A stretch of 64,000 nucleotides of DNA. Origin: Lytechinus pictus (lineage: Eukaryota). Shown here piece by piece: positions 1-64,000 of the stretch (positions are counted from its first letter, which is position 1; each line of letters opens with the position of its first letter). The stretch covers positions 5,396,001-5,460,000 of the forward strand of contig NC_087245.1 of the NCBI RefSeq assembly GCF_037042905.1. Direction: 5' to 3'. The position numbers and the translations under genes were made by a program. The notes beneath the pieces were generated by a model. That model saw only the letters and a list, made by a program, of their open reading frames with translations, did no database searches and was not told the origin of the DNA.

Positions 1-1511
1 GTTTTGAAAGTCCATTTTTGATGCACATGTACACGGCGTGTTTTTCGGTCGTGTACACATTGTAAACACTGAGAGCGAGTCATGTTTTCAGTGTTTCCGA
101 CATTTCGACACGGACCCGCATCAACATGTCAATATAATATAAAAAGGGGTATATACAAGTATAGCCTAAGTCGCGGTTTTAAAGCTTACCTGAGAAGTCA
201 GAAGTATCAATCCACAAAAATTGGTGGAATTAAAAAGTTTACTCAGCTTAGCAGCGCATTAAATTAATAAAGAATGCAAAAGAAAATCAGTGCAGGGCCC
301 TAGCTAGCGCCGACGTTCGTTGGATGCGCATTTTGCATACTGTACCGTACATGCATGCACAGATCGCTGCAGAATTAAGTGTAACTGAAGTTATCGATTG
401 ATTTTCATTATTTTATTGCCAATTTGAGGAGCGTTTCTTCGTAGGCTTGTAGCACATGTGTACGAGCGTATCAACACATAACTGTAGCAATGATCGCTGT
501 CGCAATTGGTGATTCTCAAATTGGCTCTGAGTGTGATTGAACAACGCTTTCGAGCTTTCGAGACCGGAGCAGACCCATTTCGTGGTACAAAAACTTGAGT
601 CTCCAGGATGAATGTGGATTAATCGGCGATTTTGGAAGTAAACTTACTCTAGGTTAATTGAAATATATTGACATATTAGTGATTATAACATGTGCAGTGT
701 CTGAGAATTAAGAATTAATGTGAGGCTGTGAGCTTGTTCACTGACTTTACAGTCCCATGCAAGCTTTATGCAGATGCTACCGTTTACACGGTGATGGAAT
801 TTAGTACACGTGCACTGACTTGACCGTGCGTGTACACGTGTACCCGAAACGGGCCTAATTTTAGGCAAGTCCAACGCGTGCGTTACGTATGGGACATAAT
901 TTTAGGGGCTGGAATGACCTGAAAAATGGTGATAAGGGACTTTGATTGGATTAAATACCATCATGTTGGTTGATATCTTGGAGAAGAATAATCATGTAAA
1001 AAATAGTGACATACACATGACATGACCATGATCATTCGGAGAGAAAACATGTGCCGTTACGAATGTGATGCAGAAAAAAGACAATTCTTTAACTTTTTTT
1101 TTTCAAGTTGAGAATTCTCTGAAAGTATTTCATTTGACAACTTGTAACTCAGTGATTAAAAGACACATCACTCAAGTATATTGAAGGCAAGTTTCGTGTA
1201 ATAAGGCAAAACCCTCTAATAACAGACTCATATTAGAATTTATGACATGTTACATATGGGACAGTTCTGTATGGAACATTTTGTCCCCATAGAGAACGTA
1301 CACAATTTTCCCCATGATTTTAATTTAAAAAAATCAAATACATGTACCGTAATAAAAAAAAAATGGAAATAACAAAAGAGTTTTTTTATTTTAAAATGTT
1401 CTATTGAGACATATTTGATAAGGAGATTATCTGTAGCCTTTTAACATTTCCCCCCCTTTTTTTACATTTTCCCTCCATATGTTCCATTTTTTAATGGAAG
1501 TTCCATACAGA

Positions 1512-1957
1512 CACTGTTCTCACTACCTTCCTAAAACAAGTTTACTGGAAACTAGTTTAGTGGAAACTAGTTTAACGTGTAGTGAGAACGGTCAAAGCGA
1601 TCTTCCAATCCGGTTCAGAAACCCACCTCGTGATGTAGTTTTCAAGATTGCTTTGCAATGTTAAACTGGTTTTAGCGTAAGTGAGGACACAACCGCATTC
1701 GGGAAGCGATCTTTGCACATTTTGAGCACGCTACTCCACAAGACAGGTTTAGAATGCCTACGCTGGATTTCAAATTTTGCACGAAACGTGTTACCCCACT
1801 GAGAGCGTTTCCATAGCACCAAGATCGCTTTACATGAAGTGATTTTGAAAACCACTTTCGTGTGATCAAGTGGGAATGCTAGCAAAGCGATCTTCCAAAT
1901 TGGTTTCCTGAATCGATTTCTAGTAAACTAGTTTTAGAAAGTGTAATGAGAACAGCC
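1512..1957. mobile_element. MITE-like inverted-repeat element
   Basis: ctgttctcactaccttcctaaaac... at the left and ...gttttagaaagtgtaatgagaacag at the right; boundaries approximate. Confidence 0.55.
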
Positions 1958-1989
1958 TCTATATATTGTAGGCGCTGCTTTTCCAACGG

Positions 1990-2660
1990 CGGCGTCGGTG
2001 TAGACATGAAATCTTAACCGAAATAACTTTTTTGGAAATGACAGAAAGTATATGGACCTAGTTCATGAAACTTAGACATAAGGTTAATCAAGTATTACTG
2101 AACATCCTGCCTGAGTTTCAGGTCACAAGACCAAGGTCAAAGGTAATTTAGGGTCACTGAACTTGCACCATGTTGGGGGAATCAACATCAAAATCTTATC
2201 CTACATGTAAGGTTAAGTTTTTTAAATGTCATCATAACATAAAACTATGAACCTACATGTAGTCCATGAAACTTGGACATAAGGGTAATGAAGTATTACT
2301 GAATATCCTGCCTGCGTTTAAGGTCACATGACCAAGGTCAAATTTCATTTAGGTTCAATGAACTTTGGCCAAATTGGGGACCATATTTGATGAAATGCCA
2401 TTATACACTGATTGTTTATGAATCTAGTTCATAAAACTTGGACATAAAAGTAATCAAGTATCACTGAACATCCTGTGTGAGTTTCAGGTTCATTTTCCAA
2501 GGTCAAAGGTCATTTAAGGTCAATGAACTATGGCAATGTTTGGGGTATTTGTTGAATTACCATCATAACTTTGAAAGTTTATGAATGTACATGTAGTTTA
2601 TGAAATTCAGACATAGGGGTAATCAAGTATCACTGACTAGTCTTAGGTCACTTAACTTTC
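1990..2660 (+). repeat. Tandem ~190-bp subunits of a dispersed repeat (continues at ~4049-4900); rich in AGGTCAAAGGTCA
   Basis: Recurring catgaaacttggacata...aatcaagtat.actgaacatcctg...ccaaggtcaaaggtcattt units. Related sequence at about 54260-54620 and 55370-55710. Confidence 0.75.
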
Positions 2661-3738
2661 ATTAAAAATTAAAATATTTATTTGAAACTTTAAGTTTTTC
2701 ACTTTCATTCTCAATTAATTAGAACTTCCAAGAGATCAGATGCAAATCTAAAGGTATTGTATTCTGGGAAATAACTTTAAATGTTCCGTATGGGACATTC
2801 CATCTTTGTACTTTACCTAATTTGCATATATTAAATTAGATGACTCCACTTTTTTTCTTGAAAGAGTAATACGATGTTGGGGGTCCATGTCCCACTATGA
2901 TTAAATATCAAAAGTTTTTTTGATTTTTCTACAAGTTTTTATAATTGTCCCATACATAACACCCATTTTTTATACCAATTATGCAAATCAGGAATATTTC
3001 TTAATGATTTTTAAAATGAAACATTTGGGCTTTCTTATCCAACCAATGATAGAGCAAAATAGAGATGAAATTTTGATTTATAGGGTGACCTTTTGTTGTA
3101 CATGCACTTCTGTCTAATTAAAAATTAATCAAAGATGTGTGGTCACATAAAAGACAGAACATTGCCTATGTGCCTGATTAATTTCTTGTGAAAATATGAA
3201 TTATAAACTAAAGAGACTTCCCTTGGTAATGTCTGATAAAAACTTTGGAACATTTATGTACATATTTGAATAGATAAAAGTACAATCAGACAAGCACAGT
3301 TTTTGATCCAGAAATTTTCACCCAATTTTGATGGTTTCCTACCAAGTACTGTAGGAAAAAAATAATAATTGGGGACGAGATAATTTTCACTCCGTCGGGT
3401 CGTCATCACCACTTCCGGTTCAGCTCGCGCGAGGTTCGCGATACTGAGTTTTCCACCACGCTGAAATCGATGCCAATCAGCGTAATATGTACAGATTATA
3501 ATACTTTTTATTTAATTTGGTCAGTTTTTATTCCATTTGAACTATGAATAAAAATAAAAAATATATTTCACGTGAAAATAATTTTTATTCATGTTTTTAT
3601 TTGGTTATAAAAATAGTAAACAAAAAATGAATATCTTAAAATTTTGCATTTAGCGACCGGCCTGACATCACGATCGTATTCGACTAGACGCTAAATATAT
3701 ACAGCATTCATTCCGTCCAATTTTTCGTCGACCACAAA

Positions 3739-3960
3739 ATGGATAAAAAATCAGTTTCGGAACTTAAAAAAATCTTAACTGACAGAGGAATACCGTGCAA
3801 TGGAAAGCGTCGGGCAGAATTAGTGACTTTAGCAGAAAAGGCCGTTAAACTGTATCGTGAAAGAGAGGGTTGTGATCACGAACTTTCCGAGCAAAAGCGA
3901 CGTTGTGTTGTTGTGCATGACGGCACTGTTGATCTGAATGGCAAAACAGTGCATTGGACT
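3739..3960 (+). pseudogene. Truncated transposon-gene fragment with an N-terminal SAP-like helix-extension-helix
   Basis: MDKKSVSELKKILTDRGIPCNGKRRAELV... has the SAP pattern. The ORF then runs into non-coding repeat sequence after ~4049. Confidence 0.45.
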
Positions 3961-4223
3961 TCCGAACGGGAAGTTGTAAATACCGAAAAGCTATCCCATA
4001 ATGCAATGCGCGTTACAGTGATTTTCCCGGATCTCGGCAAAATCGCTATTTGGGGTAGCGAGAATTGCCATCATAACTTTGAAAGTATATGGAGTAATCA
4101 AGTATCGCTTAACGGGAGCTTCAGGTCACATGAACAAGATCAAAATAAGGTCATTAAGTTCAATGAACTTTGGGCAATGTTGGTGATATTTGTTGAATTG
4201 CCATCATAACTTTGAAAGTTTAT

Positions 4224-4657
4224 GGCCCGAATTTACAAAGGTGGTTTTGAAAACCCATGGTTTAATCCATGTTTTTTGCAGATTTCCTGTATGAATTATG
4301 CTTAATAGCATGTATTGGGCGTGTGTATAAAAAAATTCCAATGCCGATGCACGCTTTTGTCACAGTGTGCCAAATTGACGCCTGTTACCATGGTTAGATC
4401 TGTACGCTATTTTATTCACGAGTCCACTGTTTGAAGAGTGGACTCATTAATTCAAACCAGAGGACTCATGAATAAAATAGCGTGGATAACCACGGCAACA
4501 GGCGTCAATTGGCACACTGACAAAAGCGCGCATCAGCATTGGACATTTTTTAATATACCCGGTAAAATGAGTGTAATTTATACAGGAAATCTGCATAAAC
4601 CATATAAACCATGGACTCAACCGTGGGTTTTCGAAACCACCTTTGTTAATTCGGGCC
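4224..4657. mobile_element. PIF/Harbinger-type foldback MITE
   Basis: TIR GGCCCGAATTtACAAAGGTGGTTT...AAACCACCTTTGTtAATTCGGGCC, 3-bp TSD TAT on both sides, internally palindromic. Confidence 0.8.
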
Positions 4658-5228
4658 TATAAGTCTAGATCATGAAACTTGGACATAGGATTTTTTTAAG
4701 GATAATCAAGTATCAATGATCATTTTGCACTAGTCTTTGGTTACATGATCAAGGTCAAAGGTAATATAATGAACGCAGTAATTTTATTATCATATGAAAT
4801 GTGTTTTTTGTGAATAATTGTTTCAAAGTCAGCAATGCACTAATGCAGTATATTGAATCACATAATGCAGGTGAGACTGCTAGAGAGGCATTTCACTTGT
4901 TTTATTTCTGCATCAATTGTATTTACATTTGGTACAAAAGATAGTTAATAGTAATACCATGTGTGTTCATATGGATGATAAGTTTAAAAAGTCATATAGG
5001 CCTTTAGGGTCAAAAGATTATATTGCATATTTTATTGAGTGAGAAACCAGGTGAGACTAGTGGTTCAAGGTGCGAACATCTAAAAAATTGATCAAAGCTC
5101 ACCCCTATCAAAGACATTTGGATCTGACTTTTAATGAGACTATACATTTTTCTTCTGTTCTATTCTTCCAGGTCTTGTGCTCCCTTATAGGCTTCCACAT
5201 CACGCCTTAACTCACTCCATCTTCTAAC

Positions 5229-5471
5229 ATGGCTAAGCCCAAAGTAAAAGCGGGCAATAGTAATGCTGTGGACAAATTGACTCGCCGTCCTCCAAAGAAC
5301 GTACTTAGAATCAAGATGGGCTCAACGGACAAGCGCAAGGTACGCAGCGGCAAGCTTAAAAAGGTACTCAAGTCATTGGAAGACCCTGATTTTATCTTGG
5401 AACCTGAAATGGATGCATTTGTAGATGAGGAATTGGAGCTGTCTGAAGACCTTCTAAATCAAATTGAAGAG
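5229..5471 (+). CDS. C2H2 zinc-finger gene, first coding exon (basic then acidic N-terminal region, 81 codons)
   Basis: Candidate acceptors at ttccag 5171 and ttatag 5190, ATG at 5229, open frame MAKPKVK...LLNQIEE, donor GAG|gttagt at 5472. Phase 0 matches the acceptor at 13812. Confidence 0.75.
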
Positions 5472-6122
5472 GTTAGTAAAGAAATGATTTGATGTTGACT
5501 GATGCAGCTTCTCATTTGTTATTATTATTATTTTTTTTCTATCAGAATTGGTGCCATAGCTTGCATAGAATGATTTGTTTAATTGTGTAAAATGCCGGGT
5601 AAAGAGAAGTCTAATTTCATCCTCATAGAGATTCAAAATCATGAAACAGAAAGGGATTTGTGTAATTTTAAATCCCAATGAAGCATATTTTTACTCAAAT
5701 TATTAAATTTCTCACTGAAACCCAAATTTATGTGACATGAAAGAATGATGCACTTGCACTTTATATATGTTCATTCATGTAGATTTGCTGCATATAAATT
5801 TTCTAGATGCAAATTGCTGTTGTGTCAAGCTTTCGGGTTTAAATAAATTGCACTCCAAAAAGATTTTCAAAATCTGGAATTACCTGACAGATAGGGAGAG
5901 GTTTGCCAAAAGAATGATTGATATTCACAAGGACAAATTTGACATAAAAAAGGTACATTGTAGGAACTGTAGTGTTTGAAGACTACTTCGATTTGGAATG
6001 TTTTGAGGTGAATATGTGCGTCAGGTGATGGCCCCAGCCAGCTAATAATGATATTAAATGTTTATTTCATTTACTTATATTTAAGAAGTCAAACATTTAT
6101 TTCTACGGTGTTTTTTGACATA

Positions 6123-6905
6123 CAGGTATGCCAGTTTCCGGCAATTTCCGGAATTCCGGCTTTTTAATAATTTTGGTATCTAATTTCCGGCTTCGAGATG
6201 TTATTTCCGGGTTTCAGGCCGATCTGATCATCTAAACTAATCGGACATTCACTTTCACAATTTCTTAAGTATGTTCCGTGTATTTGGGCATGAGAACATC
6301 GCAAAACAACTGTCACGCAAAACTAGCGCGATGTCGCAATGACCATGCCATGCGATCGCGATGCAAACGGTATACCGATGCAAACAGCGTGTATCAGTGT
6401 TTCTATGCAATGTGTACGTTGAAGAGTAACCCAGGGATCTCCGGAAATGACGGAACATTGATCATAGTATAGTTTACACTTATCTTCCGATTGTGAGTGT
6501 TTACATGAATTCATTAGTTTACATGTATATGAATTTTTCGCCTTGCCTGACGGGTGAGAAATTGATTAGCCTAACTGGAGTGTTAGGCCTAGGCCCTTTA
6601 TTTTTTTCTACTCATTGACTGCAATTCACATGAACTAAAAATGGTATTGGAGGTTGGAAGAGAAATCTATAGATGAGCATGAGTATCACAATACACTGTA
6701 GAAAATGTGTTGTGTTTTAATTTTTATGTATTTTTTATTTTTGTATATATAAAAAATGACCCCAAAATTGGATTAGATATGAGGGGAAAATATCCCTCGG
6801 ATATGCTCAGAATGCACCAAAGAGCATCTAAGAACCCCAGAGCACATCAATTTAGTTCACAAACAAATTTTCAGGCCCAAGAGCAATTTGCCACTGGCAT
6901 CCCTG
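6123..6905. mobile_element. hAT-like non-autonomous element with 6-bp TSD
   Basis: CAGGtATGCCAGT...ACTGGCATCCCTG termini, with GACATA at 6117-6122 and 6906-6911. Confidence 0.75.
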
Positions 6906-6944
6906 GACATAGAAAACTCATGCAAAATGCAGCAGCATAGCAGC

Positions 6945-7075
6945 AATTTTGTGCGCGAATACTTTTCAGTTTATTCTTGCCAGGTACCCATTTAATCTCA
7001 CTGGGGTTGAATGCAGCATGATGTAGATCAATTTCTTGCAAAAAAGGAAATTACGCCAAGGCTGGGATTACAAAA
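6945..7075 (-). mobile_element. Degenerate SINE-like fragment
   Basis: ccaggtacccattt...ctggggttga...ggctgggatt resembles the reverse complement of a tRNA-SINE core and B-box; recognised by pattern only. Confidence 0.35.
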
Positions 7076-7224
7076 TTTGACCATTTTCAAAGTCAGACTA
7101 TTTCCTTTTTCACTGGACCCACAAAAGTAGTCTAGATCTGGACGTCAGTACATGTAGATATTGTACAATGTATGTACATGTTCACCATTATGCTTAGTCC
7201 TCCTGACTTTTCAATCTCTCTTAT

Positions 7225-10200
7225 GGGTCAGTCCACGGGGTTGGGGCAAAAATTGTGACATCAGGGTCAAAAAATAGAAATGTAATAAATGAAAAGTTTT
7301 ATTTCTTATAAGTTTCATGGGACAATTCTTCAACTAAATCCACTTACAGGCATTTCATACCACCCTGCATATTTGAGTAAATTGCGAAACAAGATTTGAC
7401 AAAATACCACCGTTACACGGACATCATTTATCATCCTTACTTAGACTACATGTATACTCTCCCACTGTCAAAATAAAAGGGTTGATCTCAATTCCTCTTA
7501 ATAAATATTTTGCTAACAACATTTTTAGTCACTTTATTCCACATTTTCCAACATGGCATATACATGTATATTTTGAAAGATTTAGCATCAATAAATGGAA
7601 CTTGATGCTCTGTGTGTATACCAGTGCCATGTTCTGTGTCGTTCTTTTTTCTCACCAGTCAAGAAAATTCAATTTATGATGGCATGTAGAACTAAATAGT
7701 TGACAGAAGTCATGCCTCAACAGAATGGAATATTCTTTTTGGAAAAACTCAACTACTCTTTCTGGCCTAACCTTCTATTTTTGGTGTTACCACCGTTACA
7801 TGGACATCATGTCTCTCTAACAGAGGTATAATTTGTAGCATTGTATTAAGTTAAGGTCCATTAATGGTCATCACATACCAAATTACACTTTCTGCCTTAA
7901 ATTATTTGCACAAGATCAATTGATTATATTAGAAAAAAAAAACATTTTGCATGTCAAATTCTTTGCAAATAAAAGAAATTTAAATTAGAGATTAAACAAA
8001 GAAAAATGTACAAAATTATTGACAAATTATGTGTCGTTCTTTTTTCTCACCAGTCAAGAAAATTCAATTTATGATGGCATGTAGAACTAAATAGTTGAGA
8101 GAAGTCATGCCTCAACAGAATGGAATATTCTCTTTGGAAAAACTCAACTACTCTCTCTGGCCTAACCTTCTATTTTTGTTTGGTGTTACCACCGTTACAT
8201 GGACATCATGTCTCTGTAACAGAGGTATAATTTGAAGCATTGTAAGTTAAGATCCATTAATGGTCATTACATACCAAATTACCCTTTCTGCCTTAGAATA
8301 TTTGCACAAGTTCAATTGATTATACTAGAAGAAAAACATTTTGCATGTCAAATTCCTTGCAAGTAAAAGCACTTTAAATTAGAGTTCAAACAAGGAAAAA
8401 TGTACAAAATTATTGACATTATATTTAAAATCATACTAATCCTCAAGGTTCCACTTCCGTCTGTCTCTGGAAACATTTATGTTTCTGTCTAAAGGGGAAA
8501 AAACGAAACAGTGCTATCTTACGATCTCCAAATCTTTTATTACTTTGAAATATCTCCTTCAAGATATTACTTTCAAATGTAGATACCTCTGTTACACGGA
8601 CATCATGTCCTTGTAATGGTCATATTGAATAGCATTACTTGAATATTTGACATATTTTTCTAGTATCAACACACTAAATGCAAGTTAACTCATCTTACTC
8701 AAGTGTAGAAATACAACATCTACAAGCAAGCTTCTGTAATTCATATCAATTAACAGGTAAAATGTTTTTTTTATTCATACACAATTATAAAATTTTTGAT
8801 ACCTTTGATACAATATTCAGGTGAAAAATATGTAGGGAAAAGGTACTACATGTACATGTAGTTCAGTTCTTCTAAGCTATGGTTTTTCAAGACAAAACAA
8901 GACAAAGTTGGCATGGAAGACATGGACAACGCATTTATACCTTACACATATAAACTTGTTCAATTTGTTAACTCTAATTTGTTTTACCTCAGTTACATGG
9001 ACATCATGTCCTCAAAATGGTAGTGTAGAAGTGACATTAATTAAAATATAATCATGTCATCACTGGAACTTACATACATTAGATAAAACATTAAGTTCCA
9101 ACATGCGAAAAGGACAATTGTAAAGTACTTGGTGGACAAATTTAATTAAAAAAACTCACCACCTTTATATCTTCTGTTTTTTTAACAGAGTTGTAAGCGA
9201 GGAAATAAAATGTACTAAGCTATTCTAATGTTCAAAAATAAAACTGCAAGAACTCTTTGGTAAACTTCTTACTGGCAAATGCAAAAAAATGTATTACATG
9301 TACACTAAACCTGAGTATTAAAATTAACATGCAATATTTCTCTCTGCATTCAGGTTACAAGTTTATGAACTTCAAGAAGACTGGTGACCCAATAAGAAAT
9401 TTCAGTTTGGAAGAGGATTCTGTCAATGTCACAAAGTAGATGGAGGTAGAATTGTGCCTCGCCATCAGGCCAGGAGTACAGGTCACCAGATTGACACTTC
9501 ATGTACTGAAGATATACATTTTCACCTTGAACAGAGGCTACCTGTAGTTGAGAAAAATAGTATTTGGAAGTTTGACTATATTTTTTAAGCAATAAGCAAA
9601 TATTTTTTTATATTATATCAAATCATTTACTTATTTATGTCTTGACATTTTCTCATTAAAGGGGGTGGATTACTAGGGACAATGAATCTGATCTGTTCTT
9701 GCAAAATACACAGGAACCTTCACTTTGTATTTTTTCATAGCAAATAGAACTCATCATTTCATAGTTCATAAATTAAATATAAAGTTACGTTTTATAGAAG
9801 GTTTTTGTATTTGTGTTGTTGTGTTCTACTTTGTTTTCACAATACAATTACTTGCCCATTACCTTTTCATAAATTATCTGTACTTCAATTTCATTTCTCA
9901 ATGGATTAATTTAATCTAATTTTATTCTGCATTCTAATCAAGGGTGGTTACCGGTATCTAGACAATTCCATTTAGTTTTTTATGACCATCCTATTTAATT
10001 TTCATCGCTGAAGTTTAATTGTTCAAGCAATTACATAATATATGTATGTTTTATTGGAATTAAATGAATTAATGGAATTCAAATCTGCAATTTACCTTCT
10101 GATACAGTAAATAAACTTTTGTGAAACAAACTTGATTGTGTCACATTTTCTTTTGTTCACTTGTACATGTTTTAAAAATCTCATTATATTGCAATAAAAA

Positions 10201-11907
10201 AAAATCACATTGAAAACAATCACACAGGCTTTTGCTTTCTGATAAAACGAACCCCCCCCCTCCTTACAATTGAATATATAGAAATCAAAATACAAAATAT
10301 TGAAAAAATATTGAGAGAAATAAAAAATGTGCTGAAAAGTATAACATTCAACAAGATGAAAAGTTTTGGGAAGGTTAGGCCTACAGCCAAGAATTACTAG
10401 TAATTGGATTATGGCCATGCTTCATCATACACAAAACACATGTACTATATATAGGGGGTAGTAACAGAAAAATTATTTTGCCCCCCCCCCTTCTTTCGGA
10501 TTGGGATCAGCTGACAAGCAAAAAAAAAAATGGGGGGGGGGGGGGGCCTGCCTCCCCCGTGGCGCTGCCACTGGTTCTAAACTCTCATTTTTGGGGGGAA
10601 ATTCAAATTTGATCATCAGGTATTTGATACCCATATTATGTAGAATCAGTAGGAGCCAATTTAAACAAGGCGAGATTTTGTACCAAATTTGAGATGTCAG
10701 CATGATCATCGGTGATAGAGCAGTTTTGAGTATTCATTGGCCTATTGAAATAACATATTTCGGTGTTTAAAAAAATCAACTAAATTGCGATTGAATCATG
10801 TCAGCTAACATTCAAAACATGTTTGCACGGAATCACTATTAAAAACATTATTTCTTTGGGGCCATTTAGCAAATCTGGAACAAACACGGCGATGTCTCAA
10901 TCACATATTTCACTTACACGAAAAGATACATGTGGGACTGTAGTAAAAGATTATGGAAAATTAGCGAGATTTTTCAAACTTAAAAACACTTTCTGCATGA
11001 TAATATAGTTTCACATTTTTAAGATAAGGTTTAACTGATTTAAAAATACGAGTATCGGGATAAATCTCCGTACTTACGTCGCTTTGAAAGGGAAAACATC
11101 GTTGAGATCCAATCCACCGTTACACGGACATTGCGGGAAGATTCCCAATTGCAATGCTGCAAAACACCCGATATCATAGCCGTTCATGTGCACGTGGATT
11201 TCGGCTAACATCCCGTCCGTCTGATACAACGACGGTCTCTTCTCCGGTCTCTCCTTTTTACATACGCGATGAAATGTGATCCACCGTTACAAATTTGGCT
11301 CGGACATCGCCTAAAACATCGGCGACCCTCGATTAATTTACATGACATTAACATTGGTTTTCAAAGCTAATCTTTTGATGAAAAGTTGCTTACTGCCTGC
11401 CCTTTATTTCTGACACATAACTTTGGAAAGAATGATTTCTGACTTTTAGTTATTTACCACTTTACCGCCGTTACAGAAAAAAATAAACGCGGACATCGCA
11501 TGTAACGGTGGTATGCGATGTTGTAGGAATGATTTATGCTATGAAGCCTCTTTTCATTTGCTATCCCATTACTGTTTTGTTATTAAACAAATGTTGCTTT
11601 ATCAATCATGGCCATTTGAATTTGACTAAGTTTATCTTTTAATTAGATATCTTCAACTGAAAATGACAAGTTTGGATGTCACACTTGGTGCCCCCAAAAA
11701 GAGTCTGGACATCATCATTTAAAGTCTCACCATCAAAAATACTTGAGGTTCAACATTTTTATTTCTGCATCAAGTAATTGCTTACATAACTGCCTTCCAA
11801 CAAAACCACATTGCAACATCCAAACGCCAAACACATTTCCAGGATAAAGCCAACAATTCATAGGGAACACAAAAAAGTGCTGTTGCCCCAACCCCGTGGA
11901 ATGACCC
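7225..11907. mobile_element. 4.7-kb TIR DNA transposon derivative (Sola-like termini) in the zinc-finger gene intron
   Basis: TIR GGGTCAgTCCACGGGGTTGGGGCAA / TTGCCCCAACCCCGTGGAaTGACCC, flanks TTAT/TAAT, many internal CCACCGTTACAyGGACATC motifs. Confidence 0.75.
7635..8420 (+). repeat. ~395-bp tandem duplication inside the 4.7-kb element
   Basis: tgtgtcgttcttttttctcaccagtcaagaaaattc starts at both ~7635 and ~8030, and the units are near-identical. Confidence 0.85.
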
Positions 11908-12675
11908 TAATGGCAAAATGGTATTTTCTTGTGAACTGAGTCAGTGTAAGGTTTTCTTAAAGCAAATAACTGCCAATGTCTAAATCTAAACTACCGGTAA
12001 ATGCACTGTCACACTTGACATAAAATGTTTTAAGACTGCCTCAAAGTTTGTTGATTCCAAGTATTTTCTGATCGAGAATTTTACCATGATCTACCCCGAT
12101 CAGAAAATACCACTTACAGGTAATTTTGGCAGTGTGATAGAAAATTACGCGTAATATTCCCGAAAGAAAATACCTGCTAAAAATCGACTAAATAGTAAAT
12201 ACTAGGTCAAAATAACGAGAAGTTTCGCTGGGATTTTTCCAAGGTTGCAAGTATTTTGGCTGTGTGAAAGCACATAATGGGAACTTTCTTCGCCCATTGT
12301 GTAGGTTGCGGGCACTGTGGATGGCTGCTAAGCTAGCGATTTAAAATCTCTCGCCTTGCCTGCTTATCAGACCATAATGCGCATGCCTGTAACATCAAGA
12401 ACTTACACCTAAGGATGAAAAGTGCATTGTGGATTTGGGGCAGTGGTAATGCAAGAATAATTATCAGGTATTTTTTAACCTGAAAAGGCTCTCGTAATTA
12501 AACAGGGATTCTTGTGATCGAGGTGGTTTGAAACCACCTTAATACATGCGGTACACATAAGTAGATGATAGCATGAGCACATCATGGTTGTGCCTATGCA
12601 TTAATCACTGGGCCAGGATGAAAAGTGCCTTGTGGATGAAAGGGGGCTCATATTATAATGTTTGCTTATACAATA

Positions 12676-13481
12676 CAGTGCGTCCCACAAAAAATGAAAC
12701 CAAGGTTTAGCGACAATTTATCATAACTAAATCACAAATACAATAGACAAATGACCTATCATTGTAAAGCTTAGAATGTCGTCTTTTAGCTGGTATAACA
12801 TACAAGATTTTTCATCCACGCATGAGTGAGTAAAAACAATTTGAAGAAAGAATAGCAAAAAGTCATTTGGCGGGGGTATCAAAATTTCAAAAAGAAAATC
12901 ACATGCCCAAAAAATTCAATATCTGCTCTTTAATTTGATAACTAAATCGCAGAAAAAGGTCAAGAAATACAAAGTTATGTTTCTCTAAAACAATGCTTGT
13001 ATTTCCATAATTTCATGAAACATACGTGTTTTCACCGGTTTCCCACCGAAGCTATCGCACAGTTAACAAAAGACTCTGCATGGCTGATCATCAACAAAAC
13101 TGAGTGTCGAGTAAGTCTAAAAGCTATCCTGTAAAACCTCTTCACTTTATGAAATTATTGGAATTCAAGCCTTATTTCAAACAAACAGAACTTTGTTATT
13201 TCTTGACCGTTTTCTGTAATTCAGGTATCAAATTAAAGAGCAGATATTGAACTTTTTAAAAATGTGATTTTCTTTTTGAAACTCAGATACCGCCTGCCAA
13301 GTGATTTTTTGGTTTCCTTTCTTCAAATTGTTTTTGCTCATGCAAGGATTAAGAATAATCTTAAGTTATTTCAAGTGAAAGAGGAGACCCTACGCTTTAC
13401 AATGATTTTTCTATTGTATTTGCGATTATGGCATGATAAATCATCTATAAATCTCGGTTTCGTTTTTTGTGGGACGCACTG
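12676..13481. mobile_element. Tc1/mariner-type MITE with long TIRs
   Basis: TA|CAGTGCGTCCCACAAAAAA...TTTTTTGTGGGACGCACTG|TA. Confidence 0.9.
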
Positions 13482-13811
13482 TATTTGAGATTATCAGTAA
13501 TCCTAGGGGATCGTGTGGAGCTGAATGTTTTCTCTTTATTATCTGTACTTACAGAGATCACCTACATATATACTCTTCCTTTATAATTGGGTTGATAATA
13601 TTCTGATCAGATTTCCTATTCAGGGGCTATTTTTCTTGTTTTTTCGTACCAATAATATTTTATATTGAATCCAATCATAATATAAGAAGCACCTTTCTCA
13701 TATATTCAATAGGAGAGTTGCTGAACAAACATGTAAGTTTTTTGGGGAAATTCCTTTCAGTCCATAGAAATTAAACTGCATGTACTATTTTTTTTCTGTA
13801 TCTTGTTGCAG

Positions 13812-15437
13812 ATTGAGATGGATGATGAAGTTGAAAACGATGTGAAAGATTCAGGAAGAGGTTTTGAGAAGCTCTCTACTTCCAAGAAGCTGCAGACCAT
13901 GAAGCGAAATCCCAAGACTGGGCAATATGAATGTCCATATTGCGTTTTTTGCTCTCCTTACTACAGTGCGGTGGCCAGTCACACCCTGATCCACACAGGT
14001 GAGAAACCATTTCGCTGTAAGATCTGCGGATACCGTGCTCGTCAACGAGGTCATGTCGTGGTTCATATGCAGATGCATGAGGAGCAGAAGCCATACAAGT
14101 GTGTTAAATGTGACTACTCCACAACCCAGCCATCTCACCTTCGAGTGCACATGAGGGTTCATGCTGATGAAGAGGAGAAGAATGAAGGAGATGGTAACTA
14201 CATTTCAGAACAGCTGGCTTCATTGAAAGAACAAATGAAGAGTGAGGAAGAGAAAATGCAGTTGTTTTCTTGTAATCAGTGTGATTATGTTACCAAGCGC
14301 AAGCACAATCTCATCCAGCACCTTGCGGTCCACACAGGAGCAAAACCCTACAAGTGTGATCTGTGTGACTACTCTTCCAGCCAGAAAGGTCACTTGAATG
14401 TTCATATTCGCACCCATACTAAGGAGAAGCCCTTCAAATGTCCCAAGTGTCCATTTGCATCAACAGTACCAAAGTCTCTGCGTGAACATCTCCAGATGCA
14501 CTATGGGCAACGCCCTCTGAAGTGTCCTTACTGTTCTTTTTCTTCCAGCCAGGCTTTCTCCATCAAGCGTCACATTGCCTTGCACGAGGAGGTAAAATCC
14601 TTTTCTTGCAAGTTCTGCAGCTACAAGACCACTGTTGAAGAGGATTTCAATCACCATAGGTCTATTCATACCCAGCAAGCCTCATACAAGTGCACATATT
14701 GTCCTTATGAGACACCTTTCAAGCATATCTTTGATACCCACATCCTGACCCATACTGAAGCTCTAGGCATTACCACTGAGAATCGTGTTCCTAAAGGAAA
14801 TATTCCATCAATGCGGTCCAGACAGGGCAGGAAGAATCGCCTTCGCAACACTAAAAAGAATGAAGTTCATGATGAACCGGAACCTGATAGGAAACTACAT
14901 GAAAGCCTGTTTATCCATCCACCAACCCCCTCATCTTTGAAAGAGCCCAAAGCCAGTCCTGTTCCTGGATTGGAGCCTGAGGACCTGATAGTTGATGTGA
15001 ATGAGGATGCCTACAAGCATGATGATGAGGTGGACTATCACCACATGGAATTTGCCAAAAACCCCAAGGCTGTCCGAAAGCAGACTTCTCCAACGCCTGC
15101 TGATGCGACTCGCACTGTATCCACTGCCATGCAGACAATGCCGGAACCTGTGACTGATGAGCTACCACCGACACCTACTCTCTCTGACAAGAGTGCTCCT
15201 TCTCTTCCCGACATTGCTACTCTTTCCGCTAATGATGGTGCATCTCAGCAGGATATCAATGAAGCTGAGGATGAACTGTCCTTGGTCAATATGGAAGCTA
15301 TGGAAGAAGAAATCGTGGTGGAGAATCCCATGAGTAAGCTCTTCACCTGTGAGTATTGTGATAAAGAATTGATCGGTCAAGAAGACTGGCGGCGACATGT
15401 GTCTCGTCACTTCATGGAATGGCCAGAAATCAACTGA
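13812..15437 (+). CDS. C2H2 zinc-finger transcription factor, large terminal coding exon (10 fingers: 3+6 clustered plus 1 isolated C-terminal; REST-like)
   Basis: 544-codon ORF with a polypyrimidine acceptor ttgcag|ATT at 13811/13812, repeated CxxC..HxxxH motifs with TGEKP-like linkers, a Pro/acidic spacer, a lone C-terminal finger FTCEYCDK...HVSRH and TGA at 15435-15437. Confidence 0.95.
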   Translation: MEMDDEVENDVKDSGRGFEKLSTSKKLQTMKRNPKTGQYECPYCVFCSPYYSAVASHTLIHTGEKPFRCKICGYRARQRGHVVVHMQMHEEQKPYKCVKCDYSTTQPSHLRVHMRVHADEEEKNEGDGNYISEQLASLKEQMKSEEEKMQLFSCNQCDYVTKRKHNLIQHLAVHTGAKPYKCDLCDYSSSQKGHLNVHIRTHTKEKPFKCPKCPFASTVPKSLREHLQMHYGQRPLKCPYCSFSSSQAFSIKRHIALHEEVKSFSCKFCSYKTTVEEDFNHHRSIHTQQASYKCTYCPYETPFKHIFDTHILTHTEALGITTENRVPKGNIPSMRSRQGRKNRLRNTKKNEVHDEPEPDRKLHESLFIHPPTPSSLKEPKASPVPGLEPEDLIVDVNEDAYKHDDEVDYHHMEFAKNPKAVRKQTSPTPADATRTVSTAMQTMPEPVTDELPPTPTLSDKSAPSLPDIATLSANDGASQQDINEAEDELSLVNMEAMEEEIVVENPMSKLFTCEYCDKELIGQEDWRRHVSRHFMEWPEIN

Positions 15438-18400
15438 TAGTGATCTACAAGTGCATCCTATAATTCTATCTTGCATGATAGATTTCTATTCCAACTACAT
15501 GTACATGTTAGTTAACTTTTTGAAAAAAGTCTGATATTTGTATGTTTTATTCTCCATAGTTACATTTATTTATTTTTTTCCTTGGGGGAGGGGAATGTTA
15601 AGAAGGGGATATTAAGGAAAAAGACATCATTTGCATCAGGCTACTGCTAATATTGTAAAGTGGAGCATCAGCATACATGTCTTTTTATCAGCTCATTCAA
15701 TGTCAAGGAAATAAGGAAAATAAGATTTTTTTTTATAGGTTGACAAAATAATTCTAAGTTGTTGAAGTTATGAGATGAATTCAAGAGAGTTTTTGATTTT
15801 GGCAAATTTTATGTGAAATACATGTATGTGATTGATGGATAAAAGAAGAGCAGATGCATGTACATGTACAAGTAAGATTTTAATAGAAAGGGTTAAACCC
15901 CCCCTAATTTACAAAGGGATTGAGGAAGGGCATGCTCTCATGATGAATTTGCTATTGTTTTTAAGCCATGTTCCTCATTTCATAATGTACAAATTAAAGT
16001 AAACTGTATTGCTTCAGTTTCGAATTGATAAACAACGATGCAGAACTTTTCATGATTGTGTAAAGAGCAATATATTTCTATTTTACATTTATTTTTTTAA
16101 CAAGTATTTCGTACATGTAGATATCTAATCATGTGAGAACATTAATATTTTCAAAGTCTTCCTGTTTTTAGACAAGAAATTGTGCCTTCTGATCATGCTG
16201 GTAATTTCGATTTATTTTCTGTCTAGAAAATATACCTTGAAATTTTCTTGAATAATTGAAACCATGGTGCTTTTGACTTTTACATGTACATGTGATTATG
16301 TGTTCTATAAGGTAAGAGATAATTTGATAAACCATAAAACCATGTGGACTCATTTAATTTTTTGTGATGTTCAAATGATTGGAAATTGGATTTGAGTTGC
16401 TACATTATGTTAACCATGATTTTATATTGTGTTGACCTTGTACTTTAATGTACATGTAACTTGTGATATGAACATTTTCTTTTTCTATATGATTTAGTAT
16501 GTTGAGTTCATATGAATACATGATGCATTCTGTTGTATACTGTGTAAATATAGTTATTGTTTTAATATGAAATGATGGTAGAGTGTAGGTTTTCATTGTT
16601 TATTTCATAGTCTAGTGTTATTCATGTCAGACTATTAAATCATAATAACTATTTAAAGTACATGTATGCAATTACGGTACCCCCTTTTCCCTGTCTTGAT
16701 ATCTACAAAAATCATTTCACAAAATATACATGTACATGTAGATTTAGGTTACATTTATTTTTCAATTCATGTTTTGCTACGAACTTGTAAGTTGTAAATG
16801 TAAAGTAATTCTAATTAATAGTCAATGTACATGTAGTTGCCAAAGATTGACATTGGCCATTGACCAGTGCCACACAGAATTTTGATAATTAACAAATCAC
16901 TTTTTACCATTATCAAATTAATATTACTATTGCTATGTTAGCTTCTGTCCTGTATACCTTGTACACGTATGTATTTTTTGTGAACAGAATGCTCTTTTCT
17001 CTGTTGTAATGTTTTGACTGTTAACATATGGATGTGAGATCATCGGTCACTTTGGGACAAATATTGAAGTACTTCACACGTGGAAACAAATGATGTGAAT
17101 ACCAGAAGTATAATTTTTTTTCTTCTGGATTGGCTAAAAGTGTGTTTCGGAACTGTAGTAGTGATTGGAATAATTGTACAGCTTTTAGTATGGTAACATC
17201 TACATCTACATGTACATGTACACGATATGGTCTTGCAGCTACAATGATGACAGAACCATGCCCTTAGTGGCTTACAATCATACAGACTTTTCATGCTGTT
17301 CTAATCTATATTGAATGTTTAGCCTATGTCTACATCTACGCAAGATGAACACACCATGGTAGTATTACCATTCTAACCTACAGATCTCATACCAGCAAAT
17401 CATTTGTAGTCTTTTTCATCAGACCAGTTGAGAACTTGTTTTTAGATTCTCGTGATCTTGCATGTAGCCACTCTGCCACAGAGAACTAAGATGTACATGT
17501 ATTTGGAGGATGAGACAATGTCAAATCCCCCTATCATAATTTCGCTATGTGTGATACAACAAGGACATTTCACAGAACTTTTTACACTAAAAGAAAAATG
17601 TGAATAAATGAAAACCATTCTGTCCCTATCTATCACGATGCATTTGTTATGTGCAGTAGTGGCTATGATACAAGATGGTCATTCAAATTGTAAACGTCAA
17701 TAATGTACCTGGCTTCCAGTATGCATGTTAATGATATGGTCACCAAATTGTTTGAAACAAAGAGTAAAGCAAGACTGTCCAGTATCCATTCACATGTGAG
17801 TATCAGTCTGTAACTGTTTGTATTGTTACACATGTTCTATTAAGTGTTTTATTGTATACAGATTATCTGCTAGACAATGATTTCTTAAAATTATCAAATT
17901 GTGTGAATTTTGTTTTTATCACTATCAGTATAAAGACTTTGAGACCCCTAAAACCTGCAAAACTTGATTGGTAAAAGAGACTAAGTCTAGTAGCTCTAAT
18001 GCCTACTGCAAGTGTAACCTTATCTGAGGGCCTACTACCAGTACAGCAAAGATTACTTGGTGTCTGGTTACATTGAATCTAGACTACTTAAAGCTATGTA
18101 ATAGATAATCGTTAGGGAGTTTAGGGATGTTTTACAAGAGTAAAGGTTGACTAAAATCATGCTTAAGCGTCAATGCACATACATGTACATGCACATGTAT
18201 TTATATTTAATGTGGAATTTAATTGTTGATAATGCGGTAGGGCATATTCCCAGAAACGATGTGTCCATTGTGGTGATTCATGTACATGTATGTTAAAGCA
18301 TCACCGCATTGTACAGGTCATTCTCACCTTTTATTTACCACCTTTTTATTTTGGATTAGATGAAAGGTACATGTAGAGAGGGAGAGAGAGGGAGGATGGT

Positions 18401-19315
18401 GGTGAAATCATTTATGCTGACAAATCAAAAATTGCTTCTGGGCTGTCCAAAATTAAACTAAGTTACATGTATCTCTTTTTTTTTAAATTACATGTATTTG
18501 ACACAATATTTACAGACTTCGTTTAGACCAAGCTGTCATGACATGCATCAGGGTTAAGATAACATAGCTATCAAGTTTGTGTCAGTTGACTTCTCCTCCC
18601 ACCATGTATATCCCTTCAAGGCTTTTCACAGATGGGATGACAATCAATGAATAGTCAGTATTGTGCATGCTCATAGTCATCTCCACTTTGATTTGTTCAT
18701 CTTACTAGCAGCATTTTCATTAGTGTAGTTTGGCAGTATTTGTTTTATTCTAACAATGTCCTTTCAAAATGTTGACTTGGGTTTGATGAGTGGTACATGT
18801 ATACTTGTATTCTAAAATTCATATGCAACTTGATTTTCAATGGCAGCCAATCAAATGAGTGTGTTTGGGACAGTCACAAGTGCTTGATTTTTTTTTTTTT
18901 TTTACAAAGTAGTTGCATTTGTGAAAAATACACAACTCTTTTGTGATGCTATAATTTTGTTTCAAATTATTTCAAGTGACACTCAATTTTGATTGTCAAA
19001 AAGCAAGTCCTAAGCACTCATAATAGTGTAGCCTTATATGTACATACATGCAAGCATTTATTTGTTGAAATGAAATGTATTGAAAATTAGAACATAATTG
19101 AAGTGAATTATATCTTGGCTGAAAGCGTTATGATTACGATTATTTAAATGAATGCTCCATGAGTTAAATCTGGGGGTATTTCACAAAGAATTAAGTGTGA
19201 CTTGGAGTCTCCCTTAAATTTCAGTTGCATATGTTGTAAAACGCATCAGTGCATCGGTCAGATCATGTGCAGGGGACGTGCACTGTTGCTTATCAATCAA
19301 ACAGATCATGTGTAA

Positions 19316-19807
19316 AGGGGAAGTTCACCCTGACAAAAAAAGTTTATTTTAAAAATAGTAGGATAAAATAATAGAAAGTAGTGCCAAAAGTTTGAGAAAA
19401 ATCCATCAAAGAATAAAAAAAGTTATAAGAATTTTATTTATTTGATTTGTGAAGTCGTATGCAAGCAGCTTTTCTACATATCGTATGGTAAAAGAATGAA
19501 TGAAATGTCATTTTCTCAGAAAATTGAAAATGGTTTTCACTGTACCTTCAGTAGTCAAATCATTTCACACCCGTTTCTAAAGACAAAACAAAACTGAGTC
19601 ACGAACCATTAACAAAATTGAAATATGTGCATTTTATATTACATAACATATGGGGCAGCTGCTCGTTTATGACGTCATAAATCCCAAACTTTAAATTCTA
19701 ATAACTTTCTTATTCTTAAATGGAATTTCCTCAAACCTTCACCAATGAGTTTAACAAAATTAACTGCTATTTTTACAACAAACTTTTCTTCAGGGTGAAC
19801 TTCCCTT
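19316..19807. mobile_element. TTAA-site (Kolobok-like) MITE nested inside another TIR element (~19171-19880)
   Basis: AGGGGAAGTTCACCCTGA...TCAGGGTGAACTTCCCTT|TTAA. Relatives at ~25920-26347 and an end at ~23361-23381. Confidence 0.7.
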
Positions 19808-20215
19808 TTAATATAATATGTGCATTGCCCTTTAAGCATGACTCACACAGTTAAGTCACACTTAACTCTTTTGTGAAACACAGTGTGCTTAAAATAGTAA
19901 GGCAGAGCCCAGGTTGAGGAAATGTGTACAACTTAGAGCCAATGAATAATGAAAATGTTATTATTTATGGAGCAAAAATTTGCATTTCTTTTTCGGAAAG
20001 TATTGTTGCAACCAGCAATGATTATTGCAAACTACAGGTACAAGTACATCTCTGTAATCTCTTGAGACCATGGAAATCGGTCCACTGCGAATTTGAGTTG
20101 AAAGCAGAAAATAAGACTTTGTCTTAAGATTTATTTAACTTTGATTATTTGACTGGACTGTAGGTAAACTTATGCAGACTAAATTTACATTCTATGATGT
20201 ATATATATTACCTTT

Positions 20216-20694
20216 TTTTAACTGATGCAGTAGCAAAAGTAATTTTCAATACTAGCATCCACCCAGTCATCATTGTTCAGTGGTATAATTTTCATTTTAG
20301 TTTTCCCATTTTTCAATAACATGCAAATTATTATTTTTTAGATTGAATTTTCTGTCTCAGGGACTTGAGAATTGTTTATATTTGAAATAATCACTTTAAT
20401 AGTCTCAATGGGATTTATTATGAATTTACCTTTGCTTGATTTCCAGAGCCTTAACTTTTAACTGATGCAGTAGCAAAAGTAATTTTCAATACTAGCATCC
20501 ACCCAGTCATCATTGTTCAGTGGTATAATTTTCATTTTAGTTTTCCCATTTTTCAATAACATGCAAATTATTATTTTTTAGATTGAATTTTCTGTCTCAG
20601 GGACTTGAGAATTGTTTATATTTGAAATAATCACTTTAATAGTCTCAATGGGATTTATTATGAATTTACCTTTGCTTGATTTCCAGAGCCTTAA
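20216..20694 (+). repeat. Exact 240-bp tandem duplication
   Basis: Sequence lines from 20221 and from 20461 are identical up to 20454/20694. Confidence 0.95.
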
Positions 20695-23529
20695 TTTTCA
20701 AAGATTTCTAGCTGTACTTGTTTAATATTTTGGTCTGTTTTGTCAGTCTGAATTTTGATTGAGTAATCTACCGGCATTGACAATGAAATGTATGTTTGTC
20801 ATTCTAATATTAAAATGAATTGCATGTGTTATTTCATTGTATTTCATCTCCATTATCAGATACATTGTATAATATTTCATTATTCATTTATCTTGTGTTT
20901 CATAACGTACCAAATAAGTCATTATATCCATTATGTTCACTATTAGTCCTTTCTGTGTTGGTTTTTTATATTAATCATGCTTGGAAATAATTGAGAGAAT
21001 TGCACATTATTTTTATACCTTCTTCCACATTCCTTTATTACTGGAGCGGAAATCATGTCTTATATCAAAGGACATATTTTTTACATTGAAGCTTTTATTG
21101 TGTGAATGTATTAAACTTATAACCTCAGTCATGCCAACAACCATACTGATGCAAACGTTATATCAAAGGAGATGTGTTTGTGTGCATTTAAACAATGAAG
21201 ACCTGTATCTTGATGGTCAGAGTATGAATTGTGTAGATTATAGTTGTAAGGTAAGTTTGGACCAACATGGCTTACATGTATCTTCTTGCACAACTCCTGC
21301 TGTATGCTTCAACATGTAGATACATGTAGACTCATATTCTGAAGCTGAGTTAACTTAGACTATGGTCCAACTATACTAAAATTATAGCTAAAAATGTCAA
21401 AATTTTGTTTACATAGAAAACTTTTTATTATTATTCCCAGACAGTTGTGAATAATTTGAGTGTAAATGAGCTGATAAGTTGGTCGAGTCTGTAATGTTAA
21501 AGACTTGTGCAACATCAGGCTTTAAATAGTTCTACCACAGCTTTTACAAGAATTTAAATCAAACCGGAGTTTAGAATGTTGGGCATTTAATTTGGCAAGT
21601 TATAGATCTTCCTGTGGTGCAGTGCAACTAAGGTTAATTTATCAATGTCTGTGCCTTATTGATACCTATATGTCTCAGCTACATGCAGGCCTTTTTTTTC
21701 AAGAAAAATGTCTTCTCAACATTGATGTAAATAGTTTGTAGTGTGCATGCATGCATGGCAAGTAGAAATTCTAGATTGATGAAAGAAACAATGTTTTGTA
21801 GAAAATCCAAGAAAAGGAGAACACTGTTTACTTTTAACAATAGGGGAAAGCAAATCTAGCAGATATAATTGTGAAGTCTGGATCATGGATGCATAATTTG
21901 ATAATAAATTGATGCTGCTTAATCGTGCTGTACTTTATTTTCCTCGTTTGTTTTTAGATGGTAATGATATTCATGAGAGAGTCAGATATGTTGAGGAAGA
22001 GAGACTTTCAAGTACGGGTGAGAGAGAGAGAGAGAAAAGAAATAGAATAGAAGATGAAGAGATGTAGACAGGAGTAGACAGAAAGATGGGAGACATAAAA
22101 TAAATGGAAAGAATATTAAACTACATATACATGAATGGAGAATGAAAATCTTGGAGCAAAGTTTTCTTTTGTGAAAACAAGAAGATCAATGATTTTTTTT
22201 TTAATAATTGAATGAACAAACTTCTTAGTTTGATTGTCAAGAGCAGTGATGTAATGGAGATCCTCCCATTGGAATTCAAACCAGGATGTGTGACATCACA
22301 AATTAAAAATTCCCCTTTGATCGACAAAAAGAGCATCTAGAAAAAGCACCTTTTTGCTTATTCTTCTGAATGTAATGTACAAACTCTGACTGGATATTTT
22401 TTGTAAAACCTTTAATATATGAATTATCCTCTCATAAAAAATGCCTGATTTTCGTAAATTGATAAAAAAACTAAATCAAACATACACTTAATGGGACAGT
22501 TGTTTACATGTGACATCCCATGTCTTGGTCACATTGCCTATGAGGCTATGATATTGATCCATAGGCTTAAATATTGATCTGTGATTCAAAATGTTCTTTT
22601 TCAAACTTCATTGATTTAATTCTTTGTTTTATACAATTCAACTGCAGGTTAAATTGCTATTGAATTGTTACAGGCAGTGTTGAAAGGTGCAAAATACTGT
22701 GTGATTAAAAGAAAAAAACTTTGACACCTCATAAATCTCCAATTTGAGGAAAAAAATGTACCATGAACACAATATGTGTGACCTGATATAGTATTTTCTC
22801 CTAAATAATTTGATACCATATTTATGTAGTATAGCTTTAAACTCAGTATAGCTTTAAATTTGGATAAACAGAAGGTATTCTTTGCTTTAATGTAAATTTT
22901 GATTTGCGCCAACGTAAGTCATGACTGCATTTAATGAATCAAGATGTCAATGAAGTCATAATCCTACAAGGGTTGCAGTGACATCCATTACAAAAACCCT
23001 CTTTCAATAATTCACATTAGAATTGTTTAATAAACACTTTTTAGCATTAAAAAAAAAAAGTTAATTTCATTGAAAATGGGTTTGCAATGCTTACTGCAAG
23101 TCGTGTAGGATGATTTTAAACTTTATTTGCGCGAAAGTAAGGGACCGTCTGGATTCATTCATTGCAATGGCCCCTTTCGCGCGAATAAAATTTTACATCA
23201 CAGTAAAGAATACCTCCTGATTATCCAAGTGTAAACACACACTACATAAATTATTTGGGAGTGTTGATGACATATTTTCCCCTTAAATTGGGGATTTCCC
23301 CTCAGACCTAACCAATATTTTTAATTATTTTTTTCTGCTATTTTTACAATGTACTTTTTGTCAGGGTGAACTTTCCCTTTAACTTTAAGCTGAAGAGATA
23401 AGCAGATCCACCCTTTGATTAGAAAATGATTTGTTTTAGAGCAGAAAATGTGAACACAGGGATCGTTAAAGTTCGAAAGATATTGGAGAAGAAAAATTGA
23501 AATTATCAGGTGTGCCACTGACTGTACTA

Positions 23530-24496
23530 CAGTGCGTATAAAAAAAAGTTTACACTTTGAAAAAGCACTGGCAATTAAAAAATATATAACATGTGGGTAA
23601 TTTTGTCACATATAATCTTGGGTTTGGGTCTCATCTATAATCCAATGAAAGTAAAAGTTTTGACAGAATGTTACACTTGAGTGAGCACTGTCCATTTTTG
23701 TAAAGCTCGCAAAAATCTGTTTGCGCAGAAATGCTTGTTTTCACGCCGTGTCAAGGGGAAAGGGCGAAATCAAACTTACCCTGCGAAACATTTCTCATAA
23801 ATTTCCCTTGCACTTTAGTCAATTGAAGTAAAACGGATACGTTCAAGCATTTTGTAACAATTTTGCCACCCAAATTGAAGTTTCAACACTTAGTAAGCAC
23901 AACCTTTACCCTTTTTGTGCCAGCTGGATCTGAGGACATAACTGAATCTGAACAAAAGTTTATATCAGACATCTCCAGCATTTTTTCACTAAGTTATCAT
24001 TTAAAGTGGGTTTACATTTCAATTTTTCATTTAATACTTGTTTCTCCACACTTCTCAAGCTGGACAATGATTAACAAAATGAAAATCAAGCCTAAGCCAT
24101 TTCATGTAAATCACAGCTCAGTGTAAAGCAAATATCGTCACGATGGCCTCGGTGTGTGGTGGGGCGAAATGCACTATTCGAAGTGTTTTGGGCAGTAAAC
24201 AAGTCAAAAAAGGTAAAATATATCTTCAAATCAATTTTACTAGCTAAATTCCATGTGTTCTTCATGATTAAAGTCTACTTTTATTCGCATAACTATTTCA
24301 AAGTTCTGCGCAAATCATTTTTCACTAACTTTTCAAGTGGTGCTCACTCAAGTGGAAATGTTTTTCGACAGTTATATCGTCATTTGCTTAAATGGATCTG
24401 TACCAATGTTAAAATGTGGAAAAATCTTCAGGATATTACAAATGTATAATTTTACAGGATTTTTTCAAAGTGTAAACTTTTTTTTGATACGCACTG
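23530..24496. mobile_element. Tc1/mariner-type MITE
   Basis: TA|CAGTGCGTATAAAAAAAAGTTTACACTTTGAAAAA...TTTTTCAAAGTGTAAACTTTTTTTTGATACGCACTG|TA. Confidence 0.9.
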
Positions 24497-26554
24497 TAGA
24501 GAAGTACATGTATGGAAATCATCTAGAATGAACCATTTCCTACATGAAATAAAGGTTTTCAATGGCTGAAAATATGTTGAAAAAGTCTGAATTCAGACTT
24601 TAATCTGAAGTGGCATTCTTGGATCACTAATATAAGATTAAATTCCAAATTTCCAATTTTAGTATATTTTGACGTAGGACTGTCACCAGGACGGGCAACT
24701 GTCATGTATTTACCATTTCCTCAAGTTCAACACTTTTCTCTCTGGGCTGTGGTGTAATCAAAACATCACATTCCCAGGATCACATTACACAGCATATTAG
24801 TAGATGTCCTACAAAAAAAATGCCACTGGTAGAGAGCTTCAGATAGAAAAGCAGTTCAGATATTTTATTCATTTGATGTTTTTTTTAATTTTATTGAGGC
24901 AAATGTGACCAGGCATGTGAAAACTGACAAATATGCCGCACTGTGTGATTTTCAGTAGAGGGGCTTTAAAAGTTACTTTGGTTAGAATGGTCAAATTTCA
25001 ATTTTTACTATTTTGTTTCTCTATTTCTATTTTACTAGTTAGACTGTCTTTTTTTCTATGGGCTATAATAATTAATGTACCTAACACACCCTAATCACTG
25101 TTTTGACAGTTAATAATTTTGCCTTTTTAATGTTGCAATTTATTCTACTTCTTGCAAACCAAATAATTCCCCTTATTTTGAACTCCAATAAATTGAAAGT
25201 AAATGATGTCTATTGTTGAAACTTCTCTGTAATCAAGAACAGGACGTGCCTAATGAGTGTGGCAAATTTGGAGCCCATTTGATGACCCCTTGTAGAAAAA
25301 TTGGAATGAGTGCTAATCCACTTTTTGTCACCTTGCACAATAGTACAAGGGTAAGTTTGCTTCAATAGACTTTAAATCTTATTTTCTCTCAAGTGACATT
25401 CTACAGTAGTCAATGTTATTTTGATGAGGGTTTGGAACATTCAAGTATGTCATGTAACATCTTAAAGCCGAGATTCTCCTCTTTCAGTAGGGATATTTAA
25501 CAGAAAATCTTACACCTCTTAAAATTGCATGTATTGGTGATTTTTCAACTTAAAATATCTGCCATGTGTATCACTATGGAAAATAATCATTGAACCACCA
25601 ATTACACAAGTTGTCAGTGCTGATATTTTCAGGGAAATCCTTGGTTTGATAGGCAACTGACTGTTACTATGGTAACTGTCCGAGACAACTGTTCAGTGCT
25701 GACAACTTTCACGAACTGGTGATGGTCTATTATTATAGCTGTCACACCAAATGGTGAGAGCTATCCTTGTGCAATCTCTCACTCAAGAGATTTGCAATGG
25801 TGCTAAAAGCAGCCAAGTTACGATGTTCACAGATAAACTGTAATTCTACAAGTATCTATTCATTCTGTCACATTTGTGTGTGTGCCTCTCTCTTTCTCTC
25901 CCTTCCATGCTCCATTTTGAAGGGGAAGTTCATCCTCCTGATAAGTTGGTTTTAATGAAAGAAAAAAATATGAAGGTTTAACAAAAATCTGAATACAATA
26001 ATTATGAATTTCTATTTTTTTAATTAAGAGTAATATAATAATTAAAAAAAAATTCTAATATTTGAACAGTTCCTGGTGACTGCAAGTACTTTTGCCATAG
26101 AAGAAAGGCATATATGAAATGAGAAGTCTGATATTAAATGCACTGATAAAATCATTTAGCAATTTTCAACGAACTTGAAGTTTGTTTAATTCATATGGGA
26201 CAGGTTCACTCATGTGATATCACAAAATTAAAACTTAAAATATCCATAACTCTTTGACAGATTTTCTATAAACCTGCATCAATATTTTCATTTTCTTTTT
26301 CTGCTTTCATTAAAACCAAGTAAATGCTATGGTAAATTTCCCCCTTCAACTCACATGAACCTTGATCAATGAATTCAAATGGATTGTCACTCTTGTAATC
26401 CAATCATAATTAGTCATTACATTATGCATTTTAATTCATTGTTTTTTTCACAGAATTATTTACAGATGTATTCTTCTTTTATCAAAGACTTTCAACATAT
26501 TCAATTTTCTTTTTTTTAGTAAAAAATTAGAGTACGAATACATAAAAATACATA

Positions 26555-26853
26555 GGCCCGTATTCTGAACTCGGGATTAAATCAAACCCTGGTTAATAGT
26601 TGTGGTTTAAGTATGGAGAGCCATTTGGGGCACAAATCCCTAACAATACACATCCAATTTATTGACTCATATGACACCCAAATCGTTCATAATTGTCTGA
26701 GAATGATAGCTGAAGTATTTTGAAGTATTTTTCCGCCTTGTGAAAGCAAAAGGAAACAAAACAGTAAAACAGAAATTTTGAATTTTTGGCTCCCCATAAT
26801 TTTAGCACAGATTTAGATCGTGGTCTAAGTTAAACTCGACTTCAGAAACGGGC
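26555..26853. mobile_element. Harbinger-like MITE (degenerate relative at ~21330-21590)
   Basis: GGCCCGTATTCTGAA...TTCAGAAACGGGC termini. Confidence 0.55.
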
Positions 26854-28044
26854 AATAATGTGCCTGCTTTGCAGACTGACTTTGTAAGAAAAGATGAAAT
26901 ACTGTCATGGATGCTCCTTATTGCCCGCTCATAATAAATGATCATTTAAGTGATCACATGATTGGATGTGTGATGGCAAACAGAGTTATCACATAGTACA
27001 ATAAATGCCACAGACAAATAAATTGAAGGAAACTTTATAAAAAAGATTCCAGATAATATTGCAAAATACATAAATGCTCAGATTCTGATTTGATGGATAA
27101 TAGAATTCCTTTTTCCAATGAGGGTTATGATACGATTCCCTGATCTAATTTCAATAGAATAATCGCGGTTGATTGAAATTACCCTATAAAACTATACTGT
27201 ACATACGATACACCCTGGATTTGCAAGGAAAGCGGTCAGGAAAAATGTTAAAATATAAACGCAACTTTATCCCGCCTAAAGGAACCTTTTCTTCCATTAT
27301 GGTGATGATCCTGTAGCCCTTAAATGTTGTTATCTACACTTAACCACATGATGGCGCTTTAGAAATATCATGTAGAGCAATTGATAAGGGAGTTTAGCCA
27401 ACACCTCACACAATTTATTCTAAAATCCAGTTAACAGAGTACACAAGTCTCCATTCTCATTTAAAGAAAAACAAAATTTCCATTAAATCTATTGCTCTCT
27501 ATTTTTCTTCATAAGACTGTTCATATACAACCTTTTCAGCAACCTTTTTATGCAATTGGTTTTGGGATAATTGTTAGGGAGAGATCACTTTGTTCATTTC
27601 CATCACCGACATGCCCCCCCCCCAAAAAAAAAAAAAGAAGAGGGAATGCCTTTTCTTCTTTTGCTTTTTTTTTCTTCAATTGGTTATTACTATCAGTACT
27701 TATTATTCTCACACTGATATATAACTTTCTTGTATTTTGGACATCTAAATATAAACTACCAAAGAATTTAAACAAACTTTTTTTTATACAAATAGAAGAG
27801 AAAAATTTGTGCTGCAATCTGCAATCATTATTTTCCTTACAATATAATTTAGTCTTCCTGCTTTCAATCTTTTTCACATTATCATCATATTGGGAATAAT
27901 AAAGCAAATTGCAGTTTTGCTTTGATAATTGTAGCTCATCTAAAAGCATCAATGCTATGCAAAGATTCACTCCACCAAAATCTCACAGAATAGTTCATGA
28001 AGAATGTTTGAGAAAGCGAACAAAGGCAGGATGATTTGTCCTCA

Positions 28045-28168
28045 TCATCTCGATGTTTCTGTCTTTGCCTTTTGTTTGTCCTTCTGTCTCACTCCCGTCT
28101 CCCTGAATTCCTTCCTTTCAGCTAAATACTCTTTCTTGCACATTTCAAAGAACTCCTTATCCTGGTAG
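28045..28168 (-). CDS. CMC1: CMC1 exon 4 (last coding exon)
   Basis: ttgcag|C TAC CAG..., translating YQDKEFFEMCKKEYLAERKEFRETGVRQKDKQKAKTETSR*, which resembles the CMC1 C-terminus. The four exons total 351 nt = 116 aa plus stop. Confidence 0.93.
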
Positions 28169-28548
28169 CTGCAAGATATTAACAATTATAACATAAAAGC
28201 ACATCAAGGTTCATATCACTTGAAAATCCAAGGATGAGGACCAAGTTATAAATGCTCCAGACACAAGACTATTATTACACATTACCAAAAACTGTAGAGA
28301 AACATGTTTATAGAACATAAATATTGCATTATTCTCCAGATACCATACCATGCACTTTACTTGAGTGTGTCCCAAGAAAATTGAAAGAGCAGGCAAGCTA
28401 GCAGATACATGTATGTACCATTATGATTTCATATCAAGAGGGGCGGAGTTTCAGGCAAAGCCTTTCTCACCCCCCCCCCCCCACAACAGTGTTGTTGCTG
28501 CCTAACCCTTCCCTACTTAGAGCCTGGATAAATAATGAAAATACATAC

Positions 28549-28639
28549 TATCCACTAATACAGTCCTTTAGTGCTCTATTTTCCTTTCGACATGAAAATG
28601 CCATGGTCAGTCCTTTCTCCTTACAGCATCTAGTGAATT
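28549..28639 (-). CDS. CMC1: CMC1 exon 3
   Basis: caccag|AA...GGATA|gtatgt, translating (E)FTRCCKEKGLTMAFSCRKENRALKDCISG(Y). It completes the first and carries the second CX9C motif. Confidence 0.93.
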
Positions 28640-30158
28640 CTGGTGAAATAAGATAAAATAATATATTTTGAAATATTCATTATGTAGAACTACATGATTA
28701 TGACAAAATATGACTGTTACTACTACTACTACTAATAATAATCCGCTTTTATATCTATAGCGCTTAATACAAATGCCCATTATTCTCATAAAAATATATT
28801 CCACTTCATTCTTTGTCACATGAAAGCAAACTTACAAATCTTCTGGTTTCTTGGTTAGGATCCAATAGCAATAATAATGTTATCCCACATCTCACAGTAC
28901 ATTTTCAATTGTTTTATGACAAGTATAATACTGGAAATAATAAATAGTCTGCAGGGTGGGTATGATTGCTTTATAAGTTACCATTATCATTACAAAGTCA
29001 TAGCAAACAATAAAACAAATCACATAACTACTTTATCATCACTTCTTTCAGAAAGTAAACAAAAAAGATGTGCTGATTATAAAAAATAAAAACATTTCAA
29101 AGTTATAGATGCTGAAAATCTATGATATCAATTATTTGAACATTGATAACAATGGTAAAAGACAATTGCATATCTTTGGTTGTTATCATACCCAATTTCA
29201 TTACTTTCATATTTTTTTCATGAAAGGGAAATCATCAACCCTATTCCTCTATTAGTCTACTTCCCCTTACTTTCATTTAAAAAATATTGTCCACTTTTTC
29301 TCTTGTTAGTAATGCTGAAATGAAGAGATGTAATAGCTAGGGAGGATTTTGTCTTTTGTGAAAAAGGTTTAGGAAGATTTTATAAATCTCTGTAGTTGTC
29401 CGATGTTACGACTGTCTTGTCATTGGTTTTCAAGGGGCCTAGGCGCACTTGCAGTCCACGTGTGCCAAGTCTAACCCATTATGTGTTTATGCATGAGACA
29501 CCTGCATAAGGGACTATTGCTCATCCCCTCAAATCTCTTTCTCATGCATATATCCCAAATGCATGTAAATTATACACAATGTCTGTGATCTCATGCCGAG
29601 TCACAGTTAAAAAAAACTCATAGAAGATCTTACATATTTTTGGTCTTTGAAATTCCAGATAATACTTTAGAGCAGTGGCGGACGCAGACCAATGTCATAC
29701 AATGAAAGTATCCGGCCCATGCATAAACATAATACAACCGCTTTTGTCCCCAGATAATTGGGCCGGAGAAATGCATTCAGTTCGGATTTTAGAGGCTGTA
29801 TGAATATCATCAATAATACACATGGGACATTTGCAGGACTGTTCTGTTCGCTATACGGTAGACCCCAATATTTTCCCTAAAGTGATTTATTTTCAAAATG
29901 CAACTTCTACTTCGAGTATTTGTTTATCACTCTAAATAATGAAGACTGAGGGTACTTAAAGAAAACATGGAAAAGGATCAATATACCACTCAAACAAAAT
30001 AGAGATAAATGGCAAACTGTGTGTAGCTTATCACAAATTATAAATTCATAATTGTTCGGAGCTGTTAGAACCATCATCATTGATAACTGTTCACTTTTTA
30101 TATGTTGCTTTTGTAATTTGCTAAAAATCAAATTTCAACTATTACAGTTATTTCTTAC

Positions 30159-30263
30159 CATCAACATACTCTGAACATCGTAGTTTTGCTTTCTCCCTCA
30201 TCTTTTTTGGGATAAGCACCTCAACTTCTACTTTTCTAAGGAATTCCTCATCCTCTTGCCAAG
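30159..30263 (-). CDS. CMC1: CMC1 exon 2
   Basis: ttttag|CT...GATG|gtaaga, translating (A)WQEDEEFLRKVEVEVLIPKKMREKAKLRCSEYVD. This matches the CMC1 family motif LRxVExxVLIPKxMREKAKxRC. Confidence 0.93.
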
Positions 30264-32138
30264 CTAAAAACAAAATAAAAAGAATAAAATTGTATTATTA
30301 CTATCTCTGTTTTATGTGGCGATGCATCTGCATTTTCAGCTTGTTTTTTTAACTTCGTATAATGAATGTCAGGCTTCTTAACCACTGCGCAAATTATTTT
30401 GACCGCGCCACTCGCAAACTTTTCATTGTCACATCTTGTGCAACTTTTGTGATAAAATTTGTGATGCCGAGGTACGCAGTTACAAATTACGCAACAAGAT
30501 ATGCAAGTGCACGTCGGACCGAAAATTGCTTAAAAACATGATTTCATGTAGGGGGGGGGGTGCCTGGACACTTTAAAATTTTGAAGCAGTTTTTGTCTTT
30601 GGATTACACAAAAAATATGAATTAAATGGCAGTTTAAAATCAATTGTTCGGACAAATAACAACTGGGTATAACAAAGTCGATACAAAATGCGTTTTCAGC
30701 TAATATTCATAGAAAGAGTTTTTTTTGCGACAGCACCATAAAAAAGGCCCAGCCCAACCCGACTCTTCTCCTAACTTTTATTTTTTTTATCACTTAGTTC
30801 GAAATAGGGTGGCGGTTCCCATATTCACCTGTTCACTTCTCAGGAATTGTCAAAAAACATGCAAACTGTAGTATGGTAAGTTGGAAAGTTAGACTTAGAC
30901 TTTGAGTCTTGTGTGACTCTCGTCTGCTAAATAAAAAAAACATCAAGCCATAGAAGTTGTGTGTTGTTTATGTTGTGGACGCCAGAAGTGGCGTCGCAGC
31001 ATGAGCAACCCACTAACTTTTTAGTTAAAAATCCACTGCCACACGCGGTTCCTTGTGCGAGGTTAGTATACTGATACTAACCTCGCACTAGTGTGAGATA
31101 CTAAATAAGGTAGGACAACGAAACAGCATTTCTACTAAAAAGCATTACCTTAATATGTTCTTTATTAGCATTATTATTATTATCACAGACATTGATAAAA
31201 ACTTACCTCAAAATTTCCTTAATAGTGAAAAATAAGGCTTAAATACTCAATAAAATCATGTAAGCATATTGGTCCATCCCTATATGCTATACTGTGTGGG
31301 CTAGTGGCTAAAAATAGGCATTTCCTACTTCATGCTGACCTAGGAGTAGGACTGCTTGAGCCTCTGAGAGGAGCAGTGGAAACATGTCACATCAATAGAT
31401 AATCAACTTTGCTGCCAGAAAATGTGAAGATGTCGCTAAGTTTAACTTTTGAGGCCAACTCACCTATTTGACTTTTTGGACACATGTCTACAGCATAAAT
31501 CTCAATTCAATTCAATTCTATGGTTTATTCAATTCCAATTAAAATCAATACAGAGTATAGATTAGAATACAGTTATAACAAATACAATGTAGGATGGGGG
31601 GGGGGGGGGTCAAGTATCCGGATACTTTATATTTTTGAAGCCTTCTTTTTTTGTCTTTGGATTACACTAAAAATATGAATTCAATGGAACTTATAAATCA
31701 TCTTCTATTTGTTCTCTATAATATTTCCTTGATGAAACTTCGCTAGTAATTTTTTCCAAATGACTTTCTAAAATTGATCGTCCGGACACACAATAACTGG
31801 TTAAACAATTAATAAGGCAAGAAAGTAAGGTACATGTAAAATAAGTAAATAAACAGATACAAATGACAATAACAAAATACGATATTGAAATTGGGTGGTC
31901 ATAAAAACTTATAATCAAAGTTTGTCGAGATAACCACCCTTATAATTATATAAATAAAATAAGCCAAATTTAGTAAAATGCTAATTTGAAATGAAATTTA
32001 TTAAATAATTTAAATCATTTGATAATACATGTACATGTAGACTCTAGTTAAATAAAACAAGTTTAACTGCACAAACCCAACACATAAGCCACAAGGGCAG
32101 TAATAATCCTTACTTTCACACACTATTGTATTGATTAA

Positions 32139-34398
32139 AGTAGGACGAGTCCACCCCAACACATAGTTGATTTGCATGACAAGAGAAAAATCTAACAAAC
32201 ATAACACTGAAAATTTCACCAAAATGTAAAATAAGAAAGTTATGACATTTTAAAGTTTTGCTTAATTTCACAAAATAATTATATGTACATTCTGGTCGGT
32301 ATGCAAATGAGGAGACTGATGATGTCATCCACTCACTATTTCCTTTGTATTTTATCATATGAAATATTCTAATTTTCTCCTTATGTGGAATTAGCCTTGT
32401 TTAATACTATATGCTTCAGTCAAGTTGGCTGTTATTGTCAAATCTGTAAAAAATGAAATAATGTACAATTCAAACAATAAAAAACAAAAGAAATACTAGT
32501 AGTAGGAGTGGGCTATACATGGGTCAAAAATACTTTTTTTGTAATTTCAATATGACAACAGTTTTTTTTTATTCCTTGTAATGTATCTCAACATGAAATG
32601 ACAATATTTTTTGTCTCGGGTCCGAGAAAAAAGTGTGCCGGGCCAAAATCCAAAATGGCTGCCAAAACCCCCCAAAATCACAGTTTTGGCCACAACTTTT
32701 TTATTTGGTGGTCAATTTCTCTGGTTTTGGTGTCTATTCATATGTTTTGAGGGGCAGGCAATTTGTTTTTCCTATAATTAGTACTTTTAAACCGTTATTT
32801 GTAGAGTTAAAAGGTAATTATACCTAAATTTTCCCATTTTTGTAGCCTTTTTTCAGCCAAAAAGTAGGTTTTATCATCCTCGGGTTCTGGGATATTAGAT
32901 GGTACGAGGTCAACAATAGCAAGCAGCTTCATGTAGCTATATTGCTTTTATTCCTCCACTTTGGGTTTTACGGATATTTGTGAAATATATCTTATTAAAT
33001 AAAAAAATGTCAATTATCCATTGGGGCTATACAGTATACATATGTACAATGTACTGTATATACATACTGCACTGCATAAATGCATTGGCCCCCATGACAG
33101 ATAACAAGGCTTGTATAAACTATAGTGTCATAGAAATGAGCTCTCAGGTTTAGAATTAGATGCCTCAGAAATTGAAGATATGTTTTGTCTCAGAAATTGA
33201 GGACATGTTTTGTCAAATATGCTAATTCAGGGGGCGGAGAGAGGTAATTTACACTGTAGCTATTCTGGGCCCCGTTGCATAAAAATTTACCATTATGTTA
33301 ACTTAACTTAATGGTAACTTGCATGCAATCCTTTATTCTGATTGGCTGTTGATCAGCGTTACCATGATACTAGTAGTTACCTGACCCCATAAACATAGGC
33401 CGGTTAGACACCAGAACCAGGTTAAAAAAAAGCCTCCAAATGAAGAAGATATGGCTAAAAATGTGATGTACGTATATATACATGTATGTGATATTTACAT
33501 GTAAGTGTAATTTACGTTGCTGGTTTCACCATGTACATCAGCTGACAAGGAATCAAATTCACAATCTAATTCTAAACCTTTGAAGCTCATTTCTATGACA
33601 CTATTGTTTATATACAGGCCTTGTCATATGCCATGGTGGTCAATGCATGGATATATGCAGTGTAGTATGTACAGTGCATTGTACACCGTATAGCCCCTAT
33701 GGATAAATGACATTTTCTTTTATTTGATAAGATATATTTGATTTTTTCACAAATATCCGTAAAACCCAAAGTGGAGGAATAAAAGCAATATAGCTACATG
33801 AAGCTGCTTGCTATTGTTGACCTCGTACCATCTTATATCCCAGAACCCCAGGATGATAAAACCCACTTTTTGGCTGAAAAAAACGCTACAAAAATGGGAA
33901 AATTTAGGTATAATTACCTTTTAACTCTACAAATAACGGTTTAAAAGTACTAATTATAGGAAAAACAAATTGCCTGCCCCCCAAAACATATGAATAGACA
34001 CCAAAACCAGAGAAAATGACCACCAAATAAAAAAGTTGTGGCCAAAACTGTGATTTTGGGGGGTTTTGGCGGCCATTTTGGATTTTGGCCCGGCACACTT
34101 TTTTCTCGGACCCGAGACAAAAAATATTGTCATTTCATGTTGAGATAAGGTAAAAGGAACACAAAAAAACTGTTCCCACAGTAAAACCAAAAATCACCCA
34201 TTTATAGCCCACTCCTACTAGTAGTGAGTGAGGGACATCATCAAATTTAAAACAGTGTTTGTGGAAAAGACTAAACTTTAATCAAAATGTCATAACTTTC
34301 TTATTTTCCATCTGATTTTGATGAATTTTTCGGTGTTATGCTAGTTTGATTTTTCTCTATTTCTTCAATTCAACATTTTTTTGAGGTGGACTTGACCT
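32139..34398. mobile_element. TTAA-site (Kolobok-like) MITE split by a nested foldback element
   Basis: TTAA|AG..GGACGAGTCCACCCC at the left and GGTGGACTTGACCT|TTAA at the right. The host sequence aaagaaa-TA-gtgagtg is interrupted at 32494. Confidence 0.7.
32496..34221. mobile_element. 1.7-kb foldback element with ~650-bp inverted arms, TA TSD
   Basis: TA|CTAGTAGTAGGAGTGGGCTATA...TATAGCCCACTCCTACTAG|TA. The mirrored ORFs 32633-32827(+) and 33904-34098(-) are near-identical. Confidence 0.85.
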
Positions 34399-34545
34399 TT
34401 AAATATAGACTCTAGATCTAGTTTTAATTTCCTGCAAAGAAAGCATTTGTTGAACTGATTGATCTTATTTCTAGCCTACCTAGTCCTAGACGGTAGTAGA
34501 TCTAGAAATTCATGATGTTTGTCTAAAGTATATCTAGGCTCCAGT

Positions 34546-34996
34546 TAACCCAGGGACTAGGGTAGATTGTGGTCTCAATAACTTGGAAAGAAAATTGTGA
34601 AAACAGAAATTATGCACTTACGATTATATGGATGAAGGTCTATCGTGTGGCAGTATCCCGACATCAAGGCACAGACTGGTACCTCAAAAAAAACGAAAAA
34701 AGTTCTCTCCTACCCCAGTCTCGATCGGCCATTTTGTTATGAATTTTGAAAGAATTACGGTAGGAGAGGTATCGTGACAGAACTTTTCGTTTTTTTGAGG
34801 TTCCAGTCTGTGCCTCGATGTCAGGATACTGCCACACGATAGACCTTCATCCATATAATCGTGATAAGGGCATCATTTCTGTTTTCACAATTTTCTTTCC
34901 AAGTTATTGACATGCATGATTGAGACCACAATCTACCCTTGTCCCGTGTCTATGTCTAAATGCACGGTGGACTCCTGGCCGGAGCTCCCTGGGTTA
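34546..34996. mobile_element. Mutator-like foldback element (family TAACCCAGGG), internally deleted copy
   Basis: TAACCCAGGG...CCCTGGGTTA, with 9-bp TSD GGCTCCAGT at 34537-34545 and 34997-35005. Confidence 0.9.
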
Positions 34997-36624
34997 GGCT
35001 CCAGTAGACAGGAATAACCGTCGTTTCTGGGGATTTATTTAACAATTTCTGACATTTTACTATTGTATTACTATTGGTGAGTGGAGCCAACGTAGTTCAG
35101 CGGAACAACCGAAATACAGAGACTGTCTGAAGTGTGAAGCTTTTGGTCTCGGCTCTATCTAGTACCGGGCTGTACTAAGTAATACGTATGGCAGTGTATC
35201 CTATTGCCGGACACCTTTATTTCAGTGCTTTTAAAATGACAACTAGAGGAAATACAATCAAGAAAAATTCACACTTGCTATTCCAAATATTATGAAAATT
35301 ATGAATATGATAAAATTATTTTATATTTGCCAACCATTTTCTTTGCATCGCACTTGCCGCATACCCCTCCACGAAAAACAATTATTTTCGTGCGCGACAA
35401 ATTACATCATGATTCTGGACGCGCGCCGGACGGGTAAAGATATCCTTGATTATAATGATGTAAGAACAAATTTTTGTGATTTTTTTCTTCTTATATCATA
35501 TCATGAGTAAATTCTAAGTATTATTTGCTTTTTTTTATATCGAATCTGAGCAGATGTTGGTAATAAATTCGTGTTTGATAACTTATTTTATTTTGTCTTG
35601 TTAGCTGCATGTTCCATGGCACTTTCCAATAATAATATGCTCGCGTTCGTAACGTGACGCTCATCAAGTTCTATCGATGCGCTGCCGATCGACGGCTCTA
35701 CTCACGGTAAACCTCGCGCACTGGTACCTTGAGAACTAGCCGTCGACGATCACCCACAATACACCACACCTCATCATTCGATCAAAGGAGTGGACGAGAT
35801 TGAAATTCGGCAAATCAGGCCCATATTTCCGTTAGAAAATATATCAATTGTTAATACAAAACTATGTTATATGATATTTTAAGCATTTTCTGTCATTTTT
35901 AGAGATAATTAGGTAAAAGCTGGATTTTTCGCCTTGTTTTTGCAATCTTGTTCTATGTATTGCTCTGAGAAATTGAATTGCTTAAGTCTTACGGTACGAA
36001 TTTGTTTTAGAACGCAGTAATATGCGCGTCCGGAATCATAATAGTGTCCGGTAATACAATACGATATACGTGACTATACTAATAGTACGGTAGCCTAGCC
36101 TAAATTTCTAAAAGTGAAGTTCAAATTTCAGTCTTCAGACGTGCAAACATGACCATTCCCCGCCCCTCCCCCGGCCGCGCGTTTCCGTTTTACACCCTGG
36201 CGAAGGCAATTTCCGTAAAAATAGCTACAAAGCGACTAGTGAAGAGTCTACACACGTCGCTGGTTAGATATGCACATAACACTGCACCGCATGCAATCTA
36301 CACAGCCACTGAAAATAGCACAGTGTTCAGTGGCTACGCGGCCACGGCACTTAATGTACAGAGAGCAGTCATATGGATTAAATCCGAACATATTTTGCCG
36401 TGGCGTTTGTATCCCGATGCACAAGGAGGTGAAAAACCTACAATTCGGGCAAAAAAAGTAGCCAAAATTAATTTAGAAAGCAGTAATAATAATGTTAAGA
36501 CAAGAATAATAACAATAGTACAAAACGAAGGAGAATCTACAGCATCATACAAGTCCAGTTGTTTTAAATTGTTTCAAAATGATTCTAAGCGATGAATTAA
36601 AATCCCAATATACTGCTTCTGCAA

Positions 36625-36631
36625 CGACTAT

Positions 36632-36671
<40 letters not shown>

Positions 36672-37345
36672 GACTAATTATAACAATGATGATAATAGAC
36701 TACTACTACTACTACTACTACTCACTCGATCATAGTACTACTCACTACTATACTACTACTACTAGTACTACTACTACTACTACTACTACAATTCTTACAT
36801 GTAAAGATAATATTGATGATGATAAGAAGAAGAAAACTTGGAAGAAGAAGGTCAAAGGCGAAGAAGAACAAGAACAAAAAAATTTAATACTTATAAATAA
36901 TTAATAATATACTACTACTACTACCAATAATAATAATAATAATCTTACATGTACTACTACTATACTATTTCTATACTACTAATTCTGTTCATAAAAACAA
37001 TGGCGCTAACAATAATAATAATAATAGTGATAATAATAATAATAGTAATCATGATAATATTGACAAACTATGTAATTAATAATTAATAACAGTTTCAAAA
37101 TGATGCTAATGATAATAAAGTATACTACTTCTACGACATGATAAAAACATAACAATAATAATAATAATTATAATCATAATAATAATAACAATAATAATAA
37201 ATTATAATAATATCGATAATATATAACTACATTAACTACTCTATTGTACTATTACTACTACTACCACGACGACTACTAATAATACTAATTGAATAATACT
37301 ACTAAAATAATCACCACTACAACTAATTATAATTATAATATGAAA
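36625..37345 (+). repeat. (TAC)n/(TAA)n microsatellite and low-complexity tract
   Basis: Long runs of tactactac and aataataat. Confidence 0.9.
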
Positions 37346-39018
37346 ACAAAGTAAAAACTACTTGTATAGCAATTTATAATCAACAAAATCATAAAAAGTG
37401 TTGTCCAGTTAGTTTCCCCTTAAAGGGATCGTCCAGGCTGAAAATATTTCTATTTTAATAAATAGAGTAAAATTCACAGAGCAAAATGCTGAAAATTTTA
37501 TCAAAATCGGATAACAAATAATGAAGTTCCAGTTTCATCAATATGATAGCTGTTCTGTTGTCGCGATAATGAGAACTGGTAACAGATGGACAGACAAACG
37601 GTGCACAAACAGATGGAAAACATGATGCTTCCAGCAACTTCACTGTAGTAAAAAAATCCAATCACTGTTATTGCAGTAACATTTACGGTAAGACAGACAG
37701 ATTTTATTATGGAACACCTGATACCATGGTTATCAGGTGTTCCTGATAAAAAGCACTGCTTTTTAGTGGATCCCTCCATTTTCTCAGAATTTTGTTTTAT
37801 AATGGTTATGATATTTTTCTTATATATAATACTCTGTTACTTACTGTTACTTATAGATAAATATCATATATTGTACATGCCTCAATTTATTTTGCCTGTA
37901 TGATAAGTTCATTGTAACTATTTTGACCACATGCATTACTTTGTTCTGTTGATAATGCAATAAAATAAATTGAATTGAATTGAATTAATGGTGTAGACTG
38001 GAGGCATAAAAAGAAAATAGATTCTTAAATTTATATATTTTTCATATTAACTGTTTTGATAAGTTTTGTCATTTTTTAGGACTTTCACTATACCTGCATG
38101 CCCCGAATATACCATCTTCAAACTACAGTACTTTACATCAAACAAAGTTTAATTTCTTGCCAACAACTGAAAACATAAATTTTATTTGAACACATATTCA
38201 TCAAACTTGTAAGAATCTTAATCTTACATTACAATGCATCAACAAACATTGTCTTACTCTTATATACCTATAATAATGATTGCTTTTCTTTCATATAAAA
38301 ATAAACAAAAAAAGGTCTATTTTACATCCTACTCATATAATAATGCAGTGTCATACCACAACATGCAACAATGGTGACGGAATAAGTTATTCTTCTTCCA
38401 TGACAGTGAGAGGGCAAATTACCAGCAATTCGGCAAAGGCAAATGATCAAGGCAAACGTTCGTGTTGAACATGCATTTGTATATGTTCTGCATATTTCTT
38501 CGGTGCGGACTTTTAAGTTTTGCATCGCGTGCGCGCCCAGCTGATAATGTACACAAACGTAGACTCTTCACTAGTCGCTTTTTAGCTATATTTGCGGAGA
38601 TTGCCTTCGCCAGGGTGTAAAACGGAAACGCGCCCCCCGGCCCCCTTCCCGAACATGTCCCGCCCATCCTCCGGCCTCCAGGGCAAGGCCCCCTCGCTTA
38701 TGTTATGATCATGTGCAAGATAACGCTTTGCATACCAACTCCCGAGTACGGTACCGTTCCTCAACAAGCTCAGCCGGAGCGCCGGTCGGGCGACTCGGTG
38801 TTGCCTGTTGGATCGACATGATCGAAGCAACAATTAGCTTCGCGTCGAGTGAGCTGGCCTAAGTACGGTAATGATAATACTGCAAATGAAATGGGTATAA
38901 CACTAAAGCATTGAAACTCGACACACAGTTTCCAAACTTTTGTCCGTCATCCACATTTTCACCATTCTGAGAGAAATGAGATTAAGGGTGCAGCAAATAT
39001 ATTAAAATTAGTCATTAC

Positions 39019-39049
39019 CGAACCCTCGACGACCCTCTGGCTCTGCCAT
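39019..39049 (-). CDS. CMC1: CMC1 (COX assembly mitochondrial protein, twin CX9C) exon 1
   Basis: Minus strand aaaATGGCAGAGCCAGAGGGTCGTCGAGGGTTCG|gtaatg = MAEPEGRRGF plus phase 1. It joins in frame to the 30263 exon and sits next to the STAM start. Confidence 0.75.
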
Positions 39050-39416
39050 TTTTCTTGATTAAAAGTTAGAAAGGAGTTTCATATCATTTTAAATATCAAC
39101 TATATACGATGTGTTTTTGTATTGAGATTACCACTACAATATAATTGAAAAATAACTAATAATATATTACATGTAGCAATATTATTTTAAACTAATGATA
39201 ATGTAATCAATAATTATAAGAATTAAAATTATATGGCCTTGGGCCCTTCCTCAATTCCATTGAGTGAGAAAGTCAGTGATTACGTCATTGTCAGACCTTT
39301 TGCGCATGCGCATTTCAAACAGTATACCCTTAATCATCTGATGTTGTGTCACAGTCATACTAGTCGAACGTGTATAAAAATCAAATTTTTATGATAAAGA
39401 TTCGATCATTTTCACG
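39050..39416. promoter_or_regulatory. Bidirectional promoter/5'UTR region shared by CMC1 and STAM
   Basis: 367 bp between divergent start codons, with TGCGCATGCGCA (NRF1-type palindrome) at 39301-39312 and CRE-like TTACGTCA at 39280-39287. Confidence 0.7.
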
Positions 39417-39456
39417 ATGCCGTTGTTTGGAGGAACACCGTTCGATACAGATGTTG
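39417..39456 (+). CDS. STAM: STAM (signal transducing adaptor molecule, ESCRT-0) exon 1
   Basis: ATG CCG TTG TTT GGA GGA ACA CCG TTC GAT ACA GAT GTT G|gtgagg = MPLFGGTPFDTDV, the characteristic STAM N-terminus (MPLF..xPFDxDV). Confidence 0.9.
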
Positions 39457-39796
39457 GTGAGGGTCATTTAGTTTAAGGGAGAGTGTGGGAATCGCGTTCG
39501 GCAGCCATAAATAAATCTTGCGAATGCGAGTGTGACTGAGCTGAGACTGAGATGAGAGAGTGGCCCCAGAGCCAGAGTGTGTTGTGCATTGTACCTATTT
39601 ATTTGGTTTGTATTTATATTGATGACAGTGCAATGCAGTGCACCGACACTGCAGTCTGCACTGTCTGTGCACTGTGTGACTTCAAACTAACAACACTCAC
39701 AGTACTAAGTGACTGAGTTAGAGTCATAGCTAGGCAGGGTCTAATCCTGGGTTCTCGGCACTCACACAACGTCACAAGCATGCGAGGTTAATACTA

Positions 39797-40420
39797 GGGA
39801 GTTCGGTGACTTTTTGAAATCTTGAAGAATCCCAACAAATTTGATATCATTGGAAAGCTTGTGAAATAAGAAAAATAATGATGCCTCAATCAACTCATTG
39901 TCTGATATATTGACGGAGATATTCCAATTTACAGGGGGAAATATGCAGATTTTAAGTCTGTCAAAAAGAAAATTAAACTCTTGTTTGAGTTGGGGAGACA
40001 GTTACTTTATGAAATCTTGAAGGAATCCCAACAAATTTGGTACCATTGGAAAGCTTGTGAAATAAGAAAAAGAATGGTGCATAAATCAACTCATGATGTC
40101 AAATATTGACAGAGATATTTCTGTTTAAATGGGAGAATGTGCAGATTTTTTTACAGCAAAAAAGTAGGTTTTCATAGCTTACACAAAATGCAATGAATGG
40201 GACTGTATAATACTTTTTCTAAAAGTGCAATGCGCTGCTATGTATGCGGGGCAAGGCATGCCCTTGAATTATACATCATTTTATTCATAAAACTTCAAAG
40301 TTTCTCATGGTATAGGTTTCTATAGGGTTTTTCCTCCTCCTTTAATGGCTTCACATTTGTTTTATACATGGGTGCACAGACAGATACAAATTCTGAAAGT
40401 GGCATTTTCACCGAACTCCC
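39797..40420. mobile_element. TIR element with TA flanks, nested in a small tgcgaggtta...taacctcgca element
   Basis: TA|GGGAGTTCGGTGA...TCACCGAACTCCC|TA with an internal ~195-bp tandem repeat. An empty version of the outer element occurs at ~31057-31088. Confidence 0.7.
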
Positions 40421-40449
40421 TATTAATACTTACTAACCTCGCACAACGC

Positions 40450-40978
40450 TAACCCAGGGAGCTTCCGCCCGCACAGCGGGCGGGAGCCCAGGAGCTTACC
40501 GTGTATTTGACCATAGTCACCGGACTAGGGTGATTTATGGTCTAAATATTTCTCCAAATGAATTGTGAAAACAGAAAGTATACAATTACCACGATTATGT
40601 GGATGAAGGTCCAACGAGTGGCAGTTTCCTGAGATCTGGGCACAGACTGGAACCTCAAAAAACCGAAACGTTATCTCCTTCTACCCCCGTTTCGATCGGC
40701 CATTTTTGTTAAAAATCGTAACAAAATGGCCGATCGAGACTGGGGTAGAGGAGATAACTTTTCGTTTTTTTGAGGTTCCAGTCTGTGCCCAGATCTCAGA
40801 AAACTGCCACTCGTTAGACCTTCATCCATATAATCGTGGTAATTGTATACTTTCTGTTTTCACAATTCATTTGGAGAAATATTTAGACCATAAATCACCC
40901 TAGTCCGGTGACTATGGTCAAATACATGGTAAGCCCCTGGGCTCCTGCCCGCTGCGCGGGCGGGAGCTCCCTGGGTTA
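40450..40978. mobile_element. Mutator-like foldback element (family TAACCCAGGG), near-perfect 529-bp hairpin
   Basis: TAACCCAGGGAGC...GCTCCCTGGGTTA, with 9-bp TSD GCACAACGC at 40441-40449 and 40979-40987. Confidence 0.92.
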
Positions 40979-41042
40979 GCACAACGCATGTCATTTCATA
41001 ATGAATTTTGACGTTTTCATTCATCACATGAATGTGAGAGAA

Positions 41043-41674
41043 TACCGTATTACTGTCTATGGGTACTAGTATTCAACCCGGCATAATTCAAAGATTTTGA
41101 CATATTCCCCAAAATATTTAGAAATAGGGAATTTATCTTAATTTCATACCTTTGTTATTTCCAGGGTAATCTGTTGTCGATATTTTCTTTGTCAATCTGT
41201 CGACTGTATGCGCGGAGGATCGAATTATGCGGCGATGGCCTTTTGCACTGAATGGTACTAGTATTCAACCTAGTGAGGATTGATAGCAAATCTCAAAAGG
41301 GTTTAGATTGCTAAATTAGATCTAGATCTATGTAAGTCTCTGGCTTTGATTAATTCCCTGTTTGGTCCCATCTCAAATGGTCTAGTCCATAGTCGGATGG
41401 GACAAGGGCAGATTGAGAAACAGGGCCATCTTTCATCGCCAGGTTGAATACTAGTACCGAAGGGTTCAATACTAGACTACTAGTACCAAAATCCGTCGCC
41501 GTATAATTCGATCGCCCGCGCACACAGTTAACTGGTTGAAGAAAAAAATAACGGAAAAAGAATAACCAGCATTTGCTCTTGGAAATAGACGGGTCTGAAA
41601 TTCAGGTAAATTCTATATTTCTATATATTTGAGGAAACTCACCAAACGGGTTGAATACTAGTGCACTTACGGTA
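41043..41674. mobile_element. Degenerate foldback element with repeated TACTAGTATTCAACC motifs
   Basis: The motif occurs at ~41064 and ~41256 and its reverse complement at ~41442 and ~41649; boundaries approximate. Confidence 0.6.
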
Positions 41675-43009
41675 AGTATAGTGAGTGATTGTATTATTAC
41701 CGACCGGCCTTGTATTACCGAACGCGTGCATCATACGCATCAGAAAATAATTTCATACGCTAAAAATTTTGCGACATCCTTCCAAAGAGAACTTGAATAG
41801 AAAGATGATGAAAAATGGTCAAAAACACATTTTCAAAGTCTTAATATTCTAAAAATAATAAAATATGGTCAAAATAGCTCATCATCAGTGATTTTGTAGT
41901 TTTCTCAACGTTTCCATAGAAAACACACGTTCGGTAATACGATACCTTTTTCAAGTGACCAAAATATTTCATATGCGGAGAGGGGTCCAATTGGAAGCTT
42001 ATATTGTAAAAAGGAAAAACGATTTCGGCAAAATTTTCATATATTTATATTTTGTAGGTAATTGTGTATTTATGGTGAAAGTTTGGTGAATTTCATGAGA
42101 ATAATGTATTTGATATGATTGAATTCATGAAAAGTGTTTGGTATTACGATCCACTACCATATAACACACGCCAAAATCTTCACAATATACTAAATTTATT
42201 CATCTAAATCTGTTCATTGAATTAATTTTTAAAATATGCTCCAAAATATTCATAAAAAGGGATTTTAAACGCTTACCTTCAAATCTCAGCCAAGATACTC
42301 CATCTGATCCTTAAATTAATACTGCGGTGGAAATTACGCAAACAACAATCAAAATGCGAATTTTTCTTATCGAACAGTCTAGATTCAAGTCGCCGGCGCA
42401 TAATAGGAAATTGTACCAAAAAAATCAACAGGCATCTCACGTATAATCGCTGATGGCGCTACATCATAAAATAACGCTGAACAGCGAAAAAAATGCGGAG
42501 CGCCTAGAACGCAACCAGCAGTACAGCTGATCTGACGTAAACAAGCAAGTTTATTAAATAATATCGCGCGCCCTCTCTGTGCGTATAGAGAAAACCAGCG
42601 AATTGGCCGCATGCCTGCTTCGACATCAAGTAAAATCATCGATATAAAGTACCAGAAAGACAGAGAGGAATTGAAATTGGCTTCATATCGTTTGGTAAGT
42701 TTCATATCCAAAGCTTACTTCATGTAAAATGTAGATAAATTTCTAATTTTTACAAAAGAATAAAAAAATTATTGCAAGTGCCGTGCCAGCGGTTATCCTG
42801 TGCACGGCGACGGTAATGCACCTATGGGTGGGTTCTCGGGGACTTAATTATTTGCATCCATAAGTGAATGCTAACTTCACAAAACATATCCAGACCCTAG
42901 ACCAAAAGCTTCGGTCTCTGTTATGTTGGCTGTTCCGCTGAACTCCGTTGGCTCCACTCACCAAATACAGAGACCAAAGTTCTAGCTCGATCTGTACAGG
43001 GAATCAATG

Positions 43010-44331
43010 CAGTCTTGAGGACGCAATGATGATGACTTTTAAAATCCTGTCATATACTTCATCAGTGACGTCTTGAACAGGCCTTCATAGACATGTAAGA
43101 GAACGAAGTAAACAAAGATGGATTTCCCTAGGAAATCAATCTTTACATAACAGAATCGCGTGAAATATGTTTATTTTATTAATTTCTACACCTTCCTACG
43201 CCTAATGCGTAGGAAGGTTTTAAAAAATGTTAGATAAAAATGTAAAAAATAAAGGTTTCTTACCTAACTGATGCTGCGTAGATCCCTCGATCCACATGTA
43301 ACAACGGAAATACAATAGCGTCGACCCTTGAACCGCTTGTGTAAGACGTACTTCCGGCTAGCAATGCCGTTTTGAAGAACAATTTATAGATGAAAATTAT
43401 TATTTCACAAATACTAAAATTTATTACGTAATTATAAATAATTGGTATTATAATTACGTAATAAATTTTAGTATTTGTGAAATAATAATATTTATCTATA
43501 TTTCTTCAAAACAACATTGCTAGCCGGAAGCACGTCATACATAAGCGGTTCAAGGGTCGACGCTATTGTATTTCCGTTGTTTACATGTGGATCGAGGGGT
43601 CTACGCAGCATCAGTTAGGTAAGAAACCTTTATTTTTTACATTTTTATCATCTCCCCAGTACCTTATTTCACTTATCAAAAGTTATACCCTTTCAAGATC
43701 CTTACGTTCCTCCTTTTCCAATTCTCTTGTTACCCCCAAAATTTCCAAAACCTGGGGTGAAAGATCATTTGTTTACTCATCCTCTAAGCTATGGAATAGC
43801 CTCCCTCAAAACATGAAACAGTGCTTGACTTCTGAAACTTTCAAACATTACCTCAAAACATTTCTGTTCAATTCTTCTTAATTTCTTTTATAATTTTTAA
43901 AAAGCGCCTTGAGCACTCTACAGAGTGGATTTGGCGCGATATAAGTCTAATTATTATTATTATTATTATCTAACATTTTTTAAAACCTTCCTACGCATTA
44001 GGCGTAGGAAGGTGTAGAAATTAAAAATTAAAAATTAAAAAGCGCCTTGAGCACTCTACAGAGTGGATTTGGCGCGATATAAGTCTAATTATTATTATTA
44101 TTATTATCTAACATTTTTTTAAACCTTCCTACGCATTAGGCGTAGGAAGGTGTAGAAATTAATAAAATAAACGTATTTCACGCGATTCTGTTATGAAAAG
44201 ATGGATTTCCTAGGGAAATCCATCTTTGTTTACTTCGTTCTCTTACATGTTTATGAAGGCCTGTTCAAGACGTCAATGATGAAGAAGTATATGATATTTT
44301 AAAAGTCATCATCATTGCGTCCTCAAGACTA
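43010..44331. mobile_element. Mutator-like foldback element interrupted by a LINE tail
   Basis: (C/T)AGTCTTGAGGACGCAATG...CATTGCGTCCTCAAGACTA, 9-bp TSD GAATCAATG at 43001-43009 and 44332-44340, symmetry centre ~43440. Confidence 0.9.
43650..43970 (+). mobile_element. 5'-truncated non-LTR retrotransposon (L2/CR1-like) 3' end
   Basis: Translates PQYLISLI...SRSLRS...WGERSFVYSSSKLWNSLP...FKHYLKTFLF*, typical of an L2/CR1 ORF2 C-terminus, followed by a short 3'UTR and an (ATT)n tail. Confidence 0.85.
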
Positions 44332-44856
44332 GAATCAATGGCCATATGTTTATGTATTAAGTTCGGATGAAACAGGGAAGTGAAGTTGCGCGACAGCCGA
44401 AGTAAGTCACTGTTTTTTCCCCTTTTATTAAAAGTTTTAGTTTATTTTTCCCCGTTCTGGTGCATTTCAGGCCAAAACGGAATAATAATCTTTATTTTGG
44501 TACAGTTCTTTTTATATATTTTATGAAATAAAGACAAAAATCGATGAGCCCCGTTGGGGGGATTTTGCATTGTTAACTCCCTAATGGTGGCTGCACGATA
44601 GCGAGCCGTCTGTGTACATGTACAAAGAGAAATTTAAAAAAAAATGTTAAAAAAACTCCTCGAAACAGACGGCTGCCAGCTGTCTAATCCAGACCCAAGT
44701 CATGCCCATTCACACAGTGGTAAATCGTCCATAGACTGTACAATGGATAGACCATCTCCGCACAGCGATTCGGAGACCGCTGATTGGTCAATCGCGCAGA
44801 TCACATGACTACGTGGTCGCCAAAATAATTCCTTCGGACTGCGTGTGGAAGTATCG

Positions 44857-47442
44857 CAGGGCATAAATTAATCGACGGCCAGGCCGTCGATACCCCTAGC
44901 CCTATAACTGGCCGTGATGCCCATACAAAAAAAAATCAATTCACGGCTAAAAAGGCCGTGCCCTTTTTTCAAAACTGGTCATGACCTTACTCAGTGTAAG
45001 ATTAAGGTTTACAAAGTTCTCCCATATTTCACAAGCAAAAATACAGAAGAGAGAGAGAAAAAAAAAAGTTAACAACTTTCCTCAATTCAAACTGCAAGCC
45101 ATTTTCCGTGATTTTCTTGGATCTACACAGACACACACACGCAAAGTCAGCATGCAGTGTACATGTACTAGCTGCTGCACATGGCCTGGCCTGCCTGCCT
45201 GTGTGGTGTGTGGCAGGCTTGCATTATCGGAGGAGATTTGCAAACTCTGAGCAAAGTGAACAATCTCACATGATTAGCAGTTTTTCCAACAAAATAATCA
45301 CAAAATCGGCAGGAAATATTTATAATTACATACAATGGATTCTCAGATTAATGATTTGGTGATGTAATCAGAGGAGCAAGTTATTGAGTTTTCATTACTG
45401 GAGCGGTCTAGTTCAGCTTTTGTTTTGAGTCTTCTTCGCGCCGATAACAAGAAGACACGGCAATGGGAAGAGAGATGCCTAGCCTGTATAGGGGTGATGC
45501 CGCGATGTTTCACCTAATTTTTAAGTTTGACAATGTTTCACTTTGAAATTTTATTCGTTTCTAATACATTTCAGTTTTCTAACAATTTTTAAATAATATA
45601 TTATAAAAAAAAACAAATATCAGTAAGATTTTTGTTAGATGATTACATTTGTTTTCTTTGCTTGAAGTTTGAATTTTTTTCCCTCTAATTCTTTCTTCAT
45701 TTCTTTCTTTATTGCTTTCTTTTCATTTTTCTTTCTTTTCTATCCTTTTTTCTTCATCCTTTCTTCTATCCTTCCTGCTTGCTTTTTTTTGGTTCTATCT
45801 TATTGCAAATCTTTCCTAGCTTTCTTTCCTGATCCTTTCTGTTCATTTTTTGTTCTTTCCTTCCTTTTTTTACTTTCCTTCTTTTATTTCCTTTCTTCTT
45901 TCCCTAATTTTTTTGCTCCCTTCTCCTTTTTTCTTTTCATTCTTTCTTTCACTAGCTCACTCTTTCTTCTTTCCTACTTTCATTCATTTCTTGCTTTCAC
46001 TCTCTCTTCGCTTCATTCTTTCCTTCCTTTCATTCCTTTTCTTTTCCTTTCCCTTATTCTTTCTTATCTTCCTGATTTTTTCTTTTTCTCTTTCTTTTGT
46101 CCATTCCTTCTCTCTTCGTCCTATCTTTTCTGAATTCCCTTTTCCATTCCATCTATCTTTATCATTATTTCCTAGCTTTCCTTCCCTTTTTTCTGTGTTC
46201 ATTTATTTTCTTCATTCTTTCCTTTACATGTCCCTCATTGTTTTTTTCTTTCTATCTTTCTTTCTTTCTTTCTTCTTTCTTTCTTTACTTTTTTCTCTTT
46301 GATACTTTCCTTCTCTTTTTAATTTCATTTTTTATAAATTTCCTTCATTCTTTTAAAATTTTCTTTGCTTCCTTTTCCCTTCCTCTCCCTTTTCTTTTTG
46401 TTCTTTCTCTCCTTCCATTCTTTTCTTCTCTTTTCATTCTCTCCTTCCTCTCTTTTATCATTTATTCTTTCTTTATTTTCTTTTTTTTCCTTTTTGCTTT
46501 TCCCTTCCTTCCTGTCTTCTTTCTTTTTCTCAAAGAATGAAGGAAACATTTTTCTTTCCTTCCTTCATTCCTTCATTCATCCTCAGTCTTTTTCTTACCT
46601 TCTTTTTTTCTTTCTCTTTATTTCTTTCAAACATTCATTCATCATCCCTTCCTTTCTTTTTCTTTTTAAGAATGAAGGAACCTTTTTTTTCCTTTCCTTT
46701 ATTATTTCTTTCATCCTTCTTTTATTCTAACTTTCTTTTCACTGTTTTTTTTCCCTTCATTTTCTTTACTTCATTATTCCCCTACATTTTTTCTTTCTTC
46801 TCCATTCATCTCTTTTCTTTCTCTCCTTCATTCTTTATTTCACCCATTTGTTCACCCTCCCTTCCTTTCCTTTTCTTTCTTTATATTTTTATTTCTCTCT
46901 TCATTTCTTTTATAATTAATTTCAGTGATTCCTTTTTTATTTTGTGCCACGGTCACAAAAGTACATGAAAATATATGAGAGAGGAAATCATTCAAATGGC
47001 ATATCAACACACTAATTTTGGTCATGGCCGGCAAGATAAAATCACTTTGAAAAAAAATATATAATTTTACAAATACAAGGTACATCAGTTCATGTTAAAA
47101 ACAGGAAAAAGGCAATGGTACATGTCCATAGAAGAGCAATTCTTTCCTTTAAACGGTAATATCCTGTTTTGAAATATTTTTTGGGGGGCAAGTGAAATAT
47201 ATATTCGGGCAAGTATTGTCCAACTATTTAGAAATAAAAAGATGTTATGTAGCACCCTGTACAAGTTTTAATACATTTGACATCTAAAAAAAAGGATACC
47301 GAAAAAAAAAGGCCTTTGATGCCCTTCTTGGAAAAAGATTTTGGCCTTGGTGCCCTTTGAAGTGGCCTTGGTGCCCTAAAAAATATGAGGTATTTCAAGG
47401 CCAAACTGGCCTTGCCCTAAAAATGACAAAATTTAAGGCCTG
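44857..47442. mobile_element. hAT-like non-autonomous element with 6-bp TSD, containing a long polypyrimidine tract
   Basis: CAGGGCATAAATT...AATTTAAGGCCTG, with GTATCG at 44851-44856 and 47443-47448. Confidence 0.65.
45670..46940 (+). repeat. ~1.3-kb CT-rich low-complexity (polypyrimidine/polypurine) tract
   Basis: Nearly continuous ttct/ttcc/tctt sequence. Confidence 0.95.
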
Positions 47443-48294
47443 GTATCGATAGCGATAACGATATCCGGTCACATTGTCTACGCGGGAAATGGTCTTGGTT
47501 CGTGATCGGATCACTCCAGTATCGATTGAAAATTATCGAAACTCTGCAATTTCATGCATATTCACGCGACGCTCTGAAACCCGGAAATCCATTGACTTTG
47601 TGCACGTTGCGATAGACTGTACAGACTCCAACGAACACGATGCCATATCGACGCTGATTCGTAAGATTTTGACGGAAACGCAAGAAGTAATCGAAATTTG
47701 CTTACCTGTGCGGTATCGGTGAGAAAATAGATCCTCCGAGAATACCTTTCATAATTCATATAGAATATAGGAAAGTGAAATTCTAGGTCGATTTTGGTAC
47801 GAAGTGATAGAGAATTGCACACTTGTTTTGGTGGAATACTGTGTGGGGGAATGGAAGGATTGCACTGCGCATGCTTACTATATTTTCATTCATAAATTGT
47901 CTCTCGGCAGTGGTTGGATGACGTCATTTTATTAATAAGCAAAATGTACGCGCCCGCTAGCGTTGAACGCTCCGCTATCCGTTTTACACAATTTGCCGAT
48001 GTGACTCGTTAATGAACAAGGTTATAACTATGGGCTTGGCCTTGAAAAAAAATACTTGCGTCAGCTGATATCATGAGTCGTAAAATACTATGAAGTGATT
48101 TCACGATATTTATCGGCCGACGCAAGTATTCTTTTAAATCTAAGTTGGCACTGCTCATGATATTGTCACCCTCTATACGCGTCTAGTATCTTTGGCTACG
48201 ATAGCAAAGATGGCAAGATGGCGACAATAACATATATGTAAGTAAACGCTCCTCTACTTTTAATATTTTGATGTATTCAAGCGTTATCTTATGA

Positions 48295-49613
48295 CAGGCG
48301 CGTAGCCAGGGGGGCAGTGGGGGCGGTCGCCCCCCCCCCAAAAAAAAAAAAAAGAAGAGGAAAAGGAAAAAAAGAAAAAGCAAAAGGAGAAAAGGGAAGA
48401 AAGGTATAGCTTTTGTTGTTTTTTCCTTCTTTTTTGGTCAAAAGAATAACCTAAACGAGACGTTCTCTCTTCATGCTATAAATTTGCTTCCGCGCTCCTC
48501 GCGGGAAAAATATCAAAATTGCCATTCCCTTTTGTTTCCCACACCTTTTCTCTACTCCGTTTTCCCCCTTCCCGGCCGTGGAAATCGTATATTATTGCCA
48601 GAAATTATAAGTATACATGGGTGTAGAGTATGAAAAGTATTTTTTTTATATATTGCATTGATACAAAATTTTGGCTCTTCTGTTCGGAGCGGGTAAACAT
48701 TACTGTCACTACCGAGTCCCCAAATGATTTTTTCTTCCGCTTTTCAGCAAGTAATTTTTGGCAAAGTGTCTGCTCCAAGGGAGAGGAAATAAATTCGTGC
48801 CGTGCTAGTTGCCATAGTATGTACGATATTAAGCTTTATTCTATATCGCTGCACATCCGTCTCCTGCCTTGTTTTGCGTCATTGAATTGAAATTTTGAAT
48901 ATCACTGAACTTTCTTAATAAAAAAAAGGAGGCGCTTAATACGAGCGAAATTTTTTTCTTCCAAAATAAATCACAGAGGTTTCCGTGCTTCGCGAGCATG
49001 GGAAAGGAAATGTCCCTCCTCTAGCTTGCATCATCCCTTTCACATTTTGAGCTCGTTTTTCTTCATAAATGAGCTATATATATAATCTAAGAAATATCAA
49101 AATTAGAACAGGTTAAAGTTTCAGATAAATTTCTAAAAATCAAAGCGTTTGCCTTTAGCAGGAAGGAATAGGGCCTATTTTCTTCTGTATATACCCATTT
49201 TCTACTCTGTTTTGCGACTTGAGTTAACAAAATTTAATGTTGATAAACCTTTTACACTCAAATCTGATGTGACCAAGATAGGCATATCATTTATGTTCTC
49301 TATTTTTATAAAACGTTTTAAGCTTCAAAGAGGAATTATTTCAAATTCTCCAATCTTTCCCCATTTTGGGGGGAGCTCATAATTTCTTTCGAAAACAATT
49401 TTTTTTAATCACAGCAACTCTATTTGAGTTGATAAGGGTACTAGAGATGCAAGAGACGCCTTCTTTTGATTTGAATTTGATGAGATATCAAAAACTTCAC
49501 GCTCCGCGCGGGAGGGGGGAAACTCCCCCTCCCTGCACCCTCCCCCCTAGAGAGCGCACCACTTGGCATGCACTTACCACCCCCTCAAAATTTAAATCCT
49601 GGCTACGCGGTTG
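48295..49613. mobile_element. hAT-type non-autonomous element nested in another TIR element (~48171-49757)
   Basis: CAGGCGCGTAGCCAGG...CCTGGCTACGCGgTtG, with 8-bp TSD TCTTATGA at 48287-48294 and 49614-49621. Confidence 0.85.
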
Positions 49614-49824
49614 TCTTATGACAAAAACTGACAATTTTTTGTCAAAAGTTGCCAACCAATATTGTTGCCAATTTACATAAGTTGGGCTCAAACCCCTAAG
49701 GATAACTCGTATTTTGGCGCAACATTATTGTTGCCGAATTCGTCGGTGCGTGTAGAGCAATGGCATGCCGTCCCAGGCTTCATGGAGAGTAAGCCTTCGT
49801 CAGTAAAATGACTTTTGCTCTCCT

Positions 49825-50589
49825 GGGGCTCGTTTCTCAACACCGTCATAAGTCTAACTTCTTGACTAAATCGGAGATAGTGAGCTACTTGTCCGCTAAC
49901 CGTTTCACGAAGCCCTCTTTACCAAGATCGGGTACAACAACCTCACTAAACACCTCCGAACTTGTCTTAACTTCTTTCTCAATGACGTAGTGGCATTACG
50001 TGGGTAGACTATGACATGCGAAAGTGCCTGGAAATTTTGAAATTATAATCTTACGTAATCAATCATAGTCATTGAATGCATTAACCCACTTGTTTTGTGA
50101 TGTTATTTCAACCACTATGATAGTGGTTGAAATAACATCACAAAACAAGTGGGTTAATGCATTCAATGATAATTGTAATACAAAGAAACTATAAAAACTG
50201 TTGGTAAACGCCACAAAACCATTCATTTTGAAATAGTAAAACGATTTAATCGATAAAGATTCTACCACGTCAGGCCATCCATAACTGAACTCGTATTTGT
50301 TGTTTTCAGACCCCTATTAACAATTGGATGAATTCTATCTCTAATTCATGCATATAATTTGTCCAATTCATCATAATATTTGCAATTTTGTCATAATTTT
50401 TCTTTTTGAAAATTATGCTATTTTGTGACTAAGGCTACGTCTCGTCTGCTCTTTTTACCGATAGTATCGATATCAAGGTATTCTAGTTAAGAAGCCTTTC
50501 GAGAAACAGGTTTAGTAAGATTGGAACTAACTCCGTGGTTGGTGGATAAAGATATGACTAACTTGTCCATGTGTTGAGAAACGGGCCCC
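49825..50589. mobile_element. Harbinger-like MITE containing a perfect hairpin
   Basis: GGGGCtCGTTTCTCAACAC...GTGTTGAGAAACGGGCCCC. Confidence 0.7.
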
Positions 50590-51205
50590 AGAAGCCTCCA
50601 GGCTACTTACTAGCCACAAAACACGATCTCACCCCCACTTCGCTATAATCATGACAATACAAACTGCATGACTTCACTTGACTTCATTTGATCGAATCAA
50701 GAACGCCACTAGCGCAAGCTTTATTTTAGCGAAGTACCAACTAACGTAGAAGGCAGCACACGACTGTGTGTTGCTGCCCTCTACATTCGAAGATGTACAG
50801 CACGATATCAAAATGTCGGATAGGCGAAAGATGTTGACTGCTCAAAACGATGTCCAAAAAGCCCAAAACTTATCGATAAAACTTCATCCAACCCTAAAAT
50901 AATGCAAATAACGTGAAAGGTGAGGATGTATTTATGCTAAATATGTTTGTGTAAAAATGTTATGTAACCATTTACATCCGAAGAATGCGGATTTTAAAGT
51001 GTTCTTGGTACAGTGGCAGATACAAATTTTGACCAACGCGAGTATGTGACATCGCTATAATGGATAAAAAATACGTATTGATTATTTTCTTTTGTCGATA
51101 GTTATCGATATCGGTAAGATATTTTTAGTGCGATATCGACAGAGAATTTTCCTAATGATAACAGCCCTAATAAGCATATTATATTTGTTTATTGTCTTAT
51201 TTCAG

Positions 51206-51290
51206 ATAAAGTGACAAGTGAATCTAATATTGCTGAGGACTGGGGACTTATTCTTGACATCTGTGACAGAATTAAGGCAAATTCTAATGC
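51206..51290 (+). CDS. STAM: STAM exon 2 (VHS domain)
   Basis: tttcag|AT...GC|gtaagt, translating (D)KVTSESNIAEDWGLILDICDRIKANSN(A), the VHS signature EDWGLILDICD. Confidence 0.95.
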
Positions 51291-51610
51291 GTAAGTATTA
51301 TTTAAAATCAAAGTATTAACAAATGTAATGACTGGATTGCTTATAGCACATTAATGAAATTTAAATGTTGAATTTGATATTATAGTGGCTTATTCCACCC
51401 AGGTGAAACCAAACAAACGTTATATTTATTCCTTTTCCCAAAGCTCTCCAAAGATGAAAATACCTGCAGCTGAGGTGGAAAATTGTCTTCAATGGTGTAG
51501 CGATTAAGTACTCGCGGCACACCTGGTTCAAGACATTTGTAGAAATTGATGTTAAAGGCTGAAAGTAATCCAATTTTGATTGACCTCAATGCCCCTCTTA
51601 TTGGCCTTAA

Positions 51611-52358
51611 CCCTATCTAGGCCGGGGTATTTTGGGAGTTCATATGGCCGGGGGGGGCCTCCCAGGCCCCCCCTTGAGATCTCGGCTGTCGACCGCGCGA
51701 TCGCACCGAAAATTGGCATGCGGGTTGTCTAGGACATAATCTACAAAATTGTATAGTAATTTATTTCATGCGAATCGCTATTAAGTGATTATGCTAATTT
51801 ATGCGTAATTAGTATGCAAAATCATACTTTTCCCTCTAACTCCCCAAATAAAGCTCCAAATGTTCTACTTTTTGGTATAGAAACTCTTTGTGGTGTTCTG
51901 AGCAAGTGTACTTGAAAAAAATTGCGATATCAAATCATTTTCTTATGTATTATATTGTTTTTTGCAATTTCTTATGTATTTCTCTGTTTTTTTGACCTTT
52001 TGTTTTTCATTGTTTTTTCAATGAAATTTGTTGGGGACTCTTCTGAGATCATAAAAGCATAAAATAAATACATTTAGACCAGCAAAACTAATAACAATCA
52101 TACATTTATGAATTTTGGTTGAAAACACAATTTGCATTTATTTTGTACACAAAACCACGTTTTTGAGCAATTTTTGGTCTGACATGCACTTACATAATGT
52201 TGCGTAATTTCGGAACCACGTACCCGGGTGAAGCAAAATTGGTCTCAAAAGTTGCGCAAGACTTGAAAGTAAAAAGTCAGTGAGCGGCACGTTAAAAAAA
52301 TATCGCGCGATTCATTGAGGGGGGGCCTCTGAGGCCCCTCCCCCCGGCCTAGATAGGG
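51611..52358. mobile_element. piggyBac-like MITE in STAM intron 2
   Basis: TTAA|CCCTATCTAGGCCGGGG...CCCCGGCCTAGATAGGG|TTAA. A related degenerate fragment lies at ~30380-30550. Confidence 0.9.
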
Positions 52359-52941
52359 TTAAAGATTGTTGTGTCTTTTTTTCCCCTTTTTTTTCTTTCT
52401 ATTGTGCTGATATGTCATACTATACTTAAGTGGCCTTGCCCCCAAAATATTGAAAATTAAGGCCTGTGAGTTCACATATGATATACATGTAAGCCACTTT
52501 ATTTTTCGTAAACTACATGTAAATGCAGTTATACAGTGGTTTTACATAGACATACATTTAGGCTAGAGATCATGTCTGCAAATCCATAAAGTAGAAAAAG
52601 TTTGATAAATTGACAAGAATACAAGAAGACTGACCTTAATTTGTATTGAGCAAAGCAAAAGTCTGTGCTTCATGTGTATTCAGGAGGAACATGCATAGCA
52701 TCCTGGTTTCACAGTACAGTATTTTGTTTCTGCAGAATGAGGGGAGGGGGGTGGGGGAGATAAGCAAGTGTAGGAGGGAGAGCAGTACTGGTATTTAGAC
52801 TCCACTAAAGACGTATTTCAGATTGCAATAAAATAAGCATTAAATATCAGTGCATTACATGTATGAAACCATGGAGAGTATTGATTTATGTTCACGTTTA
52901 TGCTGTTAAAAAGAATTTAAACATAAATCTTTTATTCTCAG

Positions 52942-53017
52942 GCCAAAAGATGCTTTCAAGTCGATTATGAGGAGATTAAAGACCCCTAATCCACATGTCC
53001 AGTTGCAAAGTTTAGTG
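52942..53017 (+). CDS. STAM: STAM exon 3 (VHS domain)
   Basis: tctcag|G...GTG|gtgagt, translating PKDAFKSIMRRLKTPNPHVQLQSLV. Confidence 0.95.
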
Positions 53018-53569
53018 GTGAGTCAGTGTTCTATTCAGCACCTTTATGATTGAAGTTGAAAATGTCAAAATTAGAAACAAACAAATATCTACTTAACAAC
53101 TGAATGTGAAAATAATCTTTTGATTATAATTCCACAGGGTGAAAATATGTTCGAAAAATTTATGAAATTCATCATAATTATACATTCATGTAAATTCTTC
53201 CTCTTACATCCCCAGTTATGGTAAGCTATTTTGGTATGTGGCTAGGAAGATTCTCTCAGGTCCCCTTAGCAAAATGGGGACACAAAATTAGGCTCCCATT
53301 GGTAGAAAATATAAGTTGTTACTTTGAGCAAAAAATGTGGAAACGGAATACATATTTATTACATAGATTGTTACGTGTTTACACAAAATATATCAAAAGG
53401 CATCAAGTTACCAGAAAATGATGGAGTAGAAAAAGAATAAAGATAAAAATAGTAAGATAAAATGAAAATGGAAAACAAACAAAAAGACAGAGAGGGGGGG
53501 GGGGGGGGGGAGGGGTCAAGGGATAAATACTAGAGAGTATAAGAAAGAAAGAATAGAAAAACATAATTA

Positions 53570-54115
53570 TAATTTAGTGTTTATGATACTAGCATGAATA
53601 CCAGGAAGCCTATTGATTTTGAAGTCAAAATATCAAAGGTCAAGGTCACAGTGACATGTTTTCATCTTACCCTTCTGAAGTCCTTGTAAACGCGATAACT
53701 TCATTTGAACTTAACCTAGGCTCATATAATTTAGTGTGTATGATACTAGTATGGATCCCAGGAAGCCTTTTGATTTTGAGATCAAAAGGTCAAAGGTCAA
53801 GTTCACACTGACATGTTTACATCTTACCCTTCTGAAGTCCTTGTAAACGCGATAACTTCATTTGAACTTAACCTAGGCTCATATAATTTAGTGTGTATGA
53901 TACTAGTATGGATCCCAGGAAGCCTTTTGATTTTGAGATCAAAAGGTCAAAGGTCAAGTTCACACTGACATATTTTCATCTTACCCTTCTGCAGTCCTTG
54001 TAAACGCGATAACTTTAGTTGAACTTGACCTAGGCTCATATAATATGGTGTGTATGATACTAGCATAGATCCTCGCAAGTCTAGATTGATTTTGAGGTGA
54101 GAAGGTCAAAGATGA
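53570..54115 (+). repeat. 157-bp tandem repeat (~3.5 units) within a dispersed repeat
   Basis: atcttacccttctg at 53664, 53821 and 53978. Confidence 0.9.
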
Positions 54116-54664
54116 AGTTGCCATCTTCCACTTCTCTTGCTTGACGAATGACTCCATTTTCTGCGTTACAGACGGGCGTATTATGTGCTTGCCTTAACGA
54201 CACTCTTGTTTTAAATAAATTCACAACTTTTAATGTATAAGGGCCTATTTCTCTGACGTAATCAAGTATCACTGACCATCTGGTATGAGTTTTGGGTCAC
54301 ATGATTGAGGTCAAGGGCCATTAAGGTCAATAATCTTTGACCATGTTGTGGTATCAGTATAGACAATATAAACAAGGTTAAGATTTTGAATTTTTTGGAT
54401 AATTTTGCAAGTATACCGTAAGTCCCTCTTAAGTGGACATAATTTTAGGTCACTTGACAAAGATCAAAGATCATTTGCGGTGAACAAACTAAGGCTTTCA
54501 TTATCAAATGAATGTTTGTTTTTTCCCTATCTTTTTAAGAAATTGGTCATCAGAAATGCGTTGTTTTCAATGTCTGCATTGCTGCTATATTTAATTGCGT
54601 AATGCAGGCAAGACTTCCTTAGGTGTTCCATTTGTTGAATGTTTATATCCCATTTCCCTTGCAG

Positions 54665-54760
54665 CTCTTAGGTGCTTGTGTGAGTAATTGTGGCAAGCCA
54701 TTCCATCAGGAGGTAAGCTCAAGAGACTTCTGTGCCGATGCCAGGAATATTGTCAGTAAG
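54665..54760 (+). CDS. STAM: STAM exon 4 (VHS domain)
   Basis: ttgcag|CTC...AAG|gtgagt, translating [32 protein letters not shown]. Confidence 0.95.
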
Positions 54761-55977
54761 GTGAGTGTGGCAAAAGAAACGGGTATGGGATATACATGAA
54801 AAATGGTCTAAGAGACAAATAATACTGTATATACCGGTAATGAGTTGGACATATGAAAGAAGATACATCATTTACCTGCTGATAATGGGCTAATTCGGTT
54901 GATAGCCTTATCATTTTACTTGTTCAGTGTACCGGTTCTGACAAAATTAAACCCAAATCCTATAAATGGAAACAATTAGAAACTAGGATGTTTTACCAAT
55001 TCAACACCTACACAAATAAATAGCGTAACAACTAATATGACCTTTCACTAAAAAACAAACAACTTTACCAGCAGAACCTGACCTTTCATGAAGAAAGAAA
55101 TTGTTTGAAGTGGGCTGATGACTAACTGTACACAGTACATGTATGGTCCACTATTGTAATTCATAAAATAAAGTAGTACCACATAAGAATATTATTTAGT
55201 ATTTCATCATAGTAAATTTCTTTCCCTCATTGGTATTATGCTTATATTCCTTGGAAGATTTACCTTTTTGTCTAGCCTGAACGAAGTTTGGTAGAGACCT
55301 ACATGTACATGTAGTTATCACTTTTCCTGTTGGTCCGTTGGTCTAGTGGTCTGTTACAAAAAGTGTTATAGTTTTTGTTCAACATGGTCTCATTTATTTA
55401 TTTCTGCATCGATTGTTTTCATACTTGGTACAAATGATTCTTGAGTAGGACCACATGTGAGCTTATGAGAATGATGGGGTCAAAGGTCATCTAGGGGTCA
55501 AAACTCAAAAGGTCAAATGATATGAGGTAGTGTCCATCCTTTTTTCAAGTTTTTGTGCAACTTGCTCTCATTTTTTATTTCTGCATCAATTATGTTTATG
55601 CAATCATTGGGTAGTACATGTACCTTGAGGATGACAAGGTCATCTAGGGGTCAAAAGATCATATTAAATATTTTATTGATAGAAAAATCAGGTGAGGCTC
55701 ATTGGTCATGGACCACCTTATAATGTCAGTCCTACATGTATAATACATTACATACATTTTGGAAGTTATGTAGTGCCTTTCCATAATCAAATGCTCAAAG
55801 CACTTTGCAATAACATACGGTATTAAAGATCTATTGTGCTCTCCTAGTGCTAATAATATTCATAGAGGACTACATTTATCAGAGAAAAATAGTGTTTTGA
55901 ATATACATTTTTTTATACAAAGGATCAGACTCTTTGCAGTCGTGTGGGAATTCCCAAGACTGATACATGTATGACAA

Positions 55978-56501
55978 CCCCGGGGGGGGCACTCGACCAA
56001 AAAAGTGGTAGGGGTGTGCCGCGGGCGAGGCAAAAAACGGGGGCCTTGGAGCGGGCTTATTTTAAAAAGGAGGGTCCTCGGAACGGGCTTCGGAACTACA
56101 AATGCTTGTGAAAACGGGGGTCCTCGGAACGGATCTCCGTATCTCTGTGAGTGCATATGTATCCCTATGGAACGGGCAATCGTGCATTACGCAGCTAGCG
56201 CGGCCTCCGCCGGGTGCGCTCGCGCTTAGGCGATGGTCGAAAAGCGCTCTACGGCCGCTTTTCACCAAAATTGTAGCAGATCGGAACGGCGTAACGAAAA
56301 ATATGCGAAGCTTTGGAGCGGATTTCTTTCTTCTTTTTTCTCGATAAGAAGGAAATGCTATGCCTTGGAGCGGCTTTCTTTGTTCTTTTTCTCAATAAGA
56401 CAAAAATGCTATGCCTTGGAACGGAAATTTGAGTGTAAAAATGGGGGTCCCCTCCGCGGCACATACCCACTATGCATTATATACTGAGTGCCCCCCCCGG
56501 G
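55978..56501. mobile_element. Unclassified GC-rich TIR element with 7-bp TSD
   Basis: CCCGGGGGGGGCACTC...GAGTGCCCCCCCCGGG, with ATGACAA at 55971-55977 and 56502-56508. Confidence 0.85.
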
Positions 56502-58946
56502 ATGACAACATCTATTTACTCACGCGTGATGCCTTTGTAGTATGACTACATGTACGTGTACATGTAGTACCTCAGTGTGGTCTACACAGTAACATGCAGT
56601 GTGCCTCTGCAGTGTGTTCATAGTGTGAAATAATACAACATGCATGGCTTTTTTACATTCTGTGTAATGGGAAGACTACAAAGTTCATTAAACGTACAGG
56701 TATACATACGTGTACTTGTAATTTTGTATTGAATTGAATATTTTGATATTTCTTTTCTGCCTCGACACAAATTCCCTGTAACTGGCACAAGTAAAATCTA
56801 AAAAAAAAAGATTTTTTTTTTTTATGTGATTGCACATTTTACATGGGTTATGCTGAATCTAAAAGAAGTCAAGGCAGACTTTACCTGCCAGTGTATTTAA
56901 ACCTGATTAAAATAATTTATCATTCATTTTTAAGATATGCATGAATTTGTCATACTGTACTTTCTGCTAAATAATGTACAATTATGTTAAATGTACCTTG
57001 ATTATTAGTGCTACTGGTAAGAAATATAAACATTTCTAAAGCCTTCCAAACTTAAATTTTCTCTCTTGCTTCATTGAACAGTTTTAATGTTAATTACCGG
57101 TAATCAGAAAAAGCTCTAGATTGATAGAGTATAGAAATTTAAAAAAAATAGCCAATTCACATGCAAATCAGCAACTTACTTACATGTAGATCATGTTTCC
57201 AATTCACTACCAAATGAGGGATTTTTTTAATCATTTATATTGTAGCGTGAAAGATTAGGCACTGATCAGATGCAATATAAAAAAAAGTGAGCACAGTACA
57301 TTACATACATGTATTACACTGTACTATTGATTTTACGAACCAGTCTGAACCTACAGTAATTAAGGTCAAATTTTCAAAACTTTTTTTTACATATTCTAAC
57401 AGCATGTCTTCAACTGCATTGACTCACCCAATTTCAAATGTTATTATTTAAAGAATAAAAGAAGATTAAAATTTCGTTAGAACTGGACAACCCCAGTATC
57501 CCCCTCCTTTGATTTTACAAACCATACTTTGCACACCATAGCAGTCTCCTGAATGGCAAGCAAAGGTCAAAACCATGACCTAAATATTGTGGGTATACAT
57601 TGAAAAATTCTATGAACTGACATAAACTATCTGCATAATACATGTTTTTTTTTGTAAACATAAACAATTTCTGAAATGCCTATAAACTGCACTTCATTTC
57701 AAATATTGAACAAAATAAATTTGAATTGAGAACAAATCTTGCACATGTATAAAATGATAAAATAGATGCTTTAAACTGGTATGAATAATTGATTTTCTTC
57801 AAAACATGAAGTAATGAGCGTCAGACAGAAAAACATCCAAACTATAAACAGATTATTGTAAAGTCGCGTTTTTTAGACCAGCCAAGGTTTAGGCAAACAA
57901 TAAGTATACCTGTAATGCACCGTGCATTTTAATATGCCCTCTGTACATGTATATATAAAAAAAAAAGTTATTGCCCCTGAGGCCAAACCACAGAATTTGG
58001 TCAGTGACTCACTTTGTCCTGAATCATTATTGTATCCTTACTGTAACTAGCTCTTCTGACACTTTCAAACAATATGGGTTCAGTGCTCAAGTTCAATTTG
58101 CAAAATTTCATCATTCCTATAATTAAAAAATGTTCATACTATATTCTTTTATTCAAATTCACCAAGATGGATTGGCTTTATTCCGTGAGCTGAATTTATC
58201 TTTTAGGTTTTAATTTTGAATATTATGAAATTAGGTTATTTCTATGCCCAGGTACATGTACGTGTATGTTTCCCGAGATTTATTCAGATAACTGGGTTAT
58301 CAAAATTTATCAAATAGTATGGATTTTTACCAGTCTTTGGCTCTCTTATAAAAAGTCTGTCCATTCACATGACACAATTGCAACTCCTACTTTCCGGTTC
58401 GTAATCACAGATATATCTATGTTGTCTTCTATAAAGGAGGCCAGCATACTTGTATTATACACTCTTTGTTGCTTTAGAGGGTGAGATTCTTGAAAATTCA
58501 CATCACGATTGAGGATTGACGGCATAGAGATTGCATGCTTGGCAACCGCCTTTCATGGAAGACATCAAATCCAGACGAGAAAATTAAAGATTACTATATC
58601 AATTCCGCTTCCATAATTTTGTTGATTTAAGCTATGATTTTGAATGCCTTGAAAACTATCTAGATTGAAACAACATTGAAAATTACACAATTATTAGTGG
58701 GTATTCTTTGTACCTAGAGGAGGTGTTCTTGACTCATCGGCTATAGTGAAAATATATTCATTTTGATATTTTTGTAACAAGAGACATAGAGACTATTCAC
58801 TGACTATATCAAGTTAAAGGAAAGATACACATTACATTGATAAGTGTACTGCATTTAGCCTAGTTTTGCATAAGATTTCGGTTAAATGCTCCATCTGGGT
58901 GCTTGATTCTTTGACTCTCTAGACATAATAAAATTGTTCTTTTCAG

Positions 58947-59029
58947 GGCCATCCTAAGGTTTCTGAGAAGATGAGACTATTACTGAAGGACTGGTCAGAG
59001 AAAGAAATGAAGAATGATCCCTCATGCAG
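58947..59029 (+). CDS. STAM: STAM exon 5 (VHS domain)
   Basis: tttcag|GGC...AG|gtatgg, translating GHPKVSEKMRLLLKDWSEKEMKNDPSC(S). Confidence 0.93.
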
Positions 59030-59680
59030 GTATGGTCAGGTGACTGTGTGACAAGGTCGCTTGTTTGATAAATCTATTGTTTTTTTAATATATTTATTTA
59101 TGGTTCCCAAGTTGTAATACATTTTGTGGTGCATTACATGTATGTGTACATGTACATTATTTGGTTTTATAAGAAATATCTCCAAACCACTTTACCCTAT
59201 GATTCTCATTCAAAGTCCTTGTTATATGACAGATTATGCACATCTATATAAAATGACTTTGAGAGCCCCTTCAAAAGCATTACAGTATTGGAATGTTAAA
59301 GCAGAAATGAACCACCAGCATTAACAGCGCCACCTCAAGTCCTAGCTCCTCAGATCTGGCCAACATAAGGCAGCATTCTCGGCTGTGTAGTCTTGTAATA
59401 TATGCCACTTGAGTAACACACTGATTCACTTCTCAATACATTCATATCATACTAATTAAATGTATATATCAAGTCGCAAAATAAGAACTATCCTATAAAA
59501 AAACATTTTAGTTTCTCTGTATGAAAAGATTATAGGCTAATTAATTCTGTGTATATTATTGATGGTTATCTCAAAATGTACATTTTTTAAGACTAGTTAT
59601 ATATAACACACAGTCAGTTAGATATTACATTGCATGTTGGTCAGTTCACTCCCCCTTTAAAGGCTTGATGGGGAAGTTAC

Positions 59681-60027
59681 ATTATATTGTAAATAATTTA
59701 TGGCTTTCAACCCAGTAAATGAGATTGCATATTTTGATCTGATACATTGTAAATCTTGGAACCAGCAGGATTTGAACCTCTCATCCACCGGTCAGTGACT
59801 CTACCAACATAAAATACATCAATTGAATTTACAATGTAATGTAACTTTACTCAGCAACCCTTTATCATTCAATTTCAGTGATGGCCTGGTGGTAGAGTTG
59901 TTGATTGGCAATCAGTAGATGAGAGGTTCAAATCCTGCTGGTTCCAAGAATTGTTCTGACTCATCAGATCGAAAAATATGATCTTATTTACTGGGTTGAA
60001 AGCTATGAATTGTATTTACAATATAAT
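59681..60027. repeat. Inverted pair of tRNA-derived (SINE-like) heads
   Basis: A-box-like TGGCCTGGTGG at 59882-59892 and B-box GGTTCAAATCC at 59925-59935, with a reverse-complement copy at ~59681-59807. Confidence 0.55.
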
Positions 60028-60201
60028 ATCAGTTTTATCATCATATGGCCTGACTACTGATAAAGTTGTACTTTCACAATTCACTTACTATTTTCAAGTG
60101 CCCAGTTTAGTCATACATAGACTAGAACATGTGACAATTATTAATTATCAATCCTCATGTTATCACAATTTATCGTTTTTCTTTTTATTTCTTATATCTA
60201 G

Positions 60202-60271
60202 TCTAATTACACAGCTGTATAACAGTCTTAAAACAGAAGGGTTTGGTTTCTCTTCATCAGATGATACACCT
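60202..60271 (+). CDS. STAM: STAM exon 6 (end of VHS domain); gene continues beyond the window
   Basis: atctag|T CTA...CCT|gtgagt, translating LITQLYNSLKTEGFGFSSSDDTP, in phase with exon 5. Confidence 0.88.
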
Positions 60272-61434
60272 GTGAGTATTCCTCGTGTTATTATACAAAT
60301 AATGCACTGTTGTATGAAGTGTGTTATAGCAGAAACAGTGTACAATGTTTCATCATTGCAAGTGAAAGGACATGTACCAAAACAGATCAGTGCATGATTT
60401 GTTTTGTAAGAAAGATATCAGAAATGCCATCTGAACATATATACAACAATCTTATCTAGACCCAAAGCCTAATGTGCATAAAATGTTTTCAAAATACATG
60501 CTTTAAAAAAAAAGTCTGTCAAACATATTATTCCAAATATGAAAAAGATCTTGTAGTGTTGATAGATGTTTGAAAGTCTCTTCTATCAGGTGATGCACAC
60601 ACACACAAAAATAATTCATTCTTGAGCAAACACTTTTTAGTGTGACAAATGACCTTGCACCAAAATGAATGGTATAGGACAGTGGAAGCCACAGTCTGAA
60701 TTAAGTACTTTTTCCTGCAGCAAGCTATTTTGCAGTATGCAAATATCATTCTGCATTATATAGAATACTAATTTTCTTAATTGTTTTAGGCAGAAATTAG
60801 GGGCGATTCAAGAAAATCTGGTTGCCCCAATGCATCTCATTTGGCTAATTTTAGGGGCACTTAGGGCTGTCATACAGGTGAAATAGTTGGATGCCCCCAT
60901 GTGTTTCCCATGTTGCACTACAGGCACTCAAACACTCTAGAGAAATATAATAGTTTTACAATTGTACTATATGATGAATGGAAGAAACTATGATACTATG
61001 ATACAAACCCGCTTGCCCGGGGCAAGTGAAGATGAAGTGCAGGCATCAGGCGAGCATTTCTCAAAGTCAATTGCCCGATCGGGCAAGTGGTTTTTTTGGA
61101 AATGAAAAATATCAAATGACAGTAAATTTCAATAAATTTTGGATAGATCACAATTATTGACCAAATATCTCTCATACACTACTCAAAAAAAGTTAAGGAC
61201 CACTTTTTAAAACGTACATAAAGATTTTATACAAGGTGTTTTATTTCTGGAAATACCTCAGTACAACTGTCCTAAATGTCCTTAAACACGCTGTAATCAA
61301 TTTCACGCATGGGTGGTTTCAGTTGTTGCACAATGTCTCTCGCATCACTGCACATCCTGAAAAGTGGGCCCCGAGGGGTATCAGCTACCGACATGAAGTG
61401 GTAAAAACGAATGTCTGAGTGTCTTTCAGGCAGT

Positions 61435-62463
61435 TCAGTAACGAGTGTGACCACCTCCTGCAGCAATAACGGCTTCACAGCGCTGTCTCATGGAGCTGAT
61501 GAGGCGATTGATGTCTCTGACGTCCAGTGCATCCCATGCAGCCTCCAGAGCCACACCCAGCTGCTGCAGTCCAAGTGGATGGGCTTCGAGCTGCTCGAGA
61601 CTCCTCCCCATCATGTCCCAGACGTGCTCTATCGGGTTTAAGTCCGGGGACCTCGCTGGCCACTCCATACGCTCAATCCCCTGGCCCTCAAGGAACTCGG
61701 TCACCACCCTAGCTCGGTGGGCACGGGCATTGTCATCCATGAAAATGATGTTTTGTCCCACATTTTCTGCAAATGGCACCACTATAGGTTCAAGGACCTC
61801 ATCCCTGTACCTCACTCCTGTCATTGCTCCCCCTGGGACCACGTAGAGACGAGTACGGTTGGCGTAGGTGATGCCTCCCCACACCATGACGCTGCCTCCC
61901 CCATAACGGTCATGTTCTGCAATACAGGGGTCTGCAAATCTCTCTCCTGGTCGCCTCCAGACTCTCGAACGTCCATCATTGTGGTCAAGGGAAAATCTGC
62001 TCTCATCTGTGAACAGAACTCTACGCCATTGCTGTCTGGTCCATCTGACATGCTCCCGGGCCCAGTTGAGACGAATTCTTCTGTGAGCAGGGGTGAGTGG
62101 GACACACTGAGCTGGCCGTCTGGCATGCATATTGGCTCTGTGAAGTCGGTTACGGATTGTTTGAGTGGAAACAATCACTCCAGTTGCTGCAGCGAAGTCA
62201 TTGTTGAGGCGGCGTGCACTGTGAAAGCGGTTGCGGAGGCTGAGATTCGTCAAGTAGCGATCATCTCTAGGGGTTGTCGAAACTGGTCGGCCACTGCGGG
62301 GTCTCTCGGAGTATAGCCCTGTCTCTCGGTGTCTTTGATTTGCTCTGCTAATGACACTGTGTGACACGCCCATCATTCTGGCTACTCTTCGCTGACTGAG
62401 GCCAGCTTCCAGCATCCCTAGGGCTCTGGCTACATCTGTTTCACTTAGGTGGTGTCTTGGCAT
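61435..62463 (-). CDS. Tc1-family DD34E transposase, 342 aa, intact (left copy)
   Basis: MPRHHLSE... paired-like HTH region, GRP motif, TDESRF, MDDNARAH and WPARSPDLNPIEHVW, with 34 residues between the second D and the E. Confidence 0.95.
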   Translation of the reverse strand: MPRHHLSETDVARALGMLEAGLSQRRVARMMGVSHSVISRANQRHRETGLYSERPRSGRPVSTTPRDDRYLTNLSLRNRFHSARRLNNDFAAATGVIVSTQTIRNRLHRANMHARRPAQCVPLTPAHRRIRLNWAREHVRWTRQQWRRVLFTDESRFSLDHNDGRSRVWRRPGERFADPCIAEHDRYGGGSVMVWGGITYANRTRLYVVPGGAMTGVRYRDEVLEPIVVPFAENVGQNIIFMDDNARAHRARVVTEFLEGQGIERMEWPARSPDLNPIEHVWDMMGRSLEQLEAHPLGLQQLGVALEAAWDALDVRDINRLISSMRQRCEAVIAAGGGHTRY

Positions 62464-62467
62464 TGCT

Positions 62468-62803
62468 ATCCAGCTGTCCAGGATGCCATCAAACACAATG
62501 AAATCAATTTCACACATGCAGTTCTTTCATGTCTCTTGCATCATTGCAATGTGCCCGTACAAAAGTGGCTTCCAAAGCATTTTCTGTCTTTAGTCTCTAC
62601 AATCAACAACTTGCTGACAATAGCAATGCCAAGATACAGCTGTCCAGAATGCCATCAAACACAATGACATCAATTTCACACATGCAGTTCTTTCATGATG
62701 TCTCTGGCATCATTGCAGTGGGCCATAAGACAAGTGTCTTCCAAAGCATTTTCTGTCTTTAGTCTGTACAATCAACAACTTGCCTACAACAGCAATGCCA
62801 AGA
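62468..62803 (+). repeat. Two tandem ~166-bp units forming the spacer of the Tc1 palindrome
   Basis: cagctgtcc at 62471 and 62637. Each unit ends in agcaatgccaaga and resembles the subterminal sequence at about 61263-61370. Confidence 0.85.
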
Positions 62804-63823
62804 CACCACCTAAGTGAAACAGATGTAGCCAGAGCCCTAGGGATGCTGGAAGCTGGCCTCAGTCAGCGAAGAGTAGCCAGAATGATGGGCATGTCACACA
62901 GTGTCATTAGCAGAGCAAATCAAAGACACCGAGAGACAGGGCTATACTCCGAGAGACCCCGCAGTGGCCGACCAGTTTCGACAACCCCTAGAGATGATCG
63001 CTACTTGACGAATCTCAGCCTCCGCAACCGCTTTCACAGTGCACGCCGCCTCAACAATGACTTCGCTGCAGCAACTGGAGTGATTGTTTCCACTCAAACA
63101 ATCCGTAACCGACTTCACAGAGCCAATATGCATGCCAGACGGCCAGCTCAGTGTGTCCCACTCACCCCTGCTCACAGAAGAATTCGTCTCAACTGGGCCT
63201 GGGAGCATGTCAGATGGACCAGACAGCAATGGCGTAGAGTTCTGTTCACAGATGAGAGCAGATTTTCCCTTGACCACAATGATGGACGTTCGAGAGTCTG
63301 GAGGCGACCAGGAGAGAGATTTGCAGACCCCTGTATTGCAGAACATGACCGTTATGGGGGAGGCAGCGTCATGGTGTGGGGAGGCATCACCTACGCCAAC
63401 CGTACTCGTCTCTACGTGGTCCCAGGGGGAGCAATGACAGGAGTGAGGTACAGGGATGAGGTCCTTGAACCTATAGTGGTGCCATTTGCAGAAAATGTGG
63501 GACAAAACATCATTTTCATGGATGACAATGCCCGTGCCCACCGAGCTAGGGTGGTGACCGAGTTCCTTGAGGGCCAGGGGATTGAGCGTATGGAGTGGCC
63601 AGCGAGGTCCCCGGACTTAAACCCGATAGAGCACGTCTGGGACATGATGGGGAGGAGTCTCGAGCAGCTCGAAGCCCATCCACTTGGACTGCAGCAGCTG
63701 GGTGTGGCTCTGGAGGCTGCATGGGATGCACTGGACGTCAGAGACATCAATCGCCTCATCAGCTCCATGAGACAGCGCTGTGAAGCCGTTATTGCTGCAG
63801 GAGGTGGTCACACTCGTTACTGA
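62795..63823 (+). CDS. Tc1-family DD34E transposase, 342 aa, intact (right copy)
   Basis: Same protein as the left copy except V->M (GVSHS/GMSHS) and R->W (WAREH/WAWEH). Confidence 0.95.
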   Translation: MPRHHLSETDVARALGMLEAGLSQRRVARMMGMSHSVISRANQRHRETGLYSERPRSGRPVSTTPRDDRYLTNLSLRNRFHSARRLNNDFAAATGVIVSTQTIRNRLHRANMHARRPAQCVPLTPAHRRIRLNWAWEHVRWTRQQWRRVLFTDESRFSLDHNDGRSRVWRRPGERFADPCIAEHDRYGGGSVMVWGGITYANRTRLYVVPGGAMTGVRYRDEVLEPIVVPFAENVGQNIIFMDDNARAHRARVVTEFLEGQGIERMEWPARSPDLNPIEHVWDMMGRSLEQLEAHPLGLQQLGVALEAAWDALDVRDINRLISSMRQRCEAVIAAGGGHTRY

Positions 63824-64000
63824 ACTGCCTGAAAGACACTCAGACATTCGTTTTTACCACTTCATGTCGGTAGCTGATACCCCTCGGGGCCCACTTTTCA
63901 GGATGTGCAGTGATGCGAGAGACATTGTGCAACAACTGAAACCACCCATGCGTGAAATTGATTACAGCGTGTTTAAGGACATTTAGGACAGTTGTACTGA

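What the first reader, a model, noticed from the sequence alone, without database searches (positions are those of the whole stretch)
2050..2600. Direct evidence that TACATGTA is a TA->TACATGTA insertion (Tc1/mariner excision footprint)
Seen: paralogous repeat units differ only by this scar. ggaccTAgttcatgaaa (TA at 2059) corresponds to gaaccTACATGTAgtccatgaaa (2254-2261), and gaatcTAgttcat (2425) to gaatgTACATGTAgtttat (2588-2595). A third scar is at 2202-2209. Known: excision of Tc1-type elements with CA...TG ends leaves TA+CA+TG+TA. Matching elements are present here (CAGTG MITEs at 12676 and 23530, the CACT element at 61177).
Basis: partly seen in the sequence, partly recalled or inferred. 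Interest (0 to 1): 0.7.

Follow-up and report, generated by a model that had tools for sequence, protein, structure and literature searches.

The report
Transposon exit scars in urchin repeat
In this sea-urchin DNA the word TACATGTA occurs about once per thousand letters, and at three places where sister copies of a repeat lack it, it is a six-letter addition at a TA site, likely the scar left when a cut-and-paste jumping gene landed there and left again.

Summary
All three TACATGTA words at 2202, 2254 and 2588 are six-base gains at a TA. Sister units in the window lack them, and so do high-depth copies of the repeat family in public runs.

The word occurs 61 times against 1.6 expected. Its flanks carry the A(-3)/T(+3) bias published for Tc1 and Sleeping Beauty targets (60 of 112 half-sites against 32.5%). 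CA…TG-ended MITEs and an intact DD34E Tc1 lie in the window, and worm Tc1 leaves this same heritable scar (PMC4490562).

So the insertion is shown, but the excision origin is inferred: no copy with an element at a scarred TA was seen. Unlike worm soma or Sleeping Beauty, the +4 and +5 scars are not enriched.

This is a known footprint at an unusual density, which I did not find in print. The scan has noted it before in this genome (51 notes) and in mollusc DNA.

The parts
2202..2209 (.). TACATGTA scar 1, in the head segment before unit 2
   Evidence: Contigs of 4 of 4 runs leave out exactly 6 letters at 2202 (2, 2, 2 and 12 contigs); the degenerate in-window head at 1998-2050 also lacks it
2254..2261 (.). 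TACATGTA scar 2, at the CTAG site of unit 2
   Evidence: Best deletion is 6 bases at 2254-2256 against unit 1; with 6 bases removed it aligns without gaps to 2051-2095 (88.9%) and 2417-2461 (86.7%); X3 contigs run from 2238 into the scar-less unit 1 (table 5c)
2588..2595 (.). TACATGTA scar 3, at the same site of unit 4
   Evidence: Best deletion is 6 bases against units 1 and 3; loose ends at 2582/2583 in 4 of 4 runs continue with the scar-less site (table 7)
2059..2060 (.). Empty TA site, unit 1
2425..2426 (.). Empty TA site, unit 3
4666..4667 (.). Empty TA site, further unit (4655-4775)
2030..2660 (+). Host repeat: four head-to-tail units of about 165-200 bases of a very high-depth family; further pieces at 4060-4226, 4655-4775, 54258-54354; resembles a Helentron-type non-autonomous element (membership not tested)
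   Evidence: contig depth in these bins is thousands of times that of unique flanks (table 2)
1339..59154 (.). Field of 61 TACATGTA words in 56 loci, 5 of them tandem doubles
12676..13481 (.). TA-flanked MITE with CAGTG…CACTG ends (candidate donor type)
23530..24496 (.). Second TA-flanked MITE with CAGTG…CACTG ends
61177..64000 (.). Tc1-family element, left end TA|CACT, two intact 342-residue DD34E transposase frames in inverted arrangement; right end lies beyond the window

Best explanation
TACATGTA here is a six-base gain at a TA site, likely the scar that a Tc1/mariner-type element with CA…TG ends left when it cut itself out in the germ line. Shown: the ancestral state is a single TA and the gain is six bases at 3 of 3 checkable sites; the flanks match the published Tc1 target bias; elements with the right ends are present. 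Inferred: an element landed at the TA and duplicated it; the transposase then cut two bases inside each end, leaving CA on each broken flank; the two overhangs were joined end to end and filled in, giving TA+CA+TG+TA. Also inferred: because a scar puts CATG beside a TA, it matches half of the Tc1 target motif and attracts further landings, which would explain the tandem doubles. The scars in units 2 and 4 are likely two separate events at one favoured TA.
For: Polarity: 6 letters left out at 2202 in 4 of 4 runs; loose ends at 2582/2583 show the scar-less site in 26 (X12), 32 (X13), 6 (X1) and 216 (X3) contigs; in-window scans. Constant insert in unrelated flanks: 56 loci. Target bias: A at -3 in 60 of 112 half-sites against 32.5% of other TAs (p=3e-6), and still 40 of 89 against 29.4% (p=0.001) after removing flanks that look like part of a second scar. 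Both A(-3) and T(+3) at 19 of 56 loci against 10.7%; other TA-NNNN-TA words show 34.4%. Published motifs: Tc1 CAYATATRTG, Sleeping Beauty RCAYATATRTGY (PMC2577343 table). Tandem doubles 5 against 0.72 simulated (p=0.0007). Donor-type ends and a DD34E transposase in the window. Worm Tc1 break has 2-base 3' overhangs (PMC4490562 legend) and this scar is 24 of 103 germ-line revertants (supplement). Units 2 and 4 are the least alike pair (10 of 51 differences) and 0 of 3 informative columns group them.
Against: No copy with an element at a scarred TA appeared in the rows shown (only the best-supported rows are printed, and the stretch laid held 5 of 56 loci). The other footprint classes are not enriched: TACATA 66 against 62-67 expected, TACAGTA 14 against 11-12.5, whereas +4 is called the typical worm somatic scar (78%, PMC13148408) and TACAGTA/TACTGTA the Sleeping Beauty scar (PMC6943129). 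The resident transposase's best solved relative is Sleeping Beauty, a 3-base cutter (E=2.8e-28). The three resident elements show the A(-3)/T(+3) bias in only 1 of 5 readable half-sites (too few to judge). Scars outnumber CA-ended elements 56 to 3. Two X13 contigs show a six-base gain reading CATCTA at the same TA, which a flank-templated process could also give (table 7). No laid contig was seen to carry one of the window's own scars.
Confidence: 0.78

Rival explanations
1. The scar comes from one end only of an element whose terminal four bases are CATG (a Minos-like four-base footprint). Being palindromic, either end would give the same TACATGTA.
For: Would explain the single, uniform scar class. 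Tc1/mariner footprints are said to copy the first or last 2-4 bases (PMC6943129 passage). The Minos six-base footprint is recalled and named in note e1-7787227; no paper that I read confirmed it.
Against: No TA|CATG…CATG|TA element in the window: among 1,238 inward-facing pairs the best shared 15 of 20 further bases, no better than the direct-orientation control (19, 15, 14). The elements found end in CAGTG or CACT.
Confidence: 0.07
2. A host process that needs no transposon (polymerase-theta templated fill-in, slippage or hairpin repair at TA breaks) adds CATGTA.
For: CATG lies four bases 3' of the TA in the repeat unit. CATCTA variants beside ATCTA flanks occur (17196-17222; two X13 contigs). 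Slippage could make the tandem doubles.
Against: The insert is the same in 56 loci with unrelated flanks; there is no CATG within ten bases of the empty 2202 site; a templated process would copy the flank, and gives no reason for a Tc1-like A(-3)/T(+3) bias.
Confidence: 0.07
3. The word builds up by base changes (CpG decay of TACGCGTA-type words) or is kept as a protein-binding site, as proposed for the same word in Phytophthora.
For: CpG is depleted (0.63 of expected). PMC3520976 reads TACATGTA as a transcription-factor site and cites Irx binding; scars cluster near genes.
Against: The three sites are length changes, not substitutions. CpG precursors are rare (1, 3 and 1 copies) and the other 15 CATG-centred palindromes number 0-6.
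Confidence: 0.02
4. TACATGTA is ancestral in the repeat and the short form is a deletion.
For: Two of the four tandem units carry it at the same position.
Against: Contigs from 4 of 4 runs (three coded organisms) continue with the short form; 3 of 5 in-window units with the site are short; the two scarred units are not sisters.
Confidence: 0.02
5. The words are a sequencing or assembly artefact.
For: No independent contig was seen to carry one of these exact scars.
Against: One-mismatch neighbours are in excess (86 against 49-53), as expected of ageing real sequence; flank bias and clustering are biological in pattern.
Confidence: 0.02

Closest known systems
Tc1 excision footprint taCATGta of Caenorhabditis elegans (PMC4490562 passages and Supplementary Data 3 read whole; Eide and Anderson 1988 seen only as cited in PMC3520976 and PMC13148408)
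   Same: Identical sequence, +6 over the empty TA, heritable (24 of 103 frame-restoring germ-line revertants; 10 of 36 without lig-4; 3 of 39 without polq-1); same target bias.
   Different: In the worm it is one of 26 products and is called rare, with +4 typical in soma (the reversion assay cannot see +4). Here it is the only strongly enriched class and lies about once per kilobase.
Sleeping Beauty canonical footprint TACAGTA/TACTGTA (PMC6943129 passages)
   Same: TA duplication plus terminal bases of the element; the resident transposase is a DD34E relative.
   Different: Three bases from one end (+5); that class is not enriched here (14 against 11-12.5).
Phytophthora motif-1 TACATGTA (PMC3520976 passages)
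   Same: Same abundant palindrome in non-coding DNA; one listed example has the partial tandem form.
   Different: The authors rejected a footprint origin because of its abundance and read it as a transcription-factor site; the passages seen report no indel test. Here the indel test shows insertion.
Helentron-associated interspersed elements, HINE/DINE-1-like (PMC4067079 passages), for the host repeat
   Same: High-copy, non-coding, with central tandem repeats; reported from sea urchin.
   Different: Subterminal repeats, 3' stem-loop and TT target were not established for this copy.

Membership tests
Tc1/Tc3-type two-base excision footprint | Ancestral single TA, duplicated on both sides of the added bases | tested here: met
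   (3 of 3 sites; placement at 2588 is ambiguous within 2584-2590 because of one flanking substitution)
Tc1/Tc3-type two-base excision footprint | Added core equals the first two and last two bases of resident elements (CA, TG) | tested here: met
   Two complete MITEs and one Tc1 left end begin with CA after TA
Tc1/Tc3-type two-base excision footprint | Flanks carry the Tc1 target preference (A at -3, T at +3) | tested here: met
   against the motif table in PMC2577343
Tc1/Tc3-type two-base excision footprint | An element stands at the same TA in another allele, copy or species | tested here: inconclusive
Tc1/Tc3-type two-base excision footprint | Transposase cuts two bases inside each end | not testable with these tools
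   Needs an excision or cleavage assay
Tc1 family transposase (element at 61177) | Paired-like HTH plus DDE domain with DD34E spacing, TA-flanked inverted ends | tested here: met
   Pfam HTH_Tnp_Tc3_2 and DDE_3; 34 residues between D and E; only the left end is inside the window
Sleeping Beauty-type three-base footprint | TACAGTA or TACTGTA at excision sites | tested here: not met
   14 against 11-12.5 expected
Minos-like four-base one-end footprint (recalled) | A TA-flanked family whose terminal four bases equal the core (CATG) | tested here: inconclusive
   None in this 64 kb; the genome could not be searched
HINE / Helentron non-autonomous element (host repeat) | Central tandem repeats in a high-copy non-coding element | tested here: met
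HINE / Helentron non-autonomous element (host repeat) | Subterminal inverted repeats, 3' stem-loop, insertion in TT | not tested
   Candidate ends only looked at by eye

The most novel reading that the evidence does not exclude
This germ line runs a high-turnover land-and-leave cycle: CA…TG elements are removed soon after landing and the break is closed by one stereotyped route. Scars therefore outnumber elements about 20 to 1, each scar becomes a better landing site, and one fixed six-base word is a major source of small insertions. The scar map would then record where transposons struck in the germ line, and the same word in other eukaryotes (for example the Phytophthora promoter motif) could have this origin.
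Probability: 0.35. Interest if true: 0.75.

Novelty: new variant of a known kind. Interest (0 to 1): 0.48.

Why it matters
Excision footprints are normally seen one at a time in assays. Here one footprint is the most over-represented eight-letter word in the window. If the origin holds, these scars let one count and map past germ-line transposition without finding the elements, show which repair route the germ line uses, and explain a recurring false 'regulatory motif'. This locus adds a clean polarity test: three scars inside a high-copy repeat whose family state can be read. The mechanism itself is known from worms, which caps the surprise.

Tried and rejected
No whole genome is held, so no genome-wide count was made.

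Only window 1-6650 was laid on public contigs, which leaves 51 of 56 loci untested that way. No row was printed for the scars at 1339, 2254 (table 4) or 6520; 315 gap rows were not shown, so this says nothing.

A search for empty-site paralogs of all 56 loci inside the window gave convincing matches only for 2254 and 2588; the others were short, AT-rich or microsatellite matches and were dropped.

Scans for family copies found 0 and 1 matches in metagenomes and 0 in viral contigs. The one locus, L001, matches over the 20-base pattern only and was taken as chance.

TACTAGTA (11 against 1.0) was rejected as a second scar class because 9 of 11 lie in element ends, a MITE, a tandem array or a microsatellite.

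The protein comparison printed was out of register and was redone.

LTR or Ginger ends (TG…CA, recalled) were rejected: losing their middle gives the halves in the wrong order.

Two amphioxus papers held no '6 bp' indel statement in the main text (term searches only; supplements not read). PMC2874221 gave no Minos footprint length.

Full report
Setting. The window is animal DNA of about 35% G+C. Residues 300-540 of the zinc-finger frame at 13815-15434 are 100% identical to a protein labelled Lytechinus pictus and 81% identical to the next relative, so this is sea urchin. No whole genome was available.

The observation. They lie in four head-to-tail units of about 165-200 bases (2030-2660), with further pieces at 4060-4226, 4655-4775 and 54258-54354. 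Units 1, 3 and the unit at 4655 read CTAG at the site; units 2 and 4 read TACATGTAG. Deleting 1-10 bases at every offset, six bases is best for unit 2 against 3 of 3 scar-less units, and against unit 1 only the three placements equivalent to a TA duplication (2254-2256) reach the best score. For unit 4 six is best against 2 of 3 units and ties with eight against the third. Without an indel the ten bases upstream match at 3-4 positions; with +6 they match at 6-9. Default MAFFT runs shift the gap upstream or miss it, so placement depends on scoring while the length difference does not. The claim that the units differ only by the scar is too strong: they differ at 5-10 of 51 bases.

Which state is older. 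I laid contigs of 4 of the 15 listed runs (three coded organisms, three studies) on window 1-6650. The repeat bins have depth thousands of times that of unique flanks, so most contigs there are paralogs. At 2202 all four runs show exactly six letters left out (depth 11,182 of 23,039; 16,547 of 79,757; 498 of 1,052; 7,694 of 240,408). These shares do not tell how many copies carry the scar. At 2582/2583 loose ends from 26, 32, 6 and 216 contigs continue with the scar-less site, and joints from 2582 back to 2423 occur in all four runs. For 2254 no gap row was printed, but X3 contigs run from 2238 into the scar-less unit 1. The family state is therefore a single TA and the window's forms are gains. 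Units 2 and 4 are the least alike pair, and none of 3 informative columns groups them. This favours two events at one favoured TA, though a small gene conversion is not excluded.

The wider pattern. TACATGTA occurs 61 times in 56 loci against 1.57 expected and is the most over-represented 8-mer under an order-2 model. Each one-mismatch neighbour occurs 0-8 times; together they number 86 against 49-53, which suggests about 6-7% decay per base (9% under order 1, a rough figure). CpG precursors number 1-3. Five loci are exact tandem doubles against 0.72 simulated. Loci cluster: 14 of 56 lie in 16001-20000, and 0 of 5,000 random placements at TAs were as uneven in 4-kb bins. None lies in the zinc-finger exon, the two MITEs or the Tc1 element, but few are expected there.

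Why a Tc1-type footprint. First, the same insert sits in unrelated flanks, so it comes from a constant outside source. Second, the flanks show A at -3 in 60 of 112 half-sites against 32.5% of other TAs, and 40 of 89 against 29.4% after removing anything like a second scar. Both A(-3) and T(+3) occur at 19 of 56 loci against 10.7%, and other TA-NNNN-TA words show no such bias (34.4%). This is the strongest part of the Tc1 and Sleeping Beauty target motifs tabulated in PMC2577343 (passages). Third, TA-flanked elements beginning CA are present: two MITEs and a Tc1 with two intact DD34E frames. Fourth, in C. elegans Tc1 excision leaves two-base 3' overhangs (PMC4490562 passages). In that paper's Supplementary Data 3, read whole, the TACATGTA product is 24 of 103 germ-line revertants, 10 of 36 without lig-4 and 3 of 39 without polq-1 (my sums; the assay sees only frame-restoring products). 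A scar also places CATG beside a TA, matching CAYR of the target motif, which would draw repeat landings; that step is inference.

What is not shown. No allele or paralog with an element at a scarred TA was seen. The printed rows are only the best-supported ones and orthologous cover was thin. Collection scans gave nothing usable. The scar spectrum is narrower than in known systems: TACATA 66 against 62-67 and TACAGTA 14 against 11-12.5, whereas +4 is called the typical worm somatic scar (PMC13148408 passages) and TACAGTA/TACTGTA the Sleeping Beauty scar (PMC6943129 passages). The resident transposase's best solved relative is Sleeping Beauty, so its cut position is open. The resident elements' own flanks fit the bias in 1 of 5 half-sites. 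Two X13 contigs show a six-base gain reading CATCTA at the same TA, and 17196-17222 mixes CATCTA and CATGTA units; these could be decayed scars or flank-templated repair. A one-end, four-base footprint from a CATG-ended element would also give a uniform scar; none was found in 1,238 candidate pairs, but 64 kb is a small sample.

Comparison with print. The footprint is known. PMC3520976 (passages) cites it as a rare Tc1 scar and rejects that origin for the same abundant word in Phytophthora. I found no paper describing dense TACATGTA scars in sea urchins or other marine invertebrates in the listings of seven full-text searches (only the top 11-40 rows of each were seen), nor a six-base indel statement in two amphioxus papers (term searches). 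The library lacks most subscription papers and I did not read those papers' supplements, so absence is weak evidence. The host repeat resembles Helentron-type elements with central repeats (PMC4067079 passages); I did not test its ends. The scan's own notes hold 51 entries on this word in this genome and similar ones in molluscs; they are unchecked and were used as leads only.

Verdict. Insertion at TA: shown at 3 of 3 sites. Tc1/mariner excision origin: likely (0.78), not directly shown. It is a known kind of scar at a density and uniformity that I did not find described. Interest 0.48.

Noticed in passing
window 61177-64000: Tc1 element built as a large inverted pair: two intact 342-residue transposase frames point away from the centre, 99.8% identical over 1,210 bases and differing at 2 residues, with a 169-base tandem duplication between them. 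It looks very young.
   Followed up: partly
window 9949, 11992, 54832, 57095: TACCGGTA occurs 4 times in unique flanks against 0.4 expected (p=7e-4, 16 palindromes tested): a possible second scar class from CC…GG-ended elements. Not tested for indel status.
   Followed up: partly
window 15496-18794 and 52484-59154: Scars crowd just downstream of the zinc-finger exon and in a second block near the window's end; 38001-52000 is nearly empty.
   Followed up: partly
window 55300-55313: A double scar sits in what looks by eye like the head of another repeat of the host kind; no paralog in the window to test it.
   Followed up: partly
window 4224-4657: A foldback element with GGCCC…GGGCC ends and an apparent TAT duplication interrupts a unit of the same repeat about eight bases upstream of the scar site; Harbinger-like by recall. 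Its ends cannot give the scar.
   Followed up: no
window 3742-4040: Start of a frame with a SAP domain lies inside the host repeat region and has raised contig depth in two runs: probably a piece of another mobile element.
   Followed up: no
window 32495-34225: Element with about 670-base inverted arms (88%) ending in CTAGTAG-like letters; accounts for two TACTAGTA words and holds two scars.
   Followed up: no
window 17196-17222: Short array mixing CATCTA and CATGTA units; the same CATCTA gain appears at the repeat's TA in two X13 contigs.
   Followed up: partly
window 7632-8418 and 20216-20701: Recent local tandem duplications: about 390 bases at 92% and 240 bases at 99%.
   Followed up: no

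What the first reader, a model, noticed from the sequence alone, without database searches (positions are those of the whole stretch)
61177..64000. Giant-palindrome Tc1 transposon with two intact, divergent DD34E transposase genes
Seen: 61258-62467 and 62791-64000 are reverse complements. Each arm holds a full 342-aa transposase, the arms are separated by only 323 bp, and a TA|CACTACTC terminus lies at 61177. The spacer contains no terminal sequence, so this is not two whole elements side by side. It is one unit whose inverted repeats (~1.3 kb) include the whole gene. Known: Tc1 elements normally carry one transposase between much shorter TIRs. Inference: TIR extension by template switching made an autonomous foldback element of about 2.9 kb. 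It could be driven by a central bidirectional promoter, and read-through from the host STAM intron would give a >1.2-kb hairpin RNA against its own family (a self-silencing trigger).
Basis: partly seen in the sequence, partly recalled or inferred. Interest (0 to 1): 0.85.

Follow-up and report, generated by a model that had tools for sequence, protein, structure and literature searches.

The report
Mirror-image Tc1 with two transposase genes
A jumping gene inside a host intron has lost its front end and carries a mirror-image copy of its own back part instead, so it holds two unbroken transposase genes; it likely arose by a DNA-repair error, is probably still mobile, and would make a long hairpin RNA if read through, which is not shown.

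Summary
Observation confirmed: 61258-62467 and 62791-64000 are reverse complements (2 mismatches in 1210), each with an unbroken 342-aa DD34E Tc1 transposase. It is not a new family plan. Contigs of 4 of 4 public runs laid show the usual form to be a single-gene Tc1 of about 1.9 kb. The 323-bp spacer is that parent's 5' leader, and the left arm is an inverted copy of the parent from 4 bp before the ATG to the right terminus: a 'two right ends' derivative. Such 3'-3' rearrangements are in print (Rpmar17/49 of Rhodnius, Goblin of Aedes) but short and non-autonomous; two whole genes is the new part. Both mismatches are CpG transitions, which argues against an assembly artefact. The fold-back junction itself was not found in any outside data, and the right terminus lies beyond the window. 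The scan found this before on other DNA: an unchecked note reports a 2905-letter twin 2.4 Mb away, exactly the length symmetry predicts here. Bidirectional promoter, autonomy and self-silencing are untested. New variant of a known kind; interest 0.4.

The parts
61175..61176 (.). TA target dinucleotide left of the element
   Evidence: sequence; 4 other flanks of the family also keep ATA before the terminus (table 7)
61177..62467 (-). Left arm, 1291 nt: inverted copy of the parent from 4 nt before the start codon to the right terminus
   Evidence: one contig of run X11 matches 61181-62467 with 0 other letters and goes on into the ordinary leader at 62790 (table 8)
61177..61371 (.). Terminal inverted repeat region, right-end type, about 195 nt; the parent's left end shares the outer 34 nt and an inner 74 nt (6 differences) and differs in the 87 nt between
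   Evidence: joints 61210-61298 and 61371-62557 and record 13 of X14 (tables 5 and 8)
61240..61245 (-). AATAAA, candidate polyadenylation signal of the left gene; mirror predicted at 64013-64018 on the plus strand
   Evidence: function inferred
61435..62463 (-). Left transposase gene, 342 aa, DD34E, identical to the family protein in the public collection (P0121, 18 contigs)
62464..62517 (-). In-frame upstream ATG made by the junction; would add 18 residues (360 aa)
   Evidence: not found in the protein collection
62468..62470 (.). Fold-back junction: three letters between the left arm and the parent-type leader, two matching the parent and one not
   Evidence: parent-type contigs start to match at 62471 (table 8)
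62468..62633 (+). Spacer unit 1 of the parent's 5' leader (166 nt; ends in a copy of the start-codon context)
   Evidence: joint 62636 back to 62471 in X9, X11, X14
62634..62802 (+). Spacer unit 2 of the parent's 5' leader (169 nt, 88% like unit 1; runs into the true start codon)
   Evidence: junction 62790|62791 held by 4 of 4 runs
62791..64000 (+). Right arm as far as the window goes (terminus predicted at 64081)
62795..63823 (+). Right transposase gene, 342 aa, DD34E, with two changes V33M (62891) and R136W (63200), both CpG transitions
   Evidence: exact protein not in the collection
60202..60271 (+). Host exon just upstream of the insertion (gene with a VHS domain), donor site at 60272
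   Evidence: spliced contig of X1 (table 7); Pfam VHS on the frame at 54623-54796
61003..61176 (.). Multi-copy host repeat directly left of the insertion
   Evidence: depth 1651 against 2 in the intron and loose ends at 61003, 61057, 61140 in X1; extent to 61176 inferred from likeness of the loose letters

Best explanation
This is a 'two right ends' derivative of a young single-gene Tc1 transposon: the front 285 or so bases are gone and an inverted copy of the gene and right end stands in their place, likely made by template switching during repair of an excision gap, and the unit is probably still moved whole by the family's transposase. Shown: the anatomy, the ordinary parent, the terminus, the two open frames, the intron position. 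Inferred: after excision, repair synthesis from the left broken end copied the outer 34 nt that both ends share, switched to the right end and ran inwards through the whole gene; synthesis from the right ran through the gene and two leader units; the two strands were joined with a one-letter scar. With two right ends the unit would be a substrate for transposase from any copy. The right gene keeps 324 nt of its leader and may be expressed; the left gene keeps 4 nt and is most likely a silent passenger. Read-through from the host gene would fold into a 1.2-1.3 kb hairpin over the whole coding sequence and could end at the AATAAA predicted just past the window; that is a possible side effect, not a shown function.
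For: Parent: the leader-to-ATG junction is held at the depth of the gene in 4 of 4 runs; three runs (X1, X9, X14) also hold a left end that joins TIR-like 61371 to leader 62557 and skips the left gene (table 5); length by my sum 1896 bp with one unit 1. Left arm equals the family sequence (0 other letters in 1287 nt, X11). Real DNA: both arm differences are CpG transitions, chance about 8e-4 for random errors; the centre is asymmetric native leader, not a read fold-back point. Printed precedent: Goblin, formed by template switch from left to right TIR with a one-letter scar (PMC3814204, section 12 and passages); Rpmar17 and Rpmar49, 5' part replaced by 3' part, 227 and 13 copies (PMC4678618, passages). 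Ends of one type can transpose: Mos1 with two right ends was 26 times more active than the natural form in vitro (PMC4505599, section 25). Lead only: note e1-7908973 gives 2905 letters for a twin 2.4 Mb away, the length I computed from symmetry.
Against: No outside data held the fold-back junction: 0 of 29 listed pieces bridge 62467|62468 (99 not shown), and in X9, X11 and X14 the depth of that bin is fully accounted for by ordinary contigs; no exact match of a 32-nt junction pattern in metagenome or genome contigs; the junction-made 18-residue extension is absent from the protein search. Contigs drop rare forms, three of the four runs carry other organism labels, and X1 is RNA-like, so these blanks are weak. 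The right terminus and second TA are unread. Microhomology at the junction is only 2 nt, so the repair path is not fixed by the sequence. [quoted passage not shown]
Confidence: 0.68

Rival explanations
1. Same anatomy, but a one-off: the rearrangement happened at this site during repair or replication and has never moved.
For: Junction found in no outside data. Most Rpmar17 copies have private breakpoints and were judged not to have transposed (PMC4678618, passage).
Against: The left end is an intact terminus at a TA.
Confidence: 0.1
2. Origin from a dimer: a second copy inserted in opposite orientation in or next to the first, and a deletion removed both left ends, leaving the two outer right ends as a composite unit.
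For: This is the authors' hypothesis for Rpmar17 and Rpmar49. The parent has a TA right at the unit boundary where the junction lies (joint 62636 to 62471; sequence).
Against: Needs two events. Earlier notes speak of about 150 such elements with different lengths (2064, 2312, 2537, 2905 letters, unchecked), which a single repair path explains more simply.
Confidence: 0.1
3. One reading: an autonomous palindromic family in its own right, both genes driven by a central bidirectional promoter, and a hairpin RNA that silences the family.
For: Both frames are open with intact catalytic triads. Tc1/mariner promoters commonly lie between TIR and ATG (PMC6446368, passage), and 324 nt of that leader remain. 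The arms pair fully in a fold of the central 659 nt (trivial for a palindrome). Fold-back of read-through RNA is a known Tc1 silencing route (PMC3878927, passage).
Against: The spacer is asymmetric and one-way, left unchanged from the parent; no TATA-like word on either strand. The left gene is identical to the family sequence, so its open frame reflects youth, not selection; the right gene already has two replacement changes, V33M at a site that is V in 109 of 117 aligned relatives. The RNA-like host run X1 holds the ordinary junction at depth 69 and no listed fold-back piece. For Mu killer itself the read-through hairpin model was contested (PMC3440606, passages).
Confidence: 0.07
4. Assembly artefact: a fold-back chimera of long reads or a mis-join between two copies of a young repeat.
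For: Arms 99.8% identical; left flank is itself a multi-copy repeat; junction not seen in outside contigs; right flank unread.
Against: Both differences are CpG transitions; the centre is 323 nt of unmirrored leader with a one-letter scar; the left arm ends exactly at the family's terminus and a TA; twin of equal length noted elsewhere (unchecked).
Confidence: 0.05

Closest known systems
Rpmar17 and Rpmar49 mariner lineages of Rhodnius prolixus (PMC4678618; abstract in the listing and passages of section 13 read; supplements not seen)
   Same: 5' part replaced by the 3' part, giving very long inverted repeats with transposase homology; 227 rearranged copies in Rpmar17, 13 in Rpmar49 that spread by transposition.
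   Different: Non-autonomous and mostly 900-950 bp; the longest is over 1700 bp, too short for two whole genes (my inference). Mariner DD34D, not Tc1 DD34E.
Goblin, MITE from Ozma in Aedes aegypti (PMC3814204; abstract, section 12 and passages read)
   Same: [quoted passage not shown]
   Different: 213 bp, non-coding, 6-bp microhomology; here 2.9 kb, two whole genes, 2-nt microhomology.
Rearranged mariner MITEs of Drosophila (PMC4161770; passages read)
   Same: One end replaced by an inverted copy of the other, unusually long TIRs, seven sublineages that transposed.
   Different: 5'-5' rather than 3'-3'; short and non-coding.
Mu killer of maize (PMC3440606; passages read)
   Same: Inverted duplication of about 1.3 kb of a transposase gene between two ends of one type, next to host genes; proposed hairpin silencer.
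   Different: MULE superfamily; duplicates the 5' end and only part of the gene; single locus with shown silencing. Here no silencing is shown.
Ordinary DD34E Tc1 elements (PF01498 + PF13358); nearest named protein KAG1665120.1 of Nymphon striatum, 90.5% identical over 337 aa
   Same: Transposase, TA target, terminal repeats; the parent family is one of these.
   Different: One gene between a left and a right end.
Bacterial composite transposons Tn5 and Tn10 (recalled, no call)
   Same: Two inverted transposase genes, outer ends move the whole.
   Different: Built of two whole IS elements with four ends around cargo; here there are no inner termini and no cargo.

Membership tests
Tc1 (DD34E) family | DDE triad with 34 residues between second D and E | tested here: met
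   D153, D244, E279 in both arms
Tc1 (DD34E) family | Paired-like HTH plus DDE_3 domain in about 340 aa | tested here: met
   PF01498 and PF13358 above cut-off, 342 aa
Tc1 (DD34E) family | TA target at the terminus | tested here: met
   Left side only: TA at 61175-61176 and 4 other flanks
Tc1 (DD34E) family | TA duplicated on both sides, terminal repeat at both ends of this copy | not testable with these tools
   Right end lies beyond 64000; no genome held
Tc1 (DD34E) family | One gene between a left and a right end | tested here: not met
   Two genes, two right-type ends; met by the parent form in the runs. So: a derivative of a Tc1, not a canonical member
IR/DR subgroup of Tc1 (Sleeping Beauty type; definition recalled) | Direct repeat of the outer binding site inside a 200-250 bp TIR | tested here: inconclusive
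   TIR region about 195 nt, but best 18-nt match of the outer motif inside was 12 of 18, within the shuffled range 11-13
3'-3' rearranged Tc1/mariner derivatives (Rpmar17/49, Goblin) | 5' part replaced by an inverted copy of the 3' part of an ordinary parent | tested here: met
3'-3' rearranged Tc1/mariner derivatives (Rpmar17/49, Goblin) | Short and non-autonomous | tested here: not met
   About 2.9 kb with two unbroken frames; works like them in origin, differs in coding capacity
3'-3' rearranged Tc1/mariner derivatives (Rpmar17/49, Goblin) | Copies with the same breakpoint at several sites | not testable with these tools
   No genome; only an unchecked note of a 2905-letter twin
Foldback elements (FB, Galileo) | Long, internally repetitive, non-coding TIRs | tested here: not met
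   Arms are coding and hold no tandem modules; Galileo feature from the abstract in the listing
Mu killer-type silencer | Inverted duplication of transposase sequence inside host transcription | tested here: met
Mu killer-type silencer | Hairpin or antisense RNA and silencing of the family in trans | not testable with these tools
   Only contigs were served, no stranded or small-RNA reads
Composite transposon (Tn5/Tn10 type; recalled) | Two whole elements, four termini | tested here: not met
   Terminal 8-mer occurs once in the window; spacer has none

The most novel reading that the evidence does not exclude
A palindromic Tc1 lineage that is autonomous: it makes transposase from its right gene (perhaps also an 18-residue-longer form from the left), out-transposes its parent because two right ends are the better pair, and in any intron, in either orientation, yields a polyadenylated 1.3-kb hairpin over the whole coding sequence. 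It would be a mobile element that carries both its engine and its own family's off-switch.
Probability: 0.15. Interest if true: 0.75.

Novelty: new variant of a known kind. Interest (0 to 1): 0.4.

Why it matters
Rearrangements that replace one end of a Tc1/mariner element with the other are known, but the printed cases I read are short and non-coding. A form with two whole genes shows the first, undeleted stage of that process and makes a general question testable in a young, active family: do such mirror-image by-products trigger the small-RNA shut-down of DNA transposons in animals, as Mu killer does in maize? None of my 10 paper searches (open-licence PMC and bioRxiv only; most hits seen as listings) returned a natural Tc1 with a whole transposase gene in each inverted arm. 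Without RNA evidence it remains a structural curiosity, and by earlier notes one of many such by-products in this genome.

Tried and rejected
Whole-genome copy count: no genome held. Junction pattern of 32 nt: 0 matches in metagenome contigs and in prokaryote genome contigs, collections unlikely to hold it. Protein scans: no relative in viral contigs; 14 distant loci in metagenome contigs, 28-44% identical, none of the 14 with a gene-length inverted repeat (longest inverted self-hit 358 nt); 9 weak hits in prokaryote genomes, not used. Junction-made 360-aa form: not in the collection; a search with its first 40 residues gave 3 hits of 5 candidates, all covering only the 22 ordinary residues. 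Earlier findings by sequence and by near place: nothing. No listed contig crossed from the left flank into the element, so presence of this insertion in the sample behind X1 and the empty site are unknown. Inner direct repeats of the TIR: not above chance. Fold of the central 659 nt: pairs as any palindrome must, no weight given. Rejected: two whole elements side by side (no inner termini); two 'divergent' genes in the sense of sequence (they differ by 2 nt); palindrome as the family's normal form. No structure or complex prediction was run, as it would not bear on the question.
Full report
What is there. The window ends in an inverted repeat with arms 61258-62467 and 62791-64000, 1210 nt each, two mismatches, 323 nt apart. 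Five base-shuffled windows gave inverted hits of at most 72 nt. Each arm carries an unbroken 342-aa frame, pointing outwards, with the Tc1 HTH and DDE_3 families and a D153-D244-E279 triad, DD34E. Left of the mirrored part lie 81 more bases that begin with TA and CACTACTC at 61177; symmetry puts the partner terminus at 64081, giving 2905 bp. That end cannot be read: the window stops at 64000 and no genome is held.

The terminus and the host site. Four contigs from three public runs follow the window to 61172-61174 and then leave into other flanks, all keeping ATA before 61177 (table 7; one mixed row set aside, 14 rows not shown). So 61177 is the family's true end and TA its target. A contig of run X1, which carries the same organism label as the best holders, joins the exon ending at 60271 to the exon ending near 59029 and, downstream, to letters absent from the window. 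X1 is therefore RNA-like and the element lies in an intron. Earlier notes call the host a sea urchin, and two runs labelled echinoderm metagenome hold the arm; I did not test the host's identity.

The spacer is the parent's leader. It consists of two tandem units, 62468-62633 and 62634-62802, 88% alike, each made of a degenerate copy of the inner terminal repeat (71-73% like 61262-61352) and about 60 further bases that end in the start-codon context. I laid 4 of the 24 listed runs on 60100-62790. All four hold the junction from the leader (62790) into the gene at the depth of the gene. X1, X9 and X14 hold a joint from 61371 to 62557 with 11 letters between, and X9 and X14 a joint 61210 to 61298: a left end that shares the outer 34 nt and an inner 74 nt with the right end and leads straight into the leader. 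X9, X11 and X14 hold a step back from 62636 to 62471, a further tandem unit. Summed, the ordinary element is about 1896 bp with one gene, its ATG about 609 nt from the left end (the number of units varies among copies). The window's element is that parent from 62471 rightwards; the first 285 or so bases are gone, and in their place stands an inverted copy running from 4 nt before the ATG to the right terminus. It has two right ends.

Is it real? No outside data held the fold-back junction 62467|62468: 0 of 29 listed pieces bridge it (99 not shown), and the depth of that bin is accounted for by ordinary contigs in X11 (34.8 against 34.8), X14 (536.5 against 536.5) and X9 (257 against 256). In X1 a remainder is not assigned to listed pieces; an unlisted contig of unit 1 would explain it, but I could not see it. 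Pattern scans and a search for the 18 residues that the junction adds to the left frame were blank. These blanks are weak: contigs drop rare forms and three runs bear other organism labels. For reality: the left arm equals the family sequence (0 other letters in 1287 nt, X11; protein identical to P0121), and both differences in the right arm are CpG transitions (GTG to ATG after a C; CGG to TGG), which two random errors would give with a chance near 8e-4. The centre is unmirrored native leader with a one-letter scar, not the sharp mirror point of a fold-back read. These are unchecked; I could test only that 2905 equals my predicted length. They moved my odds from 'one-off' towards 'mobile unit'.

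How it most likely arose and works. The printed model for Goblin is gap repair after excision, a template switch from the left to the right terminal repeat, and end joining with a one-letter scar (PMC3814204, section 12 and passages). The shared outer 34 nt offer that switch here; the junction shows two parent-matching letters and one odd letter, which fits but does not prove it. The rival is deletion from an inverted dimer, the hypothesis given for Rpmar17 and Rpmar49 (PMC4678618). Two like ends can work: 26 times better than the natural pair for Mos1, 3 times worse for Mboumar-9 right ends (PMC4505599, section 25). Promoters of Tc1/mariner elements commonly lie between TIR and ATG (PMC6446368, passage), so the right gene, with 324 nt of leader, may still be expressed; the left gene has 4 nt and faces the antisense of the leader. 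Nothing supports a two-way promoter, and no TATA-like word lies in the spacer. The open left frame is explained by youth. Host read-through would cross antisense then sense and could fold back over 1.2-1.3 kb; an AATAAA is predicted at 64013-64018 on that strand, so a polyadenylated hairpin is possible in either orientation. Fold-back of read-through RNA is a known route to Tc1 silencing (PMC3878927, passage). Against a simple silencer story: X1 holds family contigs with the ordinary junction at depth 69, beside 75 on the host exon and 2 in the intron (contig depth is a poor measure of expression), and for Mu killer the read-through model was contested (PMC3440606, passages).

Comparison and novelty. 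It works like the 3'-3' derivatives of Rhodnius and Aedes and the 5'-5' ones of Drosophila (PMC4161770). It differs in keeping two whole genes; the longest Rpmar17 copy, over 1700 bp, is too short for that (my inference; supplements of that paper were not seen and may hold its sequence). It fails the tests for a canonical Tc1, a foldback element and a composite transposon. Ten searches of the open library gave no natural Tc1 with a whole gene in each arm; subscription journals and repeat databases were not searched. Verdict: real with high probability, a new variant of a known kind, probably mobile, with autonomy and silencing untested. Interest 0.4; 0.75 if it proves to be an autonomous lineage that makes its own silencing hairpin (probability about 0.15).

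In passing. Runs labelled as four other organisms hold 0.51-0.52 of the query words where the element part makes up 0.54, and the three laid show no depth on the host exon: the ordinary family seems to be shared almost letter for letter among species, or the samples are mixed. A sea spider protein is 90.5% identical.

Noticed in passing
window 61181-62790 against runs X9, X11, X14: The single-gene family is held almost letter for letter by runs labelled organisms B, C, D and E (X11: 0 other letters in 1287 nt) while the three laid lack the host exon 60202-60271; points to very recent horizontal spread among marine animals, or to mixed samples. A Nymphon striatum protein is 90.5% identical.
   Followed up: partly
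window 62468-62802: The family's 5' leader is a tandem of 166-169 nt units, each a degenerate inner TIR plus a copy of the start-codon context; unit number seems to vary among copies (joint depth 0.6 to 1.25 of the gene's). Repeated upstream ATGs may dampen translation or favour template switches near the start codon.
   Followed up: partly
window 12676-13481: About 800-bp element starting TA-CAGTG and ending CACTG-TA, 74% self-complementary over its whole length: an older hairpin-shaped Tc1/mariner-type derivative.
   Followed up: no
window 43011-44330: 1320-bp element with 245-bp inverted ends (93%), flanked by a direct repeat of about 9-10 bp, MULE-like; holds a 417-bp near-perfect palindrome at 43233-43649.
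   Followed up: no
window 32495-34225: 1731-bp element with inverted arms of about 670 bp, 88% alike, ends beginning ACTAGTAG; kind unknown.
   Followed up: no
window 40448-40980 and 34553-34945: Two related palindromic elements (533 bp, 94% self-complementary; 393 bp, 79%), the first flanked by a short direct repeat.
   Followed up: no
whole window: TACATGTA occurs 56 times in 64 kb, as note e1-7787614 reports for another piece; not tested against a shuffle here.
   Followed up: partly
window 13737-15437: Long single frame of 566 aa with many C2H2 zinc fingers.
   Followed up: no
window 3688-4209: 173-aa frame with a SAP domain, perhaps part of a mobile element.
   Followed up: no
window 45600-47000: Long pyrimidine-rich low-complexity tract.
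   Followed up: no
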